A DNA stretch of 64,000 bases from Minisyncoccota bacterium. GTDB lineage: Bacteria; Patescibacteriota; Minisyncoccia; UBA6257; 2-01-FULL-56-20. The notes under the pieces were generated by a model, which was given only the letters and a program-made list of their open reading frames with translations, had not been told where the DNA came from and did no database searches. Shown here one piece after another: positions 1 through 64,000 of this stretch. The DNA is taken from positions 190,585 through 254,584 of the forward strand of contig JBAYLC010000001.1 in NCBI GenBank assembly GCA_041664245.1. Direction: 5' to 3'. Both the position numbers and the translations under genes were made by a program. Each line of letters starts with the position of its first letter. Position 1 is the stretch's first letter.

Positions 1-202
1 GCGCTTTTGAGCGAGCGCTTGAGCTTTTTGACTTAACCTTAAGCGACCCTCGCTGGTTTGGCCGTAAGCAAGAAATCGCCCGCGCGCGGGAATTATTTTG
101 CGCCGCCGCGCTTAAATCAGAAGAATTTAAAACATCCCTTAATGATCTCGATAAATATTTTTTGGAATTTGCTGTGGCAGCCCAAAGAATAAAGTTATAA
201 AA

Positions 203-1111
203 ATGATAAAAAATAAAATAATTATCGACTGTGATCCCGGAGTAGATGATGCCTTAGCTATTATTTTTGTTCTTCAAAGCCCAAAACTAGAAATTCTTGG
301 GATAACCACAGTCGCGGGGAATCGCGATTTAAAATCAACGACTAGAAACGCCCTCCGCGTTTTATCAAGTTTTAATATAACTACTATTCCAGTTTGCGCT
401 GGAGCGTCAAAACCGCTGAGTCGAAATCTTTATGAACCAAAAGAAGACAGCTCTCACGGGATAGATGGTCTCGGCGATGCCAATATTCCAGAAGCAAGTT
501 TCGAGGCAAAAGAAAACGCCGTAGAATTCTTAAAAAATTTGATAGAAAAAAATCCGGGCGAAGTTTCTCTAGTTGCAATTGGTCCATTAACCAATATTGC
601 TAATGTTCTAAACGTAGTGGACCCAAAAAAAATTAAAGATATTTGGATAATGAACGGAGTTTTCTGGAAAGAAGGAAACGCCACGCCTTATGCCGAATTT
701 AACGCCTATATTGATCCCGAAGCAACAAAGATAGTTTATGAATCGGGAGTGCCAATATATGCGGTTGGGTTAGATGCTACTGACCAGTTTAGTCTAAGTC
801 GCGCTGAATTTGAAAAATTAAAAGAGATAAAAACTTTTCAAGCTCAATTCGTCAGCAAGATTTTTGATTGGGCTTTCAAACGTCGCGAACGTGAAAAATA
901 TGCGGTTTTTTGGGATTTCCTTACAGTCTTCTGGTTGTTAAACCGAAGTCTAATTTCTTCACGGCATGGCAAAGTTGAAGTTGAGATTTCCGGAGAACAA
1001 GAAGGTCAAACAAAATTTATAGAAACAAATGATGGGCAAGTAGAAGTCGCCGAGAAATTAGACATAAACCAATGTCAAAAAATATTTTTTGAATTTTTTA
1101 ATGCCATTTGA
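203..1111 (+). CDS. Inosine-uridine preferring nucleoside hydrolase (IUNH family)
   Basis: N-terminal DCDPGVDDALAI aspartate cluster typical of IU-nucleoside hydrolases; 302 aa. Confidence 0.85.
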   Translation: MIKNKIIIDCDPGVDDALAIIFVLQSPKLEILGITTVAGNRDLKSTTRNALRVLSSFNITTIPVCAGASKPLSRNLYEPKEDSSHGIDGLGDANIPEASFEAKENAVEFLKNLIEKNPGEVSLVAIGPLTNIANVLNVVDPKKIKDIWIMNGVFWKEGNATPYAEFNAYIDPEATKIVYESGVPIYAVGLDATDQFSLSRAEFEKLKEIKTFQAQFVSKIFDWAFKRREREKYAVFWDFLTVFWLLNRSLISSRHGKVEVEISGEQEGQTKFIETNDGQVEVAEKLDINQCQKIFFEFFNAI

Positions 1112-1565
1112 ACCAAAATTTATTCCCAAATCTGGTCAAATTGACTTCACCAACATCCGCCGCGCGCCGGTCATAAATTGCCTCGTCAAATATAAAGACA
1201 ATATTTTACTCCTCAAAAGAAGTAAGAAAATGCGCCTCTATCCCGGTTATTGGAGTGGTGTATCTGGATTTTTAGATGACGATCAAGGCGTTGAGGCGAA
1301 AGTGAGAGAAGAATTGAAAGAAGAATTAGGAATCAGCAAGGAAGATATTTTGTCTATTAAACAGGGCGAAGTTTTTGAAAGAGAAGAAGAAAAATATCAA
1401 AAGACGTGGGTAGTCCATCCGATCTTCGTTAGCTTAAAAACCGATAAAATCAGATTAGATTGGGAGGCGGAAGAATATGTTTGGGCATCTCCAAAAGAAA
1501 TTAAGAATTTTGATGTCATTCCCGGATTCGAAAAAATCCTAAAATCATTTGATTTAATGATCTAA
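1101..1565 (+). CDS. NUDIX hydrolase
   Basis: Nudix box GFLDDDQGVEAKVREELKEELGI (GX5EX7REUXEEXGU); ORF track start 1089 overlaps upstream stop, ATG at 1101 preferred. Confidence 0.8.
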   Translation: MPFEPKFIPKSGQIDFTNIRRAPVINCLVKYKDNILLLKRSKKMRLYPGYWSGVSGFLDDDQGVEAKVREELKEELGISKEDILSIKQGEVFEREEEKYQKTWVVHPIFVSLKTDKIRLDWEAEEYVWASPKEIKNFDVIPGFEKILKSFDLMI

Positions 1566-1645
1566 AATCACTAATAATAAGAAAGGCCCGCCCTCCGTAG
1601 CTTGCCTGTCCTTTGTAGCTTTAGCGAAGGAGGAAGCGAAGGAGG

Positions 1646-1670
1646 GTAACTTTCTTATAGTAATAGCGTA
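1646..1670 (+). promoter_or_regulatory. ECF-type promoter (GTAAC-N16-CGTA) ending 6 nt before the sigma-factor ATG; likely autoregulated, leaderless
   Basis: AAC at 1648-1650, 16-nt spacer, CGTA 1667-1670; ATG at 1677; matches AAC-N16/17-CGT ECF promoter architecture. Confidence 0.45.
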
Positions 1671-1676
1671 CTACCA

Positions 1677-2231
1677 ATGAGAATCTTCTCCCAAAAAAGC
1701 GAGTTTAATAAACTCGCAAAAAGAATGAAATCCGGTGACGAAGCCGCTGCCGCCGAACTTTATGAAAAACTCTCAAGTAAGGTTTTCGGTTTTTGTATGA
1801 ATAGAGTCAAACTGAAATCTGAAGCTGAAGATTTGACTCAGGAAATTTTCTTGAAGCTGGTTTTCAATATTGATCAATTTGATGATAAAAAAGGGAATTT
1901 CTTGGTCTGGTTTTGGCAGTTATCACGCAATGCCGTGATTGATTCTTATCGGAAGCAAAAAGATCTTACCTTTAGTGATGTGGCGAACGAAGATGGCGAG
2001 TTCGACCACCCCGCCAACGTTAATGTCCAAGAATCAACAGAAAGAAATATGGCTTTAGCTAAAGTTAAAGATTTTATAAAATCTTTAAAACCGGAAGAGC
2101 AAGAGCTTTTCGAATTGCGTTTTGTAGCCGATCTACCATACCGAGAGATCGCCAATCTCCTGAAGCGCCCGGAAGGGAATCTTCGGGTTGCCGCCAACCG
2201 GCTTCGCCAGAAAATTAAAGAATTGGTTTGA
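1677..2231 (+). CDS. ECF-family RNA polymerase sigma factor (sigma-70 regions 2 and 4)
   Basis: Region 2 (DLTQEIFLKL...FLVWFWQLSRNAVIDSYRKQ) and region 4 HTH (LPYREIANLLKRPEGNLRVAANRLRQKI). Confidence 0.85.
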   Translation: MRIFSQKSEFNKLAKRMKSGDEAAAAELYEKLSSKVFGFCMNRVKLKSEAEDLTQEIFLKLVFNIDQFDDKKGNFLVWFWQLSRNAVIDSYRKQKDLTFSDVANEDGEFDHPANVNVQESTERNMALAKVKDFIKSLKPEEQELFELRFVADLPYREIANLLKRPEGNLRVAANRLRQKIKELV

Positions 2232-2239
2232 ATAATTAA

Positions 2240-3094
2240 ATGAAAATATTTCGTCACATTTTTAAGATGGATAAAGAAACGGACACTAAAATTAAAAGCG
2301 TCTACCTCCAAGCGTTTCGAGAAAAATACGGCAACGCCCTAAAGCCCAATTTAGCTTTTGCTTTTCGGTTTCGTTATTTTGTTCGCGGTGCCGGTGCCGG
2401 TATTGCGTTTATGTTGATATTTTTTGCTTTTTCCACTTATGCCGATCAGCAAAACGTTGGCGCGGGGAGTATTCTTTATCCTCTTAAACGCTCCCAGGAA
2501 AGCGTGCGCATGAGTCTAACCGGCGCCGCTAGCCAGCCCGCTCTTCACTTAGAATTTGCTCAGCGTCGGCTTGCCGAAATCAAAGATGTTAAATCTAAAG
2601 ATCCTCAAAATCCCCAAATCAAAACTTTAAATAATGATTTAAAAAAAGAAATTACCGAATCAATCGCGACCATTCAGGAAGACGTTATTGAAGCCACAAA
2701 TTCCATAAGAGATATCCAAAGTGGCTCGGCCGCTTCAGCGCCCAATCCAGTCGCCGTTCCAATTCTAAATATTCCAGCTAATCAAATAACACCGCGATAT
2801 CCCATTGTTTCTACCGCTTCAATAAATCAAGTTTCTCCTCCAAAGTCCCCCGAAAATTATAATCCGGGCGGCCAGATTAATTTCGAAAAATCCGATCACG
2901 AAAAAGAAGCTGATAAAAAACGCGCCGATATTTGTGAATCTTGGACGGAGATAATCGAAAGCGAAGAAGGTGGCGTTAGAGAAGCTATTAGTAATGAACC
3001 TAGTTTTGTCACTCACTTTAACGAAAAGTGTGGTGGATCATTTCAATTTCCAAAGATTCCACCTGAATCTAATAAATCAGATTCCGGCGACTAG
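2240..3094 (+). CDS. Membrane-anchored protein immediately downstream of ECF sigma; putative anti-sigma factor (DUF5667-like)
   Basis: Single TM segment (GAGAGIAFMLIFFAFSTYA), gene position after ECF sigma, LYPLKR motif; function inferred from context only. Confidence 0.45.
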   Translation: MKIFRHIFKMDKETDTKIKSVYLQAFREKYGNALKPNLAFAFRFRYFVRGAGAGIAFMLIFFAFSTYADQQNVGAGSILYPLKRSQESVRMSLTGAASQPALHLEFAQRRLAEIKDVKSKDPQNPQIKTLNNDLKKEITESIATIQEDVIEATNSIRDIQSGSAASAPNPVAVPILNIPANQITPRYPIVSTASINQVSPPKSPENYNPGGQINFEKSDHEKEADKKRADICESWTEIIESEEGGVREAISNEPSFVTHFNEKCGGSFQFPKIPPESNKSDSGD

Positions 3095-3133
3095 ATCTTT
3101 ATTTTTTCGATAATATCTGATAGCATCATTCTC

Positions 3134-3655
3134 ATGAACAAAGAAACCATTATTCCCATTCTCGTCATTATCATCCTTTTAGTCGGTATAGTTTATGCCA
3201 TTACGCTTATTAATAAACCTAGCAGCGAATTAGTAAAAAATCTGACCGAAGGACCAACGAAAGCGCCGACCGACGCTGATCTTCTAGCCGCCGCCGAAGC
3301 GGACGGACTAATCGTTAATGATGTTATCGAGGGGAAAGGGGACGGGGCAAAGAAAGGAGAAGTCGTATCAGTCAATTATATCGGCACTCTTCTTAACGGT
3401 GTAAAATTTGATAGCTCTTACGACCGCAATCAACCATTTGAATTTACACTGGGCGGGGGACAAGTCATTGCTGGTTGGGATCTTGGTGTTTTAGGAATGA
3501 AAGTTGGCGGTAAAAGAGAATTAACCATTCCCGCCAAATACGCCTACGGCGATCAAGCCCAAGGAAAAATCCCCGCCAGTTCCACTCTAAAGTTCACGAT
3601 TGAATTACTATCCAAGAAAAATCCCGGCGATCAAATTCTCAAAATTGGCCAATAA
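3134..3655 (+). CDS. FKBP-type peptidyl-prolyl cis-trans isomerase, membrane-anchored
   Basis: N-terminal TM helix plus canonical FKBP domain (VNYIGTLLNGVKFDSSYDRNQPFEFTLGGGQVIAGWDLGVLGMKVGGKRELTIP). Confidence 0.9.
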   Translation: MNKETIIPILVIIILLVGIVYAITLINKPSSELVKNLTEGPTKAPTDADLLAAAEADGLIVNDVIEGKGDGAKKGEVVSVNYIGTLLNGVKFDSSYDRNQPFEFTLGGGQVIAGWDLGVLGMKVGGKRELTIPAKYAYGDQAQGKIPASSTLKFTIELLSKKNPGDQILKIGQ

Positions 3656-3690
3656 AAAAGCGGCGGACTGATTTGTCCGCCGTAGTGTCT
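3655..3690. terminator. Bidirectional intrinsic terminator between convergent genes
   Basis: GCGGCGGAC-tgattt-GTCCGCCG hairpin flanked by A-run upstream and U-rich downstream. Confidence 0.6.
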
Positions 3691-3708
3691 CTTCTCGATC
3701 GGTTACAC

Positions 3709-3975
3709 CTACTCCCTAATTGTGTGTGGATCAATGAAGTATTCTTCTTTTGATGTTTCCCCTTGAGAATGTAGTTTGATTCCGGCAAGAACTTCCACAT
3801 TCATACCCTTTGTGCAGAATCTCACATTTCCAGTAAGCAACACCGCTGTTCCGGCCATCACATCACGAGTACTTGTCGTGAAAGAACTTCCGCTTCCAGT
3901 GAACTGATATACTGTAACAGTGGCTGGCCAGGTGGTGAGCTCTAGGCCATTAACCTCTTTTGGGGTTTTATACAT
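3709..3975 (-). CDS. Hypothetical small protein (88 aa)
   Basis: ORF with GGAGGA SD 5 nt upstream of ATG at 3975 (MYKTPKEV...); no recognisable domain. Confidence 0.5.
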   Translation of the reverse strand: MYKTPKEVNGLELTTWPATVTVYQFTGSGSSFTTSTRDVMAGTAVLLTGNVRFCTKGMNVEVLAGIKLHSQGETSKEEYFIDPHTIRE

Positions 3976-4105
3976 CGGTATCCTCCAAAGATTTAAAAAA
4001 TTCCTAGGCACATTATACTAAATACACCGAAAAAGTCAACCAGGTAGTGAAATTTCGACCTCACCGAGAAATTTCCAGTCGAAATTCTACTACCCGGTCA
4101 AGTTT

Positions 4106-6154
4106 ATGGAATTTAAACTAGAATCAAAATATAAACCAGCCGGTGACCAGCCCCAAGCTATCGCCGACTTGGTGGCGGGAATCAAAAAAGGATATCGCGA
4201 CCAGACTCTTTTGGGCGTCACCGGTAGCGGTAAAACCTTTACCGTCGCTAATGTAATTGCCCAGATTAATAAACCCGCGCTGGTTATCGCCCACAATAAA
4301 ACTCTTGCCGCCCAGCTTTGCAACGAATTCCGTGAACTGTTTCCCAATAATTCGGTTAATTATTTTGTTTCCTATTACGACTACTACCAGCCAGAAGCCT
4401 ATATGCCGACCACTGATACCTATATCGACAAAGAAGCCTTAATTAACGACGAGATCGATAAACTCCGCCACGCTGCGACCACCGCGCTCCTAACCCGTCG
4501 GGATGTTATCGTTGTCGCTTCGGTTTCTTGTATCTACGGTCTTGGCGCGCCCGAGGTTTACGCCCAAAATATTTTCAAACTAAAAATCGGCGATGAAATT
4601 AAACGCCAAATTTTTGCCCGCCGTTTAGTCGAACTTCAATACAGTCGCACTAATTCCGATTTAAAGCGCGGCACATTTCGCCTCCGCGGCGAGCAGTGGG
4701 AAATAATGCCGCCCGATCGGGAATTAATTTACACTTTCGAAATCAAAGGCGGAATAATTAAAGAAATTTACGAAGTGGATCCGGTCAAGGGTTTTCAACC
4801 GGGAAGCACCCCGAAATTAGATAAAGTAATTATCGCCCCCGCCAAGCATTTTATCACTCCACCAGAAGACAGGGAGCGAGCCATCAAAGCCATCAAAGAT
4901 GAACTTAGAGAACGTCTCAAATATTTTGAAAAAAACGGAAAACTCTTAGAAGCCGAAAGATTAGAGCGAAGAACAAAATTTGATTTAGCAATGATGAAAG
5001 AGGTTGGTTATTGCCACGGTATTGAAAACTACTCGCGCCACCTCTCTGGCCGATCGGCTGGCGAAGCGCCGGATACACTCCTGGATTATTTCCCAAAAAC
5101 CGAATCCGGCGAAGCCGATTTTTTGACGATTATTGACGAATCCCATGTCACTGTTCCGCAAATTAGAGGGATGTATTTCGGTGATGCTTCAAGAAAAAAA
5201 ACATTAGTTGAATATGGTTTCCGTTTGCCGTCCGCCTCCGACAATCGGCCGCTAAAGTTTAATGAGTTTGAATCTCGCATTGCGCAGGTAATCTATACTT
5301 CTGCTACCCCCGCCGAATTTGAACGAGAGAAAAGTCAGAAGATTATAGAGCAAATTATTCGCCCGACCGGTTTAGTTGATCCCAAAATCACCGTTCGTCC
5401 GGTTCGCGGGCAGATTGATGATTTGATTCCACGAATAGAAGATCGAGTCGCCAAAAAAGAGCGGGTCTTGGTAACAACCTTAACCAAAAAAATGGCGGAA
5501 GATTTGACTGACTATCTGAATGAATTAAATAAGAAAAAAACAAATCCAAAAGAAAGTCGTAATTTTAAATCTAAAGTTAAAGTTGCGTATCTCCATAGCG
5601 ACGTTAAAACTTTAGATAGAATCAGAATTCTAACCTCGCTTCGAAAAAGGGAGTATGACGTTCTAGTTGGCGTCAATCTTTTAAGAGAGGGTCTCGATTT
5701 GCCGGAAGTTTCTTTAGTCGCAATTTTAGATGCCGACAAAGAAGGATTTTTAAGAAGCGAAACTTCGCTTATCCAAACTATTGGCCGGGCCGCTCGTAAC
5801 GCGCAAGGGGAAGTTTTAATGTACGCCGATAATATTACCGGTTCTATAAAGCGAGCCATTGATGAAACCGAGCGCCGTCGCGTCATACAATTGGCCTACA
5901 ATAAAAAACATGGCATCACACCTAAAACTATCATTAAGGCAATTAAAGATATTCTTCCGGATGCCGGCGCCGCTCTGAAGCTTGAACTAAAGCCAGTCCA
6001 GAAATCTAAAGCCAGCTTGGAAAAATTGATTAAGCAAAAAGAAAAAGAGATGAGGGAGGCGGCTAGCCAGCTTGATTTTGAGTTGGCCGCTCTACTACGC
6101 GATGAAATAAGGGCACTAACTAAAAAAGTAAAAGAAAAAGTTGAGTCGTCCTAA
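4106..6154 (+). CDS. uvrB: Excinuclease ABC subunit B (UvrB)
   Basis: Helicase motifs ([11 protein letters not shown]), beta-hairpin region, C-terminal UVR domain; 682 aa. Confidence 0.97.
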
Positions 6155-6221
6155 ATTTTAGAACCTTCTTCCTTGGGACGACGAAATCCCGCACCAAAGG
6201 TTGTGGTGCGGGAAAAGGGAA

Positions 6222-6308
6222 ATGCGCGAAGCGGCCAAGGAATTGAACTTCGAATTAGCCGCAATTTTAAGAGACGAAATCCGTGTCTTGACAAAAAAAT
6301 TAAAATAA
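6222..6308 (+). CDS. 28-aa stand-alone UVR-domain micropeptide (paralog of UvrB C-terminus)
   Basis: MREAAKELNFELAAILRDEIRVLTKKLK versus UvrB tail [28 protein letters not shown]; not in ORF track (below 60 aa); SD-like GGAAAAGGGAA upstream. Confidence 0.5.
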   Translation: MREAAKELNFELAAILRDEIRVLTKKLK

Positions 6309-6329
6309 GATGGCTGCTTATCGTCAATA

Positions 6330-6358
6330 TTGACAAAATATTTCTAAGACGCTATAAT
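6330..6358 (+). promoter_or_regulatory. Consensus sigma70 promoter TTGACA-N17-TATAAT for the flotillin gene
   Basis: TTGACA 6330-6335, 17-nt spacer, TATAAT 6353-6358; AAGGAGG SD at 6428-6434; GTG start 6439. Confidence 0.7.
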
Positions 6359-6438
6359 ATCACCAGCAAAAAATTGAGTGTTTTGATTTCAAAACCATCA
6401 ATTCACTTAACCATTTTACAACCTAATAAGGAGGTCAG

Positions 6439-8853
6439 GTGTTACATCAGCCTGTGTCGCTTCTCTTTCCGGCAATCGGAATTGGAGCAGTGCTTTTTCT
6501 CATTGTGATCCTTAAGTCTTTTGTCATCGCAAAAGGCAATCAGATCATCACCCTTGAGAGACGTTGGTTCGGCGCGCAAATGCCGGACGGGCGTACGGTC
6601 GCTCTAAGCAACGAAGTTGGTCTCCAAGCTAGAGTGCTTGGACCGGGATTTCACTTTCTCATACCTTTTTTGTACAAAACGAAAAAGCATGATTTTCTAG
6701 TAATCTCAGCGAATCATGTCGGTATGGTGAGAGCAATCACCGGTGCGCCAATGCCATCAGGAAGTATCATGGCCAAACCGATTGACTGTGATTTATTTCA
6801 AGACGGCGAATTGTTTCTCCAGAACGGCGGCGAAAAGGGCCCTCAGCTCAGTATTCTCCCCGAGGGCGAATACAAAATCAACCCGCACTTATTTAGTATC
6901 GACATTGTCCAAGCTGTCATGATCGAAGACAGCGAAGTCGGTTACGTTGAATCAATTGCAGGAGAACCGGTCAAACGTGAAGGCGGCAATTTCGGTTCGC
7001 CAGTCGATTGCGACAATTTTCAGGATGCAGCAGCATTCATGAAAAATGGCGGGCAAAAAGGTCCTCAAATTTCCTTCCTTGTTCCCGGTCTCTATCGAGT
7101 CAATACGATCTTGTTCAAAGTGGAGAAGAAACCGATCACTGAGATACAAGGTGGTAAAGTCGGACTGATCGAAGCAACTGACGGCGCAAGAATTCCCGAA
7201 GGACGACTTCTCGCCAAAAGAGTGGAAGGCCACAATAACTTCAATGACGGCCAGGCGTTTATCGAAAAAGGTGGCGAGAAAGGTCGTCAGCTCGACGTTT
7301 TGATGCCGGGCAGATATCGTTTGAATCCAGCCCTATTCAGAGTCGTCGAAGTTGTCGACTGGACACATGTCCAGGCCGACGAAGTCGGTATTGTCACAAT
7401 CAACGAGGGGAAGCCAATCACGGATCCTTTGAAGATTGCGGCAGAAGAACTTCCGCTTGAGAAACACAACAACTTCCAAGACCCGCAGGCATTCATAACG
7501 GCGGGCGGACAAAAGGGATTGCAGATTCCAGTATTGCGTGCTGGTAATTATGCCATCAACCCATGGTTCGCCACCATCAAAAAAGTGCCGATGACCAAGG
7601 TGGCTATTGGCGAATGTGGTGTTGTCACAAGTTATGTCGGTGAGGACGGTGCTGACACAACAGATGAGGCCGTGAATGCCAAGATCGTCAAAAACGGATG
7701 CAGAGGTATCTGGGCAGAACCGTTGCAGCCCGGAATGCATCCGATCAATACGAGTATCTGCAAAGTTGACATCGTGCCTACCACGCAGATTCTGCTGAAT
7801 TGGGCGGATAATCGTTCGAGCGCGCATGAGCTCGACGAGAACCTGAAGACCATCACGCTACGAACCGCGGACGCATTCAGCGTGAATATGGACGTAAGCG
7901 TGATTATCCATATTCCCATGCAGAACGCGCCCAAGGTAATTGCCAATCTCGGATCAATGCAGAACATGATTTCTCAGGTCCTAGAACCGGCGATAAGTTC
8001 ACACTTCAGAAATGCCGCGCAGTACATCGAGGCGCTCGATCTGTACACTAAACGGAAAGAGCTTCAAGATGCCGCGAAAAAGCACATCGACGAAGTGTTG
8101 AAGACGCATCATATCGATTCACGTGATACTCTCATCGCGGACGTGGTATTGCCGATTGAACTCACTAAAACGGTTTCCGACCGGCAAATTGCGGAACAGG
8201 AGAAGAAAACCTACGGAGTGCAGAAGGAAGCTCAAAATACAAGAAGAGAGCTTGAGAACGCAACGGCGCAAGCCAATATGCAGACTGAAGTTGTGAAATC
8301 CGAGCGAAATGTTGAAATTGCGAGGAACGTCGCTGACGGAAAGGTGAATGAAGCCACAGGCGCAAGACAGGCAGCAATTTTACACGCGGAAGGCGCGGCC
8401 GAAGCGGTTAAGATCACTGCTGCCGCAAATGCAGAAGCAACGAAGGTGAACGCGGAAGCCAATGCCGAAGCAATCACTAAGGTTGGCAACGCCGAAGCAG
8501 AGGTTATTCTTGCTAAAGGAACATCAACTGCAAAAGCTTACGAGCTCGAAGTCAAGGCGATGGGCGAGAAGAACTTCGGCCAGATCCGTGTCGTCAACGC
8601 AATCGCCGAAAAGGGTGTAAAGCTGATACCGGACAATCTAGTCATTGGCGGCGGAGGCGGAAACGGAAGTGGCGATCTTATTGGCAGCTTCTTAGGACTT
8701 CGTCTTCTTGAGCAGCTGTCTGGTAAACCGTTCGCTGTCAGCGTTCCGAAAACTGACGAGGTGACCACTACGAAAGTAGACGAAGCCAGCGCTACGGGAA
8801 CCGACCTTAAAAAGGAAGGCCCCCAATCTGGTTCCGACAAGAAGAAATCGTAA
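6439..8853 (+). CDS. Flotillin-like SPFH/Band-7 protein with N-terminal tandem repeat expansion and EA-repeat coiled-coil tail
   Basis: N-terminal TM; SPFH start (GPGFHFLIPF); 4-5 repeats of NFQD..AF...GG.KG.Q...L.PG.Y..NP.LF; flotillin EA repeats (AEANAEAITKVGNAEAEVILAKG). Confidence 0.8.
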   Translation: MLHQPVSLLFPAIGIGAVLFLIVILKSFVIAKGNQIITLERRWFGAQMPDGRTVALSNEVGLQARVLGPGFHFLIPFLYKTKKHDFLVISANHVGMVRAITGAPMPSGSIMAKPIDCDLFQDGELFLQNGGEKGPQLSILPEGEYKINPHLFSIDIVQAVMIEDSEVGYVESIAGEPVKREGGNFGSPVDCDNFQDAAAFMKNGGQKGPQISFLVPGLYRVNTILFKVEKKPITEIQGGKVGLIEATDGARIPEGRLLAKRVEGHNNFNDGQAFIEKGGEKGRQLDVLMPGRYRLNPALFRVVEVVDWTHVQADEVGIVTINEGKPITDPLKIAAEELPLEKHNNFQDPQAFITAGGQKGLQIPVLRAGNYAINPWFATIKKVPMTKVAIGECGVVTSYVGEDGADTTDEAVNAKIVKNGCRGIWAEPLQPGMHPINTSICKVDIVPTTQILLNWADNRSSAHELDENLKTITLRTADAFSVNMDVSVIIHIPMQNAPKVIANLGSMQNMISQVLEPAISSHFRNAAQYIEALDLYTKRKELQDAAKKHIDEVLKTHHIDSRDTLIADVVLPIELTKTVSDRQIAEQEKKTYGVQKEAQNTRRELENATAQANMQTEVVKSERNVEIARNVADGKVNEATGARQAAILHAEGAAEAVKITAAANAEATKVNAEANAEAITKVGNAEAEVILAKGTSTAKAYELEVKAMGEKNFGQIRVVNAIAEKGVKLIPDNLVIGGGGGNGSGDLIGSFLGLRLLEQLSGKPFAVSVPKTDEVTTTKVDEASATGTDLKKEGPQSGSDKKKS

Positions 8854-8871
8854 TAATTTGTAACTTAGCAA

Positions 8872-8905
8872 CCCACCCTGTTGGATACAGGGTGGGCTTT
8901 TTTTT
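8872..8905 (+). terminator. Intrinsic terminator after flotillin gene
   Basis: CCCACCCTG-ttggata-CAGGGTGGG followed by T9. Confidence 0.8.
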
Positions 8906-9033
8906 GCCTTTTTAAAATCCTTACATTAAACTCTTCTGTATCTACCCCCTATAGGTCCAAGACTGGGGGCAGTTCTCGTATTCATATAAAACCATAATTC
9001 GTAATTCTTTATTCCTAATTCACGTTTAACAAA

Positions 9034-11553
9034 ATGAAAGACAAAATAATTATCAAAGGCGCCCGCGAGCATAATCTGAAAAATATTAATCTCGAAATTC
9101 CTCGCGATAAAATGATTGTTTTTACTGGGTTATCTGGTTCCGGAAAATCTTCGCTGGCTTTTGATACCATTTTCGCCGAAGGCCAACGCCGCTATATTGA
9201 ATCCCTTTCCGCCTACGCCCGGCAGTTTTTAGGCCGGCTCGATAAACCCGACGTCGATGAAATTGAAGGTCTCTCGCCGTCAATTTCTATTGATCAAAAA
9301 AGCCATTCGTCCAATCCTCGTTCCATCGTTGCGACCATCACGGAAATTTACGACTATCTCCGCGTTCTTTTCGCGCGGGTTGGCAAGCCGTTTTGCCCCA
9401 AGTGCGGCAAAGAAATCCGCCGAATGACCAATGAAGAGATTGTCGACGCTGCCATTGATTTTTCCAAAGCTCACAAAAATATTCGCGAAATTACAATTCT
9501 TGCGCCCGTGGTGCGGGGACGAAAAGGGGAGTATTACCAGATGCTTTACGATTTTCTAAACGCCGGTTTTTCGGAAGTTCGTTTAGATGGAGAATTCAAA
9601 TCGCTTCGCCATCGGATTGAACTAAGCCGTTATAAACAGCACACGATTGAATTAATCGTCGATAAAATTCCCGGCAATATGAATTTCAAGGAAAAAGATA
9701 ATCGGCTTCGCTTGGCCGAGGCCGTTGAATCAGCGCTTAAATACGGCCATGATGTTATCACGATTTTAATCGGCGGTGAAGAACTTTCCTTGTCTTCAAA
9801 ATTCGCCTGCCCCGAAGATAATTTTTCCTTTCCCGAAATCGAACCCCGCTTGTTTTCGTTTAATAGCCCCTATGGCGCTTGTCCGGAATGCCATGGATTA
9901 GGCACGGAAGATGTCTGGTCCGAAAAAATTTGTTTGCTCTGCCAAGGCAAGCGATTAAAAGAAGAAGCGCTTAACGTTTTAATAAAAAATAAAAATATTG
10001 TTTCCTTAACTGCTTTATCAATTTCCGAAGCGTTCGCTTTTTTCACCAAACTAGAAGAATCATCGGCCGATAAATTTATGGCCGTGGCCGAACTGCCGCT
10101 TCGGGAAATCAAAAGCCGTTTGAAGTTTATGATTGATGTCGGTCTTGATTATCTGACTCTCGATCGCAAGGCCGGAACGCTCTCGGGCGGCGAGGCGCAA
10201 AGAATTCGATTAGCTTCTCAAATCGGTTCTCGCTTGGTTGGCACTTTATATATTTTAGACGAACCGACGATTGGTCTTCATCAGCGCGATAACGCTAAAC
10301 TAATCAAAACTCTCCATGATCTCCGCGACATTGGCAACACAATTATCGTTGTTGAACACGACGAAGAAACTATTCGAGAATCAGATTATCTTGTTGATTT
10401 TGGACCCGCCGCCGGCGTTCACGGCGGCAAGATTGTTGCCCAAGGGCCGATCCCGGAAATTTTTAAAGACCCAAAGCAAAGTTCGCTTACTCTGGATTAT
10501 TTAAACGGCAAGAAGTCAATTCCTATTCCCGATGAACGCCGTAAAATCGGGAAAAATCAAGAATATTTAAAAATCAAAAGCGCCTTTGCTAATAATCTTC
10601 AAAACATTGATATTAACATTCCTCTCCGGCGTTTTACCGCCATCACCGGTGTTTCCGGTTCGGGTAAAAGTTCGCTCCTTTATGATGTCATCTATAAATC
10701 CCTTTCTGACGGTGTAAGTCGCGCCAGAAGCAAGCCAGAGGGCTGTAAAGGGGTTCTAGGCACGGAATACTTTAACCGCACGATAAATATTGACCAATCA
10801 GCAATCGGTCGCACTCCGCGCTCCAATCCGGCGACCTACGTCGGCGCTTGGACTCATGTTCGTGATCTTTTTGCCTCCACGCCTGATGCCCGAGTTCGCG
10901 GTTATAAACCCGGCCGATTTAGTTTTAATGTTCCCGGCGGGCGTTGTGAAAACTGCGAAGGCCACGGCACCATCGCCATTGAAATGCATTTTTTGCCGAC
11001 CGTTTATGTTGAATGCGATATTTGCCACGGCAAACGTTTTGATCGGGAAACATTAGAGGTTGAGTATAACGGAAAAAATATCCATGACGTTTTAAAAATG
11101 ACCGTCGAAGAGGCCGTGAAATTTTTCCGCGATATCCCGTGGCTTCACGAAAGATTAAATATTTTAGAAGAAGTCGGTCTTGGTTATCTTGAGCTCGGCC
11201 AATCCGCTACCACTCTTTCGGGCGGTGAAGCTCAAAGAGTTAAGCTCTCGGCCGAGCTTGGCAAGCGCGATACCCATCGCACGCTTTATCTTCTAGACGA
11301 ACCAACCACCGGCCTTCATTTCGGCGATATTCAAAAACTTCTGGAAGTTTTGAATCGTCTCGTGGAAAAAGGGAATACAGTTGTTTTAATTGAGCACAAC
11401 TTAGACGTTATTAAAACCGCCGACTGGGTAATTGACCTCGGTCCCGAAGGCGGAGTGAAAGGCGGCAAAATTATCGCCGAGGGAACGCCGGAAGAAATCG
11501 CCAGAAAGGCAAATAGTTTTACCGGCGAATATTTAAGAAAAGTTTTGAAGTAA
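9034..11553 (+). CDS. uvrA: Excinuclease ABC subunit A (UvrA), short form with reduced insertion domain
   Basis: Two ABC ATPase modules ([14 protein letters not shown]; [13 protein letters not shown]), zinc-finger cysteines, LSGGE signatures; 839 aa versus about 940 typical. Confidence 0.95.
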
Positions 11554-11685
11554 AACTTTTTATTGGTAAAAAAGAATTCATAAATCTTTATTCTTAAATC
11601 ATAAATCGATTTTATCTTGTATGTTATAATACAAAAGCGCGAAAATTGAATTAGAAAAGGCCGAATTAATATATAAAACAACAAC

Positions 11686-11871
11686 ATGGACCAAGAAATT
11701 GTTAAGCAAAAAATGAGTGTTCTAATGAATGCCTGTCCGTGTAGTTCGGGAAAGATGTTCTTTGCCTGTTGCGGCAAAGAAAAAGCTATGGAAATTTCCA
11801 GCGAAATTTGCCCGTGCGGTTCTGGGAGTATGGTCAAAGATTGCTGTATGAAAAGTCCCGAAAGCCATTAG
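11686..11871 (+). CDS. Small protein composed of two SEC-C zinc-binding motifs (YchJ/SecA C-terminus-like)
   Basis: CPCSSGKMFFACCG and CPCGSGSMVKDCCM match SEC-C motif CPCGSGKKYKxCxG twice; 61 aa. Confidence 0.7.
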   Translation: MDQEIVKQKMSVLMNACPCSSGKMFFACCGKEKAMEISSEICPCGSGSMVKDCCMKSPESH

Positions 11872-11894
11872 TTTTTGACAGGTTGATTTCTAAG

Positions 11895-11922
11895 CCGCGG
11901 CTTCCAATGGCTGCGGTTTTTG
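11895..11922 (+). terminator. Intrinsic terminator after SEC-C gene
   Basis: CCGCGGC-ttccaatg-GCTGCGG then TTTTTGTTTAT. Confidence 0.55.
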
Positions 11923-11940
11923 TTTATATTAAGCACGAAA

Positions 11941-13158
11941 ATGACTAAAGAAATATTTTACAAAAACTTACCCCTTACCCCCGGCGTTTATTTAATGAAA
12001 AATAAAAAAGGGGAGATTATCTACGTTGGCAAGGCTGGCAATTTAAAGCGTCGAGTTTCAAGCTATTTTCAGCGCGCCGGTGACTGGAAAACCGAAAAAC
12101 TAGTCAACGAAATAAAGAAAATTGATTATCGGAAAACCGACACCGCGCTTGAAGCGCTCATTCTAGAAGCCGATCTAATCAAAAAATATCAACCAAAATA
12201 TAACGTCTTGGAAAAAGATGACCGCAGTTTTTTGTATGTTGTCATTACTAAAGAAGAATTTCCCCGTTTAGTTCTTGCCCGCGGAAAAGACATAAAAAGC
12301 GAAAAAGATAAATATTCAAAAATCTACGGCCCATTTGTCTCCGCGCGAAGCGTCCGCGAAGCTCTAAAAATTATCCGCCGGATTTTTCCGTGGAATACTC
12401 ATGACGAAAATTTTTTAAAACAGAGTAATAATCGCCCTTGTTTTGATTTTCAAATCGGCAATTGTCCCGGTGTTTGTGTCGGTGAGATCAGTAAAAAAGA
12501 TTACCAAAAAACCGTGAAACAAATTGAACTATTTTTTGCCGGTAAAAAGAAAAAAATTATTCAAGCTCTAAATAAAGAAATGAAAATAAAAAGTAGGGGA
12601 TTAGAATTTGAAGCCGCCGAAAAAATCCACCGGCAAATTTTCGGCCTCCAACATATCAACGACATCGCTTTCATCAACGAAAATCAAGCTCCCCATTCTC
12701 CATTCTACATTCTCCATTCCACCCGTATTGAGGGCTACGATATCTCCAATATTTCTGGCACCTCCGCCGTCGGCTCAATGGTTGTTTTTTCTAATAACAA
12801 ACCCGATAAAAATGAATATCGAAAATTCAAAATTAAAACCGTAAAAGGCGCCAATGATGTTGGTATGTTAAAAGAAGTTTTAACTCGCCGATTTAAAAAT
12901 AACTGGCCGCAACCGCAATTGATTCTAATTGATGGGGGAGTGGGACAGATAAACTCTGCCCGAAAAGTTTTGAAAGAATTTAATCTTAAAATTCCCATGC
13001 TTGGCATCGTCAAAGGCCCGCAAAGAAAAAACAATTTCATAATTGGCAATATTCCTAGTTGGACCGATAGAAAAACCTTAATTCAAATTCGCGACGAAGC
13101 CCACCGTTTTGCAATCAGTTACCATAAAAATCTAAGATCCAAACAAAGTTTGACTTAA
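11941..13158 (+). CDS. uvrC: Excinuclease ABC subunit C (UvrC), lacking C-terminal (HhH)2 domain
   Basis: GIY-YIG (GVYLMKNKKGEIIYVGKAGNLKRRVSSYF), UVR domain, RNase-H-like EndoV domain ending ...IRDEAHRFAISYH; ORF track start 11920 overlaps terminator so ATG 11941 preferred. Confidence 0.9.
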   Translation: MTKEIFYKNLPLTPGVYLMKNKKGEIIYVGKAGNLKRRVSSYFQRAGDWKTEKLVNEIKKIDYRKTDTALEALILEADLIKKYQPKYNVLEKDDRSFLYVVITKEEFPRLVLARGKDIKSEKDKYSKIYGPFVSARSVREALKIIRRIFPWNTHDENFLKQSNNRPCFDFQIGNCPGVCVGEISKKDYQKTVKQIELFFAGKKKKIIQALNKEMKIKSRGLEFEAAEKIHRQIFGLQHINDIAFINENQAPHSPFYILHSTRIEGYDISNISGTSAVGSMVVFSNNKPDKNEYRKFKIKTVKGANDVGMLKEVLTRRFKNNWPQPQLILIDGGVGQINSARKVLKEFNLKIPMLGIVKGPQRKNNFIIGNIPSWTDRKTLIQIRDEAHRFAISYHKNLRSKQSLT

Positions 13159-13222
13159 ATTAATATTTATATTATTTTATAGTTAGTAAAATTGATAATC
13201 TACAAGCAATAAGGAGGAATTT

Positions 13223-13573
13223 ATGTCTGATTTTCAGCCACTCTCGAAAGTTGATTCGGTCTGGTTCATCACTTCTAGTATATTGTCAATAAGGGAACTG
13301 CAGTCTTCTCAAGAGAATAACTGTTCAATTACCTTTTCGATTGAGAAGGTTGGAGAGGAAGGGAAAACTCTCAAGGTTGAAGTAACCATCGACGGAATTT
13401 CGGTTTCTGGTGTGAGAAAGTGGGATTCAGGACGACCAAACAAGCGACAGTTTGAGGGCACGTATGATGTCAAGGGTATCGTGATGTATGGCAAAGTCTG
13501 GTCGTATTTTCTTGGAACTTTCAATTTCAATACCGGCAAAGGGCGGATTGAGTTGAGTTCCACTATCGATTAG
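13223..13573 (+). CDS. Hypothetical protein (116 aa)
   Basis: Strong SD AAGGAGG 5 nt before ATG; no recognisable domain. Confidence 0.55.
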   Translation: MSDFQPLSKVDSVWFITSSILSIRELQSSQENNCSITFSIEKVGEEGKTLKVEVTIDGISVSGVRKWDSGRPNKRQFEGTYDVKGIVMYGKVWSYFLGTFNFNTGKGRIELSSTID

Positions 13574-13636
13574 AACATTTGAATAGTTGCTGAAATCAAA
13601 AAATAAGTTGTTCTGGTAACACGAAAGGATTTTCAA

Positions 13637-13849
13637 ATGAAATTACCACTCCAAGAACTAGGGTCAGAGGGCAAATTCCTTCATCCCAGTGACCCCGATG
13701 GGAGCAATGGTCAAACGTCGGTATCGGGGGCAACATTAAGCATCTTTTGTCGATTTGTTGATAGATTTGGTTGGCCTCTTCGCCCCCAAACTCACCAAAC
13801 CAGATGGGAGAGAATTTACCAGGGACTTAAGCTAATCTTTGGGAAATAA
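13637..13849 (+). CDS. Hypothetical small protein (70 aa)
   Basis: ORF only; weak SD; followed by terminator at 13865-13900. Confidence 0.3.
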   Translation: MKLPLQELGSEGKFLHPSDPDGSNGQTSVSGATLSIFCRFVDRFGWPLRPQTHQTRWERIYQGLKLIFGK

Positions 13850-13864
13850 TCACCAATTTCAATA

Positions 13865-13900
13865 GGCGAGCGCTGCTAGTTAGTGCTCGCCTGTTTTTTA
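13865..13900 (+). terminator. Intrinsic terminator
   Basis: GGCGAGCGC-loop-GTGCTCGCC then T6. Confidence 0.7.
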
Positions 13901-13927
13901 TTTCAAAATTTGTTAAAATCATTACCT

Positions 13928-14899
13928 ATGGACCAAAAACAAAAAGTTTCACCCAAAGATGTTTTTATTCATCTTTTAGCGATTATCGCGCTTTACTTTA
14001 GCGCCGGCAGTTTTATCACTTTAATTTTTCAAGCGGTAAATTTAAAGTTTCCCGATAAACTGGAAGCTGGGCAATATTACCTCGCGAGCAGTTCCCTTGT
14101 TTCAATTCGTTTTGCCATCGCTTCGCTAATTATCATTTTTCCGGTTTATATTATCACTAGTTGGTTTCTAAATCGCCTTTACACGAAAGAGCCAGATAAG
14201 CGGAATATTCGCATTCGCAAATGGTTGATTTACTTCACGCTTTTTATCGCCGCCCTAACCATTATTGGTAATTTAGTGACTTTAGTTTATACCTTTCTTC
14301 AGGGCGAGCTAACCACCCGCTTTATCTTCAAAGTTATTACGATTTTCTTCGTTGCCGGTTCAATTTTCTTTTACTATTGGACCGAACTAAAAAATTATCA
14401 AGACAGCATCGCCAAAAAGAAACTAGCTCTAGGTCCAAAGATTTTCGTCTATAGTGTGGTGGCTATTGTACTAGCCGCTCTTATTTGGGGATTTACTCTA
14501 GCGGGTTCGCCAAAAAATGAACGCCTTCGCCGTTTCGATAATCAACGCATCAGTGATCTTCAAATGATCCAATCCTATCTAACTGACTATTGGCAAAACA
14601 AAAATAAATTGCCAGAAAAACTGGCGGATCTAAATGACAATCTCCGTGGCGTTGTTGTTCCTAAGGATCCGGAAACCAGTTCGGACTATTCTTACGGCAT
14701 CAATAGTTCAACCTCTTTCAAGCTATGCGCCAATTTTTCTTTTGCTGACCAAAATGTTTTCGGCGTTGATATCCCCGCGGTGCCAACCAAACCAATTTCC
14801 GCTTTTTCCAGTCCGGTCAGCTGGCAACATTCCACCGGCGAAAATTGTTTCGACCGAGTTATTGATAAAGACTTTTTCCCTAAACCGATTAAGCTTTAA
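13928..14899 (+). CDS. Polytopic membrane protein with C-terminal pseudopilin (GspG)-like domain
   Basis: 4-5 predicted TM helices N-terminal; C-terminal RRFDNQRISDLQMIQSYLTDYW...DPETSSDYSY resembles T2SS/T4P pseudopilin globular domain (cf DPWGNPYQY). Confidence 0.55.
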   Translation: MDQKQKVSPKDVFIHLLAIIALYFSAGSFITLIFQAVNLKFPDKLEAGQYYLASSSLVSIRFAIASLIIIFPVYIITSWFLNRLYTKEPDKRNIRIRKWLIYFTLFIAALTIIGNLVTLVYTFLQGELTTRFIFKVITIFFVAGSIFFYYWTELKNYQDSIAKKKLALGPKIFVYSVVAIVLAALIWGFTLAGSPKNERLRRFDNQRISDLQMIQSYLTDYWQNKNKLPEKLADLNDNLRGVVVPKDPETSSDYSYGINSSTSFKLCANFSFADQNVFGVDIPAVPTKPISAFSSPVSWQHSTGENCFDRVIDKDFFPKPIKL

Positions 14900-15116
14900 A
14901 AAATAAGCCCCGACTTTGATCGGGGCTTTTATTCCTGTTATTAGGATAATTTCCAGAAAAGTTGCAGATGCCGAAAATGGACAAGATTAATCCGATTAGT
15001 AATACGATTAAAAATCGTTTGACTTTTTTATCACGCAAAAACCAAAATGATAAAAAAGATATTCCAATTCCAGCACCCAGAATCAACACCGGCCATTGTC
15101 GGAAAAATTCCTTCAT
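14889..15116 (-). CDS. Small two-TM membrane protein (hypothetical)
   Basis: GAAAGGAG SD 6 nt upstream of ATG; hydrophobic; 3' end overlaps convergent gene and terminator so extent uncertain. Confidence 0.35.
   Translation of the reverse strand: MKEFFRQWPVLILGAGIGISFLSFWFLRDKKVKRFLIVLLIGLILSIFGICNFSGNYPNNRNKSPDQSRGLFFKA
14905..14932 (+). terminator. Intrinsic terminator
   Basis: AGCCCCGA-ctttga-TCGGGGCT then TTTTATT. Confidence 0.75.
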
Positions 15117-15257
15117 CTATCGCTCCTTTCTATTCTCGAGATTTGATTTGTTAGCTCATTTTAAGATATAGGCAGTTTCAATAACTGTCAATCCTGAAAT
15201 AGTAAAATTGCTAAAGTCCTTATAATTATCTAAAATCACCAAGTTAGCATTAAATTA

Positions 15258-15926
15258 ATGGACATTTTTTCTCACGGTCTCTGGGCTAACGCAGTTTTCG
15301 AAACTGCCGCTCAAATAAAATTTAAAAAAAGAAATCGCCTTAGTGTTTGGTTGGGCATCTTTTTTGGAATCATGCCTGATCTTTTTTCCTTTGGTATTTT
15401 TTTCGCCGTTGGCATTTTTAATAAATTACCGGTAATTCTAAGTTATATAGGCTCCAGATTACTAGAAGAATTGAATCGAATTATTACTAGCATATCTTCT
15501 TTGGCGCCCAATACCGGGCAAACCATCGGTAAAATTGCGGAAAAAACTTGGGGAGCATTACCGAGCGGCCCGCCCGATCCCGGGTCAATCCCAAATTACG
15601 TTTACACTCTCTATAATTTCACTCATAGCTTTCTGATCTTCGCTCTTATTTTTGGAGTTGTCTGGTTTCTCCGAAAAAAACCCTATTGGCTCTTGGCTGG
15701 TTGGGGACTTCATATTTTCATCGATATCTTTTCGCATACCGAAAAGTTTTTCCCGACTCCCTTTTTATTTCCAATTTCCAATTTTCACGTCAGTTTAACT
15801 AGCTGGGGCAATCCACTTTTTATGATTATTAATTATTCCGCTCTGATCAGTGTCTACCTTTGGCTATATGGTTTTTCCTCCCGAAAAAAATCAATCAAAA
15901 AAAGTGCTAAAAGTAAAAAGGATTAA
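15258..15926 (+). CDS. Membrane-bound metal-dependent hydrolase (DUF457/YdjM-like)
   Basis: Starts MDIFSHGLWA with conserved His, multiple TM helices, HTEKFFPTP motif. Confidence 0.5.
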   Translation: MDIFSHGLWANAVFETAAQIKFKKRNRLSVWLGIFFGIMPDLFSFGIFFAVGIFNKLPVILSYIGSRLLEELNRIITSISSLAPNTGQTIGKIAEKTWGALPSGPPDPGSIPNYVYTLYNFTHSFLIFALIFGVVWFLRKKPYWLLAGWGLHIFIDIFSHTEKFFPTPFLFPISNFHVSLTSWGNPLFMIINYSALISVYLWLYGFSSRKKSIKKSAKSKKD

Positions 15927-16467
15927 TCCGGCGATTAAAAAAATTGTCAGAAGCGGGGGAGTGGGGGTTATGCCAACCGACACAATTTATGGCCTAGTCG
16001 GTTCTGCGATGATCCCAGAAACAGTCGAACGAATTTATAAACTTCGCCGCCGTGATCCAAAAAAACCGCTTATTGTCTTAATCGACAAAATTTCCGACCT
16101 CAAAAAATTCAAAATTACCCTAAACCCTAAACTCTATAACCTAGCGGCTAGTTATTGGCCGGGTCCAGTCAGTATTATTTTGCCTTGCCCACTAAAAAAT
16201 TTTTCCTATCTTCATCGCGGCACCAAAACAATTGCTTTTCGCCTCCCTAAGTTAAAATGGCTTATAGAATTTTTAGATGAGGTTGGGCCGCTTGTCGCGC
16301 CGAGCGCAAACCCGGCGGATAGGCATCCGGCTAGGAACATTCGTCACGCCGTTAGATATTTTGGAAATCAGGTGGATTTTTATATCGATAGCGGCGAAAA
16401 AAAAATAACCAAGCCGTCAACCCTACTTAAAATTACAGAAAAGGGAATCGAAACACTGCGCCAGTAA
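15868..16467 (+). CDS. tsaC: L-threonylcarbamoyladenylate synthase (TsaC/YrdC family)
   Basis: YrdC signature SGGVGVMPTDTIYGLVGSA...KLRRRDPKKPLIVLI; exact start ambiguous (GTG 15850 / ATG 15868), overlaps upstream gene. Confidence 0.8.
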   Translation: MVFPPEKNQSKKVLKVKRINPAIKKIVRSGGVGVMPTDTIYGLVGSAMIPETVERIYKLRRRDPKKPLIVLIDKISDLKKFKITLNPKLYNLAASYWPGPVSIILPCPLKNFSYLHRGTKTIAFRLPKLKWLIEFLDEVGPLVAPSANPADRHPARNIRHAVRYFGNQVDFYIDSGEKKITKPSTLLKITEKGIETLRQ

Positions 16468-16479
16468 TGAATCCAAAAG

Positions 16480-16992
16480 CTATTTTTTATTTATCATCCC
16501 CGCAATCAGATTATTGATTTCATCAAGGGGTTTTGCTAATTCCTCTGAAAGCGTATTGTCGGGGCCGGCAAAAAAACGGTCTACCAAAACATTGCCATTT
16601 ATTTCAATTTTTATGCTTGTTAACATTCCCTCACCTGGTTGAGACAAAACAGGAACTGTGTCCTTCTCGGTAAGATTCTGATATTTTTTAAAATCAAGAA
16701 TTAGAATCTTATCCCAAATTTCCTGAAATTCTGAGATATTAATTTGCATTGTCTTCGGCGCTACTCCTTTTATTCCATTTCTCTCCATGGCGGCGGCGTT
16801 TAAACCCGGAACGTATTTCAATTCAATTTTATCTCCCTCTTTTTTTAGGTTATATTCGTTGCCGTAAGCGAAAACAATAGAATTTGGAATGTTCTCAATT
16901 TTTTCCATATTTTTAGAATTAAATTTAAAAGAGAAAATTATCGCTCCAACCGCAATAATAAAGGCAACGATTATAAGCATTACTGAACGCAT
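16480..16992 (-). CDS. Hypothetical membrane-anchored protein
   Basis: N-terminal TM helix, no recognisable domain. Confidence 0.5.
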   Translation of the reverse strand: MRSVMLIIVAFIIAVGAIIFSFKFNSKNMEKIENIPNSIVFAYGNEYNLKKEGDKIELKYVPGLNAAAMERNGIKGVAPKTMQINISEFQEIWDKILILDFKKYQNLTEKDTVPVLSQPGEGMLTSIKIEINGNVLVDRFFAGPDNTLSEELAKPLDEINNLIAGMINKK

Positions 16993-17202
16993 TTCCGTTA
17001 GTATTAATTATACAACAATTTCCATCCATAAATTAACGTCATTCGCATGTAATTCGCAATGTTTATGTCGATAACAACTAGTCCGAATTCTTGACTCACA
17101 GTTCCGCAAAATGCTACAATCCCTAAAAGCTCTCAGCGAGTGCTTTTTTCTTCTCGAAAAATAATTTCTTAAAGGTCGGCTATTAGAAATAAAAAAATAA
17201 AA

Positions 17203-17715
17203 ATGTCAAAAAAAACATACATAATAATTGCCGTAATCGTTGTTGTGGTTGTGATCTTTATATTGATCAGCGGAAATAAAAATAACGAAAACTTGAACAC
17301 CGTTAAAACCTCCACCGTCAATATTGCTGCTTTTGATAACTCGGGCATTTCGGGAACTGCCACAATCACGGAAGTAGAAGGCAAGTCTAAGGTTGTCGTC
17401 TCTCTAAATGGATATCCAGTTGATGCTAACGAACCAGCTCGAATTAATACTGGTTCTTGCGCGAGTTTGGGCGGTGAAAAATATCCCCTTACTAATGTTG
17501 TAGGCGGCGCTTCTGAAACCGTTCTTGAAGTTTCTTTTGATGATTTAATGAAGCAGTTGCCATTGGCGATTAACATTCATAAATCAGAAACCGAATCCGA
17601 CAAAAACGTTGCTTGCGGCGACATTGTCGCGCCAACTCCGGTCGGAGATGACAGTCAAACTACTCCGCCTGCCGTGAACGAAAACAGCACCGGAACCGCT
17701 CCTGTTACTGAATAA
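17203..17715 (+). CDS. Membrane-anchored Cu/Zn-superoxide-dismutase-like (SodC-fold) protein lacking metal-ligand histidines
   Basis: GISGTATITEVEGKSKVVVSLNGYP...INTGSCASLGGEKYP aligns with SodC (GSVTITETDKGLEF...HGFHIHAKGSC...AGGHLDP) but His ligands replaced; N-terminal TM anchor. Confidence 0.45.
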   Translation: MSKKTYIIIAVIVVVVVIFILISGNKNNENLNTVKTSTVNIAAFDNSGISGTATITEVEGKSKVVVSLNGYPVDANEPARINTGSCASLGGEKYPLTNVVGGASETVLEVSFDDLMKQLPLAINIHKSETESDKNVACGDIVAPTPVGDDSQTTPPAVNENSTGTAPVTE

Positions 17716-17751
17716 GTTTTGTAGTTAGAATATATAAATATCACTTAAACT

Positions 17752-17789
17752 AAAAAGTTCCGAAATATTCGGAACTTTTTAGTTTTTTC
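17752..17789 (+). terminator. Intrinsic terminator
   Basis: AAAAAGTTCCGAA-atat-TTCGGAACTTTTT then AGTTTTTT. Confidence 0.8.
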
Positions 17790-17817
17790 AGAATGGTAAA
17801 AATGCTAAAATAAAAAA

Positions 17818-18141
17818 ATGATTCCTTATGAAGATTTTTCAAAAATTGATTTAAGAGTAGTAAAAATATTAAATGCCGAAAGAATCTCTGGTTCGGATAA
17901 ACTTTTAAAACTTCAAGTTAACTTAGGTGAGGAAGGAAATCGCCAAATCATCGCCGGCATCGGAAAAGTCTACAATCCAGAAACTTTAGCCAATAAAGAG
18001 ATAATTATCGTTTCCAATTTAGAAACCCGAATTCTCTTAGGTGAAGAAAGCCAAGGAATGCTTCTTGCCGCCTCTGGTGAAAATGGCCCAGTTCTATTAG
18101 TTCCTGAAAAAGAGACTCCGCCTGGCGCCAAAATCAGTTAA
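17818..18141 (+). CDS. tRNA-binding domain protein (CsaA/Trbp111/MetRS C-terminal domain-like)
   Basis: KIDLRVVKILNAERISGSDKLLKLQVNLGEEGNRQIIAGI classic OB-fold tRNA-binding domain. Confidence 0.8.
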   Translation: MIPYEDFSKIDLRVVKILNAERISGSDKLLKLQVNLGEEGNRQIIAGIGKVYNPETLANKEIIIVSNLETRILLGEESQGMLLAASGENGPVLLVPEKETPPGAKIS

Positions 18142-18204
18142 TTTGACCGGTTAGTAGAGCTTCGAATAAACACACGCCGAAGAATTCGGAGTTTCACTAC
18201 TCGG

Positions 18205-18233
18205 TTGACAAAATTACTCAAACCGATTATAAC
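18205..18233 (+). promoter_or_regulatory. Consensus sigma70 promoter TTGACA-N17-TATAAC driving a non-coding transcript
   Basis: TTGACA 18205-18210, 17-nt spacer, TATAAC 18228-18233. Confidence 0.6.
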
Positions 18234-18239
18234 AAACGA

Positions 18240-18445
18240 AGATACTCCATTTAGTCAAGCCATTGCCTGGGTCCTATGACATCCAATCCCGGGCTCTGAT
18301 TCCTTCGGTTTCAACCAAGACCGGAGGGCTTAAGCGTTGACGTGCGTGAAAAAGCTTATCCTGCCTAACATCCCCCCATAGCTTTTTGCGTATGTCAACG
18401 CCCATTCCTACCGGGGCAGCCATCGACTGCCCCGTTTTTTATTTC
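18240..18445 (+). ncRNA. Candidate structured ncRNA or riboswitch-like leader (about 205 nt), class unassigned
   Basis: Own promoter, no ORF, several stable stems (CCUUCGGU/ACCGGAGG; GCGUUGAC...GUCAACGC), ends in GGGGCAG-loop-CUGCCCC + U6 terminator 49 nt before a micro-ORF. Confidence 0.45.
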
Positions 18446-18498
18446 TTGTGTGATATAATACCCAAGTCGGGTAAAATATTTTTTTTATCACCATCAAT

Positions 18499-18651
18499 AT
18501 GCTAAGGCACTATATCTGCCCTGGCGGCTGTGAGGGAGTTTCCGAAAAACAAGGAGTTTGTCAGGCCAAGGATTGTGAAAGAAATGGCGAGGCGCTCGAA
18601 GAGTGCGATTGTCAAAATGGCGCTCATCATCGATCGGAAAATAATCAATAA
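18499..18651 (+). CDS. Cys-rich micro-protein (50 aa, 6 Cys + HH)
   Basis: MLRHYICPGGCEGVSEKQGVCQAKDCERNGEALEECDCQNGAHHRSENNQ; unlisted (below 60 aa); extended -10 TGaTATAAT at 18451-18459; no SD. Confidence 0.4.
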   Translation: MLRHYICPGGCEGVSEKQGVCQAKDCERNGEALEECDCQNGAHHRSENNQ

Positions 18652-18659
18652 AAATAAAA

Positions 18660-18875
18660 ATGACTCAAAAAACTGATGTCCACGGGTTTGTTGTCGTTTA
18701 TGAAGAAAATAGTCGTGAGGGAGTTGCTTATCTTCGCGATGATCTCGATTTAAATGAGGCCCGGGTTTTCTTTGACCAAGCAAAAATAAAAGGTTCTGCC
18801 GAGTTTGAAGATGACGACGATCGGCCATTTACTTTGAGCTATCACGACGGCGAATATACTTTGATTCACCGTTAA
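18660..18875 (+). CDS. Hypothetical acidic small protein (71 aa)
   Basis: ORF directly after Cys-rich ORF; no recognisable domain. Confidence 0.4.
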   Translation: MTQKTDVHGFVVVYEENSREGVAYLRDDLDLNEARVFFDQAKIKGSAEFEDDDDRPFTLSYHDGEYTLIHR

Positions 18876-18912
18876 ACTTGTGTCTTGATACCTGACACTT
18901 GATACTTTTAAC

Positions 18913-19761
18913 ATGCCAATAATCGGCGCTCATGTTTCCACCGCCGGCGGTCTTTCTATGGTGGCTCAAAACGCCAATCGAATTGGCGCTCAAGCCCTTC
19001 AGATTTTTGGCGCTTCGCCCCGGCAGTGGCAAGCTAAAATTCCGGAAAAAATTGAGGTTTCAAAATATCAGGCCGAACTAAAAAAATACAAACTCGGCCC
19101 AGTTTTTCTTCATGCCGCCTATCTAGTGAATCTCGCCAGCCCCGACGAAATGATCCGGGCAAAATCCATAATGTCTTTGACGGCCCATCTTAAAATATCC
19201 GAGGCGATCGGCGCCGAAGGATTAATTTTTCACGTCGGCTCTGGTAAGGAAGCGCCAAAAGAAGAAGCAATGAGTCATATTATTGAAGGCGTAAAAAAAG
19301 TGCTTAAAGAAGTCCCCGGTCAGGCTAAAATTATTCTGGAAAATTCTGCCGGCGGGGGACAGAAACTCGGTTCAAATGCTAAGGAAGTCGGCCAGCTTTT
19401 AGAAAAAATAAATTCTCCGCGCGCCAAAGTTTGTTTTGATACTGCCCACGCTTTCGAAGCGGGGATTATAGAATCTTATTCGCCGGAAAATATTAAAAAA
19501 CTTTTCGACGAATGGGATAGGGGAGTAGGTCTAGAAAATTTTGCCGCCCTTCACGTAAACGATTCCAAAACCGCTTTCAATTCCCATAATGATCGCCATG
19601 AAAATCTCGGCGAGGGTTTTATTGGCCTTAATGGTTTCAAGAATCTCGCAAAAGAAAAAAGAATTAATATTTTGCCGTGGCTTTTAGAAGTTCCCGGTTT
19701 TGATAATCTTGGACCAGACAAAGAAAATGTCGAAATTTTGAAGAAATGTTTTGTGGTATAA
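18913..19761 (+). CDS. nfo: Endonuclease IV (AP endonuclease, Nfo)
   Basis: TIM-barrel AP endonuclease 2 family, MPIIGAHVSTAGG start and metal-binding His/Asp/Glu pattern. Confidence 0.92.
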   Translation: MPIIGAHVSTAGGLSMVAQNANRIGAQALQIFGASPRQWQAKIPEKIEVSKYQAELKKYKLGPVFLHAAYLVNLASPDEMIRAKSIMSLTAHLKISEAIGAEGLIFHVGSGKEAPKEEAMSHIIEGVKKVLKEVPGQAKIILENSAGGGQKLGSNAKEVGQLLEKINSPRAKVCFDTAHAFEAGIIESYSPENIKKLFDEWDRGVGLENFAALHVNDSKTAFNSHNDRHENLGEGFIGLNGFKNLAKEKRINILPWLLEVPGFDNLGPDKENVEILKKCFVV

Positions 19762-19796
19762 TTTTGGAGTCGTAAATTACACATTTTACATACTAC

Positions 19797-20423
19797 ATGG
19801 CTAAACACGTTCTTCCCCAGCTTCCATACATCTACAACGCCCTTGAGCCGTACATCGACGCGCAAACGATGGAAATTCATTACTCCAAACACCATCAAGC
19901 ATATGTTAATAATTTGAACGCCGCGCTGGAAAAATATCCCGAGTTGTTTGAAAAACCGCTTGAAGAATTAATTAAAAACCCAGCTAGTATCCCGGAAGAT
20001 ATCCGAACGGCCGTTCAAAATAACGGCGGCGGCCATCTAAATCACAGCTTTTTCTGGCAAGTTATGGCGCCCGCCTCCGCTGAAGCTGTGGCGGGCAAGC
20101 CCAACGAGCCAACTGGCGAACTAGCCGAATTAATCAATAAAAATTTTCAAAACTTTACTAACTTTAAGGAACTTTTCACTAAAGCCGCCACCGGCCGTTT
20201 TGGCAGCGGTTGGGTTTGGTTAAGCCAAACTCCGGCAGGGGAATTAAAGATTCATTCCACCGCCAACCAAGACAGCCCATTGATCGAAGGACTTAAACCG
20301 CTTTTGACTTTGGACGTCTGGGAACACGCCTATTATCTAAAATACCAAAACCGCCGCGCTGATTATATTGCGGCTTGGTGGAATGTGGTCAATTGGGAAA
20401 AAGTATCAGAAAATTTAGAATAA
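19797..20423 (+). CDS. sodA: Superoxide dismutase, Fe/Mn family
   Basis: [28 protein letters not shown] signatures; extended -10 TGGTATAAT at 19754-19762. Confidence 0.95.
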
Positions 20424-20427
20424 AAAA

Positions 20428-21213
20428 ATGAAAAATTATTCGAAATTATTTAAAGTTTTTTTAGTCGCCATTTGCATTGAAGCAGTATCGATGTTTGAAA
20501 TAACGCGTTATTGGATCAACGACGGACCTCGCGGAATTATTTTTTTAATTTCTGTTCTTTTTCTCATCCTAATGCTTGTGGGGATTTGGTTAGCTCTCCT
20601 AAGAAAACGGCTCGGCATATTAATTGCCATAATATCAAGCGCGGTAGCCCTCATTGAATCACTTATATCTATTCTTGCTCTCGGTTTTGGTGGTGATGCA
20701 CCATCTTCCTATAATGTACTCCTAGACATTTCAGCAATTTTTAGTATTGGAGTGCTAATATTGGGAAGTATGGCATTAGCTCATTTTAAAAAAAATATCG
20801 CCGAGAATTCAAACCAAATTAAAAATTATTCAAAATTATTGAAATCCTTTTTAATCATTGTTTGTATTGAAGCGGCAGCAATGTTTGGATTGTTGTTCAC
20901 TGTCTTTGATATTATTCCCTTCTCTATACCCCTTTTCATATTGATGATTGGCGGTATATTTTTAACATTCCAAAAATATTGGTGGGGTATAATCCTAACG
21001 CTAATTCCTTATTTATTCATCCACTCGTCTTTTCTATCAAATTACATTTTTTCCAACTGGCTGTCGTTGTCTCCAGGTGATTCTTGGCCTCTTTTTGCTG
21101 TGGTGCTAAATTTTATTTTTCTCCCCGGAATTTTAATTTTGGGAATTATAAATATAATTAATCTAATAAAAGAGAAAAAGGTCGCCGAAAATTTACTCCC
21201 TCACCAAAATTAG
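20428..21213 (+). CDS. Polytopic membrane protein with internal tandem duplication (hypothetical)
   Basis: KNYSKLFKVFLVAICIEAVSMF repeated as KNYSKLLKSFLIIVCIEAAAMF about 125 aa later. Confidence 0.55.
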   Translation: MKNYSKLFKVFLVAICIEAVSMFEITRYWINDGPRGIIFLISVLFLILMLVGIWLALLRKRLGILIAIISSAVALIESLISILALGFGGDAPSSYNVLLDISAIFSIGVLILGSMALAHFKKNIAENSNQIKNYSKLLKSFLIIVCIEAAAMFGLLFTVFDIIPFSIPLFILMIGGIFLTFQKYWWGIILTLIPYLFIHSSFLSNYIFSNWLSLSPGDSWPLFAVVLNFIFLPGILILGIINIINLIKEKKVAENLLPHQN

Positions 21214-21232
21214 TGAGGGCTTAAATAAAAAA

Positions 21233-21469
21233 ATGAATTTTAACTTTCTAAATTTACAGAATTATTTCGGCCCAGATTTCGTAACAAACTACGCTTGGCT
21301 AATTTCTCTTATTTTTATCTGGAGCATTATCTGGAAAGGTCTTGCGCTCTGGAAGGCCGCCGGTCGAAAAGAAAAATGGTGGTTTATCGTTCTTTTGATC
21401 GTCAATACCATCGGCATCTTAGAAATTCTCTATCTTTTCGTTTTTAGTAAAGACAAAAAACAAGTTTAA
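21233..21469 (+). CDS. Small membrane protein (78 aa, hypothetical)
   Basis: Two predicted TM helices; followed by terminator 21481-21516. Confidence 0.5.
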   Translation: MNFNFLNLQNYFGPDFVTNYAWLISLIFIWSIIWKGLALWKAAGRKEKWWFIVLLIVNTIGILEILYLFVFSKDKKQV

Positions 21470-21480
21470 GATTCAATTTA

Positions 21481-21516
21481 AAAACCGGTCCCGCTTAGCG
21501 GGACCGGTTTTTGGTT
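21481..21516 (+). terminator. Intrinsic terminator
   Basis: AAAACCGGTCCCGC-ttag-GCGGGACCGGTTTT. Confidence 0.85.
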
Positions 21517-21817
21517 CTTTATTTTTTAAACTTAACAAAATTCCATGCCCGATCGGCAGGAACTTTGCCCTTTCCGACTTGAAAGGAATCGCTTTGCTAT
21601 TTCGGAGAAAAGCGATGATTCCGCGAATTAATAATATTGGTATCCGCAGGGGCGAACCCGCAGGTTGCCACGATTTGGATCCTTATTTTATTTTTGTTAA
21701 CCGGAACATCGATCTCCCCCGGCAAAGCTACTTTTATATTCCCACCTAGTAAGACATTGTCAATAAAAATAGGGGAGATCCAGTTGAAAAATTGTGGAAA
21801 AATTGAATTTTTCTAGA

Positions 21818-22738
21818 TTAAGACACCGCGGTATTCTGGATAATTGTTTTTAAAACTCCATCGTTTTCCAATTCTCCTAATTTTATATCCTTCTTTTCAG
21901 ACAGAACGGAATCAATTATGCCGATTAACCTTTCTAGCTGTTTAGAATTCACACCTTCCTCTGTGGTCTTTTTTTCCACTAAATTTTTATAAAATTCCAG
22001 TTGTTTTTGAATCTCTAAAAGAAAAGCTATTTGCGCCGGATTAGTCTTCATCTTTTCGTTTAGATTATGAAGGGTTTCTTTTTGGAGGCCATTTTTTTCT
22101 GGTATTCTCTTTAATTTAATAATTTGCGCAAAATCGGCAAAAAGTTGATTGCAATTATTTCCCTCCAATCCAACCACCACTGGAATAATGTGCCTTAAAC
22201 TGCGTTTATTCCGATCAATTTGAGATTCAAAATATTTTACCTCGGTCGGTCTTGTTTCTCCTGTGATGCTTTTGATATTTCTTCTAATTTTTGAAGTTGT
22301 TAAGTGATAATCATTCCGCATTGAAGCATCCACCGCCAAAGCAATTGTCTCGGGATTATCTTCCCCTAGGTCAAATTCTAAAACGGCATCAACGTGATTT
22401 ATAACATCATCGAACTCCGTTGTTCTTGAAATAAGAACATTATCACCGAACCAGTCGTTCAATTCCGCCTGATTAGTGACTAAAATTTCCAACGCTTCAC
22501 TTCTTAATTTTCCCTCCCTAGTTTTCTGCACCTCTTCGTCCGTTAAATGTTCTTCGTTTTCAGAAAAATTCCTTTTAGCGGCCGCTAAAAGTTGCTCATC
22601 ACGCTTTATTTCATCTGTCGGAAAAATGTCACTAAAATTATCAAGCTCCGGTCGTTTTTCGGCGGCGGATAAAATCAAGCCAACATTTTCTCGGTTTTCG
22701 TTAAAATTTCCTACTTGTTCGAACATTGATTGTTTCAT
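21818..22738 (-). CDS. Hypothetical acidic protein (306 aa), no recognisable domain
   Basis: Long ORF in AT-rich background; no motifs recognised. Confidence 0.5.
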   Translation of the reverse strand: MKQSMFEQVGNFNENRENVGLILSAAEKRPELDNFSDIFPTDEIKRDEQLLAAAKRNFSENEEHLTDEEVQKTREGKLRSEALEILVTNQAELNDWFGDNVLISRTTEFDDVINHVDAVLEFDLGEDNPETIALAVDASMRNDYHLTTSKIRRNIKSITGETRPTEVKYFESQIDRNKRSLRHIIPVVVGLEGNNCNQLFADFAQIIKLKRIPEKNGLQKETLHNLNEKMKTNPAQIAFLLEIQKQLEFYKNLVEKKTTEEGVNSKQLERLIGIIDSVLSEKKDIKLGELENDGVLKTIIQNTAVS

Positions 22739-22777
22739 TATTTAATTCTATCACCTTAACTGATCTCACGGGAAACA

Positions 22778-22805
22778 CAAAAGCGGCCCCGAAGGACCGC
22801 TTTTG
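22778..22805. terminator. Bidirectional intrinsic terminator
   Basis: AAAAGCGGCCCC-gaa-GGACCGCTTTT with T/A runs both sides. Confidence 0.7.
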
Positions 22806-22809
22806 CGTT

Positions 22810-23244
22810 TTATTCTAATACGATAATTTTGCTATAGGCAAGGCCGAAATGAATCGCTTCCGCTTTCGTTGGCATCCAAACATCAACATTCTCTTTTTTT
22901 CTTGGATGCATTCGATCGTCCACCGTGAATACTTTTTCTCCGAAAAATTCCGGAATCATAATTTTTGTTCCGAAAGGCAGTAAGTTAGTTGCCACAATTC
23001 CATCTCGCACCCGGTTTCCGGTTGCGGTGATGAAAGGAGTGTCGTCGGTTTCATCTGGGGTGCTTGAGTAAGCCGTCACCCACAGATGAAGAGTGTCTTT
23101 CACCTTAGTGGTCGTATAAGCGACCGTACTTTGGTTAACTTCGCTTTCCACCGAATAAATTCGGGGGGAAGTGCTGTTAACTGTACTGGCAGCAATCGGT
23201 TGCAAGCTGGCGATTCCTATCGCTAGTAACGCTAATGTATGCAT
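22810..23244 (-). CDS. Secreted 3D-domain protein (YuiC/MltA-like double-psi beta-barrel; putative cell-wall lytic enzyme)
   Basis: Signal peptide, then GIVATNLLPFGTKIMIPEFFGEKVFTVDDRMHPRKKENVDVWMP matching 3D domain with three conserved Asp. Confidence 0.7.
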   Translation of the reverse strand: MHTLALLAIGIASLQPIAASTVNSTSPRIYSVESEVNQSTVAYTTTKVKDTLHLWVTAYSSTPDETDDTPFITATGNRVRDGIVATNLLPFGTKIMIPEFFGEKVFTVDDRMHPRKKENVDVWMPTKAEAIHFGLAYSKIIVLE

Positions 23245-23449
23245 ATTTCAAGGTTCAATCCGTCAACCCATATATCCGGATCGATCAGGTAAGGTTTTCT
23301 GGTTATTTCTGCGCTAGGCGCGAACCAAGAAGCCTTTCTCCTGTTTTAAGCCCTGTTTTGCTGGGCTTTAAGGTAATAAAAAACCCCCGCCAAGGGGTAC
23401 CATTTATTACGCTTCCAGTATACTCGCCTGTCTGAAAAAGTCAAATTCA

Positions 23450-23483
23450 AGTGAAAAAGAAGAATCCCTAGTAACAGGGATTC
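23450..23483 (-). terminator. Intrinsic terminator for small membrane gene
   Basis: GAATCCCT-agtaac-AGGGATTC perfect IR followed (minus strand) by TTCTTTTTC. Confidence 0.7.
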
Positions 23484-23501
23484 AAAAAGGGGCGTTGCAA
23501 G

Positions 23502-23780
23502 TTACGAATTTCGTAAACGGCATCGATTCTGACGAGCGAGAAGGGAATCTGCCAAACCCGCAATACCGAGAACAAAAGTGAGTAAACCAAATATCAGGCC
23601 CACTGCAAAGTGGGCAACCCTAGATTTTTCTCCAAGCCATTTTGGAGCAGAGGGAGCACTCACTCGATCGGCAATAAACATAAGAACTGAGCCGACCAAA
23701 CCTAAAACAAGCCAACCGCCTACCAACCAAAACATAACAAAACCTCCAAAAAAGTTACTCAACTTACTAAAACAATACAA
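23502..23780 (-). CDS. Small membrane protein (hypothetical)
   Basis: Three hydrophobic segments; start site uncertain. Confidence 0.45.
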   Translation of the reverse strand: MYCFSKLSNFFGGFVMFWLVGGWLVLGLVGSVLMFIADRVSAPSAPKWLGEKSRVAHFAVGLIFGLLTFVLGIAGLADSLLARQNRCRLRNS

Positions 23781-23896
23781 TCACTTAATTATATAAATGT
23801 CAATATAAAAATAGGAAAGACTAGATATGTTAAAATTAAGCAACAACAATTTGATTAGTATCATTAGCACTATTAGTATATTTGTACCATCCCAAA

Positions 23897-25195
23897 ATGC
23901 TCATAAAGAATTTTGACTCGCTTACTAAGTCTGATGCCCGCAAGGCAATTTTGGAAATTGCCGAAGCCGGACTAAAAGCGATTAACACCGAACTGGCTAT
24001 AAAAAAATCCGTTAAAGTTGTTGGTGATAAGCTTATTGTTGAAAAGGAGGAATTTTCACTTAAAAAAAATCAAAAAATTATTCTGATTGGCGTTGGTAAG
24101 TGTGCTCTTGATGGTATCTCGGCGCTTCAAAATATTTTGGATTATCGGGTCACAAAAGGAATCGCCCTCGATGTTCGAAAGGGATATATTTCCAGTCGAG
24201 TAAAAGTTTTAACTGGCACTCATCCCTTACCGACCAAAACTAATGTTGATGCATCGAAAAAAATTGTCGAACTTCTTAGTAAGTTAGATGAAGACGATCT
24301 TGTCATTTTTTTGATCTCTGGCGGCGGCTCCACTTTACTTTGTTTACCAGATGAAATGAGTTGCCAAGCCGAGGCCGCAATATTGGATAATTTAATCCAT
24401 TCTGGTGTTGATATTGTTCACGTCAATACGGTTCGAAAACATCTATCTCTCGCTCGCGGCGGTTTTCTGGCGAAATACGCCTACCCGGCCAATGTTCTTT
24501 CCTTAATTTTTTCCGATATCCCGACCAACGATATAGAGTTTATTGCTTCCGGACCAACCGTAAAAGACAACACCACTATTCAAGACGCGGCAAAAATTTT
24601 AGCCGAGTTTGATGTTCTCGAAAAATGCGGTTTGAATAATTGCGGCTTAACGGAAACCCCCAAGGAGGATAAATATTTTAAAAAAGTAAGAAATATTCTT
24701 TTAGTTTCGAATAAGGTTGCCCTATTCGCCATGGCCGAAAAATCAAAGGAATTAGGATATGAAAGCGAAATCTGTTCTACGCACCTGACCGGCGAAGCCC
24801 AAAGCGTTGGCAATAACCTAGCCGTTGAACTTCATCAATCTTCTTTCGGAAAAGTTTTTCTCTATGGCGGTGAAACAACGGTTAATATAAAAGGCCAGGG
24901 CAAAGGCGGCCGTAATCAAGAATTAGTCCTAGGTGCTCTCAGCGAAGTCAAAAATGACGAAATAATTTTATCCATCGCTTCCGATGGAAGAGATAACACC
25001 GATCATGCCGGAGCGATTTGTGATATAATTACCAAGAAGAATGCTGAAATAAATAAGGTCGATTCGTTATCGTATCTAAAAAATAATAACTCGTATAATT
25101 TTTTTGAAAAAACTGGAGATTACATCTTAACCGGCAATACTGGCTCCAATGTTTCGGATTTGGTGATTGCTTTAAAAAATAAAGTCGCAACTTAA
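23897..25195 (+). CDS. Glycerate 2-kinase (MOFRL family)
   Basis: DUF4147 + MOFRL architecture; GVGKCALDG and LISGGGSTLL motifs; ATG at 23897 preferred over TTG at 23882. Confidence 0.8.
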   Translation: MLIKNFDSLTKSDARKAILEIAEAGLKAINTELAIKKSVKVVGDKLIVEKEEFSLKKNQKIILIGVGKCALDGISALQNILDYRVTKGIALDVRKGYISSRVKVLTGTHPLPTKTNVDASKKIVELLSKLDEDDLVIFLISGGGSTLLCLPDEMSCQAEAAILDNLIHSGVDIVHVNTVRKHLSLARGGFLAKYAYPANVLSLIFSDIPTNDIEFIASGPTVKDNTTIQDAAKILAEFDVLEKCGLNNCGLTETPKEDKYFKKVRNILLVSNKVALFAMAEKSKELGYESEICSTHLTGEAQSVGNNLAVELHQSSFGKVFLYGGETTVNIKGQGKGGRNQELVLGALSEVKNDEIILSIASDGRDNTDHAGAICDIITKKNAEINKVDSLSYLKNNNSYNFFEKTGDYILTGNTGSNVSDLVIALKNKVAT

Positions 25196-25206
25196 TAACA
25201 AAATAA

Positions 25207-27681
25207 ATGCTCAAAAATATTTTAAAACGAAATAAAAAAGAAAGTACAAACACCATGGTGGTTCCCATGGAAAAACTCGGAATAAAAGACGTCGCTATTG
25301 CCGGCGGCAAAAATGCTTCGCTCGGCGAAATGTTGAAAAATCTCAAACCAAAAGGCGTAAACATTCCTTCTGGCTTTGTGGTCACCGCCGATGCTTACCG
25401 CTACTTTTTAAAAGAAACGAAACTTGATGAGTTCATAAAAAATAGTCTAAAAGACCTCGATACTTCCAATTTAAAAAATCTTGCCAAGCGCGGGAAAGAA
25501 ATTCGGGAAAAAATTAAAAAAAGTAATTTTCCCGATGATTTAAAGAAAGCGATTGCCGCCGGTTATGTCGAGATGGAAAAAACCTACGGCAAAAATATTG
25601 ATGTGGCGGTTCGTTCGAGCGCTACCGCCGAAGATCTGCCCGGCGCCAGCTTTGCTGGCGAGCACGAAACCTATCTGGGCATTCGCGGCATAAACCAAGT
25701 AATGGAAGCCACTCGCGCCGCCATGGCCTCGCTTTTTACTAACAGGGCTATTTCATATCGCGTTGATAAAAAATTTGATCACCTAAAAGTCGCTCTCTCG
25801 GTTGGCGTTCAAAAAATGGTTCGCTCCGATATGGGCGCTTCGGGGATAATGTTCACTCTCGACACCGAATCGGGTTTTCCAAACGTAATCATAATCAACG
25901 CCTCTTGGGGCTTAGGTGAAATGATTGTCCAGGGTGAAGTCACTCCCGATGAATTTTTCGTTTTCAAAGGCGGGCTTAATAAACCCGATCAGAAATTAAA
26001 ACCGATAATCAGCAAGCATCTTGGCGTCAAAAATAAAAAGATGATTTATTCTGCCACCGGGCAGGGGATTAAACAAACCAAAGTTATTTCTACTACCGAA
26101 AAAGAAGAAAATGAATTTGTTTTATCCGATGAAGAAATTCTAAAACTCGCCACCTGGGGATATCTTATTGAAGAGCATTACTCCAATAGAAATAAAAAAT
26201 GGACGCCGATGGATATTGAATGGGCAAAAGACGGCAAAACCGGTGAACTCTTTATTGTCCAAGCTCGGCCGGAAACGATTCACGCCGATCGCGATTTCAC
26301 TAAGGTAAAAGAATATGTCCGCTCCGACGAAGGTCCGATTATCACTAAAGGTGCCTCGGTTGGCAGCCGCATCGCCACCGGCAGCGCCAGAGTTATTTTG
26401 GAAACCAAGAAACTTGGTGAATTTAAAAAAGGTGAAATTCTAGTAACGGGTATGACGGATCCCGACTGGGAACCGATTATGAAAATCGCCTCGGCGATTG
26501 TTACTGATAAGGGCGGTCGAACCTCGCATGCCGCGATCGTTTCACGGGAATTAGGAATTCCTTGCGTGGTTGGAACCGAAAACGCCACGCAAAAAATTAA
26601 AACCGGCGATAAAATTACCGTGGATACAACTGGCAGCGAAGGAATTATTTTCCGGGGAATTATCAAATATAAAATTGTTGAAAATGATGTAAAAACCTTG
26701 CCAAAGATTCACACTAAGTTAATGGTGAACATCGCCACCCCTGAAACCGCTTTTGAAAAATCTTTTTTACCGAACGACGGCGTCGGTCTTGCGCGGGAAG
26801 AATTTATTATCGCTTCAGCGATTGGTATCCATCCCTTAGCTCTTCTGAATTACCAAAAAATGCCCGCTCGCATTAAAAGCGAGATTGATAAAAAAACTCG
26901 CGGTTGGAAAGAGAAAGATGATTTTTACGTTGACAATCTTGCCTACGGCATTGCCAAAATCGGCGCCGCTTTTTACCCGAAACCGGTAATCGTCCGATTT
27001 TCTGATTTCAAAACTAATGAATATAGAACCTTACTGGGCGGTGAATTTTACGAGCCGAACGAGGAAAATCCAATGACTGGTTGGCGCGGCGCTTCTCGTT
27101 ACTACGATCCAAAGTTCGAAGCCGCTTTTAAGCTTGAATGTCTAGCGATGAAAAAAGTTCGTGATGAAATGGGATTAGATAATGTTATCCCGATGGTGCC
27201 TTTCTGCCGTACCGAAGAAGAGGGAATAAAAGTTTTGCAAATTTTAGCCAAATCCGGTTTAGTTTCTCGCTACATCGCCGAAACACAAAAAATAAAAACC
27301 AAAAAAATTACGCCGGTTTATGTGATGTGCGAGATTCCATCGAACGTTTTACTAGCTGATGAATTCCTGGAAATTTTTGACGGCATGTCGATTGGCTCGA
27401 ACGATTTAACCCAGTTGACCGTCGGTCTCGATCGGGACTCGGGTACGTTAAGCTATATCGCCAACGAAAATAATCCGGCGGTCAAAAAACTAATTGAAAT
27501 AGTTATCAAGAAGTGCAACGAACGTTTCCGCTATATCGGCATCTGCGGTCAAGCGCCGTCCGATTACCCTGACTTTGCCGAGTTCTTAGTTGAAAAGGGG
27601 ATTCACAGCATTTCCGTCAATCCGGATGTTGTTGTCTCAACTCTTCTTACTATCGCCAAAAAAGAAGGAAAAACGTTGTAA
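25207..27681 (+). CDS. ppsA: Phosphoenolpyruvate synthase (pyruvate, water dikinase)
   Basis: ATP-grasp N-domain (GGKNASLGEM), phosphohistidine domain GGRTSHAAIVSRELGIPCVVG, C-terminal PEP-utilising TIM barrel; true start possibly ATG 25255. Confidence 0.92.
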   Translation: MLKNILKRNKKESTNTMVVPMEKLGIKDVAIAGGKNASLGEMLKNLKPKGVNIPSGFVVTADAYRYFLKETKLDEFIKNSLKDLDTSNLKNLAKRGKEIREKIKKSNFPDDLKKAIAAGYVEMEKTYGKNIDVAVRSSATAEDLPGASFAGEHETYLGIRGINQVMEATRAAMASLFTNRAISYRVDKKFDHLKVALSVGVQKMVRSDMGASGIMFTLDTESGFPNVIIINASWGLGEMIVQGEVTPDEFFVFKGGLNKPDQKLKPIISKHLGVKNKKMIYSATGQGIKQTKVISTTEKEENEFVLSDEEILKLATWGYLIEEHYSNRNKKWTPMDIEWAKDGKTGELFIVQARPETIHADRDFTKVKEYVRSDEGPIITKGASVGSRIATGSARVILETKKLGEFKKGEILVTGMTDPDWEPIMKIASAIVTDKGGRTSHAAIVSRELGIPCVVGTENATQKIKTGDKITVDTTGSEGIIFRGIIKYKIVENDVKTLPKIHTKLMVNIATPETAFEKSFLPNDGVGLAREEFIIASAIGIHPLALLNYQKMPARIKSEIDKKTRGWKEKDDFYVDNLAYGIAKIGAAFYPKPVIVRFSDFKTNEYRTLLGGEFYEPNEENPMTGWRGASRYYDPKFEAAFKLECLAMKKVRDEMGLDNVIPMVPFCRTEEEGIKVLQILAKSGLVSRYIAETQKIKTKKITPVYVMCEIPSNVLLADEFLEIFDGMSIGSNDLTQLTVGLDRDSGTLSYIANENNPAVKKLIEIVIKKCNERFRYIGICGQAPSDYPDFAEFLVEKGIHSISVNPDVVVSTLLTIAKKEGKTL

Positions 27682-27780
27682 GTGAAACAGTAAAAATCCG
27701 TCATTGATGTTTTTGCTAAAAGTTCACTCATATGTAACAATAAACAAAAGGGCGGAATCTAAAATATTTAAAATAATATT

Positions 27781-28104
27781 ATGTCAAAAGAAGGTTTTCC
27801 GGGTAATAATGAAGAAAATCCCGAAGCTGTGAAACGTGTTCCTGGATTGGAATCGTTGCAACCAGGAGAAAGTATGAAGGATCATGACGAAAAAAGAAAA
27901 CAGCGTGAAGAATATTTAGACAATATTGGCGCAGGATTTTCGGATGATCCACATGAGCTTCAAAAAATGCGTGAAGAATTAGTTAAACAAGGTGAGGAGC
28001 TAACAAAAAATCGAGGAAATTCGGACGAAGTACAGGACAAAATTGTTGCTATCAACCGAAAGCTTTTAAAGATTAGAGATTCAAAATATAACGAATCAGA
28101 ATAG
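27781..28104 (+). CDS. Hypothetical acidic protein (107 aa)
   Basis: ORF followed by strong terminator 28133-28166. Confidence 0.45.
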   Translation: MSKEGFPGNNEENPEAVKRVPGLESLQPGESMKDHDEKRKQREEYLDNIGAGFSDDPHELQKMREELVKQGEELTKNRGNSDEVQDKIVAINRKLLKIRDSKYNESE

Positions 28105-28132
28105 GTTGATAAATCTTTCCAAATAAAGAAGT

Positions 28133-28166
28133 CCACCGTAGTAAGTTCCATCGGTGGTCTTTTTTT
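28133..28166 (+). terminator. Intrinsic terminator
   Basis: CCACCG-loop-CGGTGG then TCTTTTTTTG. Confidence 0.75.
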
Positions 28167-28188
28167 GCCAATCCTGTATAATTACCCT

Positions 28189-29205
28189 ATGCAAATAGCC
28201 TTTTTTGGCGCTAAGCCCTGGGAGAAAGAATTCCTAACCACCGCGATAAAAAATCAAATTCCGGATAACGAACCGGTTTTTTATGATGAAATTTTAGATA
28301 AAGACCATCTCCCAGAACAAAAAGATTTTGAAGTAATTTCGGTTTTTGTCGATTCCACAGTTGACGCGACGGTTATTGATGATTTTCCCAATCTAAAACT
28401 AATTACTGCCCGTTCGACTGGTTACGATAATGTCGACTTGAATAAATGCAAAGAAAAAAATATCGCCGTGGCGACCGTGCCATCGTATGGCGAAGAGACT
28501 GTGGCGGAATATGCCTTTGCCCTAATTTTATCGCTTTCAAGAAAAGTTTCTAAATCTTTCGACCAAATCCGCGAGACGGGCAGTTTTAATCTCGAAGGAA
28601 TGTCCGGCTTTGATCTCCAAGGAAAAACTCTCGGCGTTGTTGGTACCGGCAAAATCGGCCGGAATGTTATTCGCATTGCCAAAGGTTTTGAAATGAATGT
28701 AATCGCTTCCGATAATTTTCCCAACGAAGAAGCCGCCAAGACTTTAGGTTTTTCTTATTATCCATTAAACGAACTCCTCGCCAAAAGCGATATTGTCACC
28801 CTTCATGTACCCTATCTCAAAGAAACCCATCATTTAATAAACGAGCAAACCTTAGACCAAATGAAACTAGGCGCCTATTTAATTAACACCAGCCGCGGTC
28901 CGGTTGTTGAGACGGAAGCTCTAGTTAAAGCTCTAAAAAACGGCCAGCTAGCCGGCGCCGGTTTAGATGTTTTAGAAGAAGAAGGAATTATTAAAGACGA
29001 ACTGGATTTTATCGTGAGCGGCCACCCCGAAGAGCATAATCTTCGCGCGGCACTGGCCAATCACGTCTTAATCGATATGCCTAATGTGATTATTACTCCC
29101 CATAATGCTTTCAACACTCGCGAAGCCCTCCAAAGAATTCTTCAAACTACTGTGGATAATATAAAAGCCTTCCAAAGTGGAGCGCCAACTAATCTTGCCA
29201 AATGA
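28189..29205 (+). CDS. D-isomer-specific 2-hydroxyacid dehydrogenase (glycerate dehydrogenase/hydroxypyruvate reductase-like)
   Basis: NAD-binding GVVGTGKIGRNVIRIAKGF; catalytic R/E/H triad context; extended -10 TGTATAAT 28175-28182 ends 6 nt before ATG. Confidence 0.85.
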   Translation: MQIAFFGAKPWEKEFLTTAIKNQIPDNEPVFYDEILDKDHLPEQKDFEVISVFVDSTVDATVIDDFPNLKLITARSTGYDNVDLNKCKEKNIAVATVPSYGEETVAEYAFALILSLSRKVSKSFDQIRETGSFNLEGMSGFDLQGKTLGVVGTGKIGRNVIRIAKGFEMNVIASDNFPNEEAAKTLGFSYYPLNELLAKSDIVTLHVPYLKETHHLINEQTLDQMKLGAYLINTSRGPVVETEALVKALKNGQLAGAGLDVLEEEGIIKDELDFIVSGHPEEHNLRAALANHVLIDMPNVIITPHNAFNTREALQRILQTTVDNIKAFQSGAPTNLAK

Positions 29206-30377
29206 GTAAAATAAAAAACATCGAAGGCCGCCCAATCTTAGATTCTCGCGGCGACTGGACTATCGAGGTCAGCCTCGCTCTACAAGACGGCGTAATCGCC
29301 AAAGCCGCGATCCCGCAAGGTAAAAGCCGGGGTTCAAGCGAAGCAATCTTTCTACCACCCCAAAAAGCCATTCAAAAAATTAAATCTCTTTCCAAAATTT
29401 TTCATGGATTTGATGTTTTTAATCAAGAAAAAATCGATCAAACTTTAATAAAACTCGACGGCACCCGTTCTAAATCAAAACTCGGCGGCAATACCACTCT
29501 TGGCATATCTCTAGCCGCCGCCAAAGCCGCGGCTAAATCAAAAAACGTTTATCTCTGGAAATATTTCCGCGATTTAAGCGGTCTTTCCATAATTCCGAAC
29601 TCTCGGCCTCGCCTCTTGGCTAATCTTGTAAACGGCGGACTTCACGCCGGTAATAATTTGGATTTTCAAGAATATCTGGTAATCCCCAAATCTCAAAACT
29701 TTAGCTCAGCGATTGAAAAAATTGTTAAAATTTATAACCGGCTCCGTGATTCGCTCAATGAAAAATTTGGCCCGGGCTCAACTAGTGTTGGAGATGAAGG
29801 CGGTTTTGCGCCGGATTTTAAAAATAATAGCGAACCATTTGAAATGATTTCTCTTGTTTTAAAAAATTTGAAACTTTCTGCCGAAGTAAATTTAGGTCTT
29901 GATGCCGCCGCTAGTAATATTAAAAAAATCAGCCCTGATGATCTTTTTGGTATTTACTTAAACTTTATAAACGATTTTAATTTTCTGTTTCTAGAAGATT
30001 TATTCAACGAAAATGACTTTAAAAATTTCGCCAAATTTAAAGCTGAGGCTAAAAAAAATCTTTGGATAGTTGGTGACGATTTAACCACTACCAACGTATC
30101 ACTTATCGAAAAAGCCGAAGCCGCCAAAGCGATTAACGCTATTGTTATCAAGCCCAATCAAATCGGCACTATCACTGAAACTCTAGAAGCGATTAAGAAA
30201 TCAAGAAATTACGACTGGAAGGTTATTGTTTCGCATCGGAGCGGGGAAACAAATGACGATTTTATTGCCGATTTGGCCGTAGGTGTTGGCGCTGACGGCC
30301 TTAAACTTGGCGCTCCCGCTCGCGGCGAAAGAATCGCTAAATATAACCGGCTCCTAGAGATCGAATCTGAAAAATAA
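29202..30377 (+). CDS. eno: Enolase (phosphopyruvate hydratase), short divergent form
   Basis: SHRSGETNDDFIADLAVGVGADGLKLGAPARGERIAKYNRLLEIE matches enolase C-terminal signature; 391 aa. Confidence 0.85.
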   Translation: MSKIKNIEGRPILDSRGDWTIEVSLALQDGVIAKAAIPQGKSRGSSEAIFLPPQKAIQKIKSLSKIFHGFDVFNQEKIDQTLIKLDGTRSKSKLGGNTTLGISLAAAKAAAKSKNVYLWKYFRDLSGLSIIPNSRPRLLANLVNGGLHAGNNLDFQEYLVIPKSQNFSSAIEKIVKIYNRLRDSLNEKFGPGSTSVGDEGGFAPDFKNNSEPFEMISLVLKNLKLSAEVNLGLDAAASNIKKISPDDLFGIYLNFINDFNFLFLEDLFNENDFKNFAKFKAEAKKNLWIVGDDLTTTNVSLIEKAEAAKAINAIVIKPNQIGTITETLEAIKKSRNYDWKVIVSHRSGETNDDFIADLAVGVGADGLKLGAPARGERIAKYNRLLEIESEK

Positions 30378-30385
30378 TTTTTATT

Positions 30386-30847
30386 ATGGTTGAAATAAGT
30401 CAAACCAAAAATTGGATTCTCTATTCCATACTCATCCTCGCCTTAGTCGGCCTAATTGACACCGGCTACTTGAGCTATGCTGCTTTGGCCGGCATTGACG
30501 CGATTTGCGCTCCGGGGGGCGGCTGTAGTCAGGTCCTGAATAGTTCTTATTCAAAAATCGGATCAATCCCCTTAGGAATATTCGGAGCTGCTTATTATAC
30601 TTTTCTTGTTATTCTAATTTTATTTTGCTTTAAATATAGAAATTATCGCTATGCTTCTTTTATCGTGATTCTCAGTGGTCTTGGTTTTGCTTTTTCACTT
30701 TTTCTAACCTATCTTCAATTTTTCGTTATTCATGAGTTATGTGAATATTGTCTAACTTCTGCCGCCTCCTCAACCCTTATTTTTTTTGTTTGTATTTTTG
30801 GGTTAAAACGGAAAAAGGTCGTTGAAATTGAATTAAATAAAAGTTAA
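30386..30847 (+). CDS. Vitamin K epoxide reductase (VKOR) family membrane oxidoreductase
   Basis: Loop cysteine pair (CAPGGGC) and active-site CEYC in last TM helix. Confidence 0.75.
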   Translation: MVEISQTKNWILYSILILALVGLIDTGYLSYAALAGIDAICAPGGGCSQVLNSSYSKIGSIPLGIFGAAYYTFLVILILFCFKYRNYRYASFIVILSGLGFAFSLFLTYLQFFVIHELCEYCLTSAASSTLIFFVCIFGLKRKKVVEIELNKS

Positions 30848-31111
30848 ATGATGGATAATTTTTTCGCCGGCCATATGTATGGTTTTGGTTGGGGAATCGT
30901 AAATTTTATTGGGGTAATTGTTTTTTGGGTTTTTATAATATTATCAGTGGTTTGGGTTATTAGAGAATTAAGTAAGAATAATTCTCATTCCAATCAAGCT
31001 AGTTCTCACGAAGAGCAAAGAATTACTCCAGTTGAGATATTGAAAGAGCGTTTTGCTAAAGGGGAAATCACCAAAAAAGAATTCGAGGAAAGAAGAGGAT
31101 TACTTGAATAA
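30848..31111 (+). CDS. SHOCT-domain membrane protein
   Basis: N-terminal TM helix; C-terminal ILKERFAKGEITKKEFEERRGLL SHOCT motif. Confidence 0.75.
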   Translation: MMDNFFAGHMYGFGWGIVNFIGVIVFWVFIILSVVWVIRELSKNNSHSNQASSHEEQRITPVEILKERFAKGEITKKEFEERRGLLE

Positions 31112-31339
31112 AAAAAGACTCCCGGCAAAAGGAGTTGTAAACTGCGTGAGTGTAAACTGTTCTGATAAGCAAACACCCTAAGACACCGAAAAGACTGATC
31201 AAGCCCGAAATGCCGGGAGCAAAATCTATGATAGAAAAGGAAAGGACTAGTGCGAGTATATCAAATTTTTAATAAATATCAAATAATCTGTAAAATTTTG
31301 CCTCTCGCTGAAAGAGAGGTCTTTGCTAGTATTAGTTAA

Positions 31340-32497
31340 ATGTCGATATATAAGCTTTTAAAAAATGACGGCGAAGCTCGGCTAGGGACGATTGAGACAA
31401 AGAACGGAAAAATAGAAACCCCAAGCTACGTGGTCGTCGGTACCGATGGCCACATTCGCTGTCTTGAGCCGGAGGACATTCCGAAAACCCAAACGCAGGT
31501 AATTATTTCTAACACCTTTCACTTATGGAAATCTTTAGGTGATGAAGGCCTGAACGAATTTCCTGGCCTCCATGAATTTATGGAATGGTCTGGTCCGATT
31601 ATGACTGATAGCGGCGGTTTCCAGGTTTTTAGTATGGGTTCAGCTCGTGAACATGGCACTGGAAAAATAAAACAAAAACCTAGCGGAGAAAGCGAAGCTG
31701 GAATCGTCCGGGTTACCGATTCCGGAGTTTATTTTCAAGATGAGTCGGGTGAAGAAATTTATCTTGATGCCGAATTGTCAATGAAGATTCAAGAACAGCT
31801 TGGCGCCGACATTGTTTTGGCTTTTGACGAACCGAGTTCGCCTTTGCACGATTATGAATACACGAAAAAAGCGATGGTTCGAACTCATCAATGGGCCGAA
31901 CGTTCGCTTGAGGCCAAAACTTCGGATCAATTCATCTACGGCATAGTCCAAGGTGGAATTTTTGAGGATCTTCGCAAAGAAAGCGCCAAGTTTATAAATA
32001 ATTTTCCGTTTGATGGGTTTGCCATCGGCGGCGCTTTCGGTAGTTCTTTCGGTAGTAAAAAAGGTAATACTTTTCAGGAATTAAGTTGGGTTAATCCGTT
32101 GTTAGATAAAACTAAGCCTCGACACTTACTAGGCATTGGTCGCATTGACGATATTTTTGAAGCGGTTGAAAGGGGAGTGGATACTATGGATTGTGTTATT
32201 CCCACCCGCGAAGCCCGCCACGGCGCCATTTGGGTCAAAGGCGGGCGGTTTGATATCAAGAAGGGTATTTATACTGCCGACGATAGTCCGCTCGGTGAAG
32301 GCTGCGAATGTGAAATTTGCGGTGAAAAAAATGTAACCAAATCCGAACTTCACAATTTATTTAAAAATAAGGAATTAAACGCCGCCCGATATGCCACTAT
32401 CCATAACGTTTATTTTTTTAATGACTTAATGAAGCAAATTCGAAGCGCCATTTCCGAGAGTCGTTTTTGGGAATTTAAAAAATGGTATCTTTCGTAA
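31340..32497 (+). CDS. tgt: Queuine tRNA-ribosyltransferase (tRNA-guanine transglycosylase)
   Basis: DSGGFQ substrate motif, MDCVIPTREARHG, zinc site CECEICG...H. Confidence 0.9.
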   Translation: MSIYKLLKNDGEARLGTIETKNGKIETPSYVVVGTDGHIRCLEPEDIPKTQTQVIISNTFHLWKSLGDEGLNEFPGLHEFMEWSGPIMTDSGGFQVFSMGSAREHGTGKIKQKPSGESEAGIVRVTDSGVYFQDESGEEIYLDAELSMKIQEQLGADIVLAFDEPSSPLHDYEYTKKAMVRTHQWAERSLEAKTSDQFIYGIVQGGIFEDLRKESAKFINNFPFDGFAIGGAFGSSFGSKKGNTFQELSWVNPLLDKTKPRHLLGIGRIDDIFEAVERGVDTMDCVIPTREARHGAIWVKGGRFDIKKGIYTADDSPLGEGCECEICGEKNVTKSELHNLFKNKELNAARYATIHNVYFFNDLMKQIRSAISESRFWEFKKWYLS

Positions 32498-32516
32498 AAT
32501 AGGCTAGAATAACGAA

Positions 32517-33227
32517 ATGCCTAAATTAGTTTTTGATATTGAAACCATAGGTGAAAATTTTGATGAATTAGATAAAGCCACTCAAGAATCCCTGACCCGC
32601 TGGCTTAAAAAGGAATCATTAAGCGATGAGGAATATAACTTTGCCTTAAACGAATTAAAGGATGGCCTGGGTTTTTCGCCTCTAACCGGAGAAATCGTCG
32701 CTATCGGCGTTCTTGATGTGGAAAAAAATCAAGGCGTTGTTTACTTCCAATCTCCTGATAAAAAAGCAGAAGAATGGACTGACGATAATTTTAAATTCAA
32801 ACCAATGAGTGAAAAAGAGATGCTCGAAAGTTTTTGGCAAGGCGCCAAAAATTATGATGAGTTTATCAGTTTCAATGGCCGGGCTTTTGACGTTCCATTT
32901 TTAGCAACCCGCTCCGCGGTTCACGAAATTCGCCCTACTAAAGATTTAATGGAAGGTCGGTATTTGTATCAACAGCGAAATTGCCGCCATATCGACCTCT
33001 TAGACCAGCTTTCATTCTACGGTGCCGTTTATCACCGAAAAGGTAATCTCCACCTCTGGAGCCGCGCTTTTGGAATTAAAAGCCCTAAGGCCGATGGTGT
33101 TACAGGCGATGATGTTAGCCGTTTATTTAAAGAGAAGAAATATAAAGAAATCGCCATTTATAATGTTGGTGATCTCGTTGCCACCAAAGAACTTTACCAT
33201 CGGTGGGAGAAGTATATTCGATTTTAA
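32517..33227 (+). CDS. RNase-H-fold 3'-5' exonuclease (PolB-exo-like, DNA_pol_B_exo2 family)
   Basis: Exo I FDIET, Exo II FNGRAFDVPFL, Exo III YNVGDLVATKELY. Confidence 0.7.
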   Translation: MPKLVFDIETIGENFDELDKATQESLTRWLKKESLSDEEYNFALNELKDGLGFSPLTGEIVAIGVLDVEKNQGVVYFQSPDKKAEEWTDDNFKFKPMSEKEMLESFWQGAKNYDEFISFNGRAFDVPFLATRSAVHEIRPTKDLMEGRYLYQQRNCRHIDLLDQLSFYGAVYHRKGNLHLWSRAFGIKSPKADGVTGDDVSRLFKEKKYKEIAIYNVGDLVATKELYHRWEKYIRF

Positions 33228-33233
33228 AATTTA

Positions 33234-36206
33234 ATGACCTCCGAAAAATTTGAAATTCTCCTTAGCCAATTAAATAAAAAGCAACGGGAAGCCGTTGAAA
33301 CAATTGAGGGTCCGGTTATGGTTATCGCCGGTCCCGGCACTGGTAAAACTCAAATCCTAACTGTCCGGATCGCTAATATTTTAGAAAAAACCGACACCGC
33401 CGCCGATTCTATTTTAGCTCTTACCTTTACTGAAGCCGCGGCTGCTAATATGCGCTCCCGTCTCGTTTCTTTAATTGGAAGCCGGGGCTATTACGTGAAT
33501 ATTTCCACCTTTCACGGTTTTTGCAATCGTTTAATCCAAGGTTACCCGGAGCACTTTGACGAGATCATCGGCCGAAAAAATGCCAACGAAGTTGACCGTA
33601 TTTCTGTTATTCGCAAAATAATTGAAGAAAATGAGTTTAAAAATCTCAAACCTTTCGGCGATAATTTTTTTCACGTCCGGGATATTCTTAGTGCTATTCG
33701 CGACCTTAAAAACGAAGGCTTAGATTACCAGGAATTCGAAAAATTGATGGGAGAAGAAAAAAGTAATTTTGAAAAAAATGATGATCTTTATTATGAGCAA
33801 GGCGCCCACAAGGGAAAAATGAAAGGAGTGTATCAAAAACAACTTAAACAAATTGAAAAAAATTCCGAGCTATCCAAAATTTACTTCGCCTATCAGAAGG
33901 AATTAGAACAGAGGCGGCTCTATGATTTTGAAGATATGATTTTGAAAACCATCGAGGCCTTAGAAAAAAAAGAGGATTTTCTACTAGAAATTCAAGAAAG
34001 ATATCAATATTTGCTAGTTGATGAGCATCAAGACACAAACGGCGCTCAAAACCGAGTCCTAGAGCTCCTCGCCAGTTTTTACCCGAATCCCAATCTTTTT
34101 GTTGTTGGAGATGAAAAGCAAGCGATTTTCCGCTTTCAAGGTGCTAGCTTGGATAATTTTTTGTATTTTCAAAAAAAATATCCGGCTGTAAAACTTATTA
34201 ACTTAGAAGAAAATTATCGTTCGCCGCAAAGTATTCTTGATTCCGCCCAAAGTTTAATTGAGAAAAATCAAGCGACAATTTTCGCGCCTCTGAAATCTCG
34301 AACGTCACTTGGCGGCCAAAAAATTAAAATTTTAAACTTTTCCCAGCCCGAAGCTGAATTGCTTTTTATCTCGGAAAAAATTCGGGAAAAATTAGAAGCT
34401 GGAACCCCGCCTAACGAAATCGCCATTCTTTACCGGGAAAATCGCGATGTTTTTTCGATTGCCGATTTTCTTAGTAAAAAAGGAATTTCTTACGTTATCG
34501 AATCGGATTTAAACATTCTTGATGATTCCGAGATAAAAAAACTAAATCGGCTTTTGATTGCGGTTAATGATTTTGGCAATGATGAAAAATTAATTTCCGC
34601 TCTCCATATCGATTTTCTGAATATCGATCCACTTGATATCTACGCTTTAATTCAAAAATCTAAAGACGATAAAAAATCGATTCATCGCCTAATTGCCCAA
34701 TCAAAAGATATTACCGACCTAGAAAACGCCGGAACGATTATTTCCGCCTACAATAATATTCGTGACTGGCAACAAAAAAGTAAAAATGAAAATTTCCTTG
34801 AGTTTTTCGAAAGAGTTGTCAGGGAATCGGGACTTTTTGCTCAACTGTTAAAAAACGAGCGCTTTCAAAAATTAGAAAAATTAGGAACCCTATTTAATGA
34901 AATCAGAAAAATCGTTCAGAATCACCGGGATTTTAGTTTAAGAAACTATATCGAATATTTGGAAATTTTAGAAAGCCACGGAGTTTCAATTACCGGCCGT
35001 TCCGCCCGCAATGCCAAGGCTATCCGTTTAATGACCGCCCATCGAGCGAAAGGATTAGAATTTGATTTTGTTTTTATTATTGGTGCCTCTGATGGCCATT
35101 GGGGCAATCGGCGGGAATTCGGCGGATTTAGTTTGCCAATCAAAACCAGTATTGATATAAGTAAAATCGAAAAAAACGAGGACGAACGCCGGCTTTTCTA
35201 TATGGCGATGACCCGCGCCAAAAAATCGGTCTACATTACCTGGAGCCGCCATTCACCAGATGGCCGAGAGCAAGTACCCAGCCAATTTATAAATGAAATT
35301 AAAGAAGAACTTAAAGAAGAAGTAGATGATAAAGAATTTGGAGAAAAAATAACTAAAAACCAAAATCTTCTTTTTAACAAACGAGTTAATGAAGAGCCAA
35401 CATTAAAAAACGCGGAGTATGTAAAAGATATTTTTGAGAAGAGGGGATTGTCAGTAACCGCGCTTAATAACTACCTTAAGTGCCCGTGGCGGTATTTTTA
35501 TCTCAATTTAGTTCGGATTCCGAAAGCCAAAAGCAAGCATCAAATTTTTGGCACCGCCGTCCATTTCGCGCTTAAAAATTTCTTTGATGAAAAAAGAAAA
35601 GGCAATAATATTGATAGTAAATTTCTATTAGAAAGATTTCGCCAGAATCTAGAACGGGAGCCGCTAAATGAAAATGAATTTTTGGAAATCTATAAAAAAG
35701 GCGAGAGCTTCTTGCCAAAATATTTCGATTTCTATAAAAATATTTGGAATTACAATACTATAAATGAATTTAAAATTAGCGGCGTTCATTTAGCGGATAA
35801 CATAAAACTCGTCGGCAATCTGGATAAACTGGAAATTCAGGATAATCCCACTCATGTTATTGTGGTCGATTATAAAACCAAAAAACCAGAGAGTCGAAAT
35901 TCGATTGAAGGCGGAACAAAACTTGGCACTGGCGACTATAAAAGACAACTGGTTTTATATAAAATTCTTTTAGATTTAAAACCGGAAAAAACCTGGAGTA
36001 TGGATGCCGGTGTAATTGATTTCATCGAACCGAACGAGCGGGGAATTTTTAAAAAGGAAGTCTTTGAAATAACTTCTGCCGAAACTGAAGAGTTAAAGGA
36101 AACAATCAAAAAAATCGCGGGCGAGATTGTCAATTTAAGCTTTTGGTCCAACCGCTGTAGTGACAAAAAATGTGAATATTGCGCTTTGCGTAACCTAATG
36201 GAATGA
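33234..36206 (+). CDS. UvrD/PcrA-family SF1 helicase fused to C-terminal PD-(D/E)xK Cas4/AddB-like Fe-S nuclease domain
   Basis: Walker A AGPGTGKTQILT, UvrD motifs; C-terminal KCPWRYFY, VVDYKT (RecB motif III), C-x4-C-x2-C cysteine cluster. Confidence 0.85.
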   Translation: MTSEKFEILLSQLNKKQREAVETIEGPVMVIAGPGTGKTQILTVRIANILEKTDTAADSILALTFTEAAAANMRSRLVSLIGSRGYYVNISTFHGFCNRLIQGYPEHFDEIIGRKNANEVDRISVIRKIIEENEFKNLKPFGDNFFHVRDILSAIRDLKNEGLDYQEFEKLMGEEKSNFEKNDDLYYEQGAHKGKMKGVYQKQLKQIEKNSELSKIYFAYQKELEQRRLYDFEDMILKTIEALEKKEDFLLEIQERYQYLLVDEHQDTNGAQNRVLELLASFYPNPNLFVVGDEKQAIFRFQGASLDNFLYFQKKYPAVKLINLEENYRSPQSILDSAQSLIEKNQATIFAPLKSRTSLGGQKIKILNFSQPEAELLFISEKIREKLEAGTPPNEIAILYRENRDVFSIADFLSKKGISYVIESDLNILDDSEIKKLNRLLIAVNDFGNDEKLISALHIDFLNIDPLDIYALIQKSKDDKKSIHRLIAQSKDITDLENAGTIISAYNNIRDWQQKSKNENFLEFFERVVRESGLFAQLLKNERFQKLEKLGTLFNEIRKIVQNHRDFSLRNYIEYLEILESHGVSITGRSARNAKAIRLMTAHRAKGLEFDFVFIIGASDGHWGNRREFGGFSLPIKTSIDISKIEKNEDERRLFYMAMTRAKKSVYITWSRHSPDGREQVPSQFINEIKEELKEEVDDKEFGEKITKNQNLLFNKRVNEEPTLKNAEYVKDIFEKRGLSVTALNNYLKCPWRYFYLNLVRIPKAKSKHQIFGTAVHFALKNFFDEKRKGNNIDSKFLLERFRQNLEREPLNENEFLEIYKKGESFLPKYFDFYKNIWNYNTINEFKISGVHLADNIKLVGNLDKLEIQDNPTHVIVVDYKTKKPESRNSIEGGTKLGTGDYKRQLVLYKILLDLKPEKTWSMDAGVIDFIEPNERGIFKKEVFEITSAETEELKETIKKIAGEIVNLSFWSNRCSDKKCEYCALRNLME

Positions 36207-36264
36207 AAATTGGTAATTATGGTAAAATAAAACGGTCGAAAAACTGTTATATGTTACATGCTAT

Positions 36265-36501
36265 ATGAAACACGTAATAATCTACAGCACTCCCACCTGC
36301 GTCTATTGCAAGATGGCCAAGGCTCTTTTTAAAGAGAAAGAAATTCCATACGAAGAAAAGGATGTCGCCGTTGATATGGCGGCGAGAGATGAAATGATCG
36401 AGAAATCAGGCCAACTAGGGGTTCCGGTGATCGATATCGGCGGCCATATTGTCGTCGGCTTTGATCGCTCAAAATTATTAGATCTGATTGGAGTAAAATA
36501 A
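36265..36501 (+). CDS. Glutaredoxin-like protein (NrdH/Grx family)
   Basis: CVYC active site in thioredoxin fold; 78 aa. Confidence 0.85.
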   Translation: MKHVIIYSTPTCVYCKMAKALFKEKEIPYEEKDVAVDMAARDEMIEKSGQLGVPVIDIGGHIVVGFDRSKLLDLIGVK

Positions 36502-36550
36502 AAAGCCGCGACAAAATTAATTGCCGCAGCCGAGTTTTCGTTCGTCGTTA

Positions 36551-36721
36551 CTAGTTGTCGATGTTTTTAACAATATACATCGCAAACACCAGAGCGCAAA
36601 GTGCGCAACCGACACCAAATCCGATCAAATAACTGCGAGTCGCCAAGCCAAACATAGTGCCAGAGGCAGCTGTAAACCCGAGAAAAAGAAAAACATCACT
36701 AGACTTAATCTTAACTTTCAT
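36551..36721 (-). CDS. Small membrane protein (56 aa, hypothetical)
   Basis: GGAGGA SD 4 nt upstream of ATG, two TM-like segments (MKVKIKSSDVFLFLGFTAASGTMFGLATRSYLIGFGVGCALCALVFAMYIVKNIDN); unlisted; replaces + strand ORF 36521..36745. Confidence 0.45.
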   Translation of the reverse strand: MKVKIKSSDVFLFLGFTAASGTMFGLATRSYLIGFGVGCALCALVFAMYIVKNIDN

Positions 36722-36841
36722 AAATCCTCCAGAGTTTCAAACTAAAGCTTCTTTACAGATTATACACCTAATATTATACTTTGTCAAGATTATGCATTAG
36801 AGCTTGATACCTAATACACGACACTTGATACACAACAAACC

Positions 36842-37810
36842 ATGGAAAAATCCATCAGAGATTTCCCAAAACAATTCGACTTCAAGCCAAAAATTGAGAA
36901 TCAAAATAAGCTTGGATCTTGCAAGCGTTTTTTGGCGGTTGGGATGGGCGGTTCGGCTTTTCCTGCCGAAATTATCAAATTTGCCTGCCCTCAAACCTAC
37001 ATTCGGGTTCATAAAAATTACAATCTGCCTAATATTTTAAAAAGCGACGAAAAGGAAACTCTCGTTATTGCTTGTTCTTACTCCGGCAATACCGAAGAAA
37101 CTATTAGCGCTTATCAAGAGGCGAAAAAGCGAAAGCTGAATTTGGCGGCGATTGCCGTCGGCGGCAAGCTTCTTGAATTAGCCAAAAAAGATAAAGTTCC
37201 ATTTATAAAAATTCCTCAAACCGGAATTCAACCAAGAGTGGCTCTCGGTTTTATTTTGATTTCCTATCTCAAATTATTCGGCGACGAAAAAGAATTAAAA
37301 ACCTTCTCAGGTTTTTCAAAAACCTTAAATTCAAAAACTGCCGAGAAAAAGGGCAAATACTTAGCTGAAATTCTTTGGGATAAAGTGCCGGTAATTTACG
37401 CTTCCGAAAAAAATTCCGCGGTAGCTTATAACTGGAAAATAAAATTTAATGAAAGTGCTAAAATCCCCGCCTTCTATAATATTTTTCCCGAACTAAATCA
37501 TAATGAAATGACCGGCTTTGATGTTCGGAAAACCACTAAAACACTTAGTGATAAATTTCATTTCATTTTTCTTAAAGATAAAACCGACCATCCAAAAATA
37601 ATTAAAAGAATGGCTATTTGTGAAAAACTTTATCGCCAAATGGGGCTAGGAGTGGAAATTTTTAATTTAGAGGGAAAGGATAAGTGGATAAAAATTATCA
37701 GTAGTATTATGGTTGCCGATTGGACCACTTTCAATCTAGCCAGCTATTATGGCAACGATCCGGAACAAATCCCGATGGTGGAAGAGTTTAAGCGATTGAT
37801 TACTAAATAA
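36842..37810 (+). CDS. Bifunctional phosphoglucose/phosphomannose isomerase (SIS-domain PGI/PMI family)
   Basis: SIS domain GMGGSA, about 320 aa archaeal-type PGI/PMI architecture. Confidence 0.75.
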   Translation: MEKSIRDFPKQFDFKPKIENQNKLGSCKRFLAVGMGGSAFPAEIIKFACPQTYIRVHKNYNLPNILKSDEKETLVIACSYSGNTEETISAYQEAKKRKLNLAAIAVGGKLLELAKKDKVPFIKIPQTGIQPRVALGFILISYLKLFGDEKELKTFSGFSKTLNSKTAEKKGKYLAEILWDKVPVIYASEKNSAVAYNWKIKFNESAKIPAFYNIFPELNHNEMTGFDVRKTTKTLSDKFHFIFLKDKTDHPKIIKRMAICEKLYRQMGLGVEIFNLEGKDKWIKIISSIMVADWTTFNLASYYGNDPEQIPMVEEFKRLITK

Positions 37811-37845
37811 CGTGTTATAATTAAGCGAATTAAAAATAAGGAAAC

Positions 37846-38667
37846 ATGTATCTATTATTCGACATCGGCGGCACAAATATGCGTTTTGTCGCCTGTAAAG
37901 ACGGAAAAACTCTTGGTGACGTGAAGGTATTTCCGACTCCGGCCGAATTCAACGAAGGAGTTTTAGTTTTCAAAAGAATCAAAGAGGAATTTTTTGATGG
38001 CTTTCAGATCAAAGGCGTCGCCGGCGGTCTGCCAGGACCGTTCAATCGGGAGAAAACCGAAATTGCCGCCGCGCCCAATATGCCCGGTTGGAACGGCAAG
38101 CCGTTGAAAATTGAACTAGAAAAAATTTTAGAAGCGCCGGTTTATTTGGAAAACGATGCCGCCCTAGCCACATTGGGGGAAGCAACTTACGGCGCCGGCA
38201 ATGGCAAGAATAACGTTGTTTATTTCACCATCAGCACTGGAGTCGGTGGAGCCAGAGTGGTAAATGGTGTTATCGATGAAAACGTCTCTGGATTCGAGCC
38301 CGGTAGTCAATTCGTCGATATGAAAGATTATAAAACCCTAGAAGATTCCATTTCCGGCAAAGCCGTTGAAGCTAAATATGGCAAAAAGCCATATGAAATA
38401 ACCGACCCCGCCGTTTGGGATGAGCTGGCCAAAATTCTTGCCTACGGCATTCACAATAGCATTGCTCACTGGTCACCTGATATTGTTGTTTTAGGCGGCT
38501 CGATGATGAAAGAAATTGGCATTCCCGTAGACAGAGTTAGATTCCATTTGGGTCAAATGCCCCGAGTTTTTCCCGATTTGCCGCTCATTGAGAAATCTCG
38601 CCTCGGCGACGAAAGCGGCCTCTACGGCGCTTTGGCTTATATAAAGAAATTAATTCCAGCGGAATAA
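37846..38667 (+). CDS. ROK-family glucokinase
   Basis: N-terminal DIGGTNMR ATP-binding motif, ROK fold; 273 aa. Confidence 0.75.
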   Translation: MYLLFDIGGTNMRFVACKDGKTLGDVKVFPTPAEFNEGVLVFKRIKEEFFDGFQIKGVAGGLPGPFNREKTEIAAAPNMPGWNGKPLKIELEKILEAPVYLENDAALATLGEATYGAGNGKNNVVYFTISTGVGGARVVNGVIDENVSGFEPGSQFVDMKDYKTLEDSISGKAVEAKYGKKPYEITDPAVWDELAKILAYGIHNSIAHWSPDIVVLGGSMMKEIGIPVDRVRFHLGQMPRVFPDLPLIEKSRLGDESGLYGALAYIKKLIPAE

Positions 38668-38672
38668 TAAAA

Positions 38673-38705
38673 ATGGCCAGTACCTTAATACTGGTCATTT
38701 TTTTA
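38673..38705 (+). terminator. Intrinsic terminator
   Basis: ATGGCCAGTA-cctta-TACTGGTCAT then T8. Confidence 0.8.
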
Positions 38706-38802
38706 GCAGATGCTGGCATCTACTCCGAAGGCGAAGATTCAGGATCTTTTACTTCGCACAGAAACGCCATGCTGAAATGAGTAGCGTCATCACTAAGACA
38801 AC

Positions 38803-38934
38803 TTAGGGTAAAGCTGATGACTTCTGGCTCAGGATAATGACCGCATTGGAACCGGTCTTTTCTTCGAGCCATTTGTTCGCTGCAGTTTCCAAGGTGGTTG
38901 CGTCAGGGGCGTTAAATATTTTCACTTGCTTCAT
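38803..38934 (-). CDS. Small protein (43 aa), possibly truncated
   Basis: AGGGAGGTG SD before ATG; MKQVKIFNAPDATTLETAANKWLEEKTGSNAVIILSQKSSALP; unlisted. Confidence 0.3.
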   Translation of the reverse strand: MKQVKIFNAPDATTLETAANKWLEEKTGSNAVIILSQKSSALP

Positions 38935-39085
38935 TCCATCCACCTCCCTTCGTTACAGAAAAAAGCTGGATCCATCCTCAAAAAATAACGAAAATTTGTA
39001 AAGATAAAATAGTTGACATTATTTGAATAATACCCCAGAATATTGATAGCAAACTGATAATCACTAACTTGAATAGGAGGTCGTA

Positions 39086-39814
39086 ATGGCCGGACGTTTT
39101 GATGGAACGCGAACTCTTGTTTTTGGCGCCGCTGGAACAATTGGTAAAGAAATCGTCCTTGATATTCTCGGTGAGGGCGGGAAAGTTGCAGCTGTTTACA
39201 AAAACAGAAAGCAAGCGGAAGCATCGACACCAGATCTTCCGGAGCTAGAAAAGCATTTTTGCAATGTTGAGTCAATTCCACAACTTACTCAACTGGCTAG
39301 AAGTTTTTTGGACAGCATCCGAAGCTTTGACCATCTAATTTACACTGTCGGCCATTGCCCGCCCGGAGATTTTGAAAGACAGGTGAGTCGTAATCTGATG
39401 TCGCTCGACGACCAAACACTCGAGGATGATTTTGGAATATTGGTTACCGGTCTCTTGAATGTCTACCGGGAATTCACCCACCTCTTAAATGCAAGAGGAC
39501 GGATCCTTGTCGTTGGGTCCGCAATCACTCGTTTCCCGGTGACGGATCTACCGCCGTGGCTAAATGCCGGATCGTATTATATCGCCCAAAATGCTCAGCG
39601 AAATCTTGTCGAGTGGATTCGGCGAGAAGATGACCTGCTAAGTAGGGAAATAGGAGTTATCCGGTTGGCATTCGGAGCAATTAATACTCCGTTTCATGCT
39701 GGTTCGATTCCGACGCACGTTCCGCCAAAAATGCTGGAACTCAAACAGGTAGTCGCCGAAATCATAAATGCTCTTAAGTCGGAGACGCCACTTGATTGGG
39801 ACATCCTCGCCTAA
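39086..39814 (+). CDS. Short-chain dehydrogenase/reductase-like Rossmann protein (atypical SDR)
   Basis: GAAGTIGKEIV Rossmann motif; AGGAGG SD; no canonical YxxxK. Confidence 0.6.
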   Translation: MAGRFDGTRTLVFGAAGTIGKEIVLDILGEGGKVAAVYKNRKQAEASTPDLPELEKHFCNVESIPQLTQLARSFLDSIRSFDHLIYTVGHCPPGDFERQVSRNLMSLDDQTLEDDFGILVTGLLNVYREFTHLLNARGRILVVGSAITRFPVTDLPPWLNAGSYYIAQNAQRNLVEWIRREDDLLSREIGVIRLAFGAINTPFHAGSIPTHVPPKMLELKQVVAEIINALKSETPLDWDILA

Positions 39815-39842
39815 AAGTATCTATCACTATCCTAAGTATGAT

Positions 39843-39881
39843 AGCGCAGACAAAACCAGGTCTGCGCTATTTTATTTTTTT
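39843..39881 (+). terminator. Intrinsic terminator
   Basis: AGCGCAGAC-aaaaccag-GTCTGCGCT then ATTTTATTTTTTT. Confidence 0.85.
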
Positions 39882-39899
39882 GATATAGAATTATATGAA

Positions 39900-40217
39900 A
39901 TGCCAATTCTATCAGGCCCCAAAAAACTCATCTGGACGACCCATAGCCGCGCCAAAATGCGCTATTACGGCATCTCCGAACAGCGAACAAAAAGAGTATT
40001 AAATATGCCCAAGCGAATAGAAGAGGGTATTGCGATGAAAACTATAGCCATGATGCAATCAGCGGGCAGCAAGAAGCATCCCTACGAAATCTGGGTGATG
40101 CTTCAAGAAGAAAAAAATCAGCGTAAAATAATTTCGGTCTGGCGTTTTCCCGGCATAACTAAACCCGGCGCGCCAATTCCCGAAGAAGTAATTGCGGAAA
40201 TTAAAAATTTAATATGA
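39900..40217 (+). CDS. Hypothetical protein (105 aa), translationally coupled to downstream PEBP gene
   Basis: ATG at 39900 after terminator; stop overlaps next start (ATGA). Confidence 0.45.
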   Translation: MPILSGPKKLIWTTHSRAKMRYYGISEQRTKRVLNMPKRIEEGIAMKTIAMMQSAGSKKHPYEIWVMLQEEKNQRKIISVWRFPGITKPGAPIPEEVIAEIKNLI

Positions 40218-40777
40218 AAAGCGCCAAAAAATTAGTTTTAATATTATTCGCCATTATTGTTATACTTTTCTTGATATTAATTTTAGTGCCTTCGCCAAAT
40301 AAAAAGTCGCCAATAAATAATTCAAAAGGATCTATGCTTATTTTAAGTCCGTCTTTTACCGGTAACGGAAAGATCCCGGCTAAATTCACCTGTGACGGTG
40401 GCAACATCAATCCAGAATTGCAAATTCAAAACATTCCCGCTGGCACCAAAAGTTTAGCGTTGATTTTAGATGATCCGGATGCTACAAGAGGAATAACTTT
40501 TACTCATTGGCTCATCTGGAATATTGATCCCGAAACAATCAATATTAAACAGGAAAGCAAATCGGCGAATAGTATCGAAGGTTTAAATGATGCTCAAGAA
40601 ATCGGTTACACTGGTCCCTGTCCGCCAGTCGGCAAGCCACATCGCTATTTTTTCAAACTTTACGCTTTGGATATAGTGCTTGATTTAAAATCCGGTTCAA
40701 CGAAAGCAGAACTTGAAACGGCAATCAACAGCCACGTAATAGAAAAAACGGAACTTATTGGAATTTACGAGAGATAA
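40214..40777 (+). CDS. YbhB/YbcL-family PEBP (Raf kinase inhibitor-like) protein, secreted/membrane-anchored
   Basis: GPCPPVGKPHRYFFKLYALD PEBP signature; N-terminal TM/signal. Confidence 0.85.
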   Translation: MKSAKKLVLILFAIIVILFLILILVPSPNKKSPINNSKGSMLILSPSFTGNGKIPAKFTCDGGNINPELQIQNIPAGTKSLALILDDPDATRGITFTHWLIWNIDPETINIKQESKSANSIEGLNDAQEIGYTGPCPPVGKPHRYFFKLYALDIVLDLKSGSTKAELETAINSHVIEKTELIGIYER

Positions 40778-40821
40778 TCTTCTTGGCTGAATTTTCGAAA
40801 AATTATGCTATTCTTACCCGT

Positions 40822-41817
40822 ATGAAATTAAGTATTGGCATCGTCGGCCTACCTAACGTTGGCAAATCCACCTTATTTAAAATCCTCACTAAAAACGAGG
40901 TTCATATTGCTAATTATCCTTTTGCTACTATCGACCCGAATGTCGGCGTTGTTCCGGTTCCCGACGAAAGATTAGAAAAACTCGCGGCCATTAGCCATTC
41001 TAAAAAAATCATTCCCGCGGTAGTAGAATTTTATGATATTGCGGGTCTCGTTAAAGGCGCCAACAAAGGCGAAGGTTTGGGCAATCAATTTCTTTCCCAT
41101 ATTCGCGAAACCCAGGCCATCGTGGTTGTTCTTAGAGTTTTCGAAAATCAGGAAATTATTCACGTCGAAAATTCGGTTAATCCGCTTCGTGATCTGGAAA
41201 TCATCAACACCGAGTTAATTTTGAAAGATATAGAAACTGTTGAAAAACGCCTTAGTTCGCTTGAGGCTGAAGTAAGGAGGGGCGATAAAAAATCAATAAA
41301 GAGCCTCGAAGTTTTAAAAAATCTAAAAATAGAATTAAATAATAATGAATTAGCGCTCAAATTTTCTGATGAAGAAATAGTAAAGGAGCTTCAACTTCTA
41401 ACCGCCAAAAAACAAATATACCTTCTAAATGGAGAAGAAAAAGATGTTTCCAGTGAATTAAAAGAAAAAATAGAAAACCTCGGCGCCGAATTTATCGTGG
41501 CCGATCTTGCAAAAGACGCCGAAATTGAAAATTTAATCGCTAAATCCTATTTAATTTTAAATTTAATAAGTTTCTTAACCACCGGCGAGGATGAAACTCG
41601 CGCTTGGACCATCAAAAAAGGAGCGCTAGCGCCGGAAGCCGCCGGGGTTATCCACACTGATTTTGAAAATAAATTCATTCGGGCCGAAGTAATAAACTGG
41701 CAAAAACTTTTAGAAGCGGGGGATTGGGTTAAAGCTAAGCAAAAAGGGCAGCTCCGCGTTGAGGGGAAAGAATATCAAATTCAAGACGGCGATGTTCTAG
41801 TCATCCGCCACGGATAA
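40822..41817 (+). CDS. ychF: Ribosome-binding ATPase YchF (Obg-family)
   Basis: GIVGLPNVGKSTLF G1, DIAGLVKGA G3, C-terminal TGS domain. Confidence 0.92.
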   Translation: MKLSIGIVGLPNVGKSTLFKILTKNEVHIANYPFATIDPNVGVVPVPDERLEKLAAISHSKKIIPAVVEFYDIAGLVKGANKGEGLGNQFLSHIRETQAIVVVLRVFENQEIIHVENSVNPLRDLEIINTELILKDIETVEKRLSSLEAEVRRGDKKSIKSLEVLKNLKIELNNNELALKFSDEEIVKELQLLTAKKQIYLLNGEEKDVSSELKEKIENLGAEFIVADLAKDAEIENLIAKSYLILNLISFLTTGEDETRAWTIKKGALAPEAAGVIHTDFENKFIRAEVINWQKLLEAGDWVKAKQKGQLRVEGKEYQIQDGDVLVIRHG

Positions 41818-41841
41818 TCCTCTGTCCATAATTCTTCATTC

Positions 41842-42444
41842 CTAATTCCTTCTTAGAAGCGCCTCACCGAGCGTTTCTTCGTCCGCAAATTCAATCTCTC
41901 CGCCGGTTGGGAGTCCTCTTCCTAAGCGGCTTATTTTTTTCGCCAGTGGTTTTAGTTCTTGATTAATCAAAGAAGCGTTAAAATCTCCATTACCAGTAGG
42001 ATTGAAAGCTAAAATGATTTCCTCGGCCTGTCCCTTTAGCTCTTTTTGAATAATTATTTTCAAGTGTTCAATTCTGATTTTTTGAGTATCGCTTAGCATT
42101 CCGGTTCTAGCCACCGGACCGATGATAAGATAAGTTCCTATAAACTTCCGAGTATTTTCAATCGAAATTAAATCGGTCTCTTTCTCCACTATTGCGACTA
42201 TATCTTTCCGACGGCTGGAATCTCCGCAAATATCGCAAAGCTCACCGGCATTTTGATGGATAAAAAAACAACGGTGGCACAGTTTTATTTTTTGCAAATT
42301 ATTTATATTAGTCGCCAAAGAATGGATCGAAGTCTTCTTTTGGTTTATTAAATAAAAAGCCAACCGGGTGGCTTGTCGCGGCCCTATTGAGGGCAACTCG
42401 GATAATTGTTCAATAACTTTCTTAATCGGCTCCGGTAAGTTCAT
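41842..42444 (-). CDS. recR: Recombination protein RecR
   Basis: C4 zinc finger (CHRC...CDIC), Toprim domain. Confidence 0.92.
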   Translation of the reverse strand: MNLPEPIKKVIEQLSELPSIGPRQATRLAFYLINQKKTSIHSLATNINNLQKIKLCHRCFFIHQNAGELCDICGDSSRRKDIVAIVEKETDLISIENTRKFIGTYLIIGPVARTGMLSDTQKIRIEHLKIIIQKELKGQAEEIILAFNPTGNGDFNASLINQELKPLAKKISRLGRGLPTGGEIEFADEETLGEALLRRN

Positions 42445-42513
42445 AAACTAATTCTAGCTTAATATCCAAAAATTCATAAATCATTATTCCTGAATCTTAA
42501 ATCATAATACGCA

Positions 42514-43884
42514 TTACATCTCTCCCGCCGGCGCATCGCCAAACCTATCTTCAATCTCATGAAAACAAACTCTCTCCGAATCAAATTTGAATTTAACGGT
42601 TCCTAAGGGGCCGTTTCGATGTTTCGCTACAATAATTTGGGCGACATTTTGCTCTTCGAGTGGCGCTTCGATATCAGTTCGATCCTTATCCTTTCGGTAG
42701 ATAAATAAAACCACGTCGCTATCTTGTTCAATACTTCCCGATTCGCGCAAGTCCGAAAGCCGTGGCTGTTTATGGTCTCTCTGGTCAACCGCGCGGGAAA
42801 GCTGGGATAAAGCTAAGACCGGTACTTTGAGTTCTCGAGCCAGCGCTTTTAGTCCTCTCGAAATTTCTGTCACCTGATTAACCATGTTGTCCGATTTTGT
42901 TCTTGGTTGAATCAATTGGAGGTAATCAACAACGATTAATCCGAGTCCGTGTTCGATCTGCAATCGCCTTGCCATCGCCCGCATCTGTAAAAGTGTTGGG
43001 GAAGGTGTATCATCAATAAAAAGCGGCGCTTTTGAAAGCCGATCGAGCGCATATTGAATCATCTCGAATTCCATATCATCAGAAATTCTTCCCGTCCTAA
43101 GCTTCCAAAGCGAAACCTGCGACTCAGAGGAAATTAAGCGGTCAATCACTTGTTCGCGGGACATTTCGATTGAAAAGTATCCAACCGGTATGCCGGCTTT
43201 AAGCGAGGCGTAACGGGCAATATCTAATGAGAATGCTGTCTTGCCAAGCGAAGGGCGCGCGCCGATAATAATTAAATCTGATTTTTGTAGTCCAGAAAGA
43301 AGATTGTCGATTCCCTTGAATCCCGTCGGCACGCCTCGAATCGCGCCATCGCCTTGATGCAGCCGCTCAATTCGCTCGTAAGCGGTTTTTAATTCATCTT
43401 TAATATGAACAAAATTTTGAGGCGTTGATTTTTGGGAAATCGCAAAAATTTTCTGCTCGATACTATCAAGCAAATCTTCAACTTCATCCGTACCGCCAAA
43501 AACATCTTCGGTAATTTCGGCTGAAGCTTTTATTAAATCTCGCAAAGTCTTTTTCTCTTTTACAATCTTGGCGTAATTTTCAATATGCGCCGATGTCGGC
43601 ACTTGATTGGTCAAATCAGCGATATAGCTAGAGCCGCCAACTTCCTGAAGCAGGTTGGCTTCTTTTAATCGGCTAGTCACGCTCAAAATATCAATTGGCT
43701 GCCGTTTCTCAAAAAGTTCTAAAATTATTTGAAAAATTTTCTCGTGGGCGGGAAGATAAAAATCGCTAGGTGTTATCAAGTCGGCAACTTTAATAATTGA
43801 ATCCTTATCAATTAAAATAGCGCCCAAAACGGATTGTTCGGCGTCGGTATTATTCGGCGGAACTTTTAATGATTGTTTACTCAT
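42514..43884 (-). CDS. dnaB: Replicative DNA helicase DnaB
   Basis: N-terminal DnaB domain, Walker A GARPSLGKTAF, RecA-like fold. Confidence 0.95.
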   Translation of the reverse strand: MSKQSLKVPPNNTDAEQSVLGAILIDKDSIIKVADLITPSDFYLPAHEKIFQIILELFEKRQPIDILSVTSRLKEANLLQEVGGSSYIADLTNQVPTSAHIENYAKIVKEKKTLRDLIKASAEITEDVFGGTDEVEDLLDSIEQKIFAISQKSTPQNFVHIKDELKTAYERIERLHQGDGAIRGVPTGFKGIDNLLSGLQKSDLIIIGARPSLGKTAFSLDIARYASLKAGIPVGYFSIEMSREQVIDRLISSESQVSLWKLRTGRISDDMEFEMIQYALDRLSKAPLFIDDTPSPTLLQMRAMARRLQIEHGLGLIVVDYLQLIQPRTKSDNMVNQVTEISRGLKALARELKVPVLALSQLSRAVDQRDHKQPRLSDLRESGSIEQDSDVVLFIYRKDKDRTDIEAPLEEQNVAQIIVAKHRNGPLGTVKFKFDSERVCFHEIEDRFGDAPAGEM

Positions 43885-43946
43885 AAAACAAAAACCTAAG
43901 ATAGATTCTTAAGATCTAAGGTTGGAAATTAGAAATTAGATATTAG

Positions 43947-45350
43947 TCATTCCCTTGGCCACGTAAAAGGGCCAAGGGACGTATCCTCCACTTCAAATCC
44001 TAAATCATTAATTTCCTTTCTCAAACCGTCCGACTGGACAAACTGTTTACTAACCCTGAACTTCTCGCGTTTCTTGGCCAAAACAGCTACTTTGGCAGGT
44101 GTTTTGGGTAAAACTGGCTTTAATCCCAATATCTTCAAACTCCATCTAATTTTTTTAATTAACCCATTCGCTTCGCTTTTATCCAATTTATATACATTTG
44201 GGTTGATTGTGTTAATTAAGCTGAATATTTCCGCCATCGCTCCGGGGGTGCCAAAGTCATCTCCTAAACTCTCTAAAAATTTTCTCTCAAAGTTGATTAA
44301 GGTTTCCGCCGCCGAGAAATTATCGGTGTTTACCTTTCTGAAATTTTTTGAAACAAAATCTAATTTTCCTAAAAATTCTAAAATACTCTGCCAGCGCTTT
44401 AAATTCTCCTGCGCCAATTCGTCGGTGTAATTGAGAGGGGAGCGATAGTGATGAGATAAGGTTATCATTCGCAAAACTTCAGCCGGATGTTTTTTCAAAA
44501 AATCTTCTATTGTTACAAAGTTGCCCAAGCTTTTAGACATTTTCTCGCCATTCGCAGTAAGAAATCCCACATGAACCCAAATTTTAACAAACGGCTTTTT
44601 TCCGGATGCCGATTCTTGTTGGGCTATCTCCGCTTCATGGTGGGGGAATTTTAAATCCATCGCCCCGCCGTGAAGGTCATACTGGGGACCAAAAAAATGT
44701 TCCGATATTGCCGTGTCTTCAATGTGCCAGCCCGGCCGGCCAGCGCCAAGCGAGCTTTTCCAACTAGGCTCGCCAGGTTTGGAAAATTTCCAAAGCGCGA
44801 AGTCCCCTTTGTTTTTTTTGTTTATACTCTGATCAATTCGGCTCACCCCGTCTTCGGCTTGCTCCGCGGTTCGCTTGGCCAGTTTTCCGTAATCCGGAAA
44901 AGTGGAAATATCAAAATAATAACCATCGCCATCAATTTTGTACGCGTTTCCTTTTTCTAATAACTTCTGAACCTGTTTAGTGATGGCAGGAATAAATTTA
45001 GTCGCCGGCGCATATTTCGTCACGGAATCAATTCCCAGTTGTTTCATATTCCTCCGGTAAACTTCAAAAAACTTCTTAGAAATTTTTTTCCAATCCATTT
45101 TTTCATTTTCTGCTCTGGCAATAATCTTATCATCCACGTCGGTGATATTCTGAAGGTAGAAAACCTTAATAGATTGCGATCGCAAAAACTTAACCAAGGC
45201 GTCAAAAATTAAATATGTCCTCGCATTACCGATATGGGGATAGTCATAAACCGTTGGTCCGCAAACAAAAACCCGCAAAGGTTTCCCCTTGGAATTTTCA
45301 ACTAATTCTTTTTTTCCGCTTAAGCTATCAAAAAGAAAAACCGGCCGCAT
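43947..45350 (-). CDS. cysS: Cysteinyl-tRNA synthetase
   Basis: HIGN (HIGNARTY) and KMSKS motifs. Confidence 0.95.
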   Translation of the reverse strand: MRPVFLFDSLSGKKELVENSKGKPLRVFVCGPTVYDYPHIGNARTYLIFDALVKFLRSQSIKVFYLQNITDVDDKIIARAENEKMDWKKISKKFFEVYRRNMKQLGIDSVTKYAPATKFIPAITKQVQKLLEKGNAYKIDGDGYYFDISTFPDYGKLAKRTAEQAEDGVSRIDQSINKKNKGDFALWKFSKPGEPSWKSSLGAGRPGWHIEDTAISEHFFGPQYDLHGGAMDLKFPHHEAEIAQQESASGKKPFVKIWVHVGFLTANGEKMSKSLGNFVTIEDFLKKHPAEVLRMITLSHHYRSPLNYTDELAQENLKRWQSILEFLGKLDFVSKNFRKVNTDNFSAAETLINFERKFLESLGDDFGTPGAMAEIFSLINTINPNVYKLDKSEANGLIKKIRWSLKILGLKPVLPKTPAKVAVLAKKREKFRVSKQFVQSDGLRKEINDLGFEVEDTSLGPFTWPRE

Positions 45351-45438
45351 CCTTAAAGTATCCGATATATCATTCCGCTAATCAAGCATAATCTGATTTA
45401 TGCCGTGTTACGTGCTACATATTTCATGCCACATGACC

Positions 45439-46344
45439 CTAGATCCAATCCTTATTCCGAAAATATGCAAACATCCCGATCATTCCCACTAGCATAATCG
45501 CCACAATTATCCAAAAATCACCCGGCAAGCCGACGATTGGCGTGTCCTTAGCGTTCATGCTGAAAACCGTAGCGAAAAGCATCATTGGAAAAGTTAAAAA
45601 CGCCAAAATAGTAAAAGTTTTCACCACCTGGCCGCTTTTTATATTGATTAGCTCACTATTGGTATTTTCAAAGTCATCAATGGCTTGTTTATAATCGTCT
45701 AGCTGGTCAATAATTTTTAAATGTTCACCAACTAAATCGTTGAAGTAAATTGTACACTCCGGACCTAAAAGCCCGCCGCCGACGTTACAGAATGATTCTA
45801 AAATATGTTTTTGCGGCCGAACAATTACCCGGTATTGGGAAATATCTCGAGTTAAATAAGAAATTTTCTCAAGTAGTGCTCGTTCTCTCTGTTTTTCTCG
45901 GTCGCTGAAAAGTTCGTTGCTTATCTCGTCGATTTTTTCTCGGATATGAGCCAGCTGCCTCTGTTGAAAACTAAGCAAGGACTCAATTATCTTATGGATT
46001 AACTGCAAAGAATTATCAAAAGCGCGATTTTTAGGATTAATAGAGCTCAGAAGATCATTTAAAACCTCGATCTCTTCGTAAGTAATAGTTATCACCGCTT
46101 TCTTGGTAATTAAAAAATCGATCTCTGATCGCCGGGAAACTTTTTCTTTTCGGTCGTAAATCGGGAAATAATAAACCAAATATAAATAATCACCGTGCGC
46201 CTCAACTTTTGCCCGCGCCGAAGGAACTTTCAACTCATCCATAATCAAAGGATGAAATTTGAAATTCTTTTTCATCCAGCTAAAATCTCCCGCGGCTGGT
46301 TTTTGAATATTGTACCAGGCAACTTTACCTTTTATTGAATTCAT
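45439..46344 (-). CDS. CorA-family divalent cation transporter with SMN instead of GMN signature
   Basis: Two C-terminal TM helices with ...TVFSMNAKD at the GMN position; ORF track start 46416 gives 24 extra aa, ATG 46344 (MNSIKGK) preferred. Confidence 0.75.
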   Translation of the reverse strand: MNSIKGKVAWYNIQKPAAGDFSWMKKNFKFHPLIMDELKVPSARAKVEAHGDYLYLVYYFPIYDRKEKVSRRSEIDFLITKKAVITITYEEIEVLNDLLSSINPKNRAFDNSLQLIHKIIESLLSFQQRQLAHIREKIDEISNELFSDREKQRERALLEKISYLTRDISQYRVIVRPQKHILESFCNVGGGLLGPECTIYFNDLVGEHLKIIDQLDDYKQAIDDFENTNSELINIKSGQVVKTFTILAFLTFPMMLFATVFSMNAKDTPIVGLPGDFWIIVAIMLVGMIGMFAYFRNKDWI

Positions 46345-46439
46345 TCTCGAATTATACAAAAAAGTCAAAGTATTGTAAAAAGCAAGCAACCTATCTATAC
46401 TCCAACACAGAAACAACTTTATAACTCAATTTAAGGAAG

Positions 46440-46784
46440 GTGTTAATGTTATTTCTAAAAGTAATTTCGGTCACGAGAGATAGAGATCCCAATACGATCT
46501 TGATCGCCGCATGCTATGAAGTGGAAAGACCGACACTGAAGAGCGCCTCAATAAGTGCTGGGAATTCGCTGGTAGTGATAAAAAGAAACTACACTCGTGT
46601 AGAAAAAATCGATCTTTATCGCCTTAGTCCAAATAGCGCAACGGGACTTTGCATCAATCCCATCTGGCAGGTAGTAAGAAAGCGGGATAGAAAGAATAAT
46701 AGGTCGCGAGGATGGGTCGAAAGAACGTTCAATCGCCAAGGGCGCCTCATTCAAACGCGGGCAATAAAGATCGCGAAAAACTAA
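46440..46784 (+). CDS. Uncertain: basic 114-aa ORF or structured RNA (GC-enriched region)
   Basis: AAGGAAGG SD + ATG, ends before perfect terminator; but ORFs open on both strands and internal repeats suggest RNA structure. Confidence 0.25.
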   Translation: MLMLFLKVISVTRDRDPNTILIAACYEVERPTLKSASISAGNSLVVIKRNYTRVEKIDLYRLSPNSATGLCINPIWQVVRKRDRKNNRSRGWVERTFNRQGRLIQTRAIKIAKN

Positions 46785-46803
46785 TCGGGGTATGAGAAGT
46801 TGA

Positions 46804-46834
46804 AAAGGAGCGCTAAGCGCTCCTTTAATTTTTA
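46804..46834 (+). terminator. Intrinsic terminator
   Basis: AAAGGAGCGC-taa-GCGCTCCTTT then AATTTTT. Confidence 0.85.
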
Positions 46835-46843
46835 AGGGCTTTA

Positions 46844-46882
46844 TTAGCAATCTCTTGACACCATTGCCAATAGCGCTATAAT
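46844..46882 (+). promoter_or_regulatory. hrcA promoter (TTGACA-N16-TATAAT) overlapped by degenerate CIRCE-like inverted repeat
   Basis: TTAGCAATC-N9-CATTGCCAA (46844-46870) vs CIRCE TTAGCACTC-N9-GAGTGCTAA; TTGACA 46855-46860; TATAAT 46877-46882; ATG 46894. Confidence 0.55.
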
Positions 46883-46893
46883 GGCAAAACTAA

Positions 46894-47607
46894 ATGAAAG
46901 AACGTTCTGAAAATATTTTAAATGCCACCGTGGAAGGGTTTATAAAAATTGGCGAACCGATTAGTTCCGGTTGGCTTTATCGTAATCATAACTTCGGAAT
47001 TAAACCAGCCATGATCCGCTTAGAACTTGATGATCTAACCGATGCTGGCTATCTAGACCAGCCCTACCACTCAGCCGGCCGGATTCCTTCTGACCGCGGT
47101 TATGAATTCTTTACCACCCGCATCTTGGGAGATGATTCAATAAAATTTTCGTCTCAGCCAAAATTTGAAAATCTGATGTTTCGTTCTGATTGGCCGGATT
47201 TTCTGGAACATTTTTCTGATCAACTAGGAATCCTCAGTGTTTTAGTCGATAATTCGGACCAAAAAATTTACAAAAACGGCCTCGATGTCCTTTTCGAAAA
47301 AATTAGTGGATATTCCCGAGAAAAAATTCAGGAAGTTATAAAAGATTTTGAAGAATTAGACTCGCGAGTTGAAATTTTTGATGATGCGCCAAGCCAGGAA
47401 GATATAAATATTTTCATTGGCACCAAGAGTCCGATTACTGAATGTCCAGAACTATCAGTTATTACCCAGCATTTTAACGACAATCATCAACACTTCACCC
47501 TAATGGCCATCGGGCCAAAACGGATGGATTATAAAAAAATCGTCGGAGCTTTTAAAGGTCTAAAAAACAACAAAACTAAAATAAAACCAAAAAATGGAGG
47601 AAAATAA
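46894..47607 (+). CDS. hrcA: Heat-inducible transcription repressor HrcA (short form)
   Basis: wHTH with HSAGRIPSDRGYEFF (cf HTSAGRVPT..GYR); first gene of grpE-dnaK-dnaJ operon; 237 aa. Confidence 0.8.
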   Translation: MKERSENILNATVEGFIKIGEPISSGWLYRNHNFGIKPAMIRLELDDLTDAGYLDQPYHSAGRIPSDRGYEFFTTRILGDDSIKFSSQPKFENLMFRSDWPDFLEHFSDQLGILSVLVDNSDQKIYKNGLDVLFEKISGYSREKIQEVIKDFEELDSRVEIFDDAPSQEDINIFIGTKSPITECPELSVITQHFNDNHQHFTLMAIGPKRMDYKKIVGAFKGLKNNKTKIKPKNGGK

Positions 47608-48127
47608 TAATCAAAATCCGATTGAAGAAAAAATTACTGGTGAGTTGGAAGAAGTGGACGAAGTAAGAGATGAAAAAGAGAAACTAGAAAAGTGTGAAGT
47701 CGAAAAAGGTGAATATCTCGCTGGTTGGCAACGCGCCAAAGCAGATTTCATCAATTACAAAAAAGATGAGATAAAACGGCTCGAAGAATTCGCCAAATAT
47801 AGCAACGAGGAGTTAATCCGAGAGCTAATTGGAATTATGGACAACTTCGACATTGGCCTAGCGGCGTTGGAAAAATCCGGTCCGGTTGAAAAAGGGATTT
47901 ATATGATAAGAAACCAAATTGATGACATTTTAAAGAAGCGGGGTTTGGAAAAAATATCTGTAAAACCCGGCGAAGATTTTAATCCAGGTTTAGCCGAAGC
48001 AATGAGCGAGGTGGAATCAAAATATCCGCCCGGCGCCGTCGCCGAAGAGATTGAGCCCGGTTACAAAATTTATGAAAAATTAATCCGTCCCGCCCGCGTA
48101 AAATTATCAAAAGGTCAAAAAGCATAA
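47594..48127 (+). CDS. grpE: Nucleotide exchange factor GrpE
   Basis: Coiled-coil N-term and GrpE C-terminal domain; operon context. Confidence 0.9.
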   Translation: MEENNNQNPIEEKITGELEEVDEVRDEKEKLEKCEVEKGEYLAGWQRAKADFINYKKDEIKRLEEFAKYSNEELIRELIGIMDNFDIGLAALEKSGPVEKGIYMIRNQIDDILKKRGLEKISVKPGEDFNPGLAEAMSEVESKYPPGAVAEEIEPGYKIYEKLIRPARVKLSKGQKA

Positions 48128-48152
48128 ATAAAAATTAAAATAAAAAAATAAA

Positions 48153-50057
48153 ATGAGTAAAATAATTGGAATCGATTTAGGAACAACTAACTCCGCGGTT
48201 GCGGCCGTAAAAGGCGGCGAGCCGGAAATATTAGAAAACAGCGAAGGTAATCGTACTACTCCTTCGGTTGTTGCGGTTAACAAAAGCAACGAACGTTTAG
48301 TTGGAGTTTTAGCCAAAAGGCAAGCCATAACTAACCCAAAAAATACAATCTTTTCCGTTAAGCGCCTTATCGGTAGGAAATTCAGCGACCCAGAAATTCA
48401 AAAAGACAAAGCTTGGTTATCCTACGACACCAGAGCTTCCCAAAGCGGAGCAATTGAAGTTAAGATGGGAGAACGTTGGTACACTCCCGAGGAAATTTCC
48501 GCCGCGGTTTTAGGAAAACTAAAAGCCGATGCCGAAGCTCGCCTTGGCGAAAAAGTTGAAGAGGCGGTTATAACCGTCCCGGCTTATTTTGATGATGCGG
48601 AGCGGCAAGCTACAAAAAATGCCGGTGAAATTGCTGGTCTTAAAGTATTGCGGATTATCAACGAACCGACTGCCGCCGCTTTGGCCTACGGTGTTAATAA
48701 AAAGAAAAACGAAAAAGTTGTTGTCTACGATTTTGGCGGTGGCACTTTTGATATCTCGGTTCTTGAAATTGGCGATGATACCGTCGAGGTGAAAGCCACT
48801 GGCGGCGACACTCACTTGGGCGGTGATGATTTTGATAAAAAAATTAATGAGTATCTCGTTCAAGAATACAAGAAGCAAGAAGGGGTAGATATCTCCAAAG
48901 ATCCGCTTGCTCTTCAGCGCCTTAAAGAAGCCGCCGAAAGAGCGAAGCATGAACTTTCCACCGCCGCTGAAACCGAAATTAATTTGCCCTACGTAACATC
49001 AGACGCATCTGGTCCAAAACATTTCTTAATTAAATTAACCCGCGCCAAACTCGAAGAACTAGTAAGGGAATATATTGACCACTCTGTCGAATTAACCCGG
49101 CAGACAGTTACTTCGCCATCGCCCAAAGGTGCTGGCTATGCTCTTTCTGATATCAACGAAATAATTTTGGTTGGCGGTCAGACTCGAATGCCGGCTATTA
49201 GCGAAGCCGTTAAAAAGCTTTTCGGCAAAGAGCCAAACAAAGGAATTAATCCGGATGAAGTTGTGGCCGTCGGTGCCGCTATTCAGGCTGGCATTCTTCA
49301 GGGTGACGTAAAGGATATTCTGCTTCTTGATGTCACGCCGCTCACGCTCAGCATCGAAACTTTTGGCGCGGTGGCGACGCCGATGATTGAAAAAAACACC
49401 ACCGTCCCTACTGCTAAAACTCAGGTATTCTCCACCGCCGCCGACAATCAAACTTCGGTTGAAGTTCATATCCTTCAAGGCGAACGGCCAATGGCTGCTG
49501 ATAATAAAACCCTAGCTCGATTTATTCTTGATGGCATTCCGCCATCTCCAAGAGGTATGCCTCAAATTGAAGTTACTTTCGATATCGATGCCAACGGTAT
49601 TCTTAGCGTTTCCGCTAAAGATAAAGCTAGTGGCAAATCACAGTCCGTAAAAATCGAAGCCTCAACCAATCTATCTAAAGACGAGGTTGAAAAATTAAAA
49701 AAAGAAGCGGAAATGCATGCCTCCGAAGACGCCAAAAAGAGGGAAGTCATTGAAGCTCGCAATCAAGCGGAAAGTTTGATCTATTTGTCTGAAAAATCAC
49801 TTCGCGACGCCGGCGATAAAATTACTCCGGATATCAAAACCGGTGTCACTGAAAAAATTGAATCCCTCAAAAAGGTAAAAGACGGAGAAGATTTAGAAGT
49901 AATTAAATCCGCTTCGGCTGATTTATCCGCCGAGATTCAAAAAATTGGGCAAACAATGTATAATCAAAACCAAGGCGGTCCCGGCCAGAATCCAAGTGGT
50001 GAACAAACTCCAAACGAAAACGAAACTCCTCCTAATCCTGAGCCGCCGCAAAGTTAA
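48153..50057 (+). CDS. dnaK: Chaperone DnaK (Hsp70)
   Basis: [21 protein letters not shown], substrate-binding domain; 634 aa. Confidence 0.97.
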
Positions 50058-51100
50058 TGCCCGAAGATTTAAACGCTCAAAATTTTGTTCGACAATCGGG
50101 ATCGGTTGATTTAAAGCCTCAAAAACCGCAAGAATTTTTCAAAGCTTTGGCGCTGGAAATTTTAGCTTTTACTTCTGCTGTTGCTTTTAGTTTTATTTTT
50201 TGGCTCTATACTCTTGGTCAAACCAGCTTCGTACTTGCAGCTGCTGTTTTCCTTATTTTTGCGATCTTATCCACTCTTGAATTATTTTTAGTCAAAAATC
50301 TACTCCGGCGTTTTTTGGTCATTATTCTAGAGTCATTAGGGCTTCTTTCCGCCTTTATTATTAATAGTCGCCCTCTTACTGATTTATTGATTGTTTTTTT
50401 AGTTTTAACGATTTTTCATCTCTTCGGAGAACTAACTGGCCGCCACGAAGAAAAAAGCTACATCGAACAGCGGTTTTTTAAAGTGTCTCGAGTGAAACTT
50501 AGCAAGTTAGCGACCGCCATTACTTTTTTCGTGGTACTGCTATATCTTCCCAGCCTCAATTATCAAAATATCAAGTTAGAAGAAATTATAATCACGCCCA
50601 AAAATTTTAAAGTGGTCTACAACTGGGCCTCCGGTTTTTTCAAAAACATGGCGCCAGATTTAAATCTGAACCTAGACAGTAATGTTACCGATCTTGCCAA
50701 AAGTTTAGCTAAATCAAAACTTCAAAATATTCCGGCCTACAAGGATTTGAATCCTGCTGATCAGCAAAACGCCCTTGATAAAGCCGCCGGTGAAATCATC
50801 AAAAATTTTAGCGATAATTTTAAAACAACCATTGAGACCGACAAGCCGAGTAGCGATTTTTTCTATAACTTTTTAATCCAAAATCTTTACAACTGGAAGG
50901 CCAGTTTAGAAAAGAATGGTTTGGGCAATTGGTTTCTAGTTGGTTGGTTAGTGCTTTTTTTCTTAATCATTCGCAGCATTGGCGCAATTTTTTCTTTTCT
51001 CGCTGCCGGGTTAACCTTTATCATCATTCAGCTTTTGTTGGTTATCGGATTCATAAAAATTAAGACCGAATCCAAAACTAAAGAATCACTTACTCTTTGA
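50057..51100 (+). CDS. Polytopic membrane protein inserted between dnaK and dnaJ (hypothetical)
   Basis: Start overlaps dnaK stop (TAATG); 7+ TM helices; no recognised domain. Confidence 0.6.
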   Translation: MPEDLNAQNFVRQSGSVDLKPQKPQEFFKALALEILAFTSAVAFSFIFWLYTLGQTSFVLAAAVFLIFAILSTLELFLVKNLLRRFLVIILESLGLLSAFIINSRPLTDLLIVFLVLTIFHLFGELTGRHEEKSYIEQRFFKVSRVKLSKLATAITFFVVLLYLPSLNYQNIKLEEIIITPKNFKVVYNWASGFFKNMAPDLNLNLDSNVTDLAKSLAKSKLQNIPAYKDLNPADQQNALDKAAGEIIKNFSDNFKTTIETDKPSSDFFYNFLIQNLYNWKASLEKNGLGNWFLVGWLVLFFLIIRSIGAIFSFLAAGLTFIIIQLLLVIGFIKIKTESKTKESLTL

Positions 51101-51144
51101 CAGGTTAGTTCTAATTAAGAAAGAGTAAAATTTCTCAGAAAAGA

Positions 51145-51174
51145 TTGACTTGTCATAGCAATAATTTGTAAACT
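51145..51174 (+). promoter_or_regulatory. Candidate sigma70 promoter TTGACT-N18-TAAACT for dnaJ
   Basis: TTGACT 51145-51150, TAAACT 51169-51174, ATG 51185. Confidence 0.4.
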
Positions 51175-51184
51175 AAAAACTAAA

Positions 51185-52282
51185 ATGAAAGATTATTATC
51201 AAATACTTGGTGTTTCAAAAAACGCCACAGATGAAGAAATAAAAAAGGCGTTTCGCAAATTAGCCCACCAGCATCATCCCGACAAAAAGACCGGAGACGC
51301 GAATAAATTTAAGGAAATCAACGAAGCCTATCAGGTTCTTTCCGATAGAAATAAGCGCTTTCAATATGATCGTTTCGGAACGGCAGAGCCGTTTGCTGGT
51401 TTTCCGGGCGGTGGCCAAGCCGGACCGAATACTAATTGGGGTGGGTTTCCAGGTTTTGAGGGACAATTCAACGGCGACTTTGGTGATTTAAACGACATCT
51501 TTGATAGCTTCTTCGAGGGCCTCGGCGTTAAACCAAAAAGGCGAACCTATCAACGTGGCTCTGATTTGGAAACGATTCTGGAAATAACTCTTGAGGAAGC
51601 TTATCACGGAGTTTTAAAAAATATCGAGGTCAAAACCTATATCAAATGCCAAGATTGCAAAGGAAAGGGAGCTGATGAATCCGCCGGTTCCACGACTTGC
51701 TCAATTTGCAGCGGTCGAGGCGAGATAAAAGAACAAAGCCGAACTTTTTTTGGCAGCTTCTATCAAGTTAAACCTTGCACACACTGCCGTGGCGTTGGCC
51801 AAATTCCCAACAAAATTTGCGCTTCTTGCCACGGTACTGGCCGAAAACAATCTGAAAGAAAAATTTCGGTTGAAATTTTGCCTGGTGTCAACAACGATCA
51901 AATAATCAAAATGACCGGCGCCGGAGAAGCCGGGGAACGGGGAGCGACGGAAGGGGATTTGTATATCAGAATTAGGGTAAAATCCCACTCGATTTTTATG
52001 CGGCAGGGAAATGACCTGATTATTAAAAAAGATTTAAATGTTATTGATTTACTTTTAGGCAAAAAAATTGAAGTTCCCACTATTTCGGGCGGAAAAATCA
52101 CTGTGGAAATTCCTGCTCAGTTTAATCTAAAAGAGGATCTGCGCGTCCGAGGCGAAGGAATGCCTCGCTTTGGTAGTTTTGGCCGCGGTGATTTGATGAT
52201 AAATTTTTCACTTAAAGCGCCAAAAAAACTTGATTCAAAAACCAAAAAAACTCTTGAGGATATTCTAGGCAATGAAGCTTAG
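51185..52282 (+). CDS. dnaJ: Chaperone DnaJ
   Basis: J-domain HPD, G/F-rich region, four CxxCxGxG zinc repeats. Confidence 0.95.
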   Translation: MKDYYQILGVSKNATDEEIKKAFRKLAHQHHPDKKTGDANKFKEINEAYQVLSDRNKRFQYDRFGTAEPFAGFPGGGQAGPNTNWGGFPGFEGQFNGDFGDLNDIFDSFFEGLGVKPKRRTYQRGSDLETILEITLEEAYHGVLKNIEVKTYIKCQDCKGKGADESAGSTTCSICSGRGEIKEQSRTFFGSFYQVKPCTHCRGVGQIPNKICASCHGTGRKQSERKISVEILPGVNNDQIIKMTGAGEAGERGATEGDLYIRIRVKSHSIFMRQGNDLIIKKDLNVIDLLLGKKIEVPTISGGKITVEIPAQFNLKEDLRVRGEGMPRFGSFGRGDLMINFSLKAPKKLDSKTKKTLEDILGNEA

Positions 52283-52349
52283 GCGTTAATAAATAATAAT
52301 CTTGATAGATATATAGTACTGCACTGAGCGAGGGAAGCGAGCCGAAATG

Positions 52350-52423
52350 TGCGCCCACTAGGATTTGAACCTAGGACCATCTCCTTAAAAGGGAGCTGCT
52401 CTACCAGACTGAGCTATGGGCGC
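52350..52423 (-). tRNA. tRNA-Lys (anticodon UUU)
   Basis: Cloverleaf: acceptor GCGCCCA/TGGGCGC, D-arm GCTC-AGTCTGGTA-GAGC, anticodon loop CTTTTAA, T-arm CTAGG-TTCAAAT-CCTAG; no encoded CCA. Confidence 0.9.
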
Positions 52424-52470
52424 ATTCCAAAAATACTACAAGATTATCTTTGTTTTTTCAAACAATATAA

Positions 52471-52504
52471 AAAAACAGCTCACCACTCAGCCGAGCTGTT
52501 TTTT
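52471..52504. terminator. Bidirectional intrinsic terminator
   Basis: AACAGCTC-loop-GAGCTGTT flanked by A7 and T6. Confidence 0.7.
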
Positions 52505-52526
52505 GCATTAGACATCGTCGCTAACA

Positions 52527-52694
52527 TCAGTCGCCACTCAGCCATCTACTAAACCAACTTCGCCCGCCGAGAGCCAGAAAAAGTAAGAACGATACAACGG
52601 CAACGGCGATAATCAGGATTGCAATGGGCGGCAGTGGCGTAGGAACATGAGGAATCACAACAAATAATAAGATAATCAGTACTATAGCTGGCAT
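52527..52694 (-). CDS. Small membrane protein (55 aa, hypothetical)
   Basis: AGGAG SD 5 nt before ATG; MPAIVLIILLFVVIPHVPTPLPPIAILIIAVAVVSFLLFLALGGRSWFSRWLSGD; unlisted, preferred over ORF-track frame 52549..52740. Confidence 0.4.
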   Translation of the reverse strand: MPAIVLIILLFVVIPHVPTPLPPIAILIIAVAVVSFLLFLALGGRSWFSRWLSGD

Positions 52695-52847
52695 ATAAAC
52701 TCCTAGCTGTTGAAAAAAGTAACTCCAAAAACAATAGCAAAATTTCCGAAAAAGATAAATTATCCTAATTTCGCCTTCCGCCAGCCCATCCCCAGTTTTG
52801 CCGTTGTCGCTTTGCCGCCGCGGATGTAAAATTAGAGAGACAAATTA

Positions 52848-53888
52848 ATGAACGGACGCGTCAAAGTTGAGAAGCTAGGCATCATTCTGGCTCCGACAGA
52901 AAATTCATTTGAGAATCGTTCAGTTTTAAACCCTGGCTGTTATCAAGAGGGTGAATTTGTTCACCTTTTTTATCGTGCGATCGATAAAAAAATGAATTCA
53001 TCAATCGGTTACGCAAAATTAAAAGGGCCGACGGAAGTCGTTGAGCGCTGGGACCATCCGATTATCGAACGAAAATATAATTATGAAAAAAAGGGTTGTG
53101 AAGATCCAAGAATCGTTAAGCTTGGTAGCACATTCTACCTCACCTATGTCGCTCACGACGGGAAAAACGCCGTCTCTTGCTACGCCACTAGCCGGGATCT
53201 AAAAAAATTCGAGAAAAAAGGGATTATCACTCCAAAGATGAGCTATGACGCTATTGGTAGGATTTTCCGGCAGGAACAGCTTAAAGATCGTTACTTCATG
53301 TTTGAGTCATACTACGAAGAATATGGCGGCAAAAACGTTCTGCTCTGGGAAAAAGATGTTTTTATTTTTCCGAAAAAAATAAAAAATAAATTTGCGCTTA
53401 TCCACCGAATTTTGCCTGATATCCAAATTGTCTATTTTGACAGCTTTAGCCAACTCCAAAATAAAAATTTCTGGAAAAATTATTTAAAAAATCTTCCGAA
53501 GTACGTCGTTTTAGAAAACAAATATTGGTTTGAGTCTCGCAACATCGGTGGGGGAGCGCCGCCAATCGAAACCAAAGATGGCTGGCTTTTAATTTATCAC
53601 GCTGTTGAAGAACTAAATAAATCTAGAATCTATCATGCTGCCGCTGCCCTGCTTGATAAAAAAGATCCTCAAAAAGAAATTGCTAGATTAAATTATCCAC
53701 TTTTTTCACCAGATTTAGATTGGGAAAAGCACGGCTTTGTTCAGGATGTAGTTTTTCCGACCGGTACCGCGATTTTCGGCGAAGATTTGTATATCTACTA
53801 CGGCTCAGCGGATAAATTTATCGCCGTTGCCAAAGTTAATCTTCATCAACTCCTGAAAGATCTCAGAGCCTCTCGTATAAAAAACTAA
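52848..53888 (+). CDS. GH130-family glycoside phosphorylase/hydrolase (beta-mannoside phosphorylase-like, DUF377)
   Basis: 5-bladed propeller motifs: NPG, GCEDPRIVKLGSTFYLTYVAHDG; 346 aa. Confidence 0.6.
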   Translation: MNGRVKVEKLGIILAPTENSFENRSVLNPGCYQEGEFVHLFYRAIDKKMNSSIGYAKLKGPTEVVERWDHPIIERKYNYEKKGCEDPRIVKLGSTFYLTYVAHDGKNAVSCYATSRDLKKFEKKGIITPKMSYDAIGRIFRQEQLKDRYFMFESYYEEYGGKNVLLWEKDVFIFPKKIKNKFALIHRILPDIQIVYFDSFSQLQNKNFWKNYLKNLPKYVVLENKYWFESRNIGGGAPPIETKDGWLLIYHAVEELNKSRIYHAAAALLDKKDPQKEIARLNYPLFSPDLDWEKHGFVQDVVFPTGTAIFGEDLYIYYGSADKFIAVAKVNLHQLLKDLRASRIKN

Positions 53889-53889
53889 A

Positions 53890-56106
53890 ATGACTCTTAA
53901 GATTCCCGCATCAAAATCAAATTACGTCCTCCACCTTAGTTCCTATCCTCCTCGGGAGTGCGGCATTGCCACCTTCACTCAAGATTTAACTCTTGCTATA
54001 GATAATAAATTTAACCCCGCCATCAAATCAAGAATTATTGCCCTGAATGATCAGTCCACCAGCATTTATAACTACAACAATAGAGTTTTTGGAGAAATAA
54101 CCGCCACCGAAATCGAAAATTATGTTAATCTCGCTAGGGAAATCAATACTCGTTCGGACGTAAAAATTGTTAATATTCAGCACGAATTCGGTCTTTTTGG
54201 CGGCAGCTGGGGCGATTATTTGATTCCATTCCTTCAAGTCATTGAGAAACCCGTAGTTGTTACCTTCCACTCCGTTCTTTCTGGCCCCGAGGAGGAGCTT
54301 CGTAATATTGTCCGTTCCATCGCTGAAAAATCTGCCGCCCTCGTGGTCATGAATAAACTATCAGAAACGATATTGCTCAAGGAATACGGCATTCCTAAGG
54401 AAAAAGTCGTTATGATTCCCCACGGTATCCCGCAGGCTTCGTTTGAACCAAGTGATAAATTTAAATTGGAGCATGGTTTTGAGGGAAAAATTGTTCTTTC
54501 AACCTTTGGTCTTCTAAGTCCCAATAAAGGCATTCAATATGCCATTCGCGCTCTGCCAGAAGTAGTAAAAAAATATCCGAATGTTATCTATCTGGTTTTA
54601 GGCGCCACCCATCCGAACATTCGAAAAGAAAAAGGCGAGATTTACCGTAACGCTCTTAACGTTGAAGTTGAAAAACTAGGATTGAAAGATCACGTTAAGT
54701 TTTACAATAAATACCTAACTATTGAAGAAATTATCAGCTACCTGAAAGCAACTGATATTTATATTTCTCCGACCGTTGATCCCGATCAATCAGTGAGCGG
54801 CACGCTTTCTTATGCCATGGGTTGCGGCCGGCCGATTGTAAGCACTGCCACCGCATATGCCAAGTATTTAGTTACCGCAAAAAATGGAATTCTAGTGAAT
54901 TTTCGAAGCGCCAATTCAATTTCCGACGCCATTCTGAAGCTCTTGGATGATCCCAAAAAAATGAAATCATTAAGCAGTGAAGCCTACGAAGTTACTCGCC
55001 CAATGACCTGGCCAAACGTTGCCACCTCTTATTTCAAACTCTACGAAAATTTGGTTGATCTAGAAAGAGAAGAAAGAAAACTTCCAGAAATTAATCTTTC
55101 CCATCTTACGAGAATGACCGATAACTTTGGAATTTTTCATTTTGCTAAATATAGCAAACCAGAAAAACGTTATGGTTATAGTTTGGACGACAACGCTCGC
55201 GCTCTCGTCGTTTGCGCTAAATATTTTAAACTGAATCCCAAACCCGAAATAGAAAATCTGTTAAATATATTTTTGAAATTCATTAAATTTACCCAGCGGC
55301 CAAGCGGTACTTTTGCTAATATTGTCTCCTATCAAAAACAGAAAGACGCTACCACCGACGAGGACGTGCAGGGGAGAGCCATCTGGGCGCTCGGTTATGC
55401 CGCTTCGCAAACTTTATTGCCGGAAAAAGTAAGGTTGGAAGCGGAACGAATGCTCAAAAAAGCCCTGCCCCATGCCTTAAAAATTATTTCCCCCCGTGCT
55501 GTTGCCTTCACTCTCTCCGGCTTGTATTTCTACCTGAAACAAAATCCCGACAAGAAATTAACCGGCGAATTTATAAAATTAGCCGATCATCAGCTTAATC
55601 ATTACAAAAACGTTGCTTCGGAGGATTGGCATTGGTTTGAGGATCAGCTGACTTATTCAAATAGCAAACTGCCAGAATCTCTAATCTATGCTTACGATCT
55701 CATCGGCGATAAAAAATACCTAGAAGTCGCCAAAAAAACTGTGAACTTCCTTGATCAAATCACTTTTGAAAAAGATTATTATTCACCGATTGGCCAGAAC
55801 GGCTGGTACTTCCGCCAGAAAAAACGCTCCTATTTTGACCAGCAACCCGAAGACACTGCTTCTACGGTTGAAACAAAAGTCACTGCTTATAAAGTCACCA
55901 AAGATAAAAAACACCTGAAAGACGCCTACACGGCCTTCCAATGGTTCCTCGGGAAAAACCACCTTGGCCAGATGGTCTACGATGAAGTTACCGGCGGTTG
56001 CTGCGACGGCGTAGGCCAATACGCGATCAACCTCAACCAAGGCGCCGAATCAACTATTTCTTACTTAATGGCTCGCCTCGCGATTGAAGAGATTAAGGAA
56101 AATTAA
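53890..56106 (+). CDS. GT4 glycosyltransferase fused to C-terminal (alpha/alpha)6-barrel glycoside-hydrolase-like domain
   Basis: N-terminal GT-B fold about 400 aa; C-terminal about 330 aa with GYSLDDNARAL, QGRAIWALGYAAS, GGCCDGVGQY toroid-like motifs. Confidence 0.7.
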   Translation: MTLKIPASKSNYVLHLSSYPPRECGIATFTQDLTLAIDNKFNPAIKSRIIALNDQSTSIYNYNNRVFGEITATEIENYVNLAREINTRSDVKIVNIQHEFGLFGGSWGDYLIPFLQVIEKPVVVTFHSVLSGPEEELRNIVRSIAEKSAALVVMNKLSETILLKEYGIPKEKVVMIPHGIPQASFEPSDKFKLEHGFEGKIVLSTFGLLSPNKGIQYAIRALPEVVKKYPNVIYLVLGATHPNIRKEKGEIYRNALNVEVEKLGLKDHVKFYNKYLTIEEIISYLKATDIYISPTVDPDQSVSGTLSYAMGCGRPIVSTATAYAKYLVTAKNGILVNFRSANSISDAILKLLDDPKKMKSLSSEAYEVTRPMTWPNVATSYFKLYENLVDLEREERKLPEINLSHLTRMTDNFGIFHFAKYSKPEKRYGYSLDDNARALVVCAKYFKLNPKPEIENLLNIFLKFIKFTQRPSGTFANIVSYQKQKDATTDEDVQGRAIWALGYAASQTLLPEKVRLEAERMLKKALPHALKIISPRAVAFTLSGLYFYLKQNPDKKLTGEFIKLADHQLNHYKNVASEDWHWFEDQLTYSNSKLPESLIYAYDLIGDKKYLEVAKKTVNFLDQITFEKDYYSPIGQNGWYFRQKKRSYFDQQPEDTASTVETKVTAYKVTKDKKHLKDAYTAFQWFLGKNHLGQMVYDEVTGGCCDGVGQYAINLNQGAESTISYLMARLAIEEIKEN

Positions 56107-56450
56107 TGAAAAGTTTCTTAAAGCCGAAACTTGAAAAAATACTACTAACGTTTTTTTGTTTTCTTATACTGTCGGTTTTTTCTGGAATTGATCCAACTTT
56201 TGAATCCGGATTTATCAACCAAAATAACAAAACATTTCAAAGAATACCAGAGCCTACCGGTTGTGAGTTGTTTCGATATCAACTTGTTGGATTTTCATTG
56301 CCCGTTAATAAAATGCAATGTGGTCCAAATATAAGCACTTCATATAATTTTGCGATCTTTTTACTAATTATTTTTTATTTAATTACCTGCACGATAAATT
56401 TCATTTCAGATAAGATAAAAATTAGAAAGAAAAAATTTAAAAAAGAATAA
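56106..56450 (+). CDS. Small membrane protein (hypothetical)
   Basis: Start overlaps upstream stop (TAATG); two TM helices. Confidence 0.45.
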   Translation: MKSFLKPKLEKILLTFFCFLILSVFSGIDPTFESGFINQNNKTFQRIPEPTGCELFRYQLVGFSLPVNKMQCGPNISTSYNFAIFLLIIFYLITCTINFISDKIKIRKKKFKKE

Positions 56451-56453
56451 ATA

Positions 56454-57644
56454 ATGAATTTGATAGAAGAAACAAAAAACAGAGCAATAAATGTTTTAAA
56501 TCACTGCGCCAAAAAAACCGGCTTCTACGCCTCTGGTCTTCCCGGCGGTTACGAAGCCACTTGGGCGCGCGACAGCATGATCACCAGCCTTGGCGCTAGT
56601 TTGATCGCTAAAAAATTCCAAGTGCCATTCCGAAAAAGCCTCGAACTTTTATCAAAAAATCAATCCAAGCATGGCCAGATTCCTAATGCTGTTGGTTCGT
56701 GGAACACCGAACGCCGATCGGACGTTACTTTCAATTCCATCGATTCCACTCTTTGGTATCTAATCGGCCAGCAGGTTTACGCCAAAGCCTATAAAACTAA
56801 ATCGCTCCTAAATAAATACAAAAAAAATATCGCCGGCGCCTTAACTTGGCTCGAATATCAAGACCCGAACGAAGACTCTCTTTTAGTCCAGCAACCAACG
56901 ATGGATTGGGAAGACGCTTTTCCGCACAAATACGGCCGCGTTATTAACACCGAAGCTATGTATTATTTAGTTCTAAATTTATATGGCCAAAAAAAGAAAG
57001 CGGAACATCTCAAAAAAATCGTTAACGGCGAAACCGAAAAATATCTCTCTCTCTATGATTCTAAACTAGGGTTTTATCGTCCGTGGGTTTGGAAAACTCA
57101 CAGTCCGAAAGTTCGAGAACAAGAAGAGTGGTTTGATACCCTCGGTAATCTTTTAGCCATCGTGAGTGGTCTAGCCACGCCGAAAATCGCCAAAAATATT
57201 TTAAACTACATTGAGAAAAATAAAATTAATCGTCCCTATCCCTGTAAAGCCATTTATCCACCAATTAAAAGAGGGGACAAGGAATGGCATTCTTATTTTG
57301 ATGAATGCGAAGCCAAAGAGGCTTATCACTATCTAAACGGCGGGATCTGGCTGATGATCGGCGGTTTTTACGTTGCCGCCTTAGTCAAAGCCGGCCAACT
57401 CACTAAAGCGAAAAAGGAATTAGAATTTCTCGCTAAAGCTAACCGCGTCGGTCAATCGCTCGATCGTTTTGAACGTTCGAGCGCCATTCGTAAACTCGGA
57501 GTTATCAGCGAATGGCAATTTATGGAATGGTTAGACGGCAAAACTGGGAAAGTTATCGGTTCCGCCTCGCCCTACCAAGCTTGGAGCGCCGGCGCCTATC
57601 TTTTCGCTTATAACTGTGTAAAAACGAAAAAGGCGGGTTTTTAG
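56454..57644 (+). CDS. (alpha/alpha)6-barrel glycoside hydrolase (GH100 neutral-invertase/GDE_C-like)
   Basis: GGYEATWARDSMIT, QQPTMDWEDAF, YLNGGIWLMIGGFYVAAL resemble GH100/amylo-alpha-1,6-glucosidase catalytic motifs. Confidence 0.6.
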   Translation: MNLIEETKNRAINVLNHCAKKTGFYASGLPGGYEATWARDSMITSLGASLIAKKFQVPFRKSLELLSKNQSKHGQIPNAVGSWNTERRSDVTFNSIDSTLWYLIGQQVYAKAYKTKSLLNKYKKNIAGALTWLEYQDPNEDSLLVQQPTMDWEDAFPHKYGRVINTEAMYYLVLNLYGQKKKAEHLKKIVNGETEKYLSLYDSKLGFYRPWVWKTHSPKVREQEEWFDTLGNLLAIVSGLATPKIAKNILNYIEKNKINRPYPCKAIYPPIKRGDKEWHSYFDECEAKEAYHYLNGGIWLMIGGFYVAALVKAGQLTKAKKELEFLAKANRVGQSLDRFERSSAIRKLGVISEWQFMEWLDGKTGKVIGSASPYQAWSAGAYLFAYNCVKTKKAGF

Positions 57645-57658
57645 GCTCGCCGTAATCT

Positions 57659-57865
57659 TTAACCCAACGGAACCGCTTGTAGCGCAAGAAGAATTGCGAC
57701 TACAAACGAAAAGATAATAACGCAAATTTCTTGCGCAACTTTCCAGCTCTTTTTGTCGCGGAGTTTGTTTTCGCGACAATCACACGGCCGGCGCTTAAAA
57801 AGAATTAAAGCGCCAACAAACAACGAAACTGCCGCAATCGAGAGCAACGTCGTAGTCAAATTCAT
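57659..57865 (-). CDS. Small membrane protein (68 aa, hypothetical)
   Basis: GAGGAGG SD 6 nt before ATG (MNLTT...); ORF track uses upstream TTG. Confidence 0.45.
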   Translation of the reverse strand: MNLTTTLLSIAAVSLFVGALILFKRRPCDCRENKLRDKKSWKVAQEICVIIFSFVVAILLALQAVPLG

Positions 57866-57913
57866 GAAATACCTCCTCAAAGTAACTTCCGAATTTATAC
57901 CACTTAAATAAAC

Positions 57914-59059
57914 CTACTTCAATTTAAACCGCTCTTTAATCTTATCTGCCATTTGTTTAGCAATCTTATGGTATTCAAATTTTTCCACGGCGTGTTCGCG
58001 CGCTCGCGCTCCCATTTTTTCGCGCAAATCTTTATCTTTGAGCAATCGTAAAAGATAACCCGCCAGTTCTTCCACATCCGCGCGGTAAGCAAAAGTTTTT
58101 GGTTTCTCAAACTGGATTTTATGATCTTCCTCAAATCCCATTCCGACATAGGCCCACTCCTCGGTTAAATCAATCGTCGAAGCCACTTTTGCCAAAAAAC
58201 CGGTCTCGCCATGAATAATGGTCTCTTTCGGTCCCATTTCATCAATTGAAATAACCGGCTTTCCGCACGCCATCGCTTCCACTTGAATCATACCGAATCC
58301 CTCAAGCCGTGAAGGCGCAGCGTAAATATCACATGCATTTAAAAGTAGAGGCATGAATTCCCGAGACATAGAACCTTCTAAATAAATCACTTTATCCTTT
58401 GACACTCCCAGCTCCTCAATCAACGCCATTTCGTCATCATAATGATCATCAGCGCTCTCTCCACCCCAAATTTTACAGACGTATTTCCAATTTTCAAATT
58501 CCTGATCTACTTTTTTAAGCGCTCTAAAAATCTCCTGCGCCCCTTTCGAAGTCACATCGCCGCCGGCCGTCATAATCATCACTTCGTCCTCTTTGACGCC
58601 GATCATTTCGCGAACTAATTTTATTCGCGCGTCATCTCGGGGAATCGGTTTAAATTTTTCAGTTTCCAGCCCGATCGGCAGCGTCACAAAATTTTTTGTG
58701 TCCACTCCGTCGCGCGCAAAAGTTTTTGTCACCCAATCACTGGTTGTAAAAACTAAAGGCAGGCCACCGATTTCTTTGTGATAATTTGCCACCCAGCCGT
58801 CGGCTAAAAGCCATGGCACCGGTTGAATTCCATATTTTTGGGGATGAAAAATCAAGTCAAAGGCATGCCCCCAAAACCCGACACCGATCGCCACGTCAGG
58901 TTTTAAATACCTATAAATAAACTCTTTTTGGAATTCGCTGGAAAGATGGCAGGGGACAACCTCATCGCCGTTTTCCTTTAAACCGCGATAGAGCATATCG
59001 CCCTGCTGGCTTAAGCCGTCCGGTTCCGGCGGATATGCATATAAAACAATCGCTTTCAT
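57914..59059 (-). CDS. GT4-family glycosyltransferase (PIG-A/MshA/BshA-like)
   Basis: GT-B fold with EX7E motif (EGFGMIQVEAMACGKPVI); start overlaps stop of upstream PIG-L gene. Confidence 0.85.
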   Translation of the reverse strand: MKAIVLYAYPPEPDGLSQQGDMLYRGLKENGDEVVPCHLSSEFQKEFIYRYLKPDVAIGVGFWGHAFDLIFHPQKYGIQPVPWLLADGWVANYHKEIGGLPLVFTTSDWVTKTFARDGVDTKNFVTLPIGLETEKFKPIPRDDARIKLVREMIGVKEDEVMIMTAGGDVTSKGAQEIFRALKKVDQEFENWKYVCKIWGGESADDHYDDEMALIEELGVSKDKVIYLEGSMSREFMPLLLNACDIYAAPSRLEGFGMIQVEAMACGKPVISIDEMGPKETIIHGETGFLAKVASTIDLTEEWAYVGMGFEEDHKIQFEKPKTFAYRADVEELAGYLLRLLKDKDLREKMGARAREHAVEKFEYHKIAKQMADKIKERFKLK

Positions 59060-59661
59060 AAAATTAATTCCTTAAAACTTTCTTGTCTCGCGCAGCTTCT
59101 ATATTCAAACGAGCTCTTTTTGAATCCATAAATTTCATTAATAATATGCTTTTTTCGACTTAAAATATTTTGGGTAAGATTATTTATAAAGCTAGATTTA
59201 ATTTTAGGCTCTATGCGGCCATTTCTATCGTCTAGTTCATAATTAAAACAAAAAAACCGGCTCGCGCTAAGTTTCTTTTCTTCAGCCAAAGTTTTCAAAG
59301 CTCGATGGACGCCCTTGTGTCGCGGATGCCCATACTCACCATTATACGCGTGCGTAAAAATATAATCAAAACGTCGCGACGGAAGTTCCCGCAAAACCCG
59401 CCGGCGGATTTCGGGTAGACTCTCGCTTATGTTCAACTGCTCCTCGTCCTCGAGATTAGAAATAATTGCTTTCGCGCCGTAAACGTTGCAAACTTTTTTA
59501 AATTTAGGCGCTCTGTCAAGATCATCACCTCGGCAAAGTGAAAAAACTGTCCACTTGATTTGTGGATTAATCAAAATTGTTCCGCCCATCCAAATTGTTT
59601 CGTCATCTGGATGTGCAACTAATATCAGGGCGCGGCCGCCGCCCAGCAACAACTCTCGCAT
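59056..59661 (-). CDS. PIG-L/LmbE-family N-acetylglucosaminyl deacetylase
   Basis: VAHPDDE zinc-binding motif, HxxH (HPRHKGVH) later motif. Confidence 0.85.
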   Translation of the reverse strand: MRELLLGGGRALILVAHPDDETIWMGGTILINPQIKWTVFSLCRGDDLDRAPKFKKVCNVYGAKAIISNLEDEEQLNISESLPEIRRRVLRELPSRRFDYIFTHAYNGEYGHPRHKGVHRALKTLAEEKKLSASRFFCFNYELDDRNGRIEPKIKSSFINNLTQNILSRKKHIINEIYGFKKSSFEYRSCARQESFKELIL

Positions 59662-59759
59662 CTCAATATATTATCACTTTTCTTGCGACCTGTTACACGA
59701 TACGTGTTACATGCCTGCACTCTTGCTAGCAAACCCTAAATTTGTTATAGTGGCAACCA

Positions 59760-61004
59760 ATGAAACGCCACCCGGGTCTTTTTCTTTTTCTGATAGTTCT
59801 AATCACTATCGCCTCGGCAATTTTCATCTATCCAAAAAATTTTGGCGCTAATTTTCGCCAATGGCGCTTAGGACTTGACTTAGTCGGCGGTAGCCACCTT
59901 ATATATAATGTTGACCTGACCAAGGTTTCAAGTGGCGATCAAAGTTCGGTGTTAAACGGCCTCCGGGACGTTATTGAACGCCGAGTAAATCTTTTTGGCG
60001 TCAGTGAACCGCAAGTTTACACCGCCAAATCCGGGAATGACACCAATCTAATTGTAGAATTAGCCGGCGTTAAAAGTATCTCCGAGGCAATTAACCAAAT
60101 TGGCACCACTCCGATGCTTGATTTTCGCGAAGTGGCCGCAAATGGCTCTAGTACCGAGTTCATTCTCACAAACTTGACCGGCCGTTACATCACCAAAGCT
60201 CAACTCACTTTTGATCAAACCACTCAAGCTCCGCAAGTCGCTATTTCATTCAATAGTGAGGGCGCGGGGATTTTTGAGAAAATGACCGAAGCCAACGTCG
60301 GCAAGCCGATTGCTATCTTTTTAGATAATCAACTCATCGAAATGCCGACGGTCCAGCAAAAAATCGCTGGCGGACAAGCGGTTATCACCGGAAAATTTAC
60401 AATTGATACCGCCAAAAAACTTGTTGAGCGATTTAATGCCGGAGCCCTGCCGGCACCCATCACGCTTATCAATCAACAAACCGTTAGCCCGCTCTTAGGT
60501 TCCGATTCACTATCTAAAGCGTTAATCGCCGGACTACTTGGGACGCTGATCGTTATGCTTTTTATGGTTATCTATTATCGCTACCTAGGCGTCTTTGCCG
60601 TCTTTGCCCTTTTAATTTACGTAATATTGAACCTCGGAATATTTAAGATTTTTCCAGTAACGATGACTTTGGCTGGCCTGGCCGGTTTCATTTTAACGAT
60701 CGGCATGGCCGTCGATGCTAATATTTTAATTTTTGAACGAATCAAAGAAGAACTAAAGAGGGGACTAACAAAAGAAGCGGCCCTCGAGGAGGGTTTTCGC
60801 CGGGCTTGGCCGTCAATTCGTGATTCAAATACAAGTACTATCATAACAGCGCTTATTTTATACTTCTTTACTTCAAGTTTTGTTAAAGGTTTTGCGCTGA
60901 CTCTTTTGATTGGCGTCTTAGTTAGCATGTTTAGCGCCATCACCGTTACTAGAGCAATGCTGAGGACATTCATTAAGAGCAAAATTCAAAATAAAACAAC
61001 CTAA
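59760..61004 (+). CDS. secD: Protein translocase subunit SecD
   Basis: N-terminal TM, periplasmic domain, C-terminal 5-6 TM block. Confidence 0.92.
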   Translation: MKRHPGLFLFLIVLITIASAIFIYPKNFGANFRQWRLGLDLVGGSHLIYNVDLTKVSSGDQSSVLNGLRDVIERRVNLFGVSEPQVYTAKSGNDTNLIVELAGVKSISEAINQIGTTPMLDFREVAANGSSTEFILTNLTGRYITKAQLTFDQTTQAPQVAISFNSEGAGIFEKMTEANVGKPIAIFLDNQLIEMPTVQQKIAGGQAVITGKFTIDTAKKLVERFNAGALPAPITLINQQTVSPLLGSDSLSKALIAGLLGTLIVMLFMVIYYRYLGVFAVFALLIYVILNLGIFKIFPVTMTLAGLAGFILTIGMAVDANILIFERIKEELKRGLTKEAALEEGFRRAWPSIRDSNTSTIITALILYFFTSSFVKGFALTLLIGVLVSMFSAITVTRAMLRTFIKSKIQNKTT

Positions 61005-61005
61005 A

Positions 61006-61914
61006 ATGATTGATCTCATTAGAAGAAAATATCTCTTTTTATCTGTTTCCGGTGTTCTAGTAGCCGCCGCCATATTTTCGATACTAGTATTCGGTTTTCG
61101 AGAAGGTGTTGATTTTAAAGGTGGCACTCTTTGGCAAATAAAAATTAACGATCAGTCAGTAACTACCGAAGATGTCACGGCAATTATCCAACCGGAAATA
61201 AGTAAAATAGGGGAAGCGAAAATAAATCGGGATATAAGCAGTGATTCGTTCCTCGCCCGCCTACCGGTCTTAAATGAAACCGAACATCAAAAACTAATCG
61301 AGATTCTAAAAGCAAAATTTCCAAAGGCTGAAGAATTAAGCTTTCAATCAATCGGCCCGTCAGTCGGCGCCGCTCTCAGGAAAAACGCTTTTATTTCCAT
61401 CGCTCTAGTCCTAATCGGAATTTCACTCTACATCGCTTATTCTTTCCGAAAAGTTTCCCGGCCGATTAGCTCCTGGAAGTACGGTTTTGTCACTCTTATT
61501 TCGCTCTTCCACGACATCGCCATTCCCGCCGGTTTATTGGCTATTTTAGGCCACTTCGGAACGGTTGAAATTGATGGCAATTTTGTCGTTGCTCTTTTGG
61601 TCATCATGGGCTTCTCGGTTCACGATACCATTGTTGTATTTGACAGAATACGAGAAAACCTATATAATGACAAAGGAAAGAGTGATTTTGGTCAGGTTAT
61701 CAATACTAGCGTTAATCAAACCATTGCCCGATCAATAAACACCTCTTTAACCCTAGTTTTAGTGCTCTTGGCTCTTTTCTTTGCCGGGCCGATAAACCTT
61801 AAATACTTCATTCTTACCCTACTTATTGGAGTTGTGATGGGTACTTATTCGTCAATTTTTGTAGCCAGTCCAGCTCTTTATATATGGCAGAAACTGTCAA
61901 AAAAGGGAAAATAA
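61006..61914 (+). CDS. secF: Protein translocase subunit SecF
   Basis: Adjacent to secD, 6 TM, conserved SecF motifs. Confidence 0.9.
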   Translation: MIDLIRRKYLFLSVSGVLVAAAIFSILVFGFREGVDFKGGTLWQIKINDQSVTTEDVTAIIQPEISKIGEAKINRDISSDSFLARLPVLNETEHQKLIEILKAKFPKAEELSFQSIGPSVGAALRKNAFISIALVLIGISLYIAYSFRKVSRPISSWKYGFVTLISLFHDIAIPAGLLAILGHFGTVEIDGNFVVALLVIMGFSVHDTIVVFDRIRENLYNDKGKSDFGQVINTSVNQTIARSINTSLTLVLVLLALFFAGPINLKYFILTLLIGVVMGTYSSIFVASPALYIWQKLSKKGK

Positions 61915-61966
61915 CCAATTTATACCAACTATTGACTATTAAATAAAATAGTTATAACATAACAGC

Positions 61967-63001
61967 ATGATTCAAGCAGATAAAATTTTTAATAATCTCT
62001 TAGAAGACTTATCTCCTAGACAAAAGGAAGTTATTTGTGGCCGTTTTAATATTGACAATAAATATAACGAGCCGCAAACCCTGGCCGCCCTCGGAGAAAA
62101 ATACGGAGTCACCCGAGAAAGAATCCGCCAAATAGAGGCCGGCAGCCTTGTTAATCTCAAGAGAAAAATTGCTCAAAACAAAGAATGCAATGAAATCCTT
62201 TCGAGTGGTCAAAAAGTTTTAGCCAACGCCGGCGGTCTAGTAAAAAGCGATGTTCTTTTAGCCTCTCTTAATAATCAATTTAGCGGTCTGACCCAGGACC
62301 ATCTTTCTCTTCTTCTCGAAGTTTCAAAAAATTTCCATTTCTACGGAGAAGACAAGGATTTTAATTCTTTCTATTATATTGATAAAAACAAATTCGCCGC
62401 GGCTGATAAATTAATTAATCAATTTGTAAAATCACTACGCCAGCAAAAAGAAGCAATCCTTGCCGGCGGATATTTTGATTCGTTTAAAAAATTCGTCGTT
62501 GCTCAAGAAATTAAAGAGTCTATTTTCCAAAATTTTTTGAATGTCTCTAAAAAAATTCACAAAAGCACCCTAAACGACGTTGGCTTAAGCGAGTGGCCGG
62601 AAATTAAACCACAAAACATCCGAGATCGAATTTATTTGATTCTCAAAAAGAACAACAAACCTCTTCATTTTGAAACCATCACCAAGTTGATTAACGAATC
62701 AAAATTTGATTCAAAGATTGCCCTTACGCCGACCGTCCATAATGAGCTAATCAAGGATTCCCGGTTTATTCTAGTCGGACGGGGAACCTACGCTCTAGCT
62801 GAAAACGGATATAAACCGGGGACAGTACAAGAGGTGATAAAGCGGATCATTAAATCTGACGGTCCTATGAGACCAAAAGAAATCTCACTAGCCGTTGAAA
62901 AGGAAAGAATACTAAAACCAAATACCATCCTCGTTAATCTGCAAAACCGAAAAGTTTTTTCCCGTCTTTCGGATGGGCGCTACACTATACGAGAAGCGTA
63001 A
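61967..63001 (+). CDS. Protein with N-terminal sigma-70 region-4-like HTH and C-terminal winged-helix-like domain (hypothetical regulator)
   Basis: LSPRQKEVICGRF...TLAALGEKYGVTRERIRQIEAGSLVNLKRKI resembles sigma70 r4 HTH. Confidence 0.5.
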   Translation: MIQADKIFNNLLEDLSPRQKEVICGRFNIDNKYNEPQTLAALGEKYGVTRERIRQIEAGSLVNLKRKIAQNKECNEILSSGQKVLANAGGLVKSDVLLASLNNQFSGLTQDHLSLLLEVSKNFHFYGEDKDFNSFYYIDKNKFAAADKLINQFVKSLRQQKEAILAGGYFDSFKKFVVAQEIKESIFQNFLNVSKKIHKSTLNDVGLSEWPEIKPQNIRDRIYLILKKNNKPLHFETITKLINESKFDSKIALTPTVHNELIKDSRFILVGRGTYALAENGYKPGTVQEVIKRIIKSDGPMRPKEISLAVEKERILKPNTILVNLQNRKVFSRLSDGRYTIREA

Positions 63002-63093
63002 AAAAATATAACCGTATTTAGGCAAACACCGTTAGAATTAATTCTTCTAGCGGTGTTTGCTATTCAGCGAAGAATTTGAGAAAATTAAAGGTA

Positions 63094-64000
63094 ATGAACG
63101 GTTTTTCACAATTCTTTCTCGATATTGAACGTGATTTTTCTAAAACCTTCGGATCGGTTTGGGATCAGATTTGGTGGATCGTCCTTCTTGTCATCGCCGT
63201 CATGCTATTTTGGCATTGGTGGGAAGAATACCTTACTTTTAAATTTTTAAGTTCGATAAATTGGAAACTTCTGGAAATAAAAGTTCCTAAAAACGTTCTC
63301 CAGACTCCTCGCTCAATGGAGCAAATCTTCGCTGCCGCGCACGCTCCCTATTCTTACGGTCTAAAATTTTTAGAGAGGCATTGGGAAGGTAAGAGGGAAT
63401 GGCCGATGGTTTTTGAGATGGTTGGTATCGGCGGGGATATTCACTTCTATCTTCGAGTTCCCGCCCAGCATCAAAACCTGATGGAGTCCGCCATTTATTC
63501 TCAATATCCAGAAGCAGAAATTACTGAAATTCCCGCTTCCAAAGATTACGTTAAGCAAATGCCGGCAGTTCTCCCTAATAAAATTTTTGACCTCTTCGGA
63601 ATAGAATTTTATCTTCAAAAACCCAACCCATATCCGATTCGGACTTATATAATGTTCGAGGATCCGATTGAAGAACGGCGAGTTGATTCTATCGGTATTC
63701 TAACTGAACTTATGTCCAAATTAAAAAATGACGAACAAATTTGGATTCAAATTATAATTCGCCCCATTGACGACTCGTGGACAAAAGAAGGCAAAGAAAT
63801 TATCGACAAAATAATGGGCCGAGATAAAAAGAAAGAAGCCGGTCCACCGCTCTTCGGCGTTTCTATGCAAGAGGCTATTCTCTCTCCTATTGAACATCCC
63901 TCTCTGGAAGTTGAAAAGAAAAAAAATGATAAGGATTTTAAGTTTGTCGTTTTGAGTCCAAGCGAAAAAGAAGCCGCCGAAGGAATTGAGAAGAAAATGG
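63094..64000 (+). CDS. Hypothetical membrane-anchored protein, 3' end truncated by window
   Basis: ATG 63094, one TM helix (IWWIVLLVIAVMLFW), open to window end; not in ORF track because no stop. Confidence 0.5.
   Translation, partial: MNGFSQFFLDIERDFSKTFGSVWDQIWWIVLLVIAVMLFWHWWEEYLTFKFLSSINWKLLEIKVPKNVLQTPRSMEQIFAAAHAPYSYGLKFLERHWEGKREWPMVFEMVGIGGDIHFYLRVPAQHQNLMESAIYSQYPEAEITEIPASKDYVKQMPAVLPNKIFDLFGIEFYLQKPNPYPIRTYIMFEDPIEERRVDSIGILTELMSKLKNDEQIWIQIIIRPIDDSWTKEGKEIIDKIMGRDKKKEAGPPLFGVSMQEAILSPIEHPSLEVEKKKNDKDFKFVVLSPSEKEAAEGIEKKM

What the first reader, a model, noticed from the sequence alone, without database searches (positions are those of the whole stretch)
32517..36206. Two-gene DNA-end processing module: DEDD exonuclease plus helicase/Cas4-like Fe-S nuclease fusion
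A 236-aa PolB-exo-like 3'-5' exonuclease (FDIET / FNGRAFD / YNVGD) is followed 7 nt later by a 990-aa UvrD-type helicase. The helicase C-terminus carries a RecB-family PD-(D/E)xK nuclease with Cas4/AddB-style cysteines (KCPWRYF ... CSDKKCEYC). It is a single-polypeptide AddA/AdnB-like resection enzyme with a dedicated 3'-5' exonuclease partner. This could be a minimal RecBCD/AddAB substitute or a defence-related nuclease-helicase.
Basis: partly seen in the sequence, partly recalled or inferred. Interest (0 to 1): 0.5.

Follow-up and report, generated by a model that had tools for sequence, protein, structure and literature searches.

The report
Exonuclease next to helicase-nuclease gene
Two real DNA-maintenance genes of an ultrasmall (Patescibacteria) bacterium, a stand-alone proofreading-type exonuclease and a UvrD-type helicase fused to an iron-sulfur nuclease, lie side by side here, but in most relatives they are not neighbours, so they are two ordinary known-type genes and not a dedicated two-gene machine.

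Summary
There is a 236-aa DEDDy exonuclease at 32517-33227 and a 990-aa helicase-nuclease at 33234-36206, separated by 6 nt on the same strand. The first is PF10108/COG3298 with a PolB/Pol-epsilon exonuclease fold. The second is a UvrD/PcrA-type SF1A helicase with a C-terminal PD-(D/E)xK nuclease and four invariant cysteines. The nuclease fold is closest to the Fe-S nucleases of AdnA and AddB.

The window comes from a Candidatus Paceibacterota MAG and the surroundings are housekeeping genes.

The "module" reading fails its own refutation test:
- 0 of 15 exonuclease loci from other Patescibacteria have the helicase within 6 kb.
- 2 of 41 informative helicase loci have the exonuclease nearby, against 0.4-0.9 expected by chance.
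- Linkage holds mainly in the window's own clade, where it is eroded by inserted genes.
- No exonuclease-helicase fusions were seen.

The UvrD-Cas4-like fusion architecture was already described (Hudaiberdiev 2017). A protein of the same architecture in Southlakia epibionticum is a non-essential core gene. Its Tn-seq fitness defect resembles those of recA and recF.

Most likely this is a single-chain recombination-repair helicase-nuclease next to an independent, very conserved 3'-5' exonuclease. Both are new members of known kinds, and the interest is modest.

The parts
32517..33227 (+). Stand-alone DEDDy 3'-5' exonuclease, 236 aa, family PF10108/COG3298 (also PF13482). PGAP name: 'ribonuclease H-like domain-containing protein', MFA6354298.1.
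   Evidence: ORF; Pfam. The AF2 model has pLDDT 89.3. Foldseek's best matches are the Pol epsilon and archaeal PolB exonuclease domains, E 4e-10, TMq 0.62. Exact-sequence look-up.
32532..32546 (+). Exo I motif FDIET (D7, E9)
   Evidence: Invariant in 30 homologues; position.
32871..32891 (+). Exo II motif FNGRAFD (N120, F124, D125)
   Evidence: Invariant in 30 homologues; position.
33159..33173 (+). Exo III motif YNVGD (Y215, D219), which makes this the DEDDy subtype
   Evidence: Invariant in 30 homologues; position.
33234..36206 (+). UvrD/PcrA-type SF1A helicase fused to a C-terminal Fe-S PD-(D/E)xK nuclease, 990 aa. PGAP name: 'ATP-dependent DNA helicase', MFA6354299.1.
33270..35249 (+). SF1A motor (residues 13-672). 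It carries Walker A GPGTGKT (33), DEHQD (263), FRFQGA (299), NYRS (327), TAHRAKGLEF (601) and MTRAK (659).
   Evidence: Pfam UvrD-helicase 13-317 and UvrD_C 322-672. The best PDB sequence matches are PcrA 1pjr at 2.7e-78 and UvrD 2is1 at 5e-61. Motifs are conserved in 121 sequences and positions come.
35448..36194 (+). RecB-family PD-(D/E)xK nuclease domain (residues 739-987), Cas4/AddB/AdnA type
   Evidence: Pfam PDDEXK_1 1e-23. The AF2 model has pLDDT 92.7. Foldseek matches: AdnA nuclease E 5e-8 with TMq 0.61-0.63, then RecE, AddB, Cas4 SSO0001, ACE1, Exo5 and MGME1.
35823..35876 (+). Catalytic core: GNLDKLE (D864, E867) through VVDYK (D879, K881). The QxxxY motif (Q905, Y909) follows at 35946-35960.
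   Evidence: Invariant or nearly invariant columns in alignment A1 and in 121 sequences; positions.
35481..35483 (+). Cys750, the first predicted Fe-S ligand (motif LNNYLxCPW)
   Evidence: 100% conserved and invariant in A1.
36156..36182 (+). Cys975-x4-Cys980-x2-Cys983, the C-terminal predicted Fe-S ligands
   Evidence: 99% conserved and invariant in A1. The spacing between the first two cysteines varies in some homologues.

Best explanation
These are two separate, vertically inherited housekeeping genes of a Candidatus Paceibacterota (Patescibacteria/CPR) genome. They sit next to each other through lineage-specific synteny in a compact, co-directional gene string (TGT, exonuclease, helicase-nuclease, glutaredoxin).

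Gene 1 is an active stand-alone PolB/Pol-epsilon-type DEDDy 3'-5' exonuclease of the uncharacterised PF10108/COG3298 family. By inference it trims 3' ends of DNA. Its unusually slow evolution suggests a constrained core role.

Gene 2 is a member of the already described UvrD-Cas4-like fusion architecture. It has a catalytically intact PcrA/UvrD-like SF1A motor. By inference from the family, that motor translocates 3'-to-5' on one strand and unwinds duplex DNA. The motor is tethered to an Fe-S PD-(D/E)xK nuclease of the AdnA/AddB type. By inference from the closest structures, that nuclease cuts the unwound strand, plausibly the displaced 5' strand, leaving a 3' tail for RecA.

The protein works without an AddB- or AdnA-like partner gene. 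It most likely serves recombinational repair and end processing in a lineage that lacks RecBCD, AddAB and AdnAB.

Shown here: the genes, domains, folds, conserved active sites, the lack of pair conservation, and the housekeeping context. Inferred: strand polarity, which strand is cut, Fe-S occupancy, and the pathway.
For: Identity of the genes:
- Pfam and NCBIfam hits; PDB sequence matches.
- AF2 models with Foldseek matches and 61/65.
- Conserved catalytic residues and four conserved cysteines.

Source organism: both exact sequences are in a Candidatus Paceibacterota MAG on a 286,926-bp contig. Homologues are overwhelmingly from Patescibacteria.

Not a conserved pair:
- 0 of 15 exonuclease loci have the helicase within 6 kb.
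- Among 78 non-redundant helicase loci, 41 have at least 800 nt upstream, and only L063 and L035 carry the exonuclease. Chance expectation is 0.4-0.9.
- In the window's own clade the linkage decays with divergence. It is adjacent at 94% helicase identity (L024). One ORF intervenes at 60% (L022). RmuC intervenes at 56% (L023). Three genes intervene at 55% (L017). It is absent within 6 kb at 60% (L016).
- No neighbour of the helicase is conserved, and there is no adjacent paralogue.
- The top 150 exonuclease cluster representatives are all 93-326 aa, so no helicase fusions are seen.

Housekeeping context: uvrB, uvrA, uvrC, recR, dnaB, enolase, TGT, PGI and others are in the window.

Known architecture: UvrD-Cas4-like fusions form the largest, monophyletic branch of pfam12705 (PMC5704561).

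Function:
- Southlakia epibionticum SEML1_0364 has the same architecture (1093 aa; PF00580, PF13361, PF12705). It is flagged a core family.
- Its Tn-seq calls are NE/NE/GD, with reads falling 8081, 1516, 361. This parallels recA (790, 264, 43) and recF (1618, 574, 206).
- It is the only PF12705 protein listed in that genome. Searches of the held supplement text for RecC, MutS and MutL returned nothing (PMC10633639 Tables S1/S2).
Against: The 6-nt spacing with no intervening terminator means the two genes are very probably co-transcribed here, along with TGT. The same tight adjacency reappears in a distant helicase lineage (L063, 1-nt gap, helicase 48% identical). A second, paralogous DEDDy exonuclease family lies near the helicase in another clade. 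A loose functional link therefore cannot be excluded.

No biochemistry exists for either family. Which strand the nuclease cuts, and whether the cysteines bind an Fe-S cluster, are both inferred.

Orthology of SEML1_0364 with the window protein rests on shared architecture and phylum. It was not tested with an alignment.

Absence of RecBCD/AddAB was seen only in a supplementary table for one Saccharibacterium. It was not checked in the genome that this window comes from.
Confidence: 0.6

Rival explanations
1. This is a genuine two-gene end-processing module. The helicase-nuclease unwinds and cuts one strand, and the DEDDy exonuclease degrades the 3'-ended strand. Together they would act as a minimal RecBCD/AddAB analogue.
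For: - The genes are 6 nt apart on the same strand with no terminator between them.
- The same arrangement occurs in the 94%-identical relative L024 and in the distant L063.
- There is loose linkage (1-5 kb) in L022, L023, L017 and L035.
- A paralogous PF13482/PF10108 exonuclease ('exo2') lies 0-3 kb downstream of the helicase in another clade (L046, L047, L049, L073, L091, L081).
- Such partnerships have precedent. COG2251 proteins fuse a PF13482 exonuclease, a Cas4-like nuclease and helicase-type AAA domains (PMC3985635).
Against: - 0 of 15 exonuclease loci and 39 of 41 informative helicase loci show no linkage, and the observed count is about the chance level.
- Linked loci are phylogenetically clustered, so they represent few independent events.
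- Evolutionary rates differ sharply: the exonuclease is 72% identical where the helicase is 56%.
- No fusion proteins appear among the top 150 exonuclease representatives.
- The S. epibionticum annotation tables list the helicase-nuclease but no PF10108 or PF13482 protein.
Confidence: 0.2
2. The 990-aa protein is simply this lineage's PcrA/UvrD orthologue. It would remove the excised strand in UvrABC nucleotide excision repair and act as a replication and anti-RecA accessory helicase, and the appended nuclease would merely degrade the displaced oligonucleotide or strand.
For: The best sequence matches are PcrA and UvrD. Public annotations call homologues 'DNA helicase II / PcrA'. uvrA, uvrB and uvrC are in the same window and no other UvrD-family gene is present in these 64 kb.
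Against: Scores are far below the equivalog cut-offs: PcrA 357 against 911 and UvrD 291 against 1144. S. epibionticum has a separate 700-aa UvrD-domain protein, SEML1_0668, besides the fusion. The nuclease active site and the four cysteines are as conserved as the motor, which argues for a core role and not an accessory one. This reading is not exclusive of the best explanation.
Confidence: 0.25
3. The pair, or the helicase-nuclease alone, is an anti-phage defence component of the Gabija type or of the UvrD-Cas4 type seen next to restriction-modification or BREX systems.
For: PADLOC GajB models hit the motor at up to 4.7e-85. UvrD-Cas4 fusions in other phyla sit next to type III restriction-modification and Dcm-Vsr genes (PMC5704561). 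A Hymenobacter plasmid encodes a 1065-aa fusion beside a BREX-1 system, with 25% identity in the nuclease domain.
Against: The GajB hits are generic UvrD-helicase matches. No GajA/OLD, restriction-modification or BREX gene is nearby in the window or in about 70 related loci. The neighbours are enolase, TGT, glutaredoxin and PGI. The family is widespread, apparently single-copy and syntenic in Patescibacteria, and is flagged a core family in S. epibionticum. The Tn-seq phenotype without phage resembles those of recA and recF.
Confidence: 0.06

Closest known systems
UvrD-Cas4-like helicase-nuclease fusions (pfam12705 branch; Hudaiberdiev et al. 2017, PMC5704561)
   Same: Both are one polypeptide with an N-terminal UvrD-like SF1 helicase and a C-terminal pfam12705 Cas4-like nuclease. 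Both are stand-alone or sit in non-conserved contexts. Both were predicted to act like the RecB/AddB nucleases in recombination.
   Different: The published contexts are mostly defence-linked (type III restriction-modification, Dcm-Vsr) and occur in genomes that also encode RecB. Here the context is housekeeping, in a reduced genome. Membership of the same monophyletic branch was not tested.
Mycobacterial AdnAB (AdnA subunit)
   Same: The nuclease domain is the closest solved structure: 6ppr_A and 9np6_A, E 5e-8, TMq 0.61-0.63. AdnA also has a UvrD-like N-terminal domain plus a C-terminal Fe-S RecB-family nuclease in one chain.
   Different: AdnAB is an obligate heterodimer of two adjacent paralogues. 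AdnA's motor-like domain is not the driving motor (PMC13000450). Here there is one gene, all motor motifs are intact, no paralogue is nearby, and sequence similarity to AdnA and AdnB is weak.
Bacillus AddAB (AddB Fe-S nuclease; AddA motor-nuclease)
   Same: Both combine an SF1A motor with RecB-family nuclease logic. The four-cysteine arrangement has one cysteine N-terminal and three C-terminal in the nuclease domain, as in AddB. Foldseek hits AddB at 4e-6.
   Different: AddA scores 125 bits against a 708 cut-off. No AddB gene is present. The cysteine spacing is C-x4-C-x2-C, whereas the AddB/Cas4 pattern is C-x2-C-x5-C (the latter from my own knowledge). No Chi-recognition domain is evident.
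PcrA / UvrD / Rep (SF1A helicases)
   Same: These are the best sequence and motif matches for residues 1-710.
   Different: They have no nuclease domain. The equivalog cut-offs are not reached.
[quoted passage not shown]
   Same: The exonuclease is a clear member, at 71 bits against a cut-off of 24. It has the DEDDy triad motifs and a PolB/Pol-epsilon exonuclease fold.
   Different: Nothing material differs. The family itself is uncharacterised (PMC3985635).
Bacillus MrfA/MrfB (YprA helicase plus YprB DEDD exonuclease); recalled from my own knowledge, not tested here
   Same: It is a repair helicase encoded next to a PF13482-type 3'-5' exonuclease.
   Different: MrfA is an SF2 DExH helicase with a DUF1998 domain, not a UvrD-type helicase, and has no fused nuclease. 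That pair is conserved, whereas this one is not.

Membership tests
UvrD/PcrA/Rep SF1A helicase superfamily | UvrD-helicase and UvrD_C domains above Pfam gathering scores, with intact Walker A/B and motifs III-VI | tested here: met
   222.5 bits against 23 and 148.2 against 25.6. The motifs are conserved in 121 sequences.
PcrA or UvrD orthologue (NCBIfam equivalogs TIGR01073, TIGR01075) | Score at or above the curated equivalog cut-off | tested here: not met
   356.7 against 911.2 for PcrA and 290.8 against 1144.45 for UvrD.
AddAB / RecBCD | AddA or RecB equivalog score | tested here: not met
   AddA 124.9 against 707.65 and RecB 168.4 against 696.05.
AddAB / AdnAB | A second subunit gene (AddB or AdnA/AdnB paralogue) adjacent | tested here: not met
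   There is no paralogue in the 64-kb window. No conserved neighbour or second helicase-nuclease is seen in about 70 related loci.
RecB-family PD-(D/E)xK nuclease (PF12705) | Pfam score above cut-off, D...(D/E)xK and QxxxY residues, and a restriction-endonuclease-like fold | tested here: met
   85 bits against 22. D864, D879, K881, Q905 and Y909 are invariant. Foldseek matches AdnA, RecE, AddB, Cas4 and Exo5.
Cas4 proper (TIGR00372) | Equivalog cut-off | tested here: not met
   40 bits against 65. No cas genes or CRISPR array were seen among the annotated neighbours.
Fe-S ('iron staple') nucleases: AddB, AdnA, Cas4, Dna2, Exo5 | Four conserved cysteines, one N-terminal and three C-terminal in the nuclease domain | tested here: met
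   C750, C975, C980 and C983 are 99-100% conserved.
Fe-S ('iron staple') nucleases: AddB, AdnA, Cas4, Dna2, Exo5 | Actual binding of an Fe-S cluster | not testable with these tools
   This needs UV-visible or EPR spectroscopy on purified protein.
UvrD-Cas4-like fusion branch (Hudaiberdiev 2017) | UvrD-like helicase and pfam12705 nuclease in one polypeptide | tested here: met
   description of the branch.
UvrD-Cas4-like fusion branch (Hudaiberdiev 2017) | Falls inside the published monophyletic clade | not tested
A Hymenobacter plasmid fusion is only 25% identical in the nuclease domain.
Gabija (GajA/GajB) | GajB-type UvrD helicase encoded next to a GajA OLD-family ATPase-Toprim nuclease | tested here: not met
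   The GajB profiles hit the motor. The neighbours are TGT, the exonuclease and glutaredoxin.
PF10108/COG3298 PolB-exo-like exonuclease | Pfam score above cut-off, Exo I/II/III DEDDy residues, and a PolB exonuclease fold | tested here: met
   71.4 bits against 24. D7, E9, N120, D125, Y215 and D219 are invariant. Foldseek matches Pol epsilon and PolB exonuclease domains.
Conserved two-gene operon (exonuclease plus helicase-nuclease) | Adjacency conserved across the taxonomic range of both families | tested here: not met
   0 of 15; 2 of 41 against 0.4-0.9 expected by chance; the linkage is clade-restricted.

The most novel reading that the evidence does not exclude
The Patescibacteria UvrD/Fe-S-nuclease fusion may be a self-sufficient, single-chain (or homodimeric) double-strand-break resection machine. 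It would combine an active SF1A motor with an AdnA/AddB-type nuclease that cuts the 5' strand, an arrangement like the presumed ancestor of the AdnAB and AddAB heterodimers. In some lineages it would recruit a PolB-type DEDDy exonuclease (exo1 or exo2) to trim the 3' strand. That would explain the recurrent, independent juxtapositions of these genes.
Probability: 0.15. Interest if true: 0.55.

Novelty: new member of a known kind. Interest (0 to 1): 0.3.

Why it matters
Patescibacteria (CPR) make up a large share of bacterial diversity and have stripped-down DNA repair. If this one protein covers the end-resection role that RecBCD, AddAB or AdnAB play elsewhere, it would be the simplest known bacterial resection enzyme. 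It would also be a convenient model for how motor and Fe-S nuclease cooperate. At present that is inference from domains plus one Tn-seq data set in a related class. The exonuclease is of separate interest: it is one of the slowest-evolving proteins in these genomes and has no assigned function. As a 'two-gene module' the finding does not hold up.

Tried and rejected
- **Conserved operon:** rejected on the locus surveys.
- **Rosetta-stone fusions of the exonuclease to helicases:** none among the best 150 representatives of 1.84 billion clusters; all are 93-326 aa.
- **Defence system:** PADLOC gives only generic GajB hits. PHROGs gives generic helicase and exonuclease families plus 'DNA polymerase exonuclease subunit' phrog_403 for the exonuclease. 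Matches in plasmids and phages are few and distant, at about 25% identity.
- **Sequence-profile search of the nuclease domain against PDB:** only a marginal AdnA hit, E 0.045. The fold search was needed to place the domain.
- **A second paralogue or AddB-like gene in the window:** none.
- **RNA elements or tRNAs around the locus:** only tRNA-Lys at 52349-52423.
- **Literature on CPR proofreading, DnaQ, or CPR helicase-nucleases:** nothing specific found.
- **Technical failures:** The afdb50 fold library was unavailable.
- **Not achievable:** a whole-genome check for a canonical PcrA/UvrD, DnaQ or RecBCD in the source genome, because only 64 kb and flanks of 10 kb or less are accessible.

Full report
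**1. What is there**

The window carries two co-directional ORFs. One is 32517-33227 (236 aa) and the other is 33234-36206 (990 aa), separated by 6 nt. TGT ends 19 nt upstream of the first ORF, and a glutaredoxin gene starts 58 nt downstream of the second. No plus-strand terminator-like site separates TGT, the exonuclease and the helicase. Both exact protein sequences are on record from a Candidatus Paceibacterota MAG on a 286,926-bp contig. PGAP names them 'ribonuclease H-like domain-containing protein' and 'ATP-dependent DNA helicase'.

The rest of the window is ordinary housekeeping for a CPR genome. It holds uvrB, uvrA, uvrC, PPDK, enolase, VKOR, TGT, PGI, a ROK kinase, recR, dnaB, cysS, corA, dnaK/dnaJ, secDF and one tRNA.

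**2. The exonuclease**

- Pfam places it in DNA_pol_B_exo2 (PF10108, 1.1e-19) and RNase_H_2 (PF13482, 7.8e-15).
- The nearest solved sequences are Pol epsilon exonuclease domains, E 0.002.
- An AF2 model (pLDDT 89.3) matches Pol epsilon and archaeal PolB exonuclease domains by Foldseek, E 4e-10, TMq about 0.62.
- The Exo I (D7, E9), Exo II (N120, F124, D125) and Exo III (Y215, D219) residues are invariant in 30 homologues down to 42% identity. It is therefore an intact DEDDy 3'-5' exonuclease.
- The family (COG3298) is listed only as a predicted exonuclease cluster next to PolB exonucleases (PMC3985635). I found no functional study.
- It evolves very slowly. It is 72% identical where the neighbouring TGT is 41% and the helicase 56%. 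It stays 55-75% identical across Wolfe-, Doudna-, Falkow- and some Saccharibacteria.
- In a library clustered at 50% identity only 111 clusters reach E 1e-30. The best 150 are all 93-326 aa, which means stand-alone proteins with no helicase fusions.

**3. The helicase-nuclease**

Residues 13-672 are a UvrD/PcrA-type SF1A motor (UvrD-helicase 1.1e-65, UvrD_C 5.5e-43). The closest sequences are PcrA (1pjr, 2.7e-78) and UvrD. AddA, AdnB and RecB are much more distant, at 56-72 bits. The protein stays far below the NCBIfam equivalog cut-offs for PcrA, UvrD, Rep, AddA and RecB. All motor motifs are conserved in 121 sequences.

Residues 739-987 are PDDEXK_1, 1e-23. An AF2 model of this domain (pLDDT 92.7) is closest to the AdnA nuclease domain, E 5e-8, TMq 0.61-0.63. 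It is followed by RecE, AddB, Cas4 SSO0001, ACE1, Exo5 and MGME1. D864, D879, K881, Q905 and Y909 are invariant, and so are Cys750, Cys975, Cys980 and Cys983.

AdnA's nuclease domain carries the Fe-S cluster and cuts the displaced 5' strand, whereas AdnB's motor drives translocation (PMC13000450). The window protein thus joins an intact PcrA/UvrD-like motor to a nuclease of the type that AdnAB and AddAB place on the subunit without the driving motor.

**4. Is it a two-gene module?**

*Starting from the exonuclease.* Fifteen loci from other Patescibacteria genomes (exonuclease 40-75% identical) have no helicase-nuclease within about 6 kb on either side. Their neighbours are heterogeneous.

*Starting from the helicase, close relatives:*

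| Locus | Helicase identity | Arrangement |
|---|---|---|
| L024 | 94% | same arrangement and synteny as the window |
| L022 | 60% | a 200-aa ORF lies between the two genes |
| L023 | 56% | an antisense RmuC lies between |
| L017 | 55% | an ABC transporter, an Exo_endo_phos gene and RmuC lie between |
| L016 | 60% | no exonuclease within 6 kb |
| L019-L021 | 48% | no exonuclease within 6 kb |

*Starting from the helicase, metagenome loci.* A profile of the nuclease domain retrieved 80 metagenome loci, of which 78 are non-redundant.
- 41 of the 78 have at least 800 nt upstream of the helicase.
- Only L063 (1-nt gap) and L035 (1.2 kb away) contain the exonuclease.
- With 514 kb of flanking sequence in total and genomes of 0.6-1.2 Mb, chance predicts 0.4-0.9 such loci. 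P(2 or more) is 0.07-0.21.

*Other tests.* No neighbour of the helicase is conserved; the most frequent are Obg in 11 loci and a DsbA-like gene in 8. A rough NJ tree puts the linked loci in one clade, with L035 in the neighbouring clade and L063 as a clear outlier.

*The residual signal.* Linkage recurs at L063. A second, distantly related PF13482/PF10108 exonuclease of about 190 aa ('exo2') lies 0-3 kb downstream, antisense, of the helicase in another clade. This is suggestive but phylogenetically clustered. I give a genuine functional partnership about 0.2.

**5. What is already known**

Hudaiberdiev et al. 2017 described fusions of a Cas4-like pfam12705 nuclease to a UvrD-like helicase as the largest branch of that family. 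They reported the branch as monophyletic and as stand-alone or next to type III restriction-modification or Dcm-Vsr genes. They predicted that it acts like the RecB/AddB nucleases (PMC5704561). A Hymenobacter plasmid encodes such a fusion beside BREX-1 and umuDC.

In Patescibacteria the context is not defence-like. PADLOC gave only generic GajB/UvrD hits, with no GajA partner nearby.

**6. Functional evidence from a relative**

In the Tn-seq study of the Saccharibacterium Southlakia epibionticum (PMC10633639, Tables S1/S2), SEML1_0364 is 1093 aa with PF00580, PF13361 and PF12705 (residues 826-1056). ECOD assigns it to AddB chain B. It is flagged a core family.

| Gene | HMM calls (P0/P1/P2) | Normalised reads (T0, T1, T2) |
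|---|---|---|
| SEML1_0364 (fusion) | NE/NE/GD | 8081, 1516, 361 |
| recA | NE/NE/GD | 790, 264, 43 |
| recF | NE/NE/GD | 1618, 574, 206 |

SEML1_0364 is the only PF12705 protein listed in that genome. Searches of the held supplement text for RecC, MutS and MutL returned nothing, and 'subunit epsilon' matched only the ATP synthase. A separate 700-aa UvrD-domain protein, SEML1_0668, is non-essential. No PF10108 or PF13482 protein is listed.

This fits a recombination-repair role for the fusion. It argues against the fusion being the essential PcrA, and against an obligate exonuclease partner. One caveat applies: orthology with the window protein was inferred from architecture and phylum and was not tested with an alignment.

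**7. Most likely mechanism**

*Shown:* an intact SF1A motor, an intact RecB-family nuclease, four conserved cysteines, no partner gene, and a housekeeping context.

*Inferred:* the motor tracks 3'-to-5' on one strand and unwinds DNA from an end or a gap. The tethered AdnA/AddB-like Fe-S nuclease cuts unwound DNA, plausibly the displaced 5' strand, giving a 3' tail for RecA, which RecFOR would load (recR is in the window).

It may also cover UvrD-type duties in UvrABC repair, since no other UvrD gene is present in these 64 kb. The exonuclease is best treated as an independent 3'-end-processing enzyme whose role is unknown.

**8. Verdict**

The 'dedicated two-gene module' is not supported, and the defence reading is unlikely. 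Both genes are new members of known, though biochemically uncharacterised, kinds. The interest is modest.

Noticed in passing
window 32517-33227; loci L001-L015, L017, L022-L024, L035, L063: The PF10108 exonuclease is one of the slowest-evolving proteins in these genomes. It is 72% identical where TGT is 41% and the helicase 56%, and 55-75% identical across several Patescibacteria classes. Only 111 clusters at 50% identity reach E 1e-30. PHROGs matches a phage 'DNA polymerase exonuclease subunit' family (phrog_403, 4.8e-13). A core role, for example trans-acting proofreading in genomes without DnaQ, is conceivable but untested.
   Followed up: partly
L046:4612-5187 (-); also L047, L049, L073, L091, L081-L083: A second DEDDy exonuclease family of about 190 aa ('exo2'; PF13482 6e-11, PF10108 9e-6) lies 0-3 kb downstream of the helicase-nuclease on the opposite strand in another Patescibacteria clade. 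It has no homologue in the window.
   Followed up: partly
L023:4877-5917 (-); L017:4143-5945: In relatives with 55-56% identical helicases, an RmuC gene lies between the exonuclease and the helicase-nuclease. In L017 there is also an Exo_endo_phos (ExoIII/AP-endonuclease family) gene. This gives a loose DNA-repair neighbourhood.
   Followed up: no
window 4106-13158: The nucleotide excision repair genes are clustered: uvrB (4106-6154), uvrA (9034-11553, 839 aa) and a short uvrC (11920-13158, 412 aa). An 804-aa SPFH/Band-7 protein (6439-8853) is inserted between uvrB and uvrA.
   Followed up: no
window 36504-36787 (-): The 340-nt gap after the glutaredoxin gene holds a 56-aa hydrophobic ORF on the minus strand (36551-36721). 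It is framed by a perfect 12/12 sigma-70-type promoter match (36787-36759) and an 11-bp-stem terminator (36531-36504). A 51-aa gene is called at the equivalent place in L024.
   Followed up: partly
window 41842-43884 (-): recR (41842-42444) and dnaB (42514-43884) lie about 6 kb downstream of the locus on the opposite strand. recR synteny is shared with L024.
   Followed up: no
L015:6001-6709: The exonuclease homologue in a Candidatus Tagabacteria MAG is split over three reading frames (HSPs at 6001-6255, 6240-6491 and 6485-6709). This is either a pseudogene or indel errors in the assembly.
   Followed up: no
L105 (Hymenobacter plasmid NZ_CP095057.1) 4670-7867: A 1065-aa 'ATP-dependent DNA helicase' carries a related C-terminal nuclease domain (25% identity). 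It sits between a BREX-1 system (brxL, pglZ, pglX) and umuD plus a Y-family polymerase gene. This is an example of the defence and mobile context reported for UvrD-Cas4 fusions outside Patescibacteria.
   Followed up: partly
L016:4300-5931: In Parcubacteria bacterium Gr01-1014_20 the gene directly upstream of the helicase-nuclease is a 543-aa HATPase_c_3 (GHKL ATPase) protein. No MutL-specific domains were detected in it.
   Followed up: no

What the first reader, a model, noticed from the sequence alone, without database searches (positions are those of the whole stretch)
52848..59661. Glycan-metabolism cluster with a GT4+(alpha/alpha)6 fusion and a PIG-A/PIG-L-like (GT4 + LmbE deacetylase) pair
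On the + strand: a GH130 phosphorylase-like protein, a 738-aa GT4 fused to a hydrolase-like (alpha/alpha)6 domain, and a GH100/GDE_C-like hydrolase. On the - strand: a GT4 whose start overlaps the stop of a PIG-L/LmbE deacetylase. GT4 + LmbE is the committed pair in mycothiol (MshA/MshB), bacillithiol (BshA/BshB) and GPI/GlcN-inositol-lipid (PIG-A/PIG-L) synthesis. The cluster could make a GlcN-containing glycolipid, a low-molecular-weight thiol, or a compatible-solute glycoside and recycle it via the phosphorylase. Three small membrane ORFs are interspersed.
Basis: partly seen in the sequence, partly recalled or inferred. Interest (0 to 1): 0.55.

Follow-up and report, generated by a model that had tools for sequence, protein, structure and literature searches.

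The report
Conserved mannose/glucosamine glycan gene module
Five soluble sugar-handling enzymes sit together here as a gene module that recurs in many tiny symbiotic bacteria (Patescibacteria) and archaea (DPANN); it most likely builds and recycles an unidentified mannose- and glucosamine-containing sugar compound inside the cell, and nobody appears to have described it.

Summary
All five enzymes are real ORFs with the stated domains, and none has a hydrophobic segment. The locus is not a chance neighbourhood. The same five genes recur with unrelated flanks in many Patescibacteria and, in a different gene order, in DPANN archaea.

It splits into two units:
- **Unit A:** a GH130 gene directly upstream of a GT4 fused to an (alpha/alpha)6 domain. 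This pair also occurs in Bacteroidota (including cultured Flavobacterium), Asgard archaea, Bathyarchaeia and methanogens. The GH130 carries the full residue signature of beta-1,2-mannoside phosphorylases. The fused GT4 is atypical: QX7Y replaces the EX7E motif family-wide. Its C-terminal domain belongs to the uncharacterised YPO2471 family, with GH76 alpha-mannanases as the next structural neighbours.
- **Unit B:** PIG-L deacetylase, a canonical GT4 and a GH100-like alpha-glycosidase. Anchoring on the GT4, PIG-L was upstream in 72 of 72 loci.

Genes linked to the module elsewhere are mannose and sugar-phosphate enzymes.

The low-molecular-weight-thiol reading is not supported. The best reading is cytoplasmic synthesis and phosphorolytic or hydrolytic turnover of a mannoside and a GlcN-glycoside; the acceptors are unknown. 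I rate it a new variant of a known kind, of moderate to good interest.

The parts
52848..53888 (+). GH130 phosphorylase, beta-1,2-mannoside type (unit A)
   Evidence: PF04041 173 bits. Best PDB matches are Teth514_1788 1,2-beta-oligomannan phosphorylase (4.5e-49) and Teth514_1789 (1.1e-42). Residues R43, E85, D86, K169, R187, H251 and D322 match the 'GP beta-1,2' signature of PMC7660257 Table 2. No hydrophobic segment.
53890..55065 (+). GT4 (GT-B) domain of the fusion, atypical QX7Y subclass (unit A)
55066..56106 (+). (alpha/alpha)6 C-terminal domain of the fusion, YPO2471-like (unit A)
56106..56450 (+). 114-aa two-TM ORF filling the gap between the fusion and the GH100-like gene; lineage-specific
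   Evidence: No Pfam hit. No tblastn match in about 160 loci. Packed tightly between its neighbours (TAATG overlap upstream, 3 nt downstream). In most relatives the gap is 0-50 nt.
56454..57644 (+). GH100-like single-domain (alpha/alpha)6 glycosidase (unit B)
57659..57880 (-). 73-aa two-TM ORF in the convergent gap; not conserved
   Evidence: No tblastn match in related loci. Only sub-threshold Pfam hits.
57914..59059 (-). Canonical GT4 glycosyltransferase (unit B)
   Evidence: Glycos_transf_1 99.8 bits. Best PDB matches are B. anthracis BshA-type 2jjm/3mbo at 4e-12 and MshA at 2e-9, over the C-terminal half only. The second EX7E glutamate (E261) is invariant and position 253 is E/D. CPR and DPANN copies are 53-56% identical.
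59056..59661 (-). PIG-L/LmbE (CE14) metal-dependent de-N-acetylase (unit B)
   Evidence: PF02585 41.3 bits. The AHPDDE and GEYGHxRH motifs are invariant in 14 orthologues. They align with the MshB motifs. The stop overlaps the GT4 start by 4 nt.
36842..38667 (+). PGI/PMI + ROK kinase pair; a possible accessory, unlinked in this genome
   Evidence: TIGR02128 238.9 bits against a cut-off of 213.9; ROK 116 bits. The same two genes directly follow PIG-L in L006 and PGI/PMI does so in L003.

Best explanation
This is a conserved, cytoplasmic, five-enzyme glycan module made of two cooperating but separable units.

**Unit B (inferred).** The canonical GT4 transfers a HexNAc, most likely GlcNAc from UDP-GlcNAc, in alpha-linkage to an unidentified soluble acceptor. 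The co-translated PIG-L enzyme removes the acetyl group to give an alpha-GlcN-glycoside. The GH100-like clan GH-G glycosidase hydrolyses that alpha-glycoside, or its precursor, to recycle it.

**Unit A (inferred).** The fused GT4 domain adds alpha-mannose, probably from GDP-mannose. The GH130 reversibly adds or removes beta-1,2-linked mannose with Man-1-P and phosphate. The YPO2471/GH76-like barrel trims, transfers or holds the mannoside.

Released Man-1-P and hexoses re-enter glycolysis through PMM, PGI/PMI and ROK or GHMP kinases. The net function is a small reserve or osmolyte-type mannoside/GlcN-glycoside pool with ATP-saving phosphorolytic mobilisation.

**Shown here:** gene content, conservation, motifs and folds.
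**Inferred:** donors, acceptors, order of the steps and physiological role.
For: - **Conservation.** The five genes recur with unrelated flanks in Yanofsky-, Harrison-, Doudna-, Lipton-, Specht- and Falkowbacteria and others. They also recur in a different gene order in Woesearchaeota, Iainarchaeum and other archaea (L026, L039, L041, L043).
- **Linkage, anchoring on the second GT4.** PIG-L is upstream in 72/72 loci and the GH100-like gene is present in 53/58. Among 21 loci with at least 6 kb on both sides, the fusion is present in 18 and GH130 in 17.
- **GH130 + fusion core.** 66 of 72 GH130 ORFs lie within 1.5 kb of the fusion, across many phyla.
- **GH130 type.** It has the beta-1,2 phosphorylase signature, and its closest solved relatives are characterised beta-1,2-mannoside phosphorylases.
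- **Mannose context.** Other lineages place a PMI cupin (14 loci), ROK kinase (10) and an HddA-like GHMP sugar-1-kinase (7) next to the module. A split version of the fusion sits directly behind Man-1-P guanylyltransferase-like and PMM/PGM genes. In Thermoanaerobacter the characterised GH130s also sit beside a GT4 and a Man-1-P guanylyltransferase (PMC4264767).
- **Cytoplasmic location.** None of the five enzymes has a hydrophobic segment, and no flippase, polyprenyl-phosphate transferase or transporter is conserved in the module.
- **Catalytic competence.** The PIG-L metal and catalytic motifs are intact. The GH100-like protein is closest to anomer-inverting alpha-glucosidases of clan GH-G.
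Against: - No acceptor or product is identified, and nothing here is biochemical.
- The fused GT4 lacks both EX7E glutamates, so its donor, or even ordinary transferase activity, is uncertain.
- Units A and B are separable. A occurs alone in Bacteroidota and many archaea. B has no A within 10 kb in 3 of 21 well-flanked loci. A single linear pathway is therefore not required.
- The PIG-L and second GT4 matches to characterised enzymes are weak, so HexNAc specificity is an analogy.
- Peripheral-membrane GT4s such as PimA also lack TM segments, so a lipid acceptor is not excluded.
- I did not find PMM or Man-1-P guanylyltransferase among the window ORFs I scanned. About a dozen smaller ORFs were not scanned.
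Confidence: 0.45

Rival explanations
1. Envelope glycoconjugate synthesis. The pair of GT4 and PIG-L makes a GlcN-lipid anchor (GlcN-PI, GlcN-PG or GlcN-DAG-like). The fused GT4 mannosylates it as PimA does. GH130 and the two barrels remodel the glycan. This would be a PIM/GPI-like glycolipid on lipids scavenged from the host.
For: The best PDB sequence match of the fused GT4 is PimA. PIG-L family members act on GlcNAc-PI. NCBIfam lists a weak hit of the second GT4 to GlcNAc-phosphatidylglycerol synthase (46 bits). Peripheral GT4s need no TM segment.
Against: All equivalog scores are far below cut-off. No flippase, lipid-synthesis or membrane protein is conserved in the module. Three of the five activities are catabolic-type soluble enzymes, including a phosphorylase that needs cytoplasmic phosphate. 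The same enzymes, at 53-56% identity, serve bacteria and archaea, whose lipids differ. The linked genes are sugar-phosphate enzymes.
Confidence: 0.22
2. Purely catabolic salvage of host-derived mannosides or N-glycan and chitin fragments. PIG-L acts like the Thermococcales diacetylchitobiose deacetylase. GH130 and the barrels degrade oligosaccharides. The GT4s act as retaining phosphorylases or transglycosylases.
For: With the profile, the best PDB match for PIG-L is the PH0499 diacetylchitobiose deacetylase, although weak at 0.0066. GT4 is listed among the families that contain phosphorylases (PMC4264767). The fused GT4 lacks the nucleotide-associated EX7E motif. ROK and GHMP kinases and PMI are nearby.
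Against: No transporter or binding protein is conserved with the module. The second GT4 keeps a canonical EX7E. The split fusion is preceded by nucleotide-sugar synthesis genes. The GH130 signature is beta-1,2, not the beta-1,4 Man-GlcNAc type.
Confidence: 0.12
3. Low-molecular-weight thiol pathway (mycothiol/bacillithiol-like). GT4 + deacetylase would make GlcN-X, which is then ligated to cysteine.
For: The gene pair and its overlap mimic mshA/mshB and bshA/bshB. BshA and MshA are among the best PDB hits of the second GT4.
Against: The MshA, BshA and MshB equivalog scores are 7-24% of their cut-offs. The window's only CysRS-like gene is a true cysS and fails MshC. No ligase or acetyltransferase is conserved beside the pair in about 160 loci. 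The constant partners are instead a glycosidase, a phosphorylase and a mannosyltransferase-like fusion.
Confidence: 0.03
4. Two unrelated operons that merely abut in this genome.
For: The units are on opposite strands. Each occurs without the other in some genomes.
Against: They are adjacent in nearly all well-flanked Patescibacteria loci. They remain linked after rearrangement in archaea.
Confidence: 0.05

Closest known systems
Thermoanaerobacter sp. [quoted passage not shown]
   Same: These are the closest solved and characterised relatives of the window GH130. A GH130 also sits next to a GT4 and GDP-mannose synthesis genes, and the role proposed there is cytoplasmic.
   Different: That cluster carries an ABC importer and a GH5, and was read as salvage of imported oligomannan. 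Here there is no transporter, the GT4 is fused to an (alpha/alpha)6 domain, and a PIG-L/GT4/GH100-like trio is attached. I could not test whether Teth514_1785/1786 are the split form of the fusion.
Leishmania mannogen cycle (GT108 dual mannosyltransferase-phosphorylases)
   Same: A cytoplasmic beta-1,2-mannan that is built up and then phosphorolysed to Man-1-P as a carbohydrate reserve (described in PMC7660257 and PMC10913872). It is the closest functional analogy for unit A.
   Different: The enzyme family differs (GT108, not GH130 + GT4). The Leishmania system has no GT4 fusion and no GlcN component. No beta-1,2-mannan has been shown in these prokaryotes.
MshA/MshB, BshA/BshB and PIG-A/PIG-L (GT4 + CE14 deacetylase committed pairs)
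   Same: The same two families in the same order of action, with overlapping genes and intact deacetylase metal and catalytic motifs.
   Different: All equivalog scores are far below cut-off. There is no Cys ligase, no PIG-A domain and no membrane segment. The constant third partner is a GH100-like glycosidase.
Cyanobacterial sucrose cycle (GT4 sucrose-phosphate synthase + GH100 invertase) and the glucosylglycerate GpgS/GgH cycle
   Different: Here a deacetylase takes the place of the phosphatase step. Neither the sugar nor the acceptor is known.
Cyclic beta-1,2-glucan synthase Cgs (glycosyltransferase + (alpha/alpha)6 transglycosylase + GH94 phosphorylase in one protein)
   Same: The same three kinds of activity are combined: a GT, an (alpha/alpha)6 barrel and a beta-1,2-specific phosphorylase. 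This is an analogy from my own knowledge, not tested here.
   Different: The families are unrelated (GT84/GH189/GH94 against GT4/YPO2471-like/GH130). The sugar is glucose, not mannose. Cgs is a membrane protein. GT4 enzymes are retaining, so the fusion cannot itself make beta-linkages.
YPO2471 of Yersinia pestis (PDB 7tem) and GH76 alpha-1,6-mannanases
   Same: The C-terminal domain is homologous to YPO2471 (9.7e-17, shared motifs). GH76 enzymes are the next structural neighbours.
   Different: YPO2471 has no known function (no paper found) and is annotated as exported. I could not establish equivalence of the invariant D433-D434 with the GH76 catalytic Asp-Asp.

Membership tests
GH130 beta-1,2-mannoside phosphorylase | Pfam PF04041 above the gathering score | tested here: met
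   173 bits against a cut-off of 26.
GH130 beta-1,2-mannoside phosphorylase | Catalytic proton-donor Asp (D104 of the reference) and phosphate-binding Arg/His (R168, H231) | tested here: met
   D86, R187 and H251 are present, and conserved in 70-72 of 72 module-linked GH130s.
GH130 beta-1,2-mannoside phosphorylase | +1 subsite signature of Glu (at Y103) and Lys (at R150) that marks beta-1,2 specificity (PMC7660257 Table 2) | tested here: met
   E85 in 72/72 and K169 in 71/72.
GH130 beta-1,2-mannoside phosphorylase | NCBIfam equivalog for beta-1,2-mannobiose phosphorylase | tested here: not met
   214 bits against a cut-off of 450. Same type, but not the same equivalog.
GH130 beta-1,2-mannoside phosphorylase | Phosphate-dependent cleavage of beta-1,2-mannosides | not testable with these tools
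   Needs an enzyme assay.
GT4 retaining glycosyltransferase (fusion, N-terminal half) | GT-B fold and the Glycos_transf_1 domain | tested here: met
GT4 retaining glycosyltransferase (fusion, N-terminal half) | EX7E motif (PimA E274 and E282) | tested here: not met
   Q300 and Y308 occupy those positions. The substitution is family-wide: 75/76 and 69/76.
GT4 retaining glycosyltransferase (second GT4, 57914-59059) | Glycos_transf_1 domain and the EX7E motif | tested here: met
   99.8 bits. In the motif E/D253-x7-E261, E261 is invariant.
Mycothiol / bacillithiol pathway | GT4 reaches the MshA or BshA equivalog score | tested here: not met
   69 against 462.5, and 65 against 273.7.
Mycothiol / bacillithiol pathway | Deacetylase reaches the MshB equivalog score | tested here: not met
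   21.7 against 224. With the profile, PDB matches to MshB are only 0.009.
Mycothiol / bacillithiol pathway | Cys ligase (MshC/BshC) and acetyltransferase (MshD) present | tested here: not met
   The window's CysRS-like gene passes cysS and fails MshC. None is conserved near the pair in about 160 loci. The rest of the genome was not available.
PIG-L / LmbE (CE14) de-N-acetylase | PF02585 above cut-off, plus the AHPDDE and HxxH metal and catalytic motifs | tested here: met
   41.3 against 28.2. H17, D19, D20, H112 and H115 are invariant in 11-14 orthologues and align with the MshB motifs.
GPI-type GlcN-PI synthesis (PIG-A/PIG-L) | PIG-A-type GT4 and membrane association | tested here: not met
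   No PIG-A domain appears among the Pfam hits. No hydrophobic segment is present in either protein.
GH100 / clan GH-G alpha-glucosidase | PF12899 above cut-off and a single-domain (alpha/alpha)6 barrel closest to GH100 | tested here: met
GH100 / clan GH-G alpha-glucosidase | Catalytic base Glu (InvA E414) and acid Asp (InvA D188) | tested here: inconclusive
   The invariant E358 aligns with the 'fpEyyDG' motif of InvA and InvB. The acid Asp lies in a region that HMMER did not align; candidates are D151 (nearly invariant, 90% or more) and D154 (invariant).
YPO2471-like (alpha/alpha)6 family | Significant profile match with shared motifs | tested here: met
GH76 alpha-1,6-mannanase | Sequence membership and a catalytic Asp-Asp at the equivalent position | tested here: inconclusive

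The most novel reading that the evidence does not exclude
Patescibacteria and DPANN archaea share a horizontally exchanged system for a cytoplasmic reserve glycan. It would be a beta-1,2-mannan or mannoside, like Leishmania mannogen, primed on an alpha-GlcN-glycoside. Three components would build and mobilise it: a new GT4 subclass without EX7E (possibly using a donor other than an ordinary nucleotide sugar, such as the Man-1-P made by its GH130 partner), a new glycoside-active (alpha/alpha)6 family (YPO2471-like), and a GH130 phosphorylase. On this reading the GH130 + fusion pair, present in more than 590 species genomes, is a widespread and unrecognised prokaryotic mannoside cycle.
Probability: 0.15. 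Interest if true: 0.8.

Novelty: new variant of a known kind. Interest (0 to 1): 0.55.

Why it matters
Patescibacteria and DPANN archaea have very small genomes. A roughly 6.8 kb module kept at 50-70% identity across their classes, and shared between the two domains, should therefore do something important. Carbon or energy storage and osmoprotection in these symbionts are poorly understood.

The GH130 + fusion core also occurs in cultured Flavobacterium, Winogradskyella, Nonlabens and Salegentibacter, so it can be tested genetically.

Characterisation could deliver four things:
- a function for the solved but unannotated YPO2471 fold;
- definition of a GT4 subclass that lacks EX7E;
- an endogenous bacterial or archaeal source of beta-1,2-mannosides, which the authors of the Thermoanaerobacter work noted was missing;
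- a new GlcN-glycoside pathway parallel to mycothiol, bacillithiol and GPI initiation.

Tried and rejected
- **Thiol pathway.** Rejected on equivalog scores, on cysS against MshC, and on the absence of a conserved ligase.
- **Small membrane ORFs as module parts.** Rejected. They have no homologues in about 160 loci. The same gap in relatives holds non-homologous ORFs or nothing.
- **Promoter and terminator scan.** Counts do not differ from shuffles and are uninformative. The only feature of note is a terminator-like hairpin at 57632-57651 at the end of the GH100-like gene.
- **Literature.** No paper mentions YPO2471. None links GH130 to CPR beyond a bare gene count, and none links PIG-L to DPANN glycan genes.
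- **GH76 catalytic Asp-Asp against D433-D434.** The profile alignment to GH76 covers other helices, so this stays unresolved.
- **L167's 748-aa GDE_C/MGH1-like protein as an orthologue of the window GH100-like protein.** BLASTP shows no significant similarity. It shares only weak family-level (GDE_C) domain hits.
- **PIG-L subfamily assignment.** The profile against PDB gives only marginal hits to Dac and MshB.
Full report
**1. What is there**

The window comes from a Patescibacteria (CPR, Parcubacteria-like) genome. The fusion protein is 100% identical to a JGI protein on a 287-kb contig, and its nearest named relatives are Lipton-, Wolfe-, Yanofsky- and Harrisonbacteria.

- GH130, 52848-53888(+).
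- A 738-aa GT4 with a C-terminal extension, 53890-56106(+).
- A GH100/GDE_C-like protein, 56454-57644(+).
- A second GT4, 57914-59059(-).
- A PIG-L/LmbE deacetylase, 59056-59661(-).

The genes are tightly packed. One nucleotide separates GH130 from the fusion, and PIG-L and the second GT4 overlap by 4 nt. None of the five enzymes has a hydrophobic stretch; the highest Kyte-Doolittle 19-residue score is 1.5.

The flanks are housekeeping genes: hrcA-grpE-dnaK-(unknown)-dnaJ and tRNA-Lys upstream, and secD-secF downstream.

**2. The cluster is a conserved module, not a chance neighbourhood**

I looked up four distant homologues of the fusion. All four gave the same five genes in the same order with completely different flanks: Yanofskybacteria, Harrisonbacteria, Doudnabacteria and a fourth assembly.

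A scan of one genome per species found at least 596 relatives of the full-length fusion. I analysed the best 80 by tblastn and ORF clustering.
- The trio of GH100-like protein, second GT4 and PIG-L accompanies the fusion in all well-covered Patescibacteria loci.
- Four archaeal loci also carry PIG-L and the second GT4 beside the fusion: L026 Woesearchaeota, L039, L041 and L043 Iainarchaeum. The GH100-like gene is present in L026, L039 and L041. It was not found in L043, where about 7 kb of sequence lies downstream of the second GT4.
- In the archaea the order differs: GH130 > fusion ... PIG-L > GT4 > < GH100-like. Linkage therefore survives rearrangement.

I then ran the reverse test, anchoring on the second GT4 in metagenome contigs.

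| Partner gene | Loci with partner / loci with enough sequence |
|---|---|
| PIG-L directly upstream | 72 / 72 |
| GH100-like gene | 53 / 58 |
| Fusion (loci with at least 6 kb on both sides) | 18 / 21 |
| GH130 (same 21 loci) | 17 / 21 |

CPR and archaeal copies of the second GT4 are 53-56% identical. This suggests the module was transferred between the two domains.

**3. Two units**

*Unit A* is the GH130 + fusion pair, and it is the deep core. Of 72 GH130 ORFs in these loci, 66 lie within 1.5 kb of the fusion. The pair occurs without unit B in:
- Bacteroidota, including cultured Flavobacterium, Winogradskyella, Nonlabens and Salegentibacter;
- Promethearchaeota and Bathyarchaeia;
- several other phyla.

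Full-length relatives of the fusion also occur in Methanosarcinales, Nitrososphaerales, Verrucomicrobiota and Brocadiia. In those loci the nearby GH130 is distant, non-adjacent or absent.

*Unit B* is PIG-L, the second GT4 and the GH100-like protein. It is confined to Patescibacteria and DPANN in my samples. It can occur without unit A within 10 kb (L104, L143, L158).

**4. GH130**

The closest solved relatives are the two characterised Thermoanaerobacter enzymes: 1,2-beta-oligomannan phosphorylase Teth514_1788 (4.5e-49) and beta-1,2-mannobiose phosphorylase (1.1e-42).

Li et al. (PMC7660257, Table 2) give residue rules for mechanism and linkage. The window protein matches their 'GP beta-1,2' pattern at every position:
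- proton donor D86;
- phosphate-binding R187 and H251;
- R43;
- E85 at the Tyr/Glu position;
- K169 at the Arg/Lys position;
- D322.

These residues are kept in 70-72 of 72 module-linked GH130s. The protein falls below the NCBIfam equivalog cut-off (214 against 450), so it is the same type but not the same orthologue group.

**5. The fusion protein**

A profile of the C-domain hits 7tem at 9.7e-17, sharing the DDxAR and DG..N.N.GAEST motifs. GH76 enzymes appear only at E of about 0.01. I found no paper that mentions YPO2471.

The C-domain family has 3590 representatives at 50% clustering. It occurs both fused (about 740 aa) and stand-alone (about 350 aa).

One split example, L167, is informative. 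Its gene row is:
1. a Man-1-P guanylyltransferase-like gene;
2. PMM/PGM;
3. a 420-aa GT4, 42% identical to the fusion's N-terminal half;
4. the stand-alone C-domain, starting 2 nt later;
5. a 108-aa ORF, then a large GDE_C/MGH1-like protein.

This context, the PimA-like similarity and the Thermoanaerobacter cluster all favour GDP-mannose as the donor. In that cluster the GH130s sit beside a GT4 and a Man-1-P guanylyltransferase (PMC4264767).

One unexpected feature needs stating. The two glutamates of the GT4 EX7E motif (PimA E274 and E282) are replaced by Q300 and Y308. This holds in 75 and 69 of 76 homologues from both domains, and in the split GT4 of L167. K213 is retained, and new invariant residues appear: T240-H241-P242 and Y252-R253.

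Both halves carry invariant polar residues. In the barrel these are D433, D434, R437, R536, N591, N690 and D706. Both halves therefore look catalytically active.

**6. Unit B**

*PIG-L.* The protein has the invariant AHPDDE and GEYGHxRH motifs, which align with the corresponding MshB motifs. It cannot be assigned to a characterised subfamily. Profile E-values are 0.007-0.02 to diacetylchitobiose deacetylases and 0.009 to MshB.

*Second GT4.* It keeps a canonical EX7E. Its best PDB hits are BshA-type and MshA enzymes, but only over the generic C-terminal half.

A retaining GT4, a deacetylase and an alpha-glycosidase together suggest a cycle: synthesis of an alpha-HexNAc glycoside, its deacetylation, and hydrolytic recycling.

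**7. Context genes point to mannose and sugar phosphates**

In other lineages the module is joined by:
- a Man-6-P isomerase cupin (PF01050, 14 loci);
- ROK kinases (10 loci);
- a GHMP kinase whose best hits are the anomeric kinases HddA and fucokinase (7 loci);
- an extra GT4 (7 loci).

In L003 and L006 a bifunctional PGI/PMI, and in L006 also a ROK kinase, follow PIG-L directly. The window has the same PGI/PMI + ROK pair 15 kb upstream.

**8.

*Low-molecular-weight thiol.* This reading fails every membership test I could run.
- The equivalog scores are a small fraction of their cut-offs.
- The only CysRS-like gene in the window is a true cysS, at 413.7 against 340. It fails MshC at 269 against 485.
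- No ligase or acetyltransferase is conserved by the pair.

*GPI or PIM-like glycolipid.* This is not excluded, because peripheral GT4s need no TM segment. But it has no conserved membrane, flippase or lipid gene. It must also explain three soluble catabolic-type activities and near-identical enzymes in bacteria and archaea.

**9. Mechanism I commit to**

My confidence is about 0.45 for the general scheme and lower for any single step.

- *Unit B* makes an alpha-GlcN-glycoside through three steps. The GT4 transfers the sugar, PIG-L deacetylates it, and the GH100-like enzyme hydrolyses it.
- *Unit A* adds alpha-mannose through the fused GT4. It adds or removes beta-1,2-mannose through the reversible GH130. 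The YPO2471/GH76-like barrel trims or transfers.
- Man-1-P and hexoses return to glycolysis via PMM, PGI/PMI and kinases.

The role would be a small cytoplasmic reserve or osmolyte pool that can be mobilised by phosphorolysis without spending ATP.

Shown here: gene content, conservation, folds and motifs. Inferred: donors, acceptors, the order of the steps and the physiology.

**10. Novelty and score**

Each protein belongs to, or is structurally close to, a known superfamily. Four things are undescribed in the searchable literature:
- the conserved five-gene module;
- the GH130 + GT4-(alpha/alpha)6 core;
- the EX7E-less GT4 subclass;
- the function of the YPO2471-like domain.

I rate it a new variant of a known kind, with interest 0.55. 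It is real, widespread, coherent and testable in cultured Flavobacteria, but its function is still inferred.

Noticed in passing
window 50057-51100 (+): A 347-aa ORF with no Pfam or NCBIfam hit sits between dnaK (48153-50057) and dnaJ (51185-52282). Its start abuts the dnaK stop, so it is an unknown protein embedded in the hrcA-grpE-dnaK-dnaJ row.
   Followed up: no
window 61967-63001 (+): A 344-aa protein has sigma-70 region 4 at its N-terminus and a HARE-HTH (RNA polymerase delta-like) domain further on, with no region 2. This is an unusual architecture directly after secF.
   Followed up: no
window 56106-56450 (+): A 114-aa two-TM ORF is packed tightly between the fusion (TAATG overlap) and the GH100-like gene (3 nt), yet has no homologue in about 160 related loci. 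The closest relative, L007, has a non-homologous 89-aa hydrophobic ORF in the same gap, and L016 has a 120-aa non-membrane ORF there. The site seems to accept variable small inserts.
   Followed up: partly
window 23882-30377 (+): A row of glycerate 2-kinase (MOFRL), pyruvate phosphate dikinase/PEP synthase-type enzyme, D-2-hydroxyacid dehydrogenase and enolase. This is a lower-glycolysis and glycerate block. Glycerate is a known acceptor in other GT-made compatible solutes, but I found no link to the module.
   Followed up: no
window 36842-39814 (+): Bifunctional PGI/PMI (passes TIGR02128), a ROK kinase and a short-chain dehydrogenase. PGI/PMI and ROK are attached to the PIG-L end of the module in other Patescibacteria (L003, L006).
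   Followed up: partly
window 6439-8853 (+): An 804-aa protein with a central SPFH/Band 7 domain lies between uvrB (4106-6154) and uvrA (9034-11553).
   Followed up: no
L167 2224-9670 (ENA ERZ27247989 k141_2985509): A split form of the fusion. The row is a Man-1-P guanylyltransferase-like gene, PMM/PGM, a 420-aa GT4 (42% identical, also QX7Y), a stand-alone 361-aa C-domain, a 108-aa ORF and a 748-aa GDE_C/MGH1-like protein. There is no GH130 within 6 kb.
   Followed up: partly
L018, L019, L021, L022, L025, L026, L034 (Woesearchaeota/Nanoarchaeota loci): Next to the fusion these archaea carry a GHMP kinase (best hits HddA and fucokinase, which are anomeric sugar kinases). Most also have a ROK kinase and a PMI cupin there. 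The row suggests a direct route from mannose to Man-1-P.
   Followed up: partly
window 52349-52423 (-): tRNA-Lys(UUU), the only RNA gene found in the 64 kb. It lies between dnaJ and the module.
   Followed up: yes
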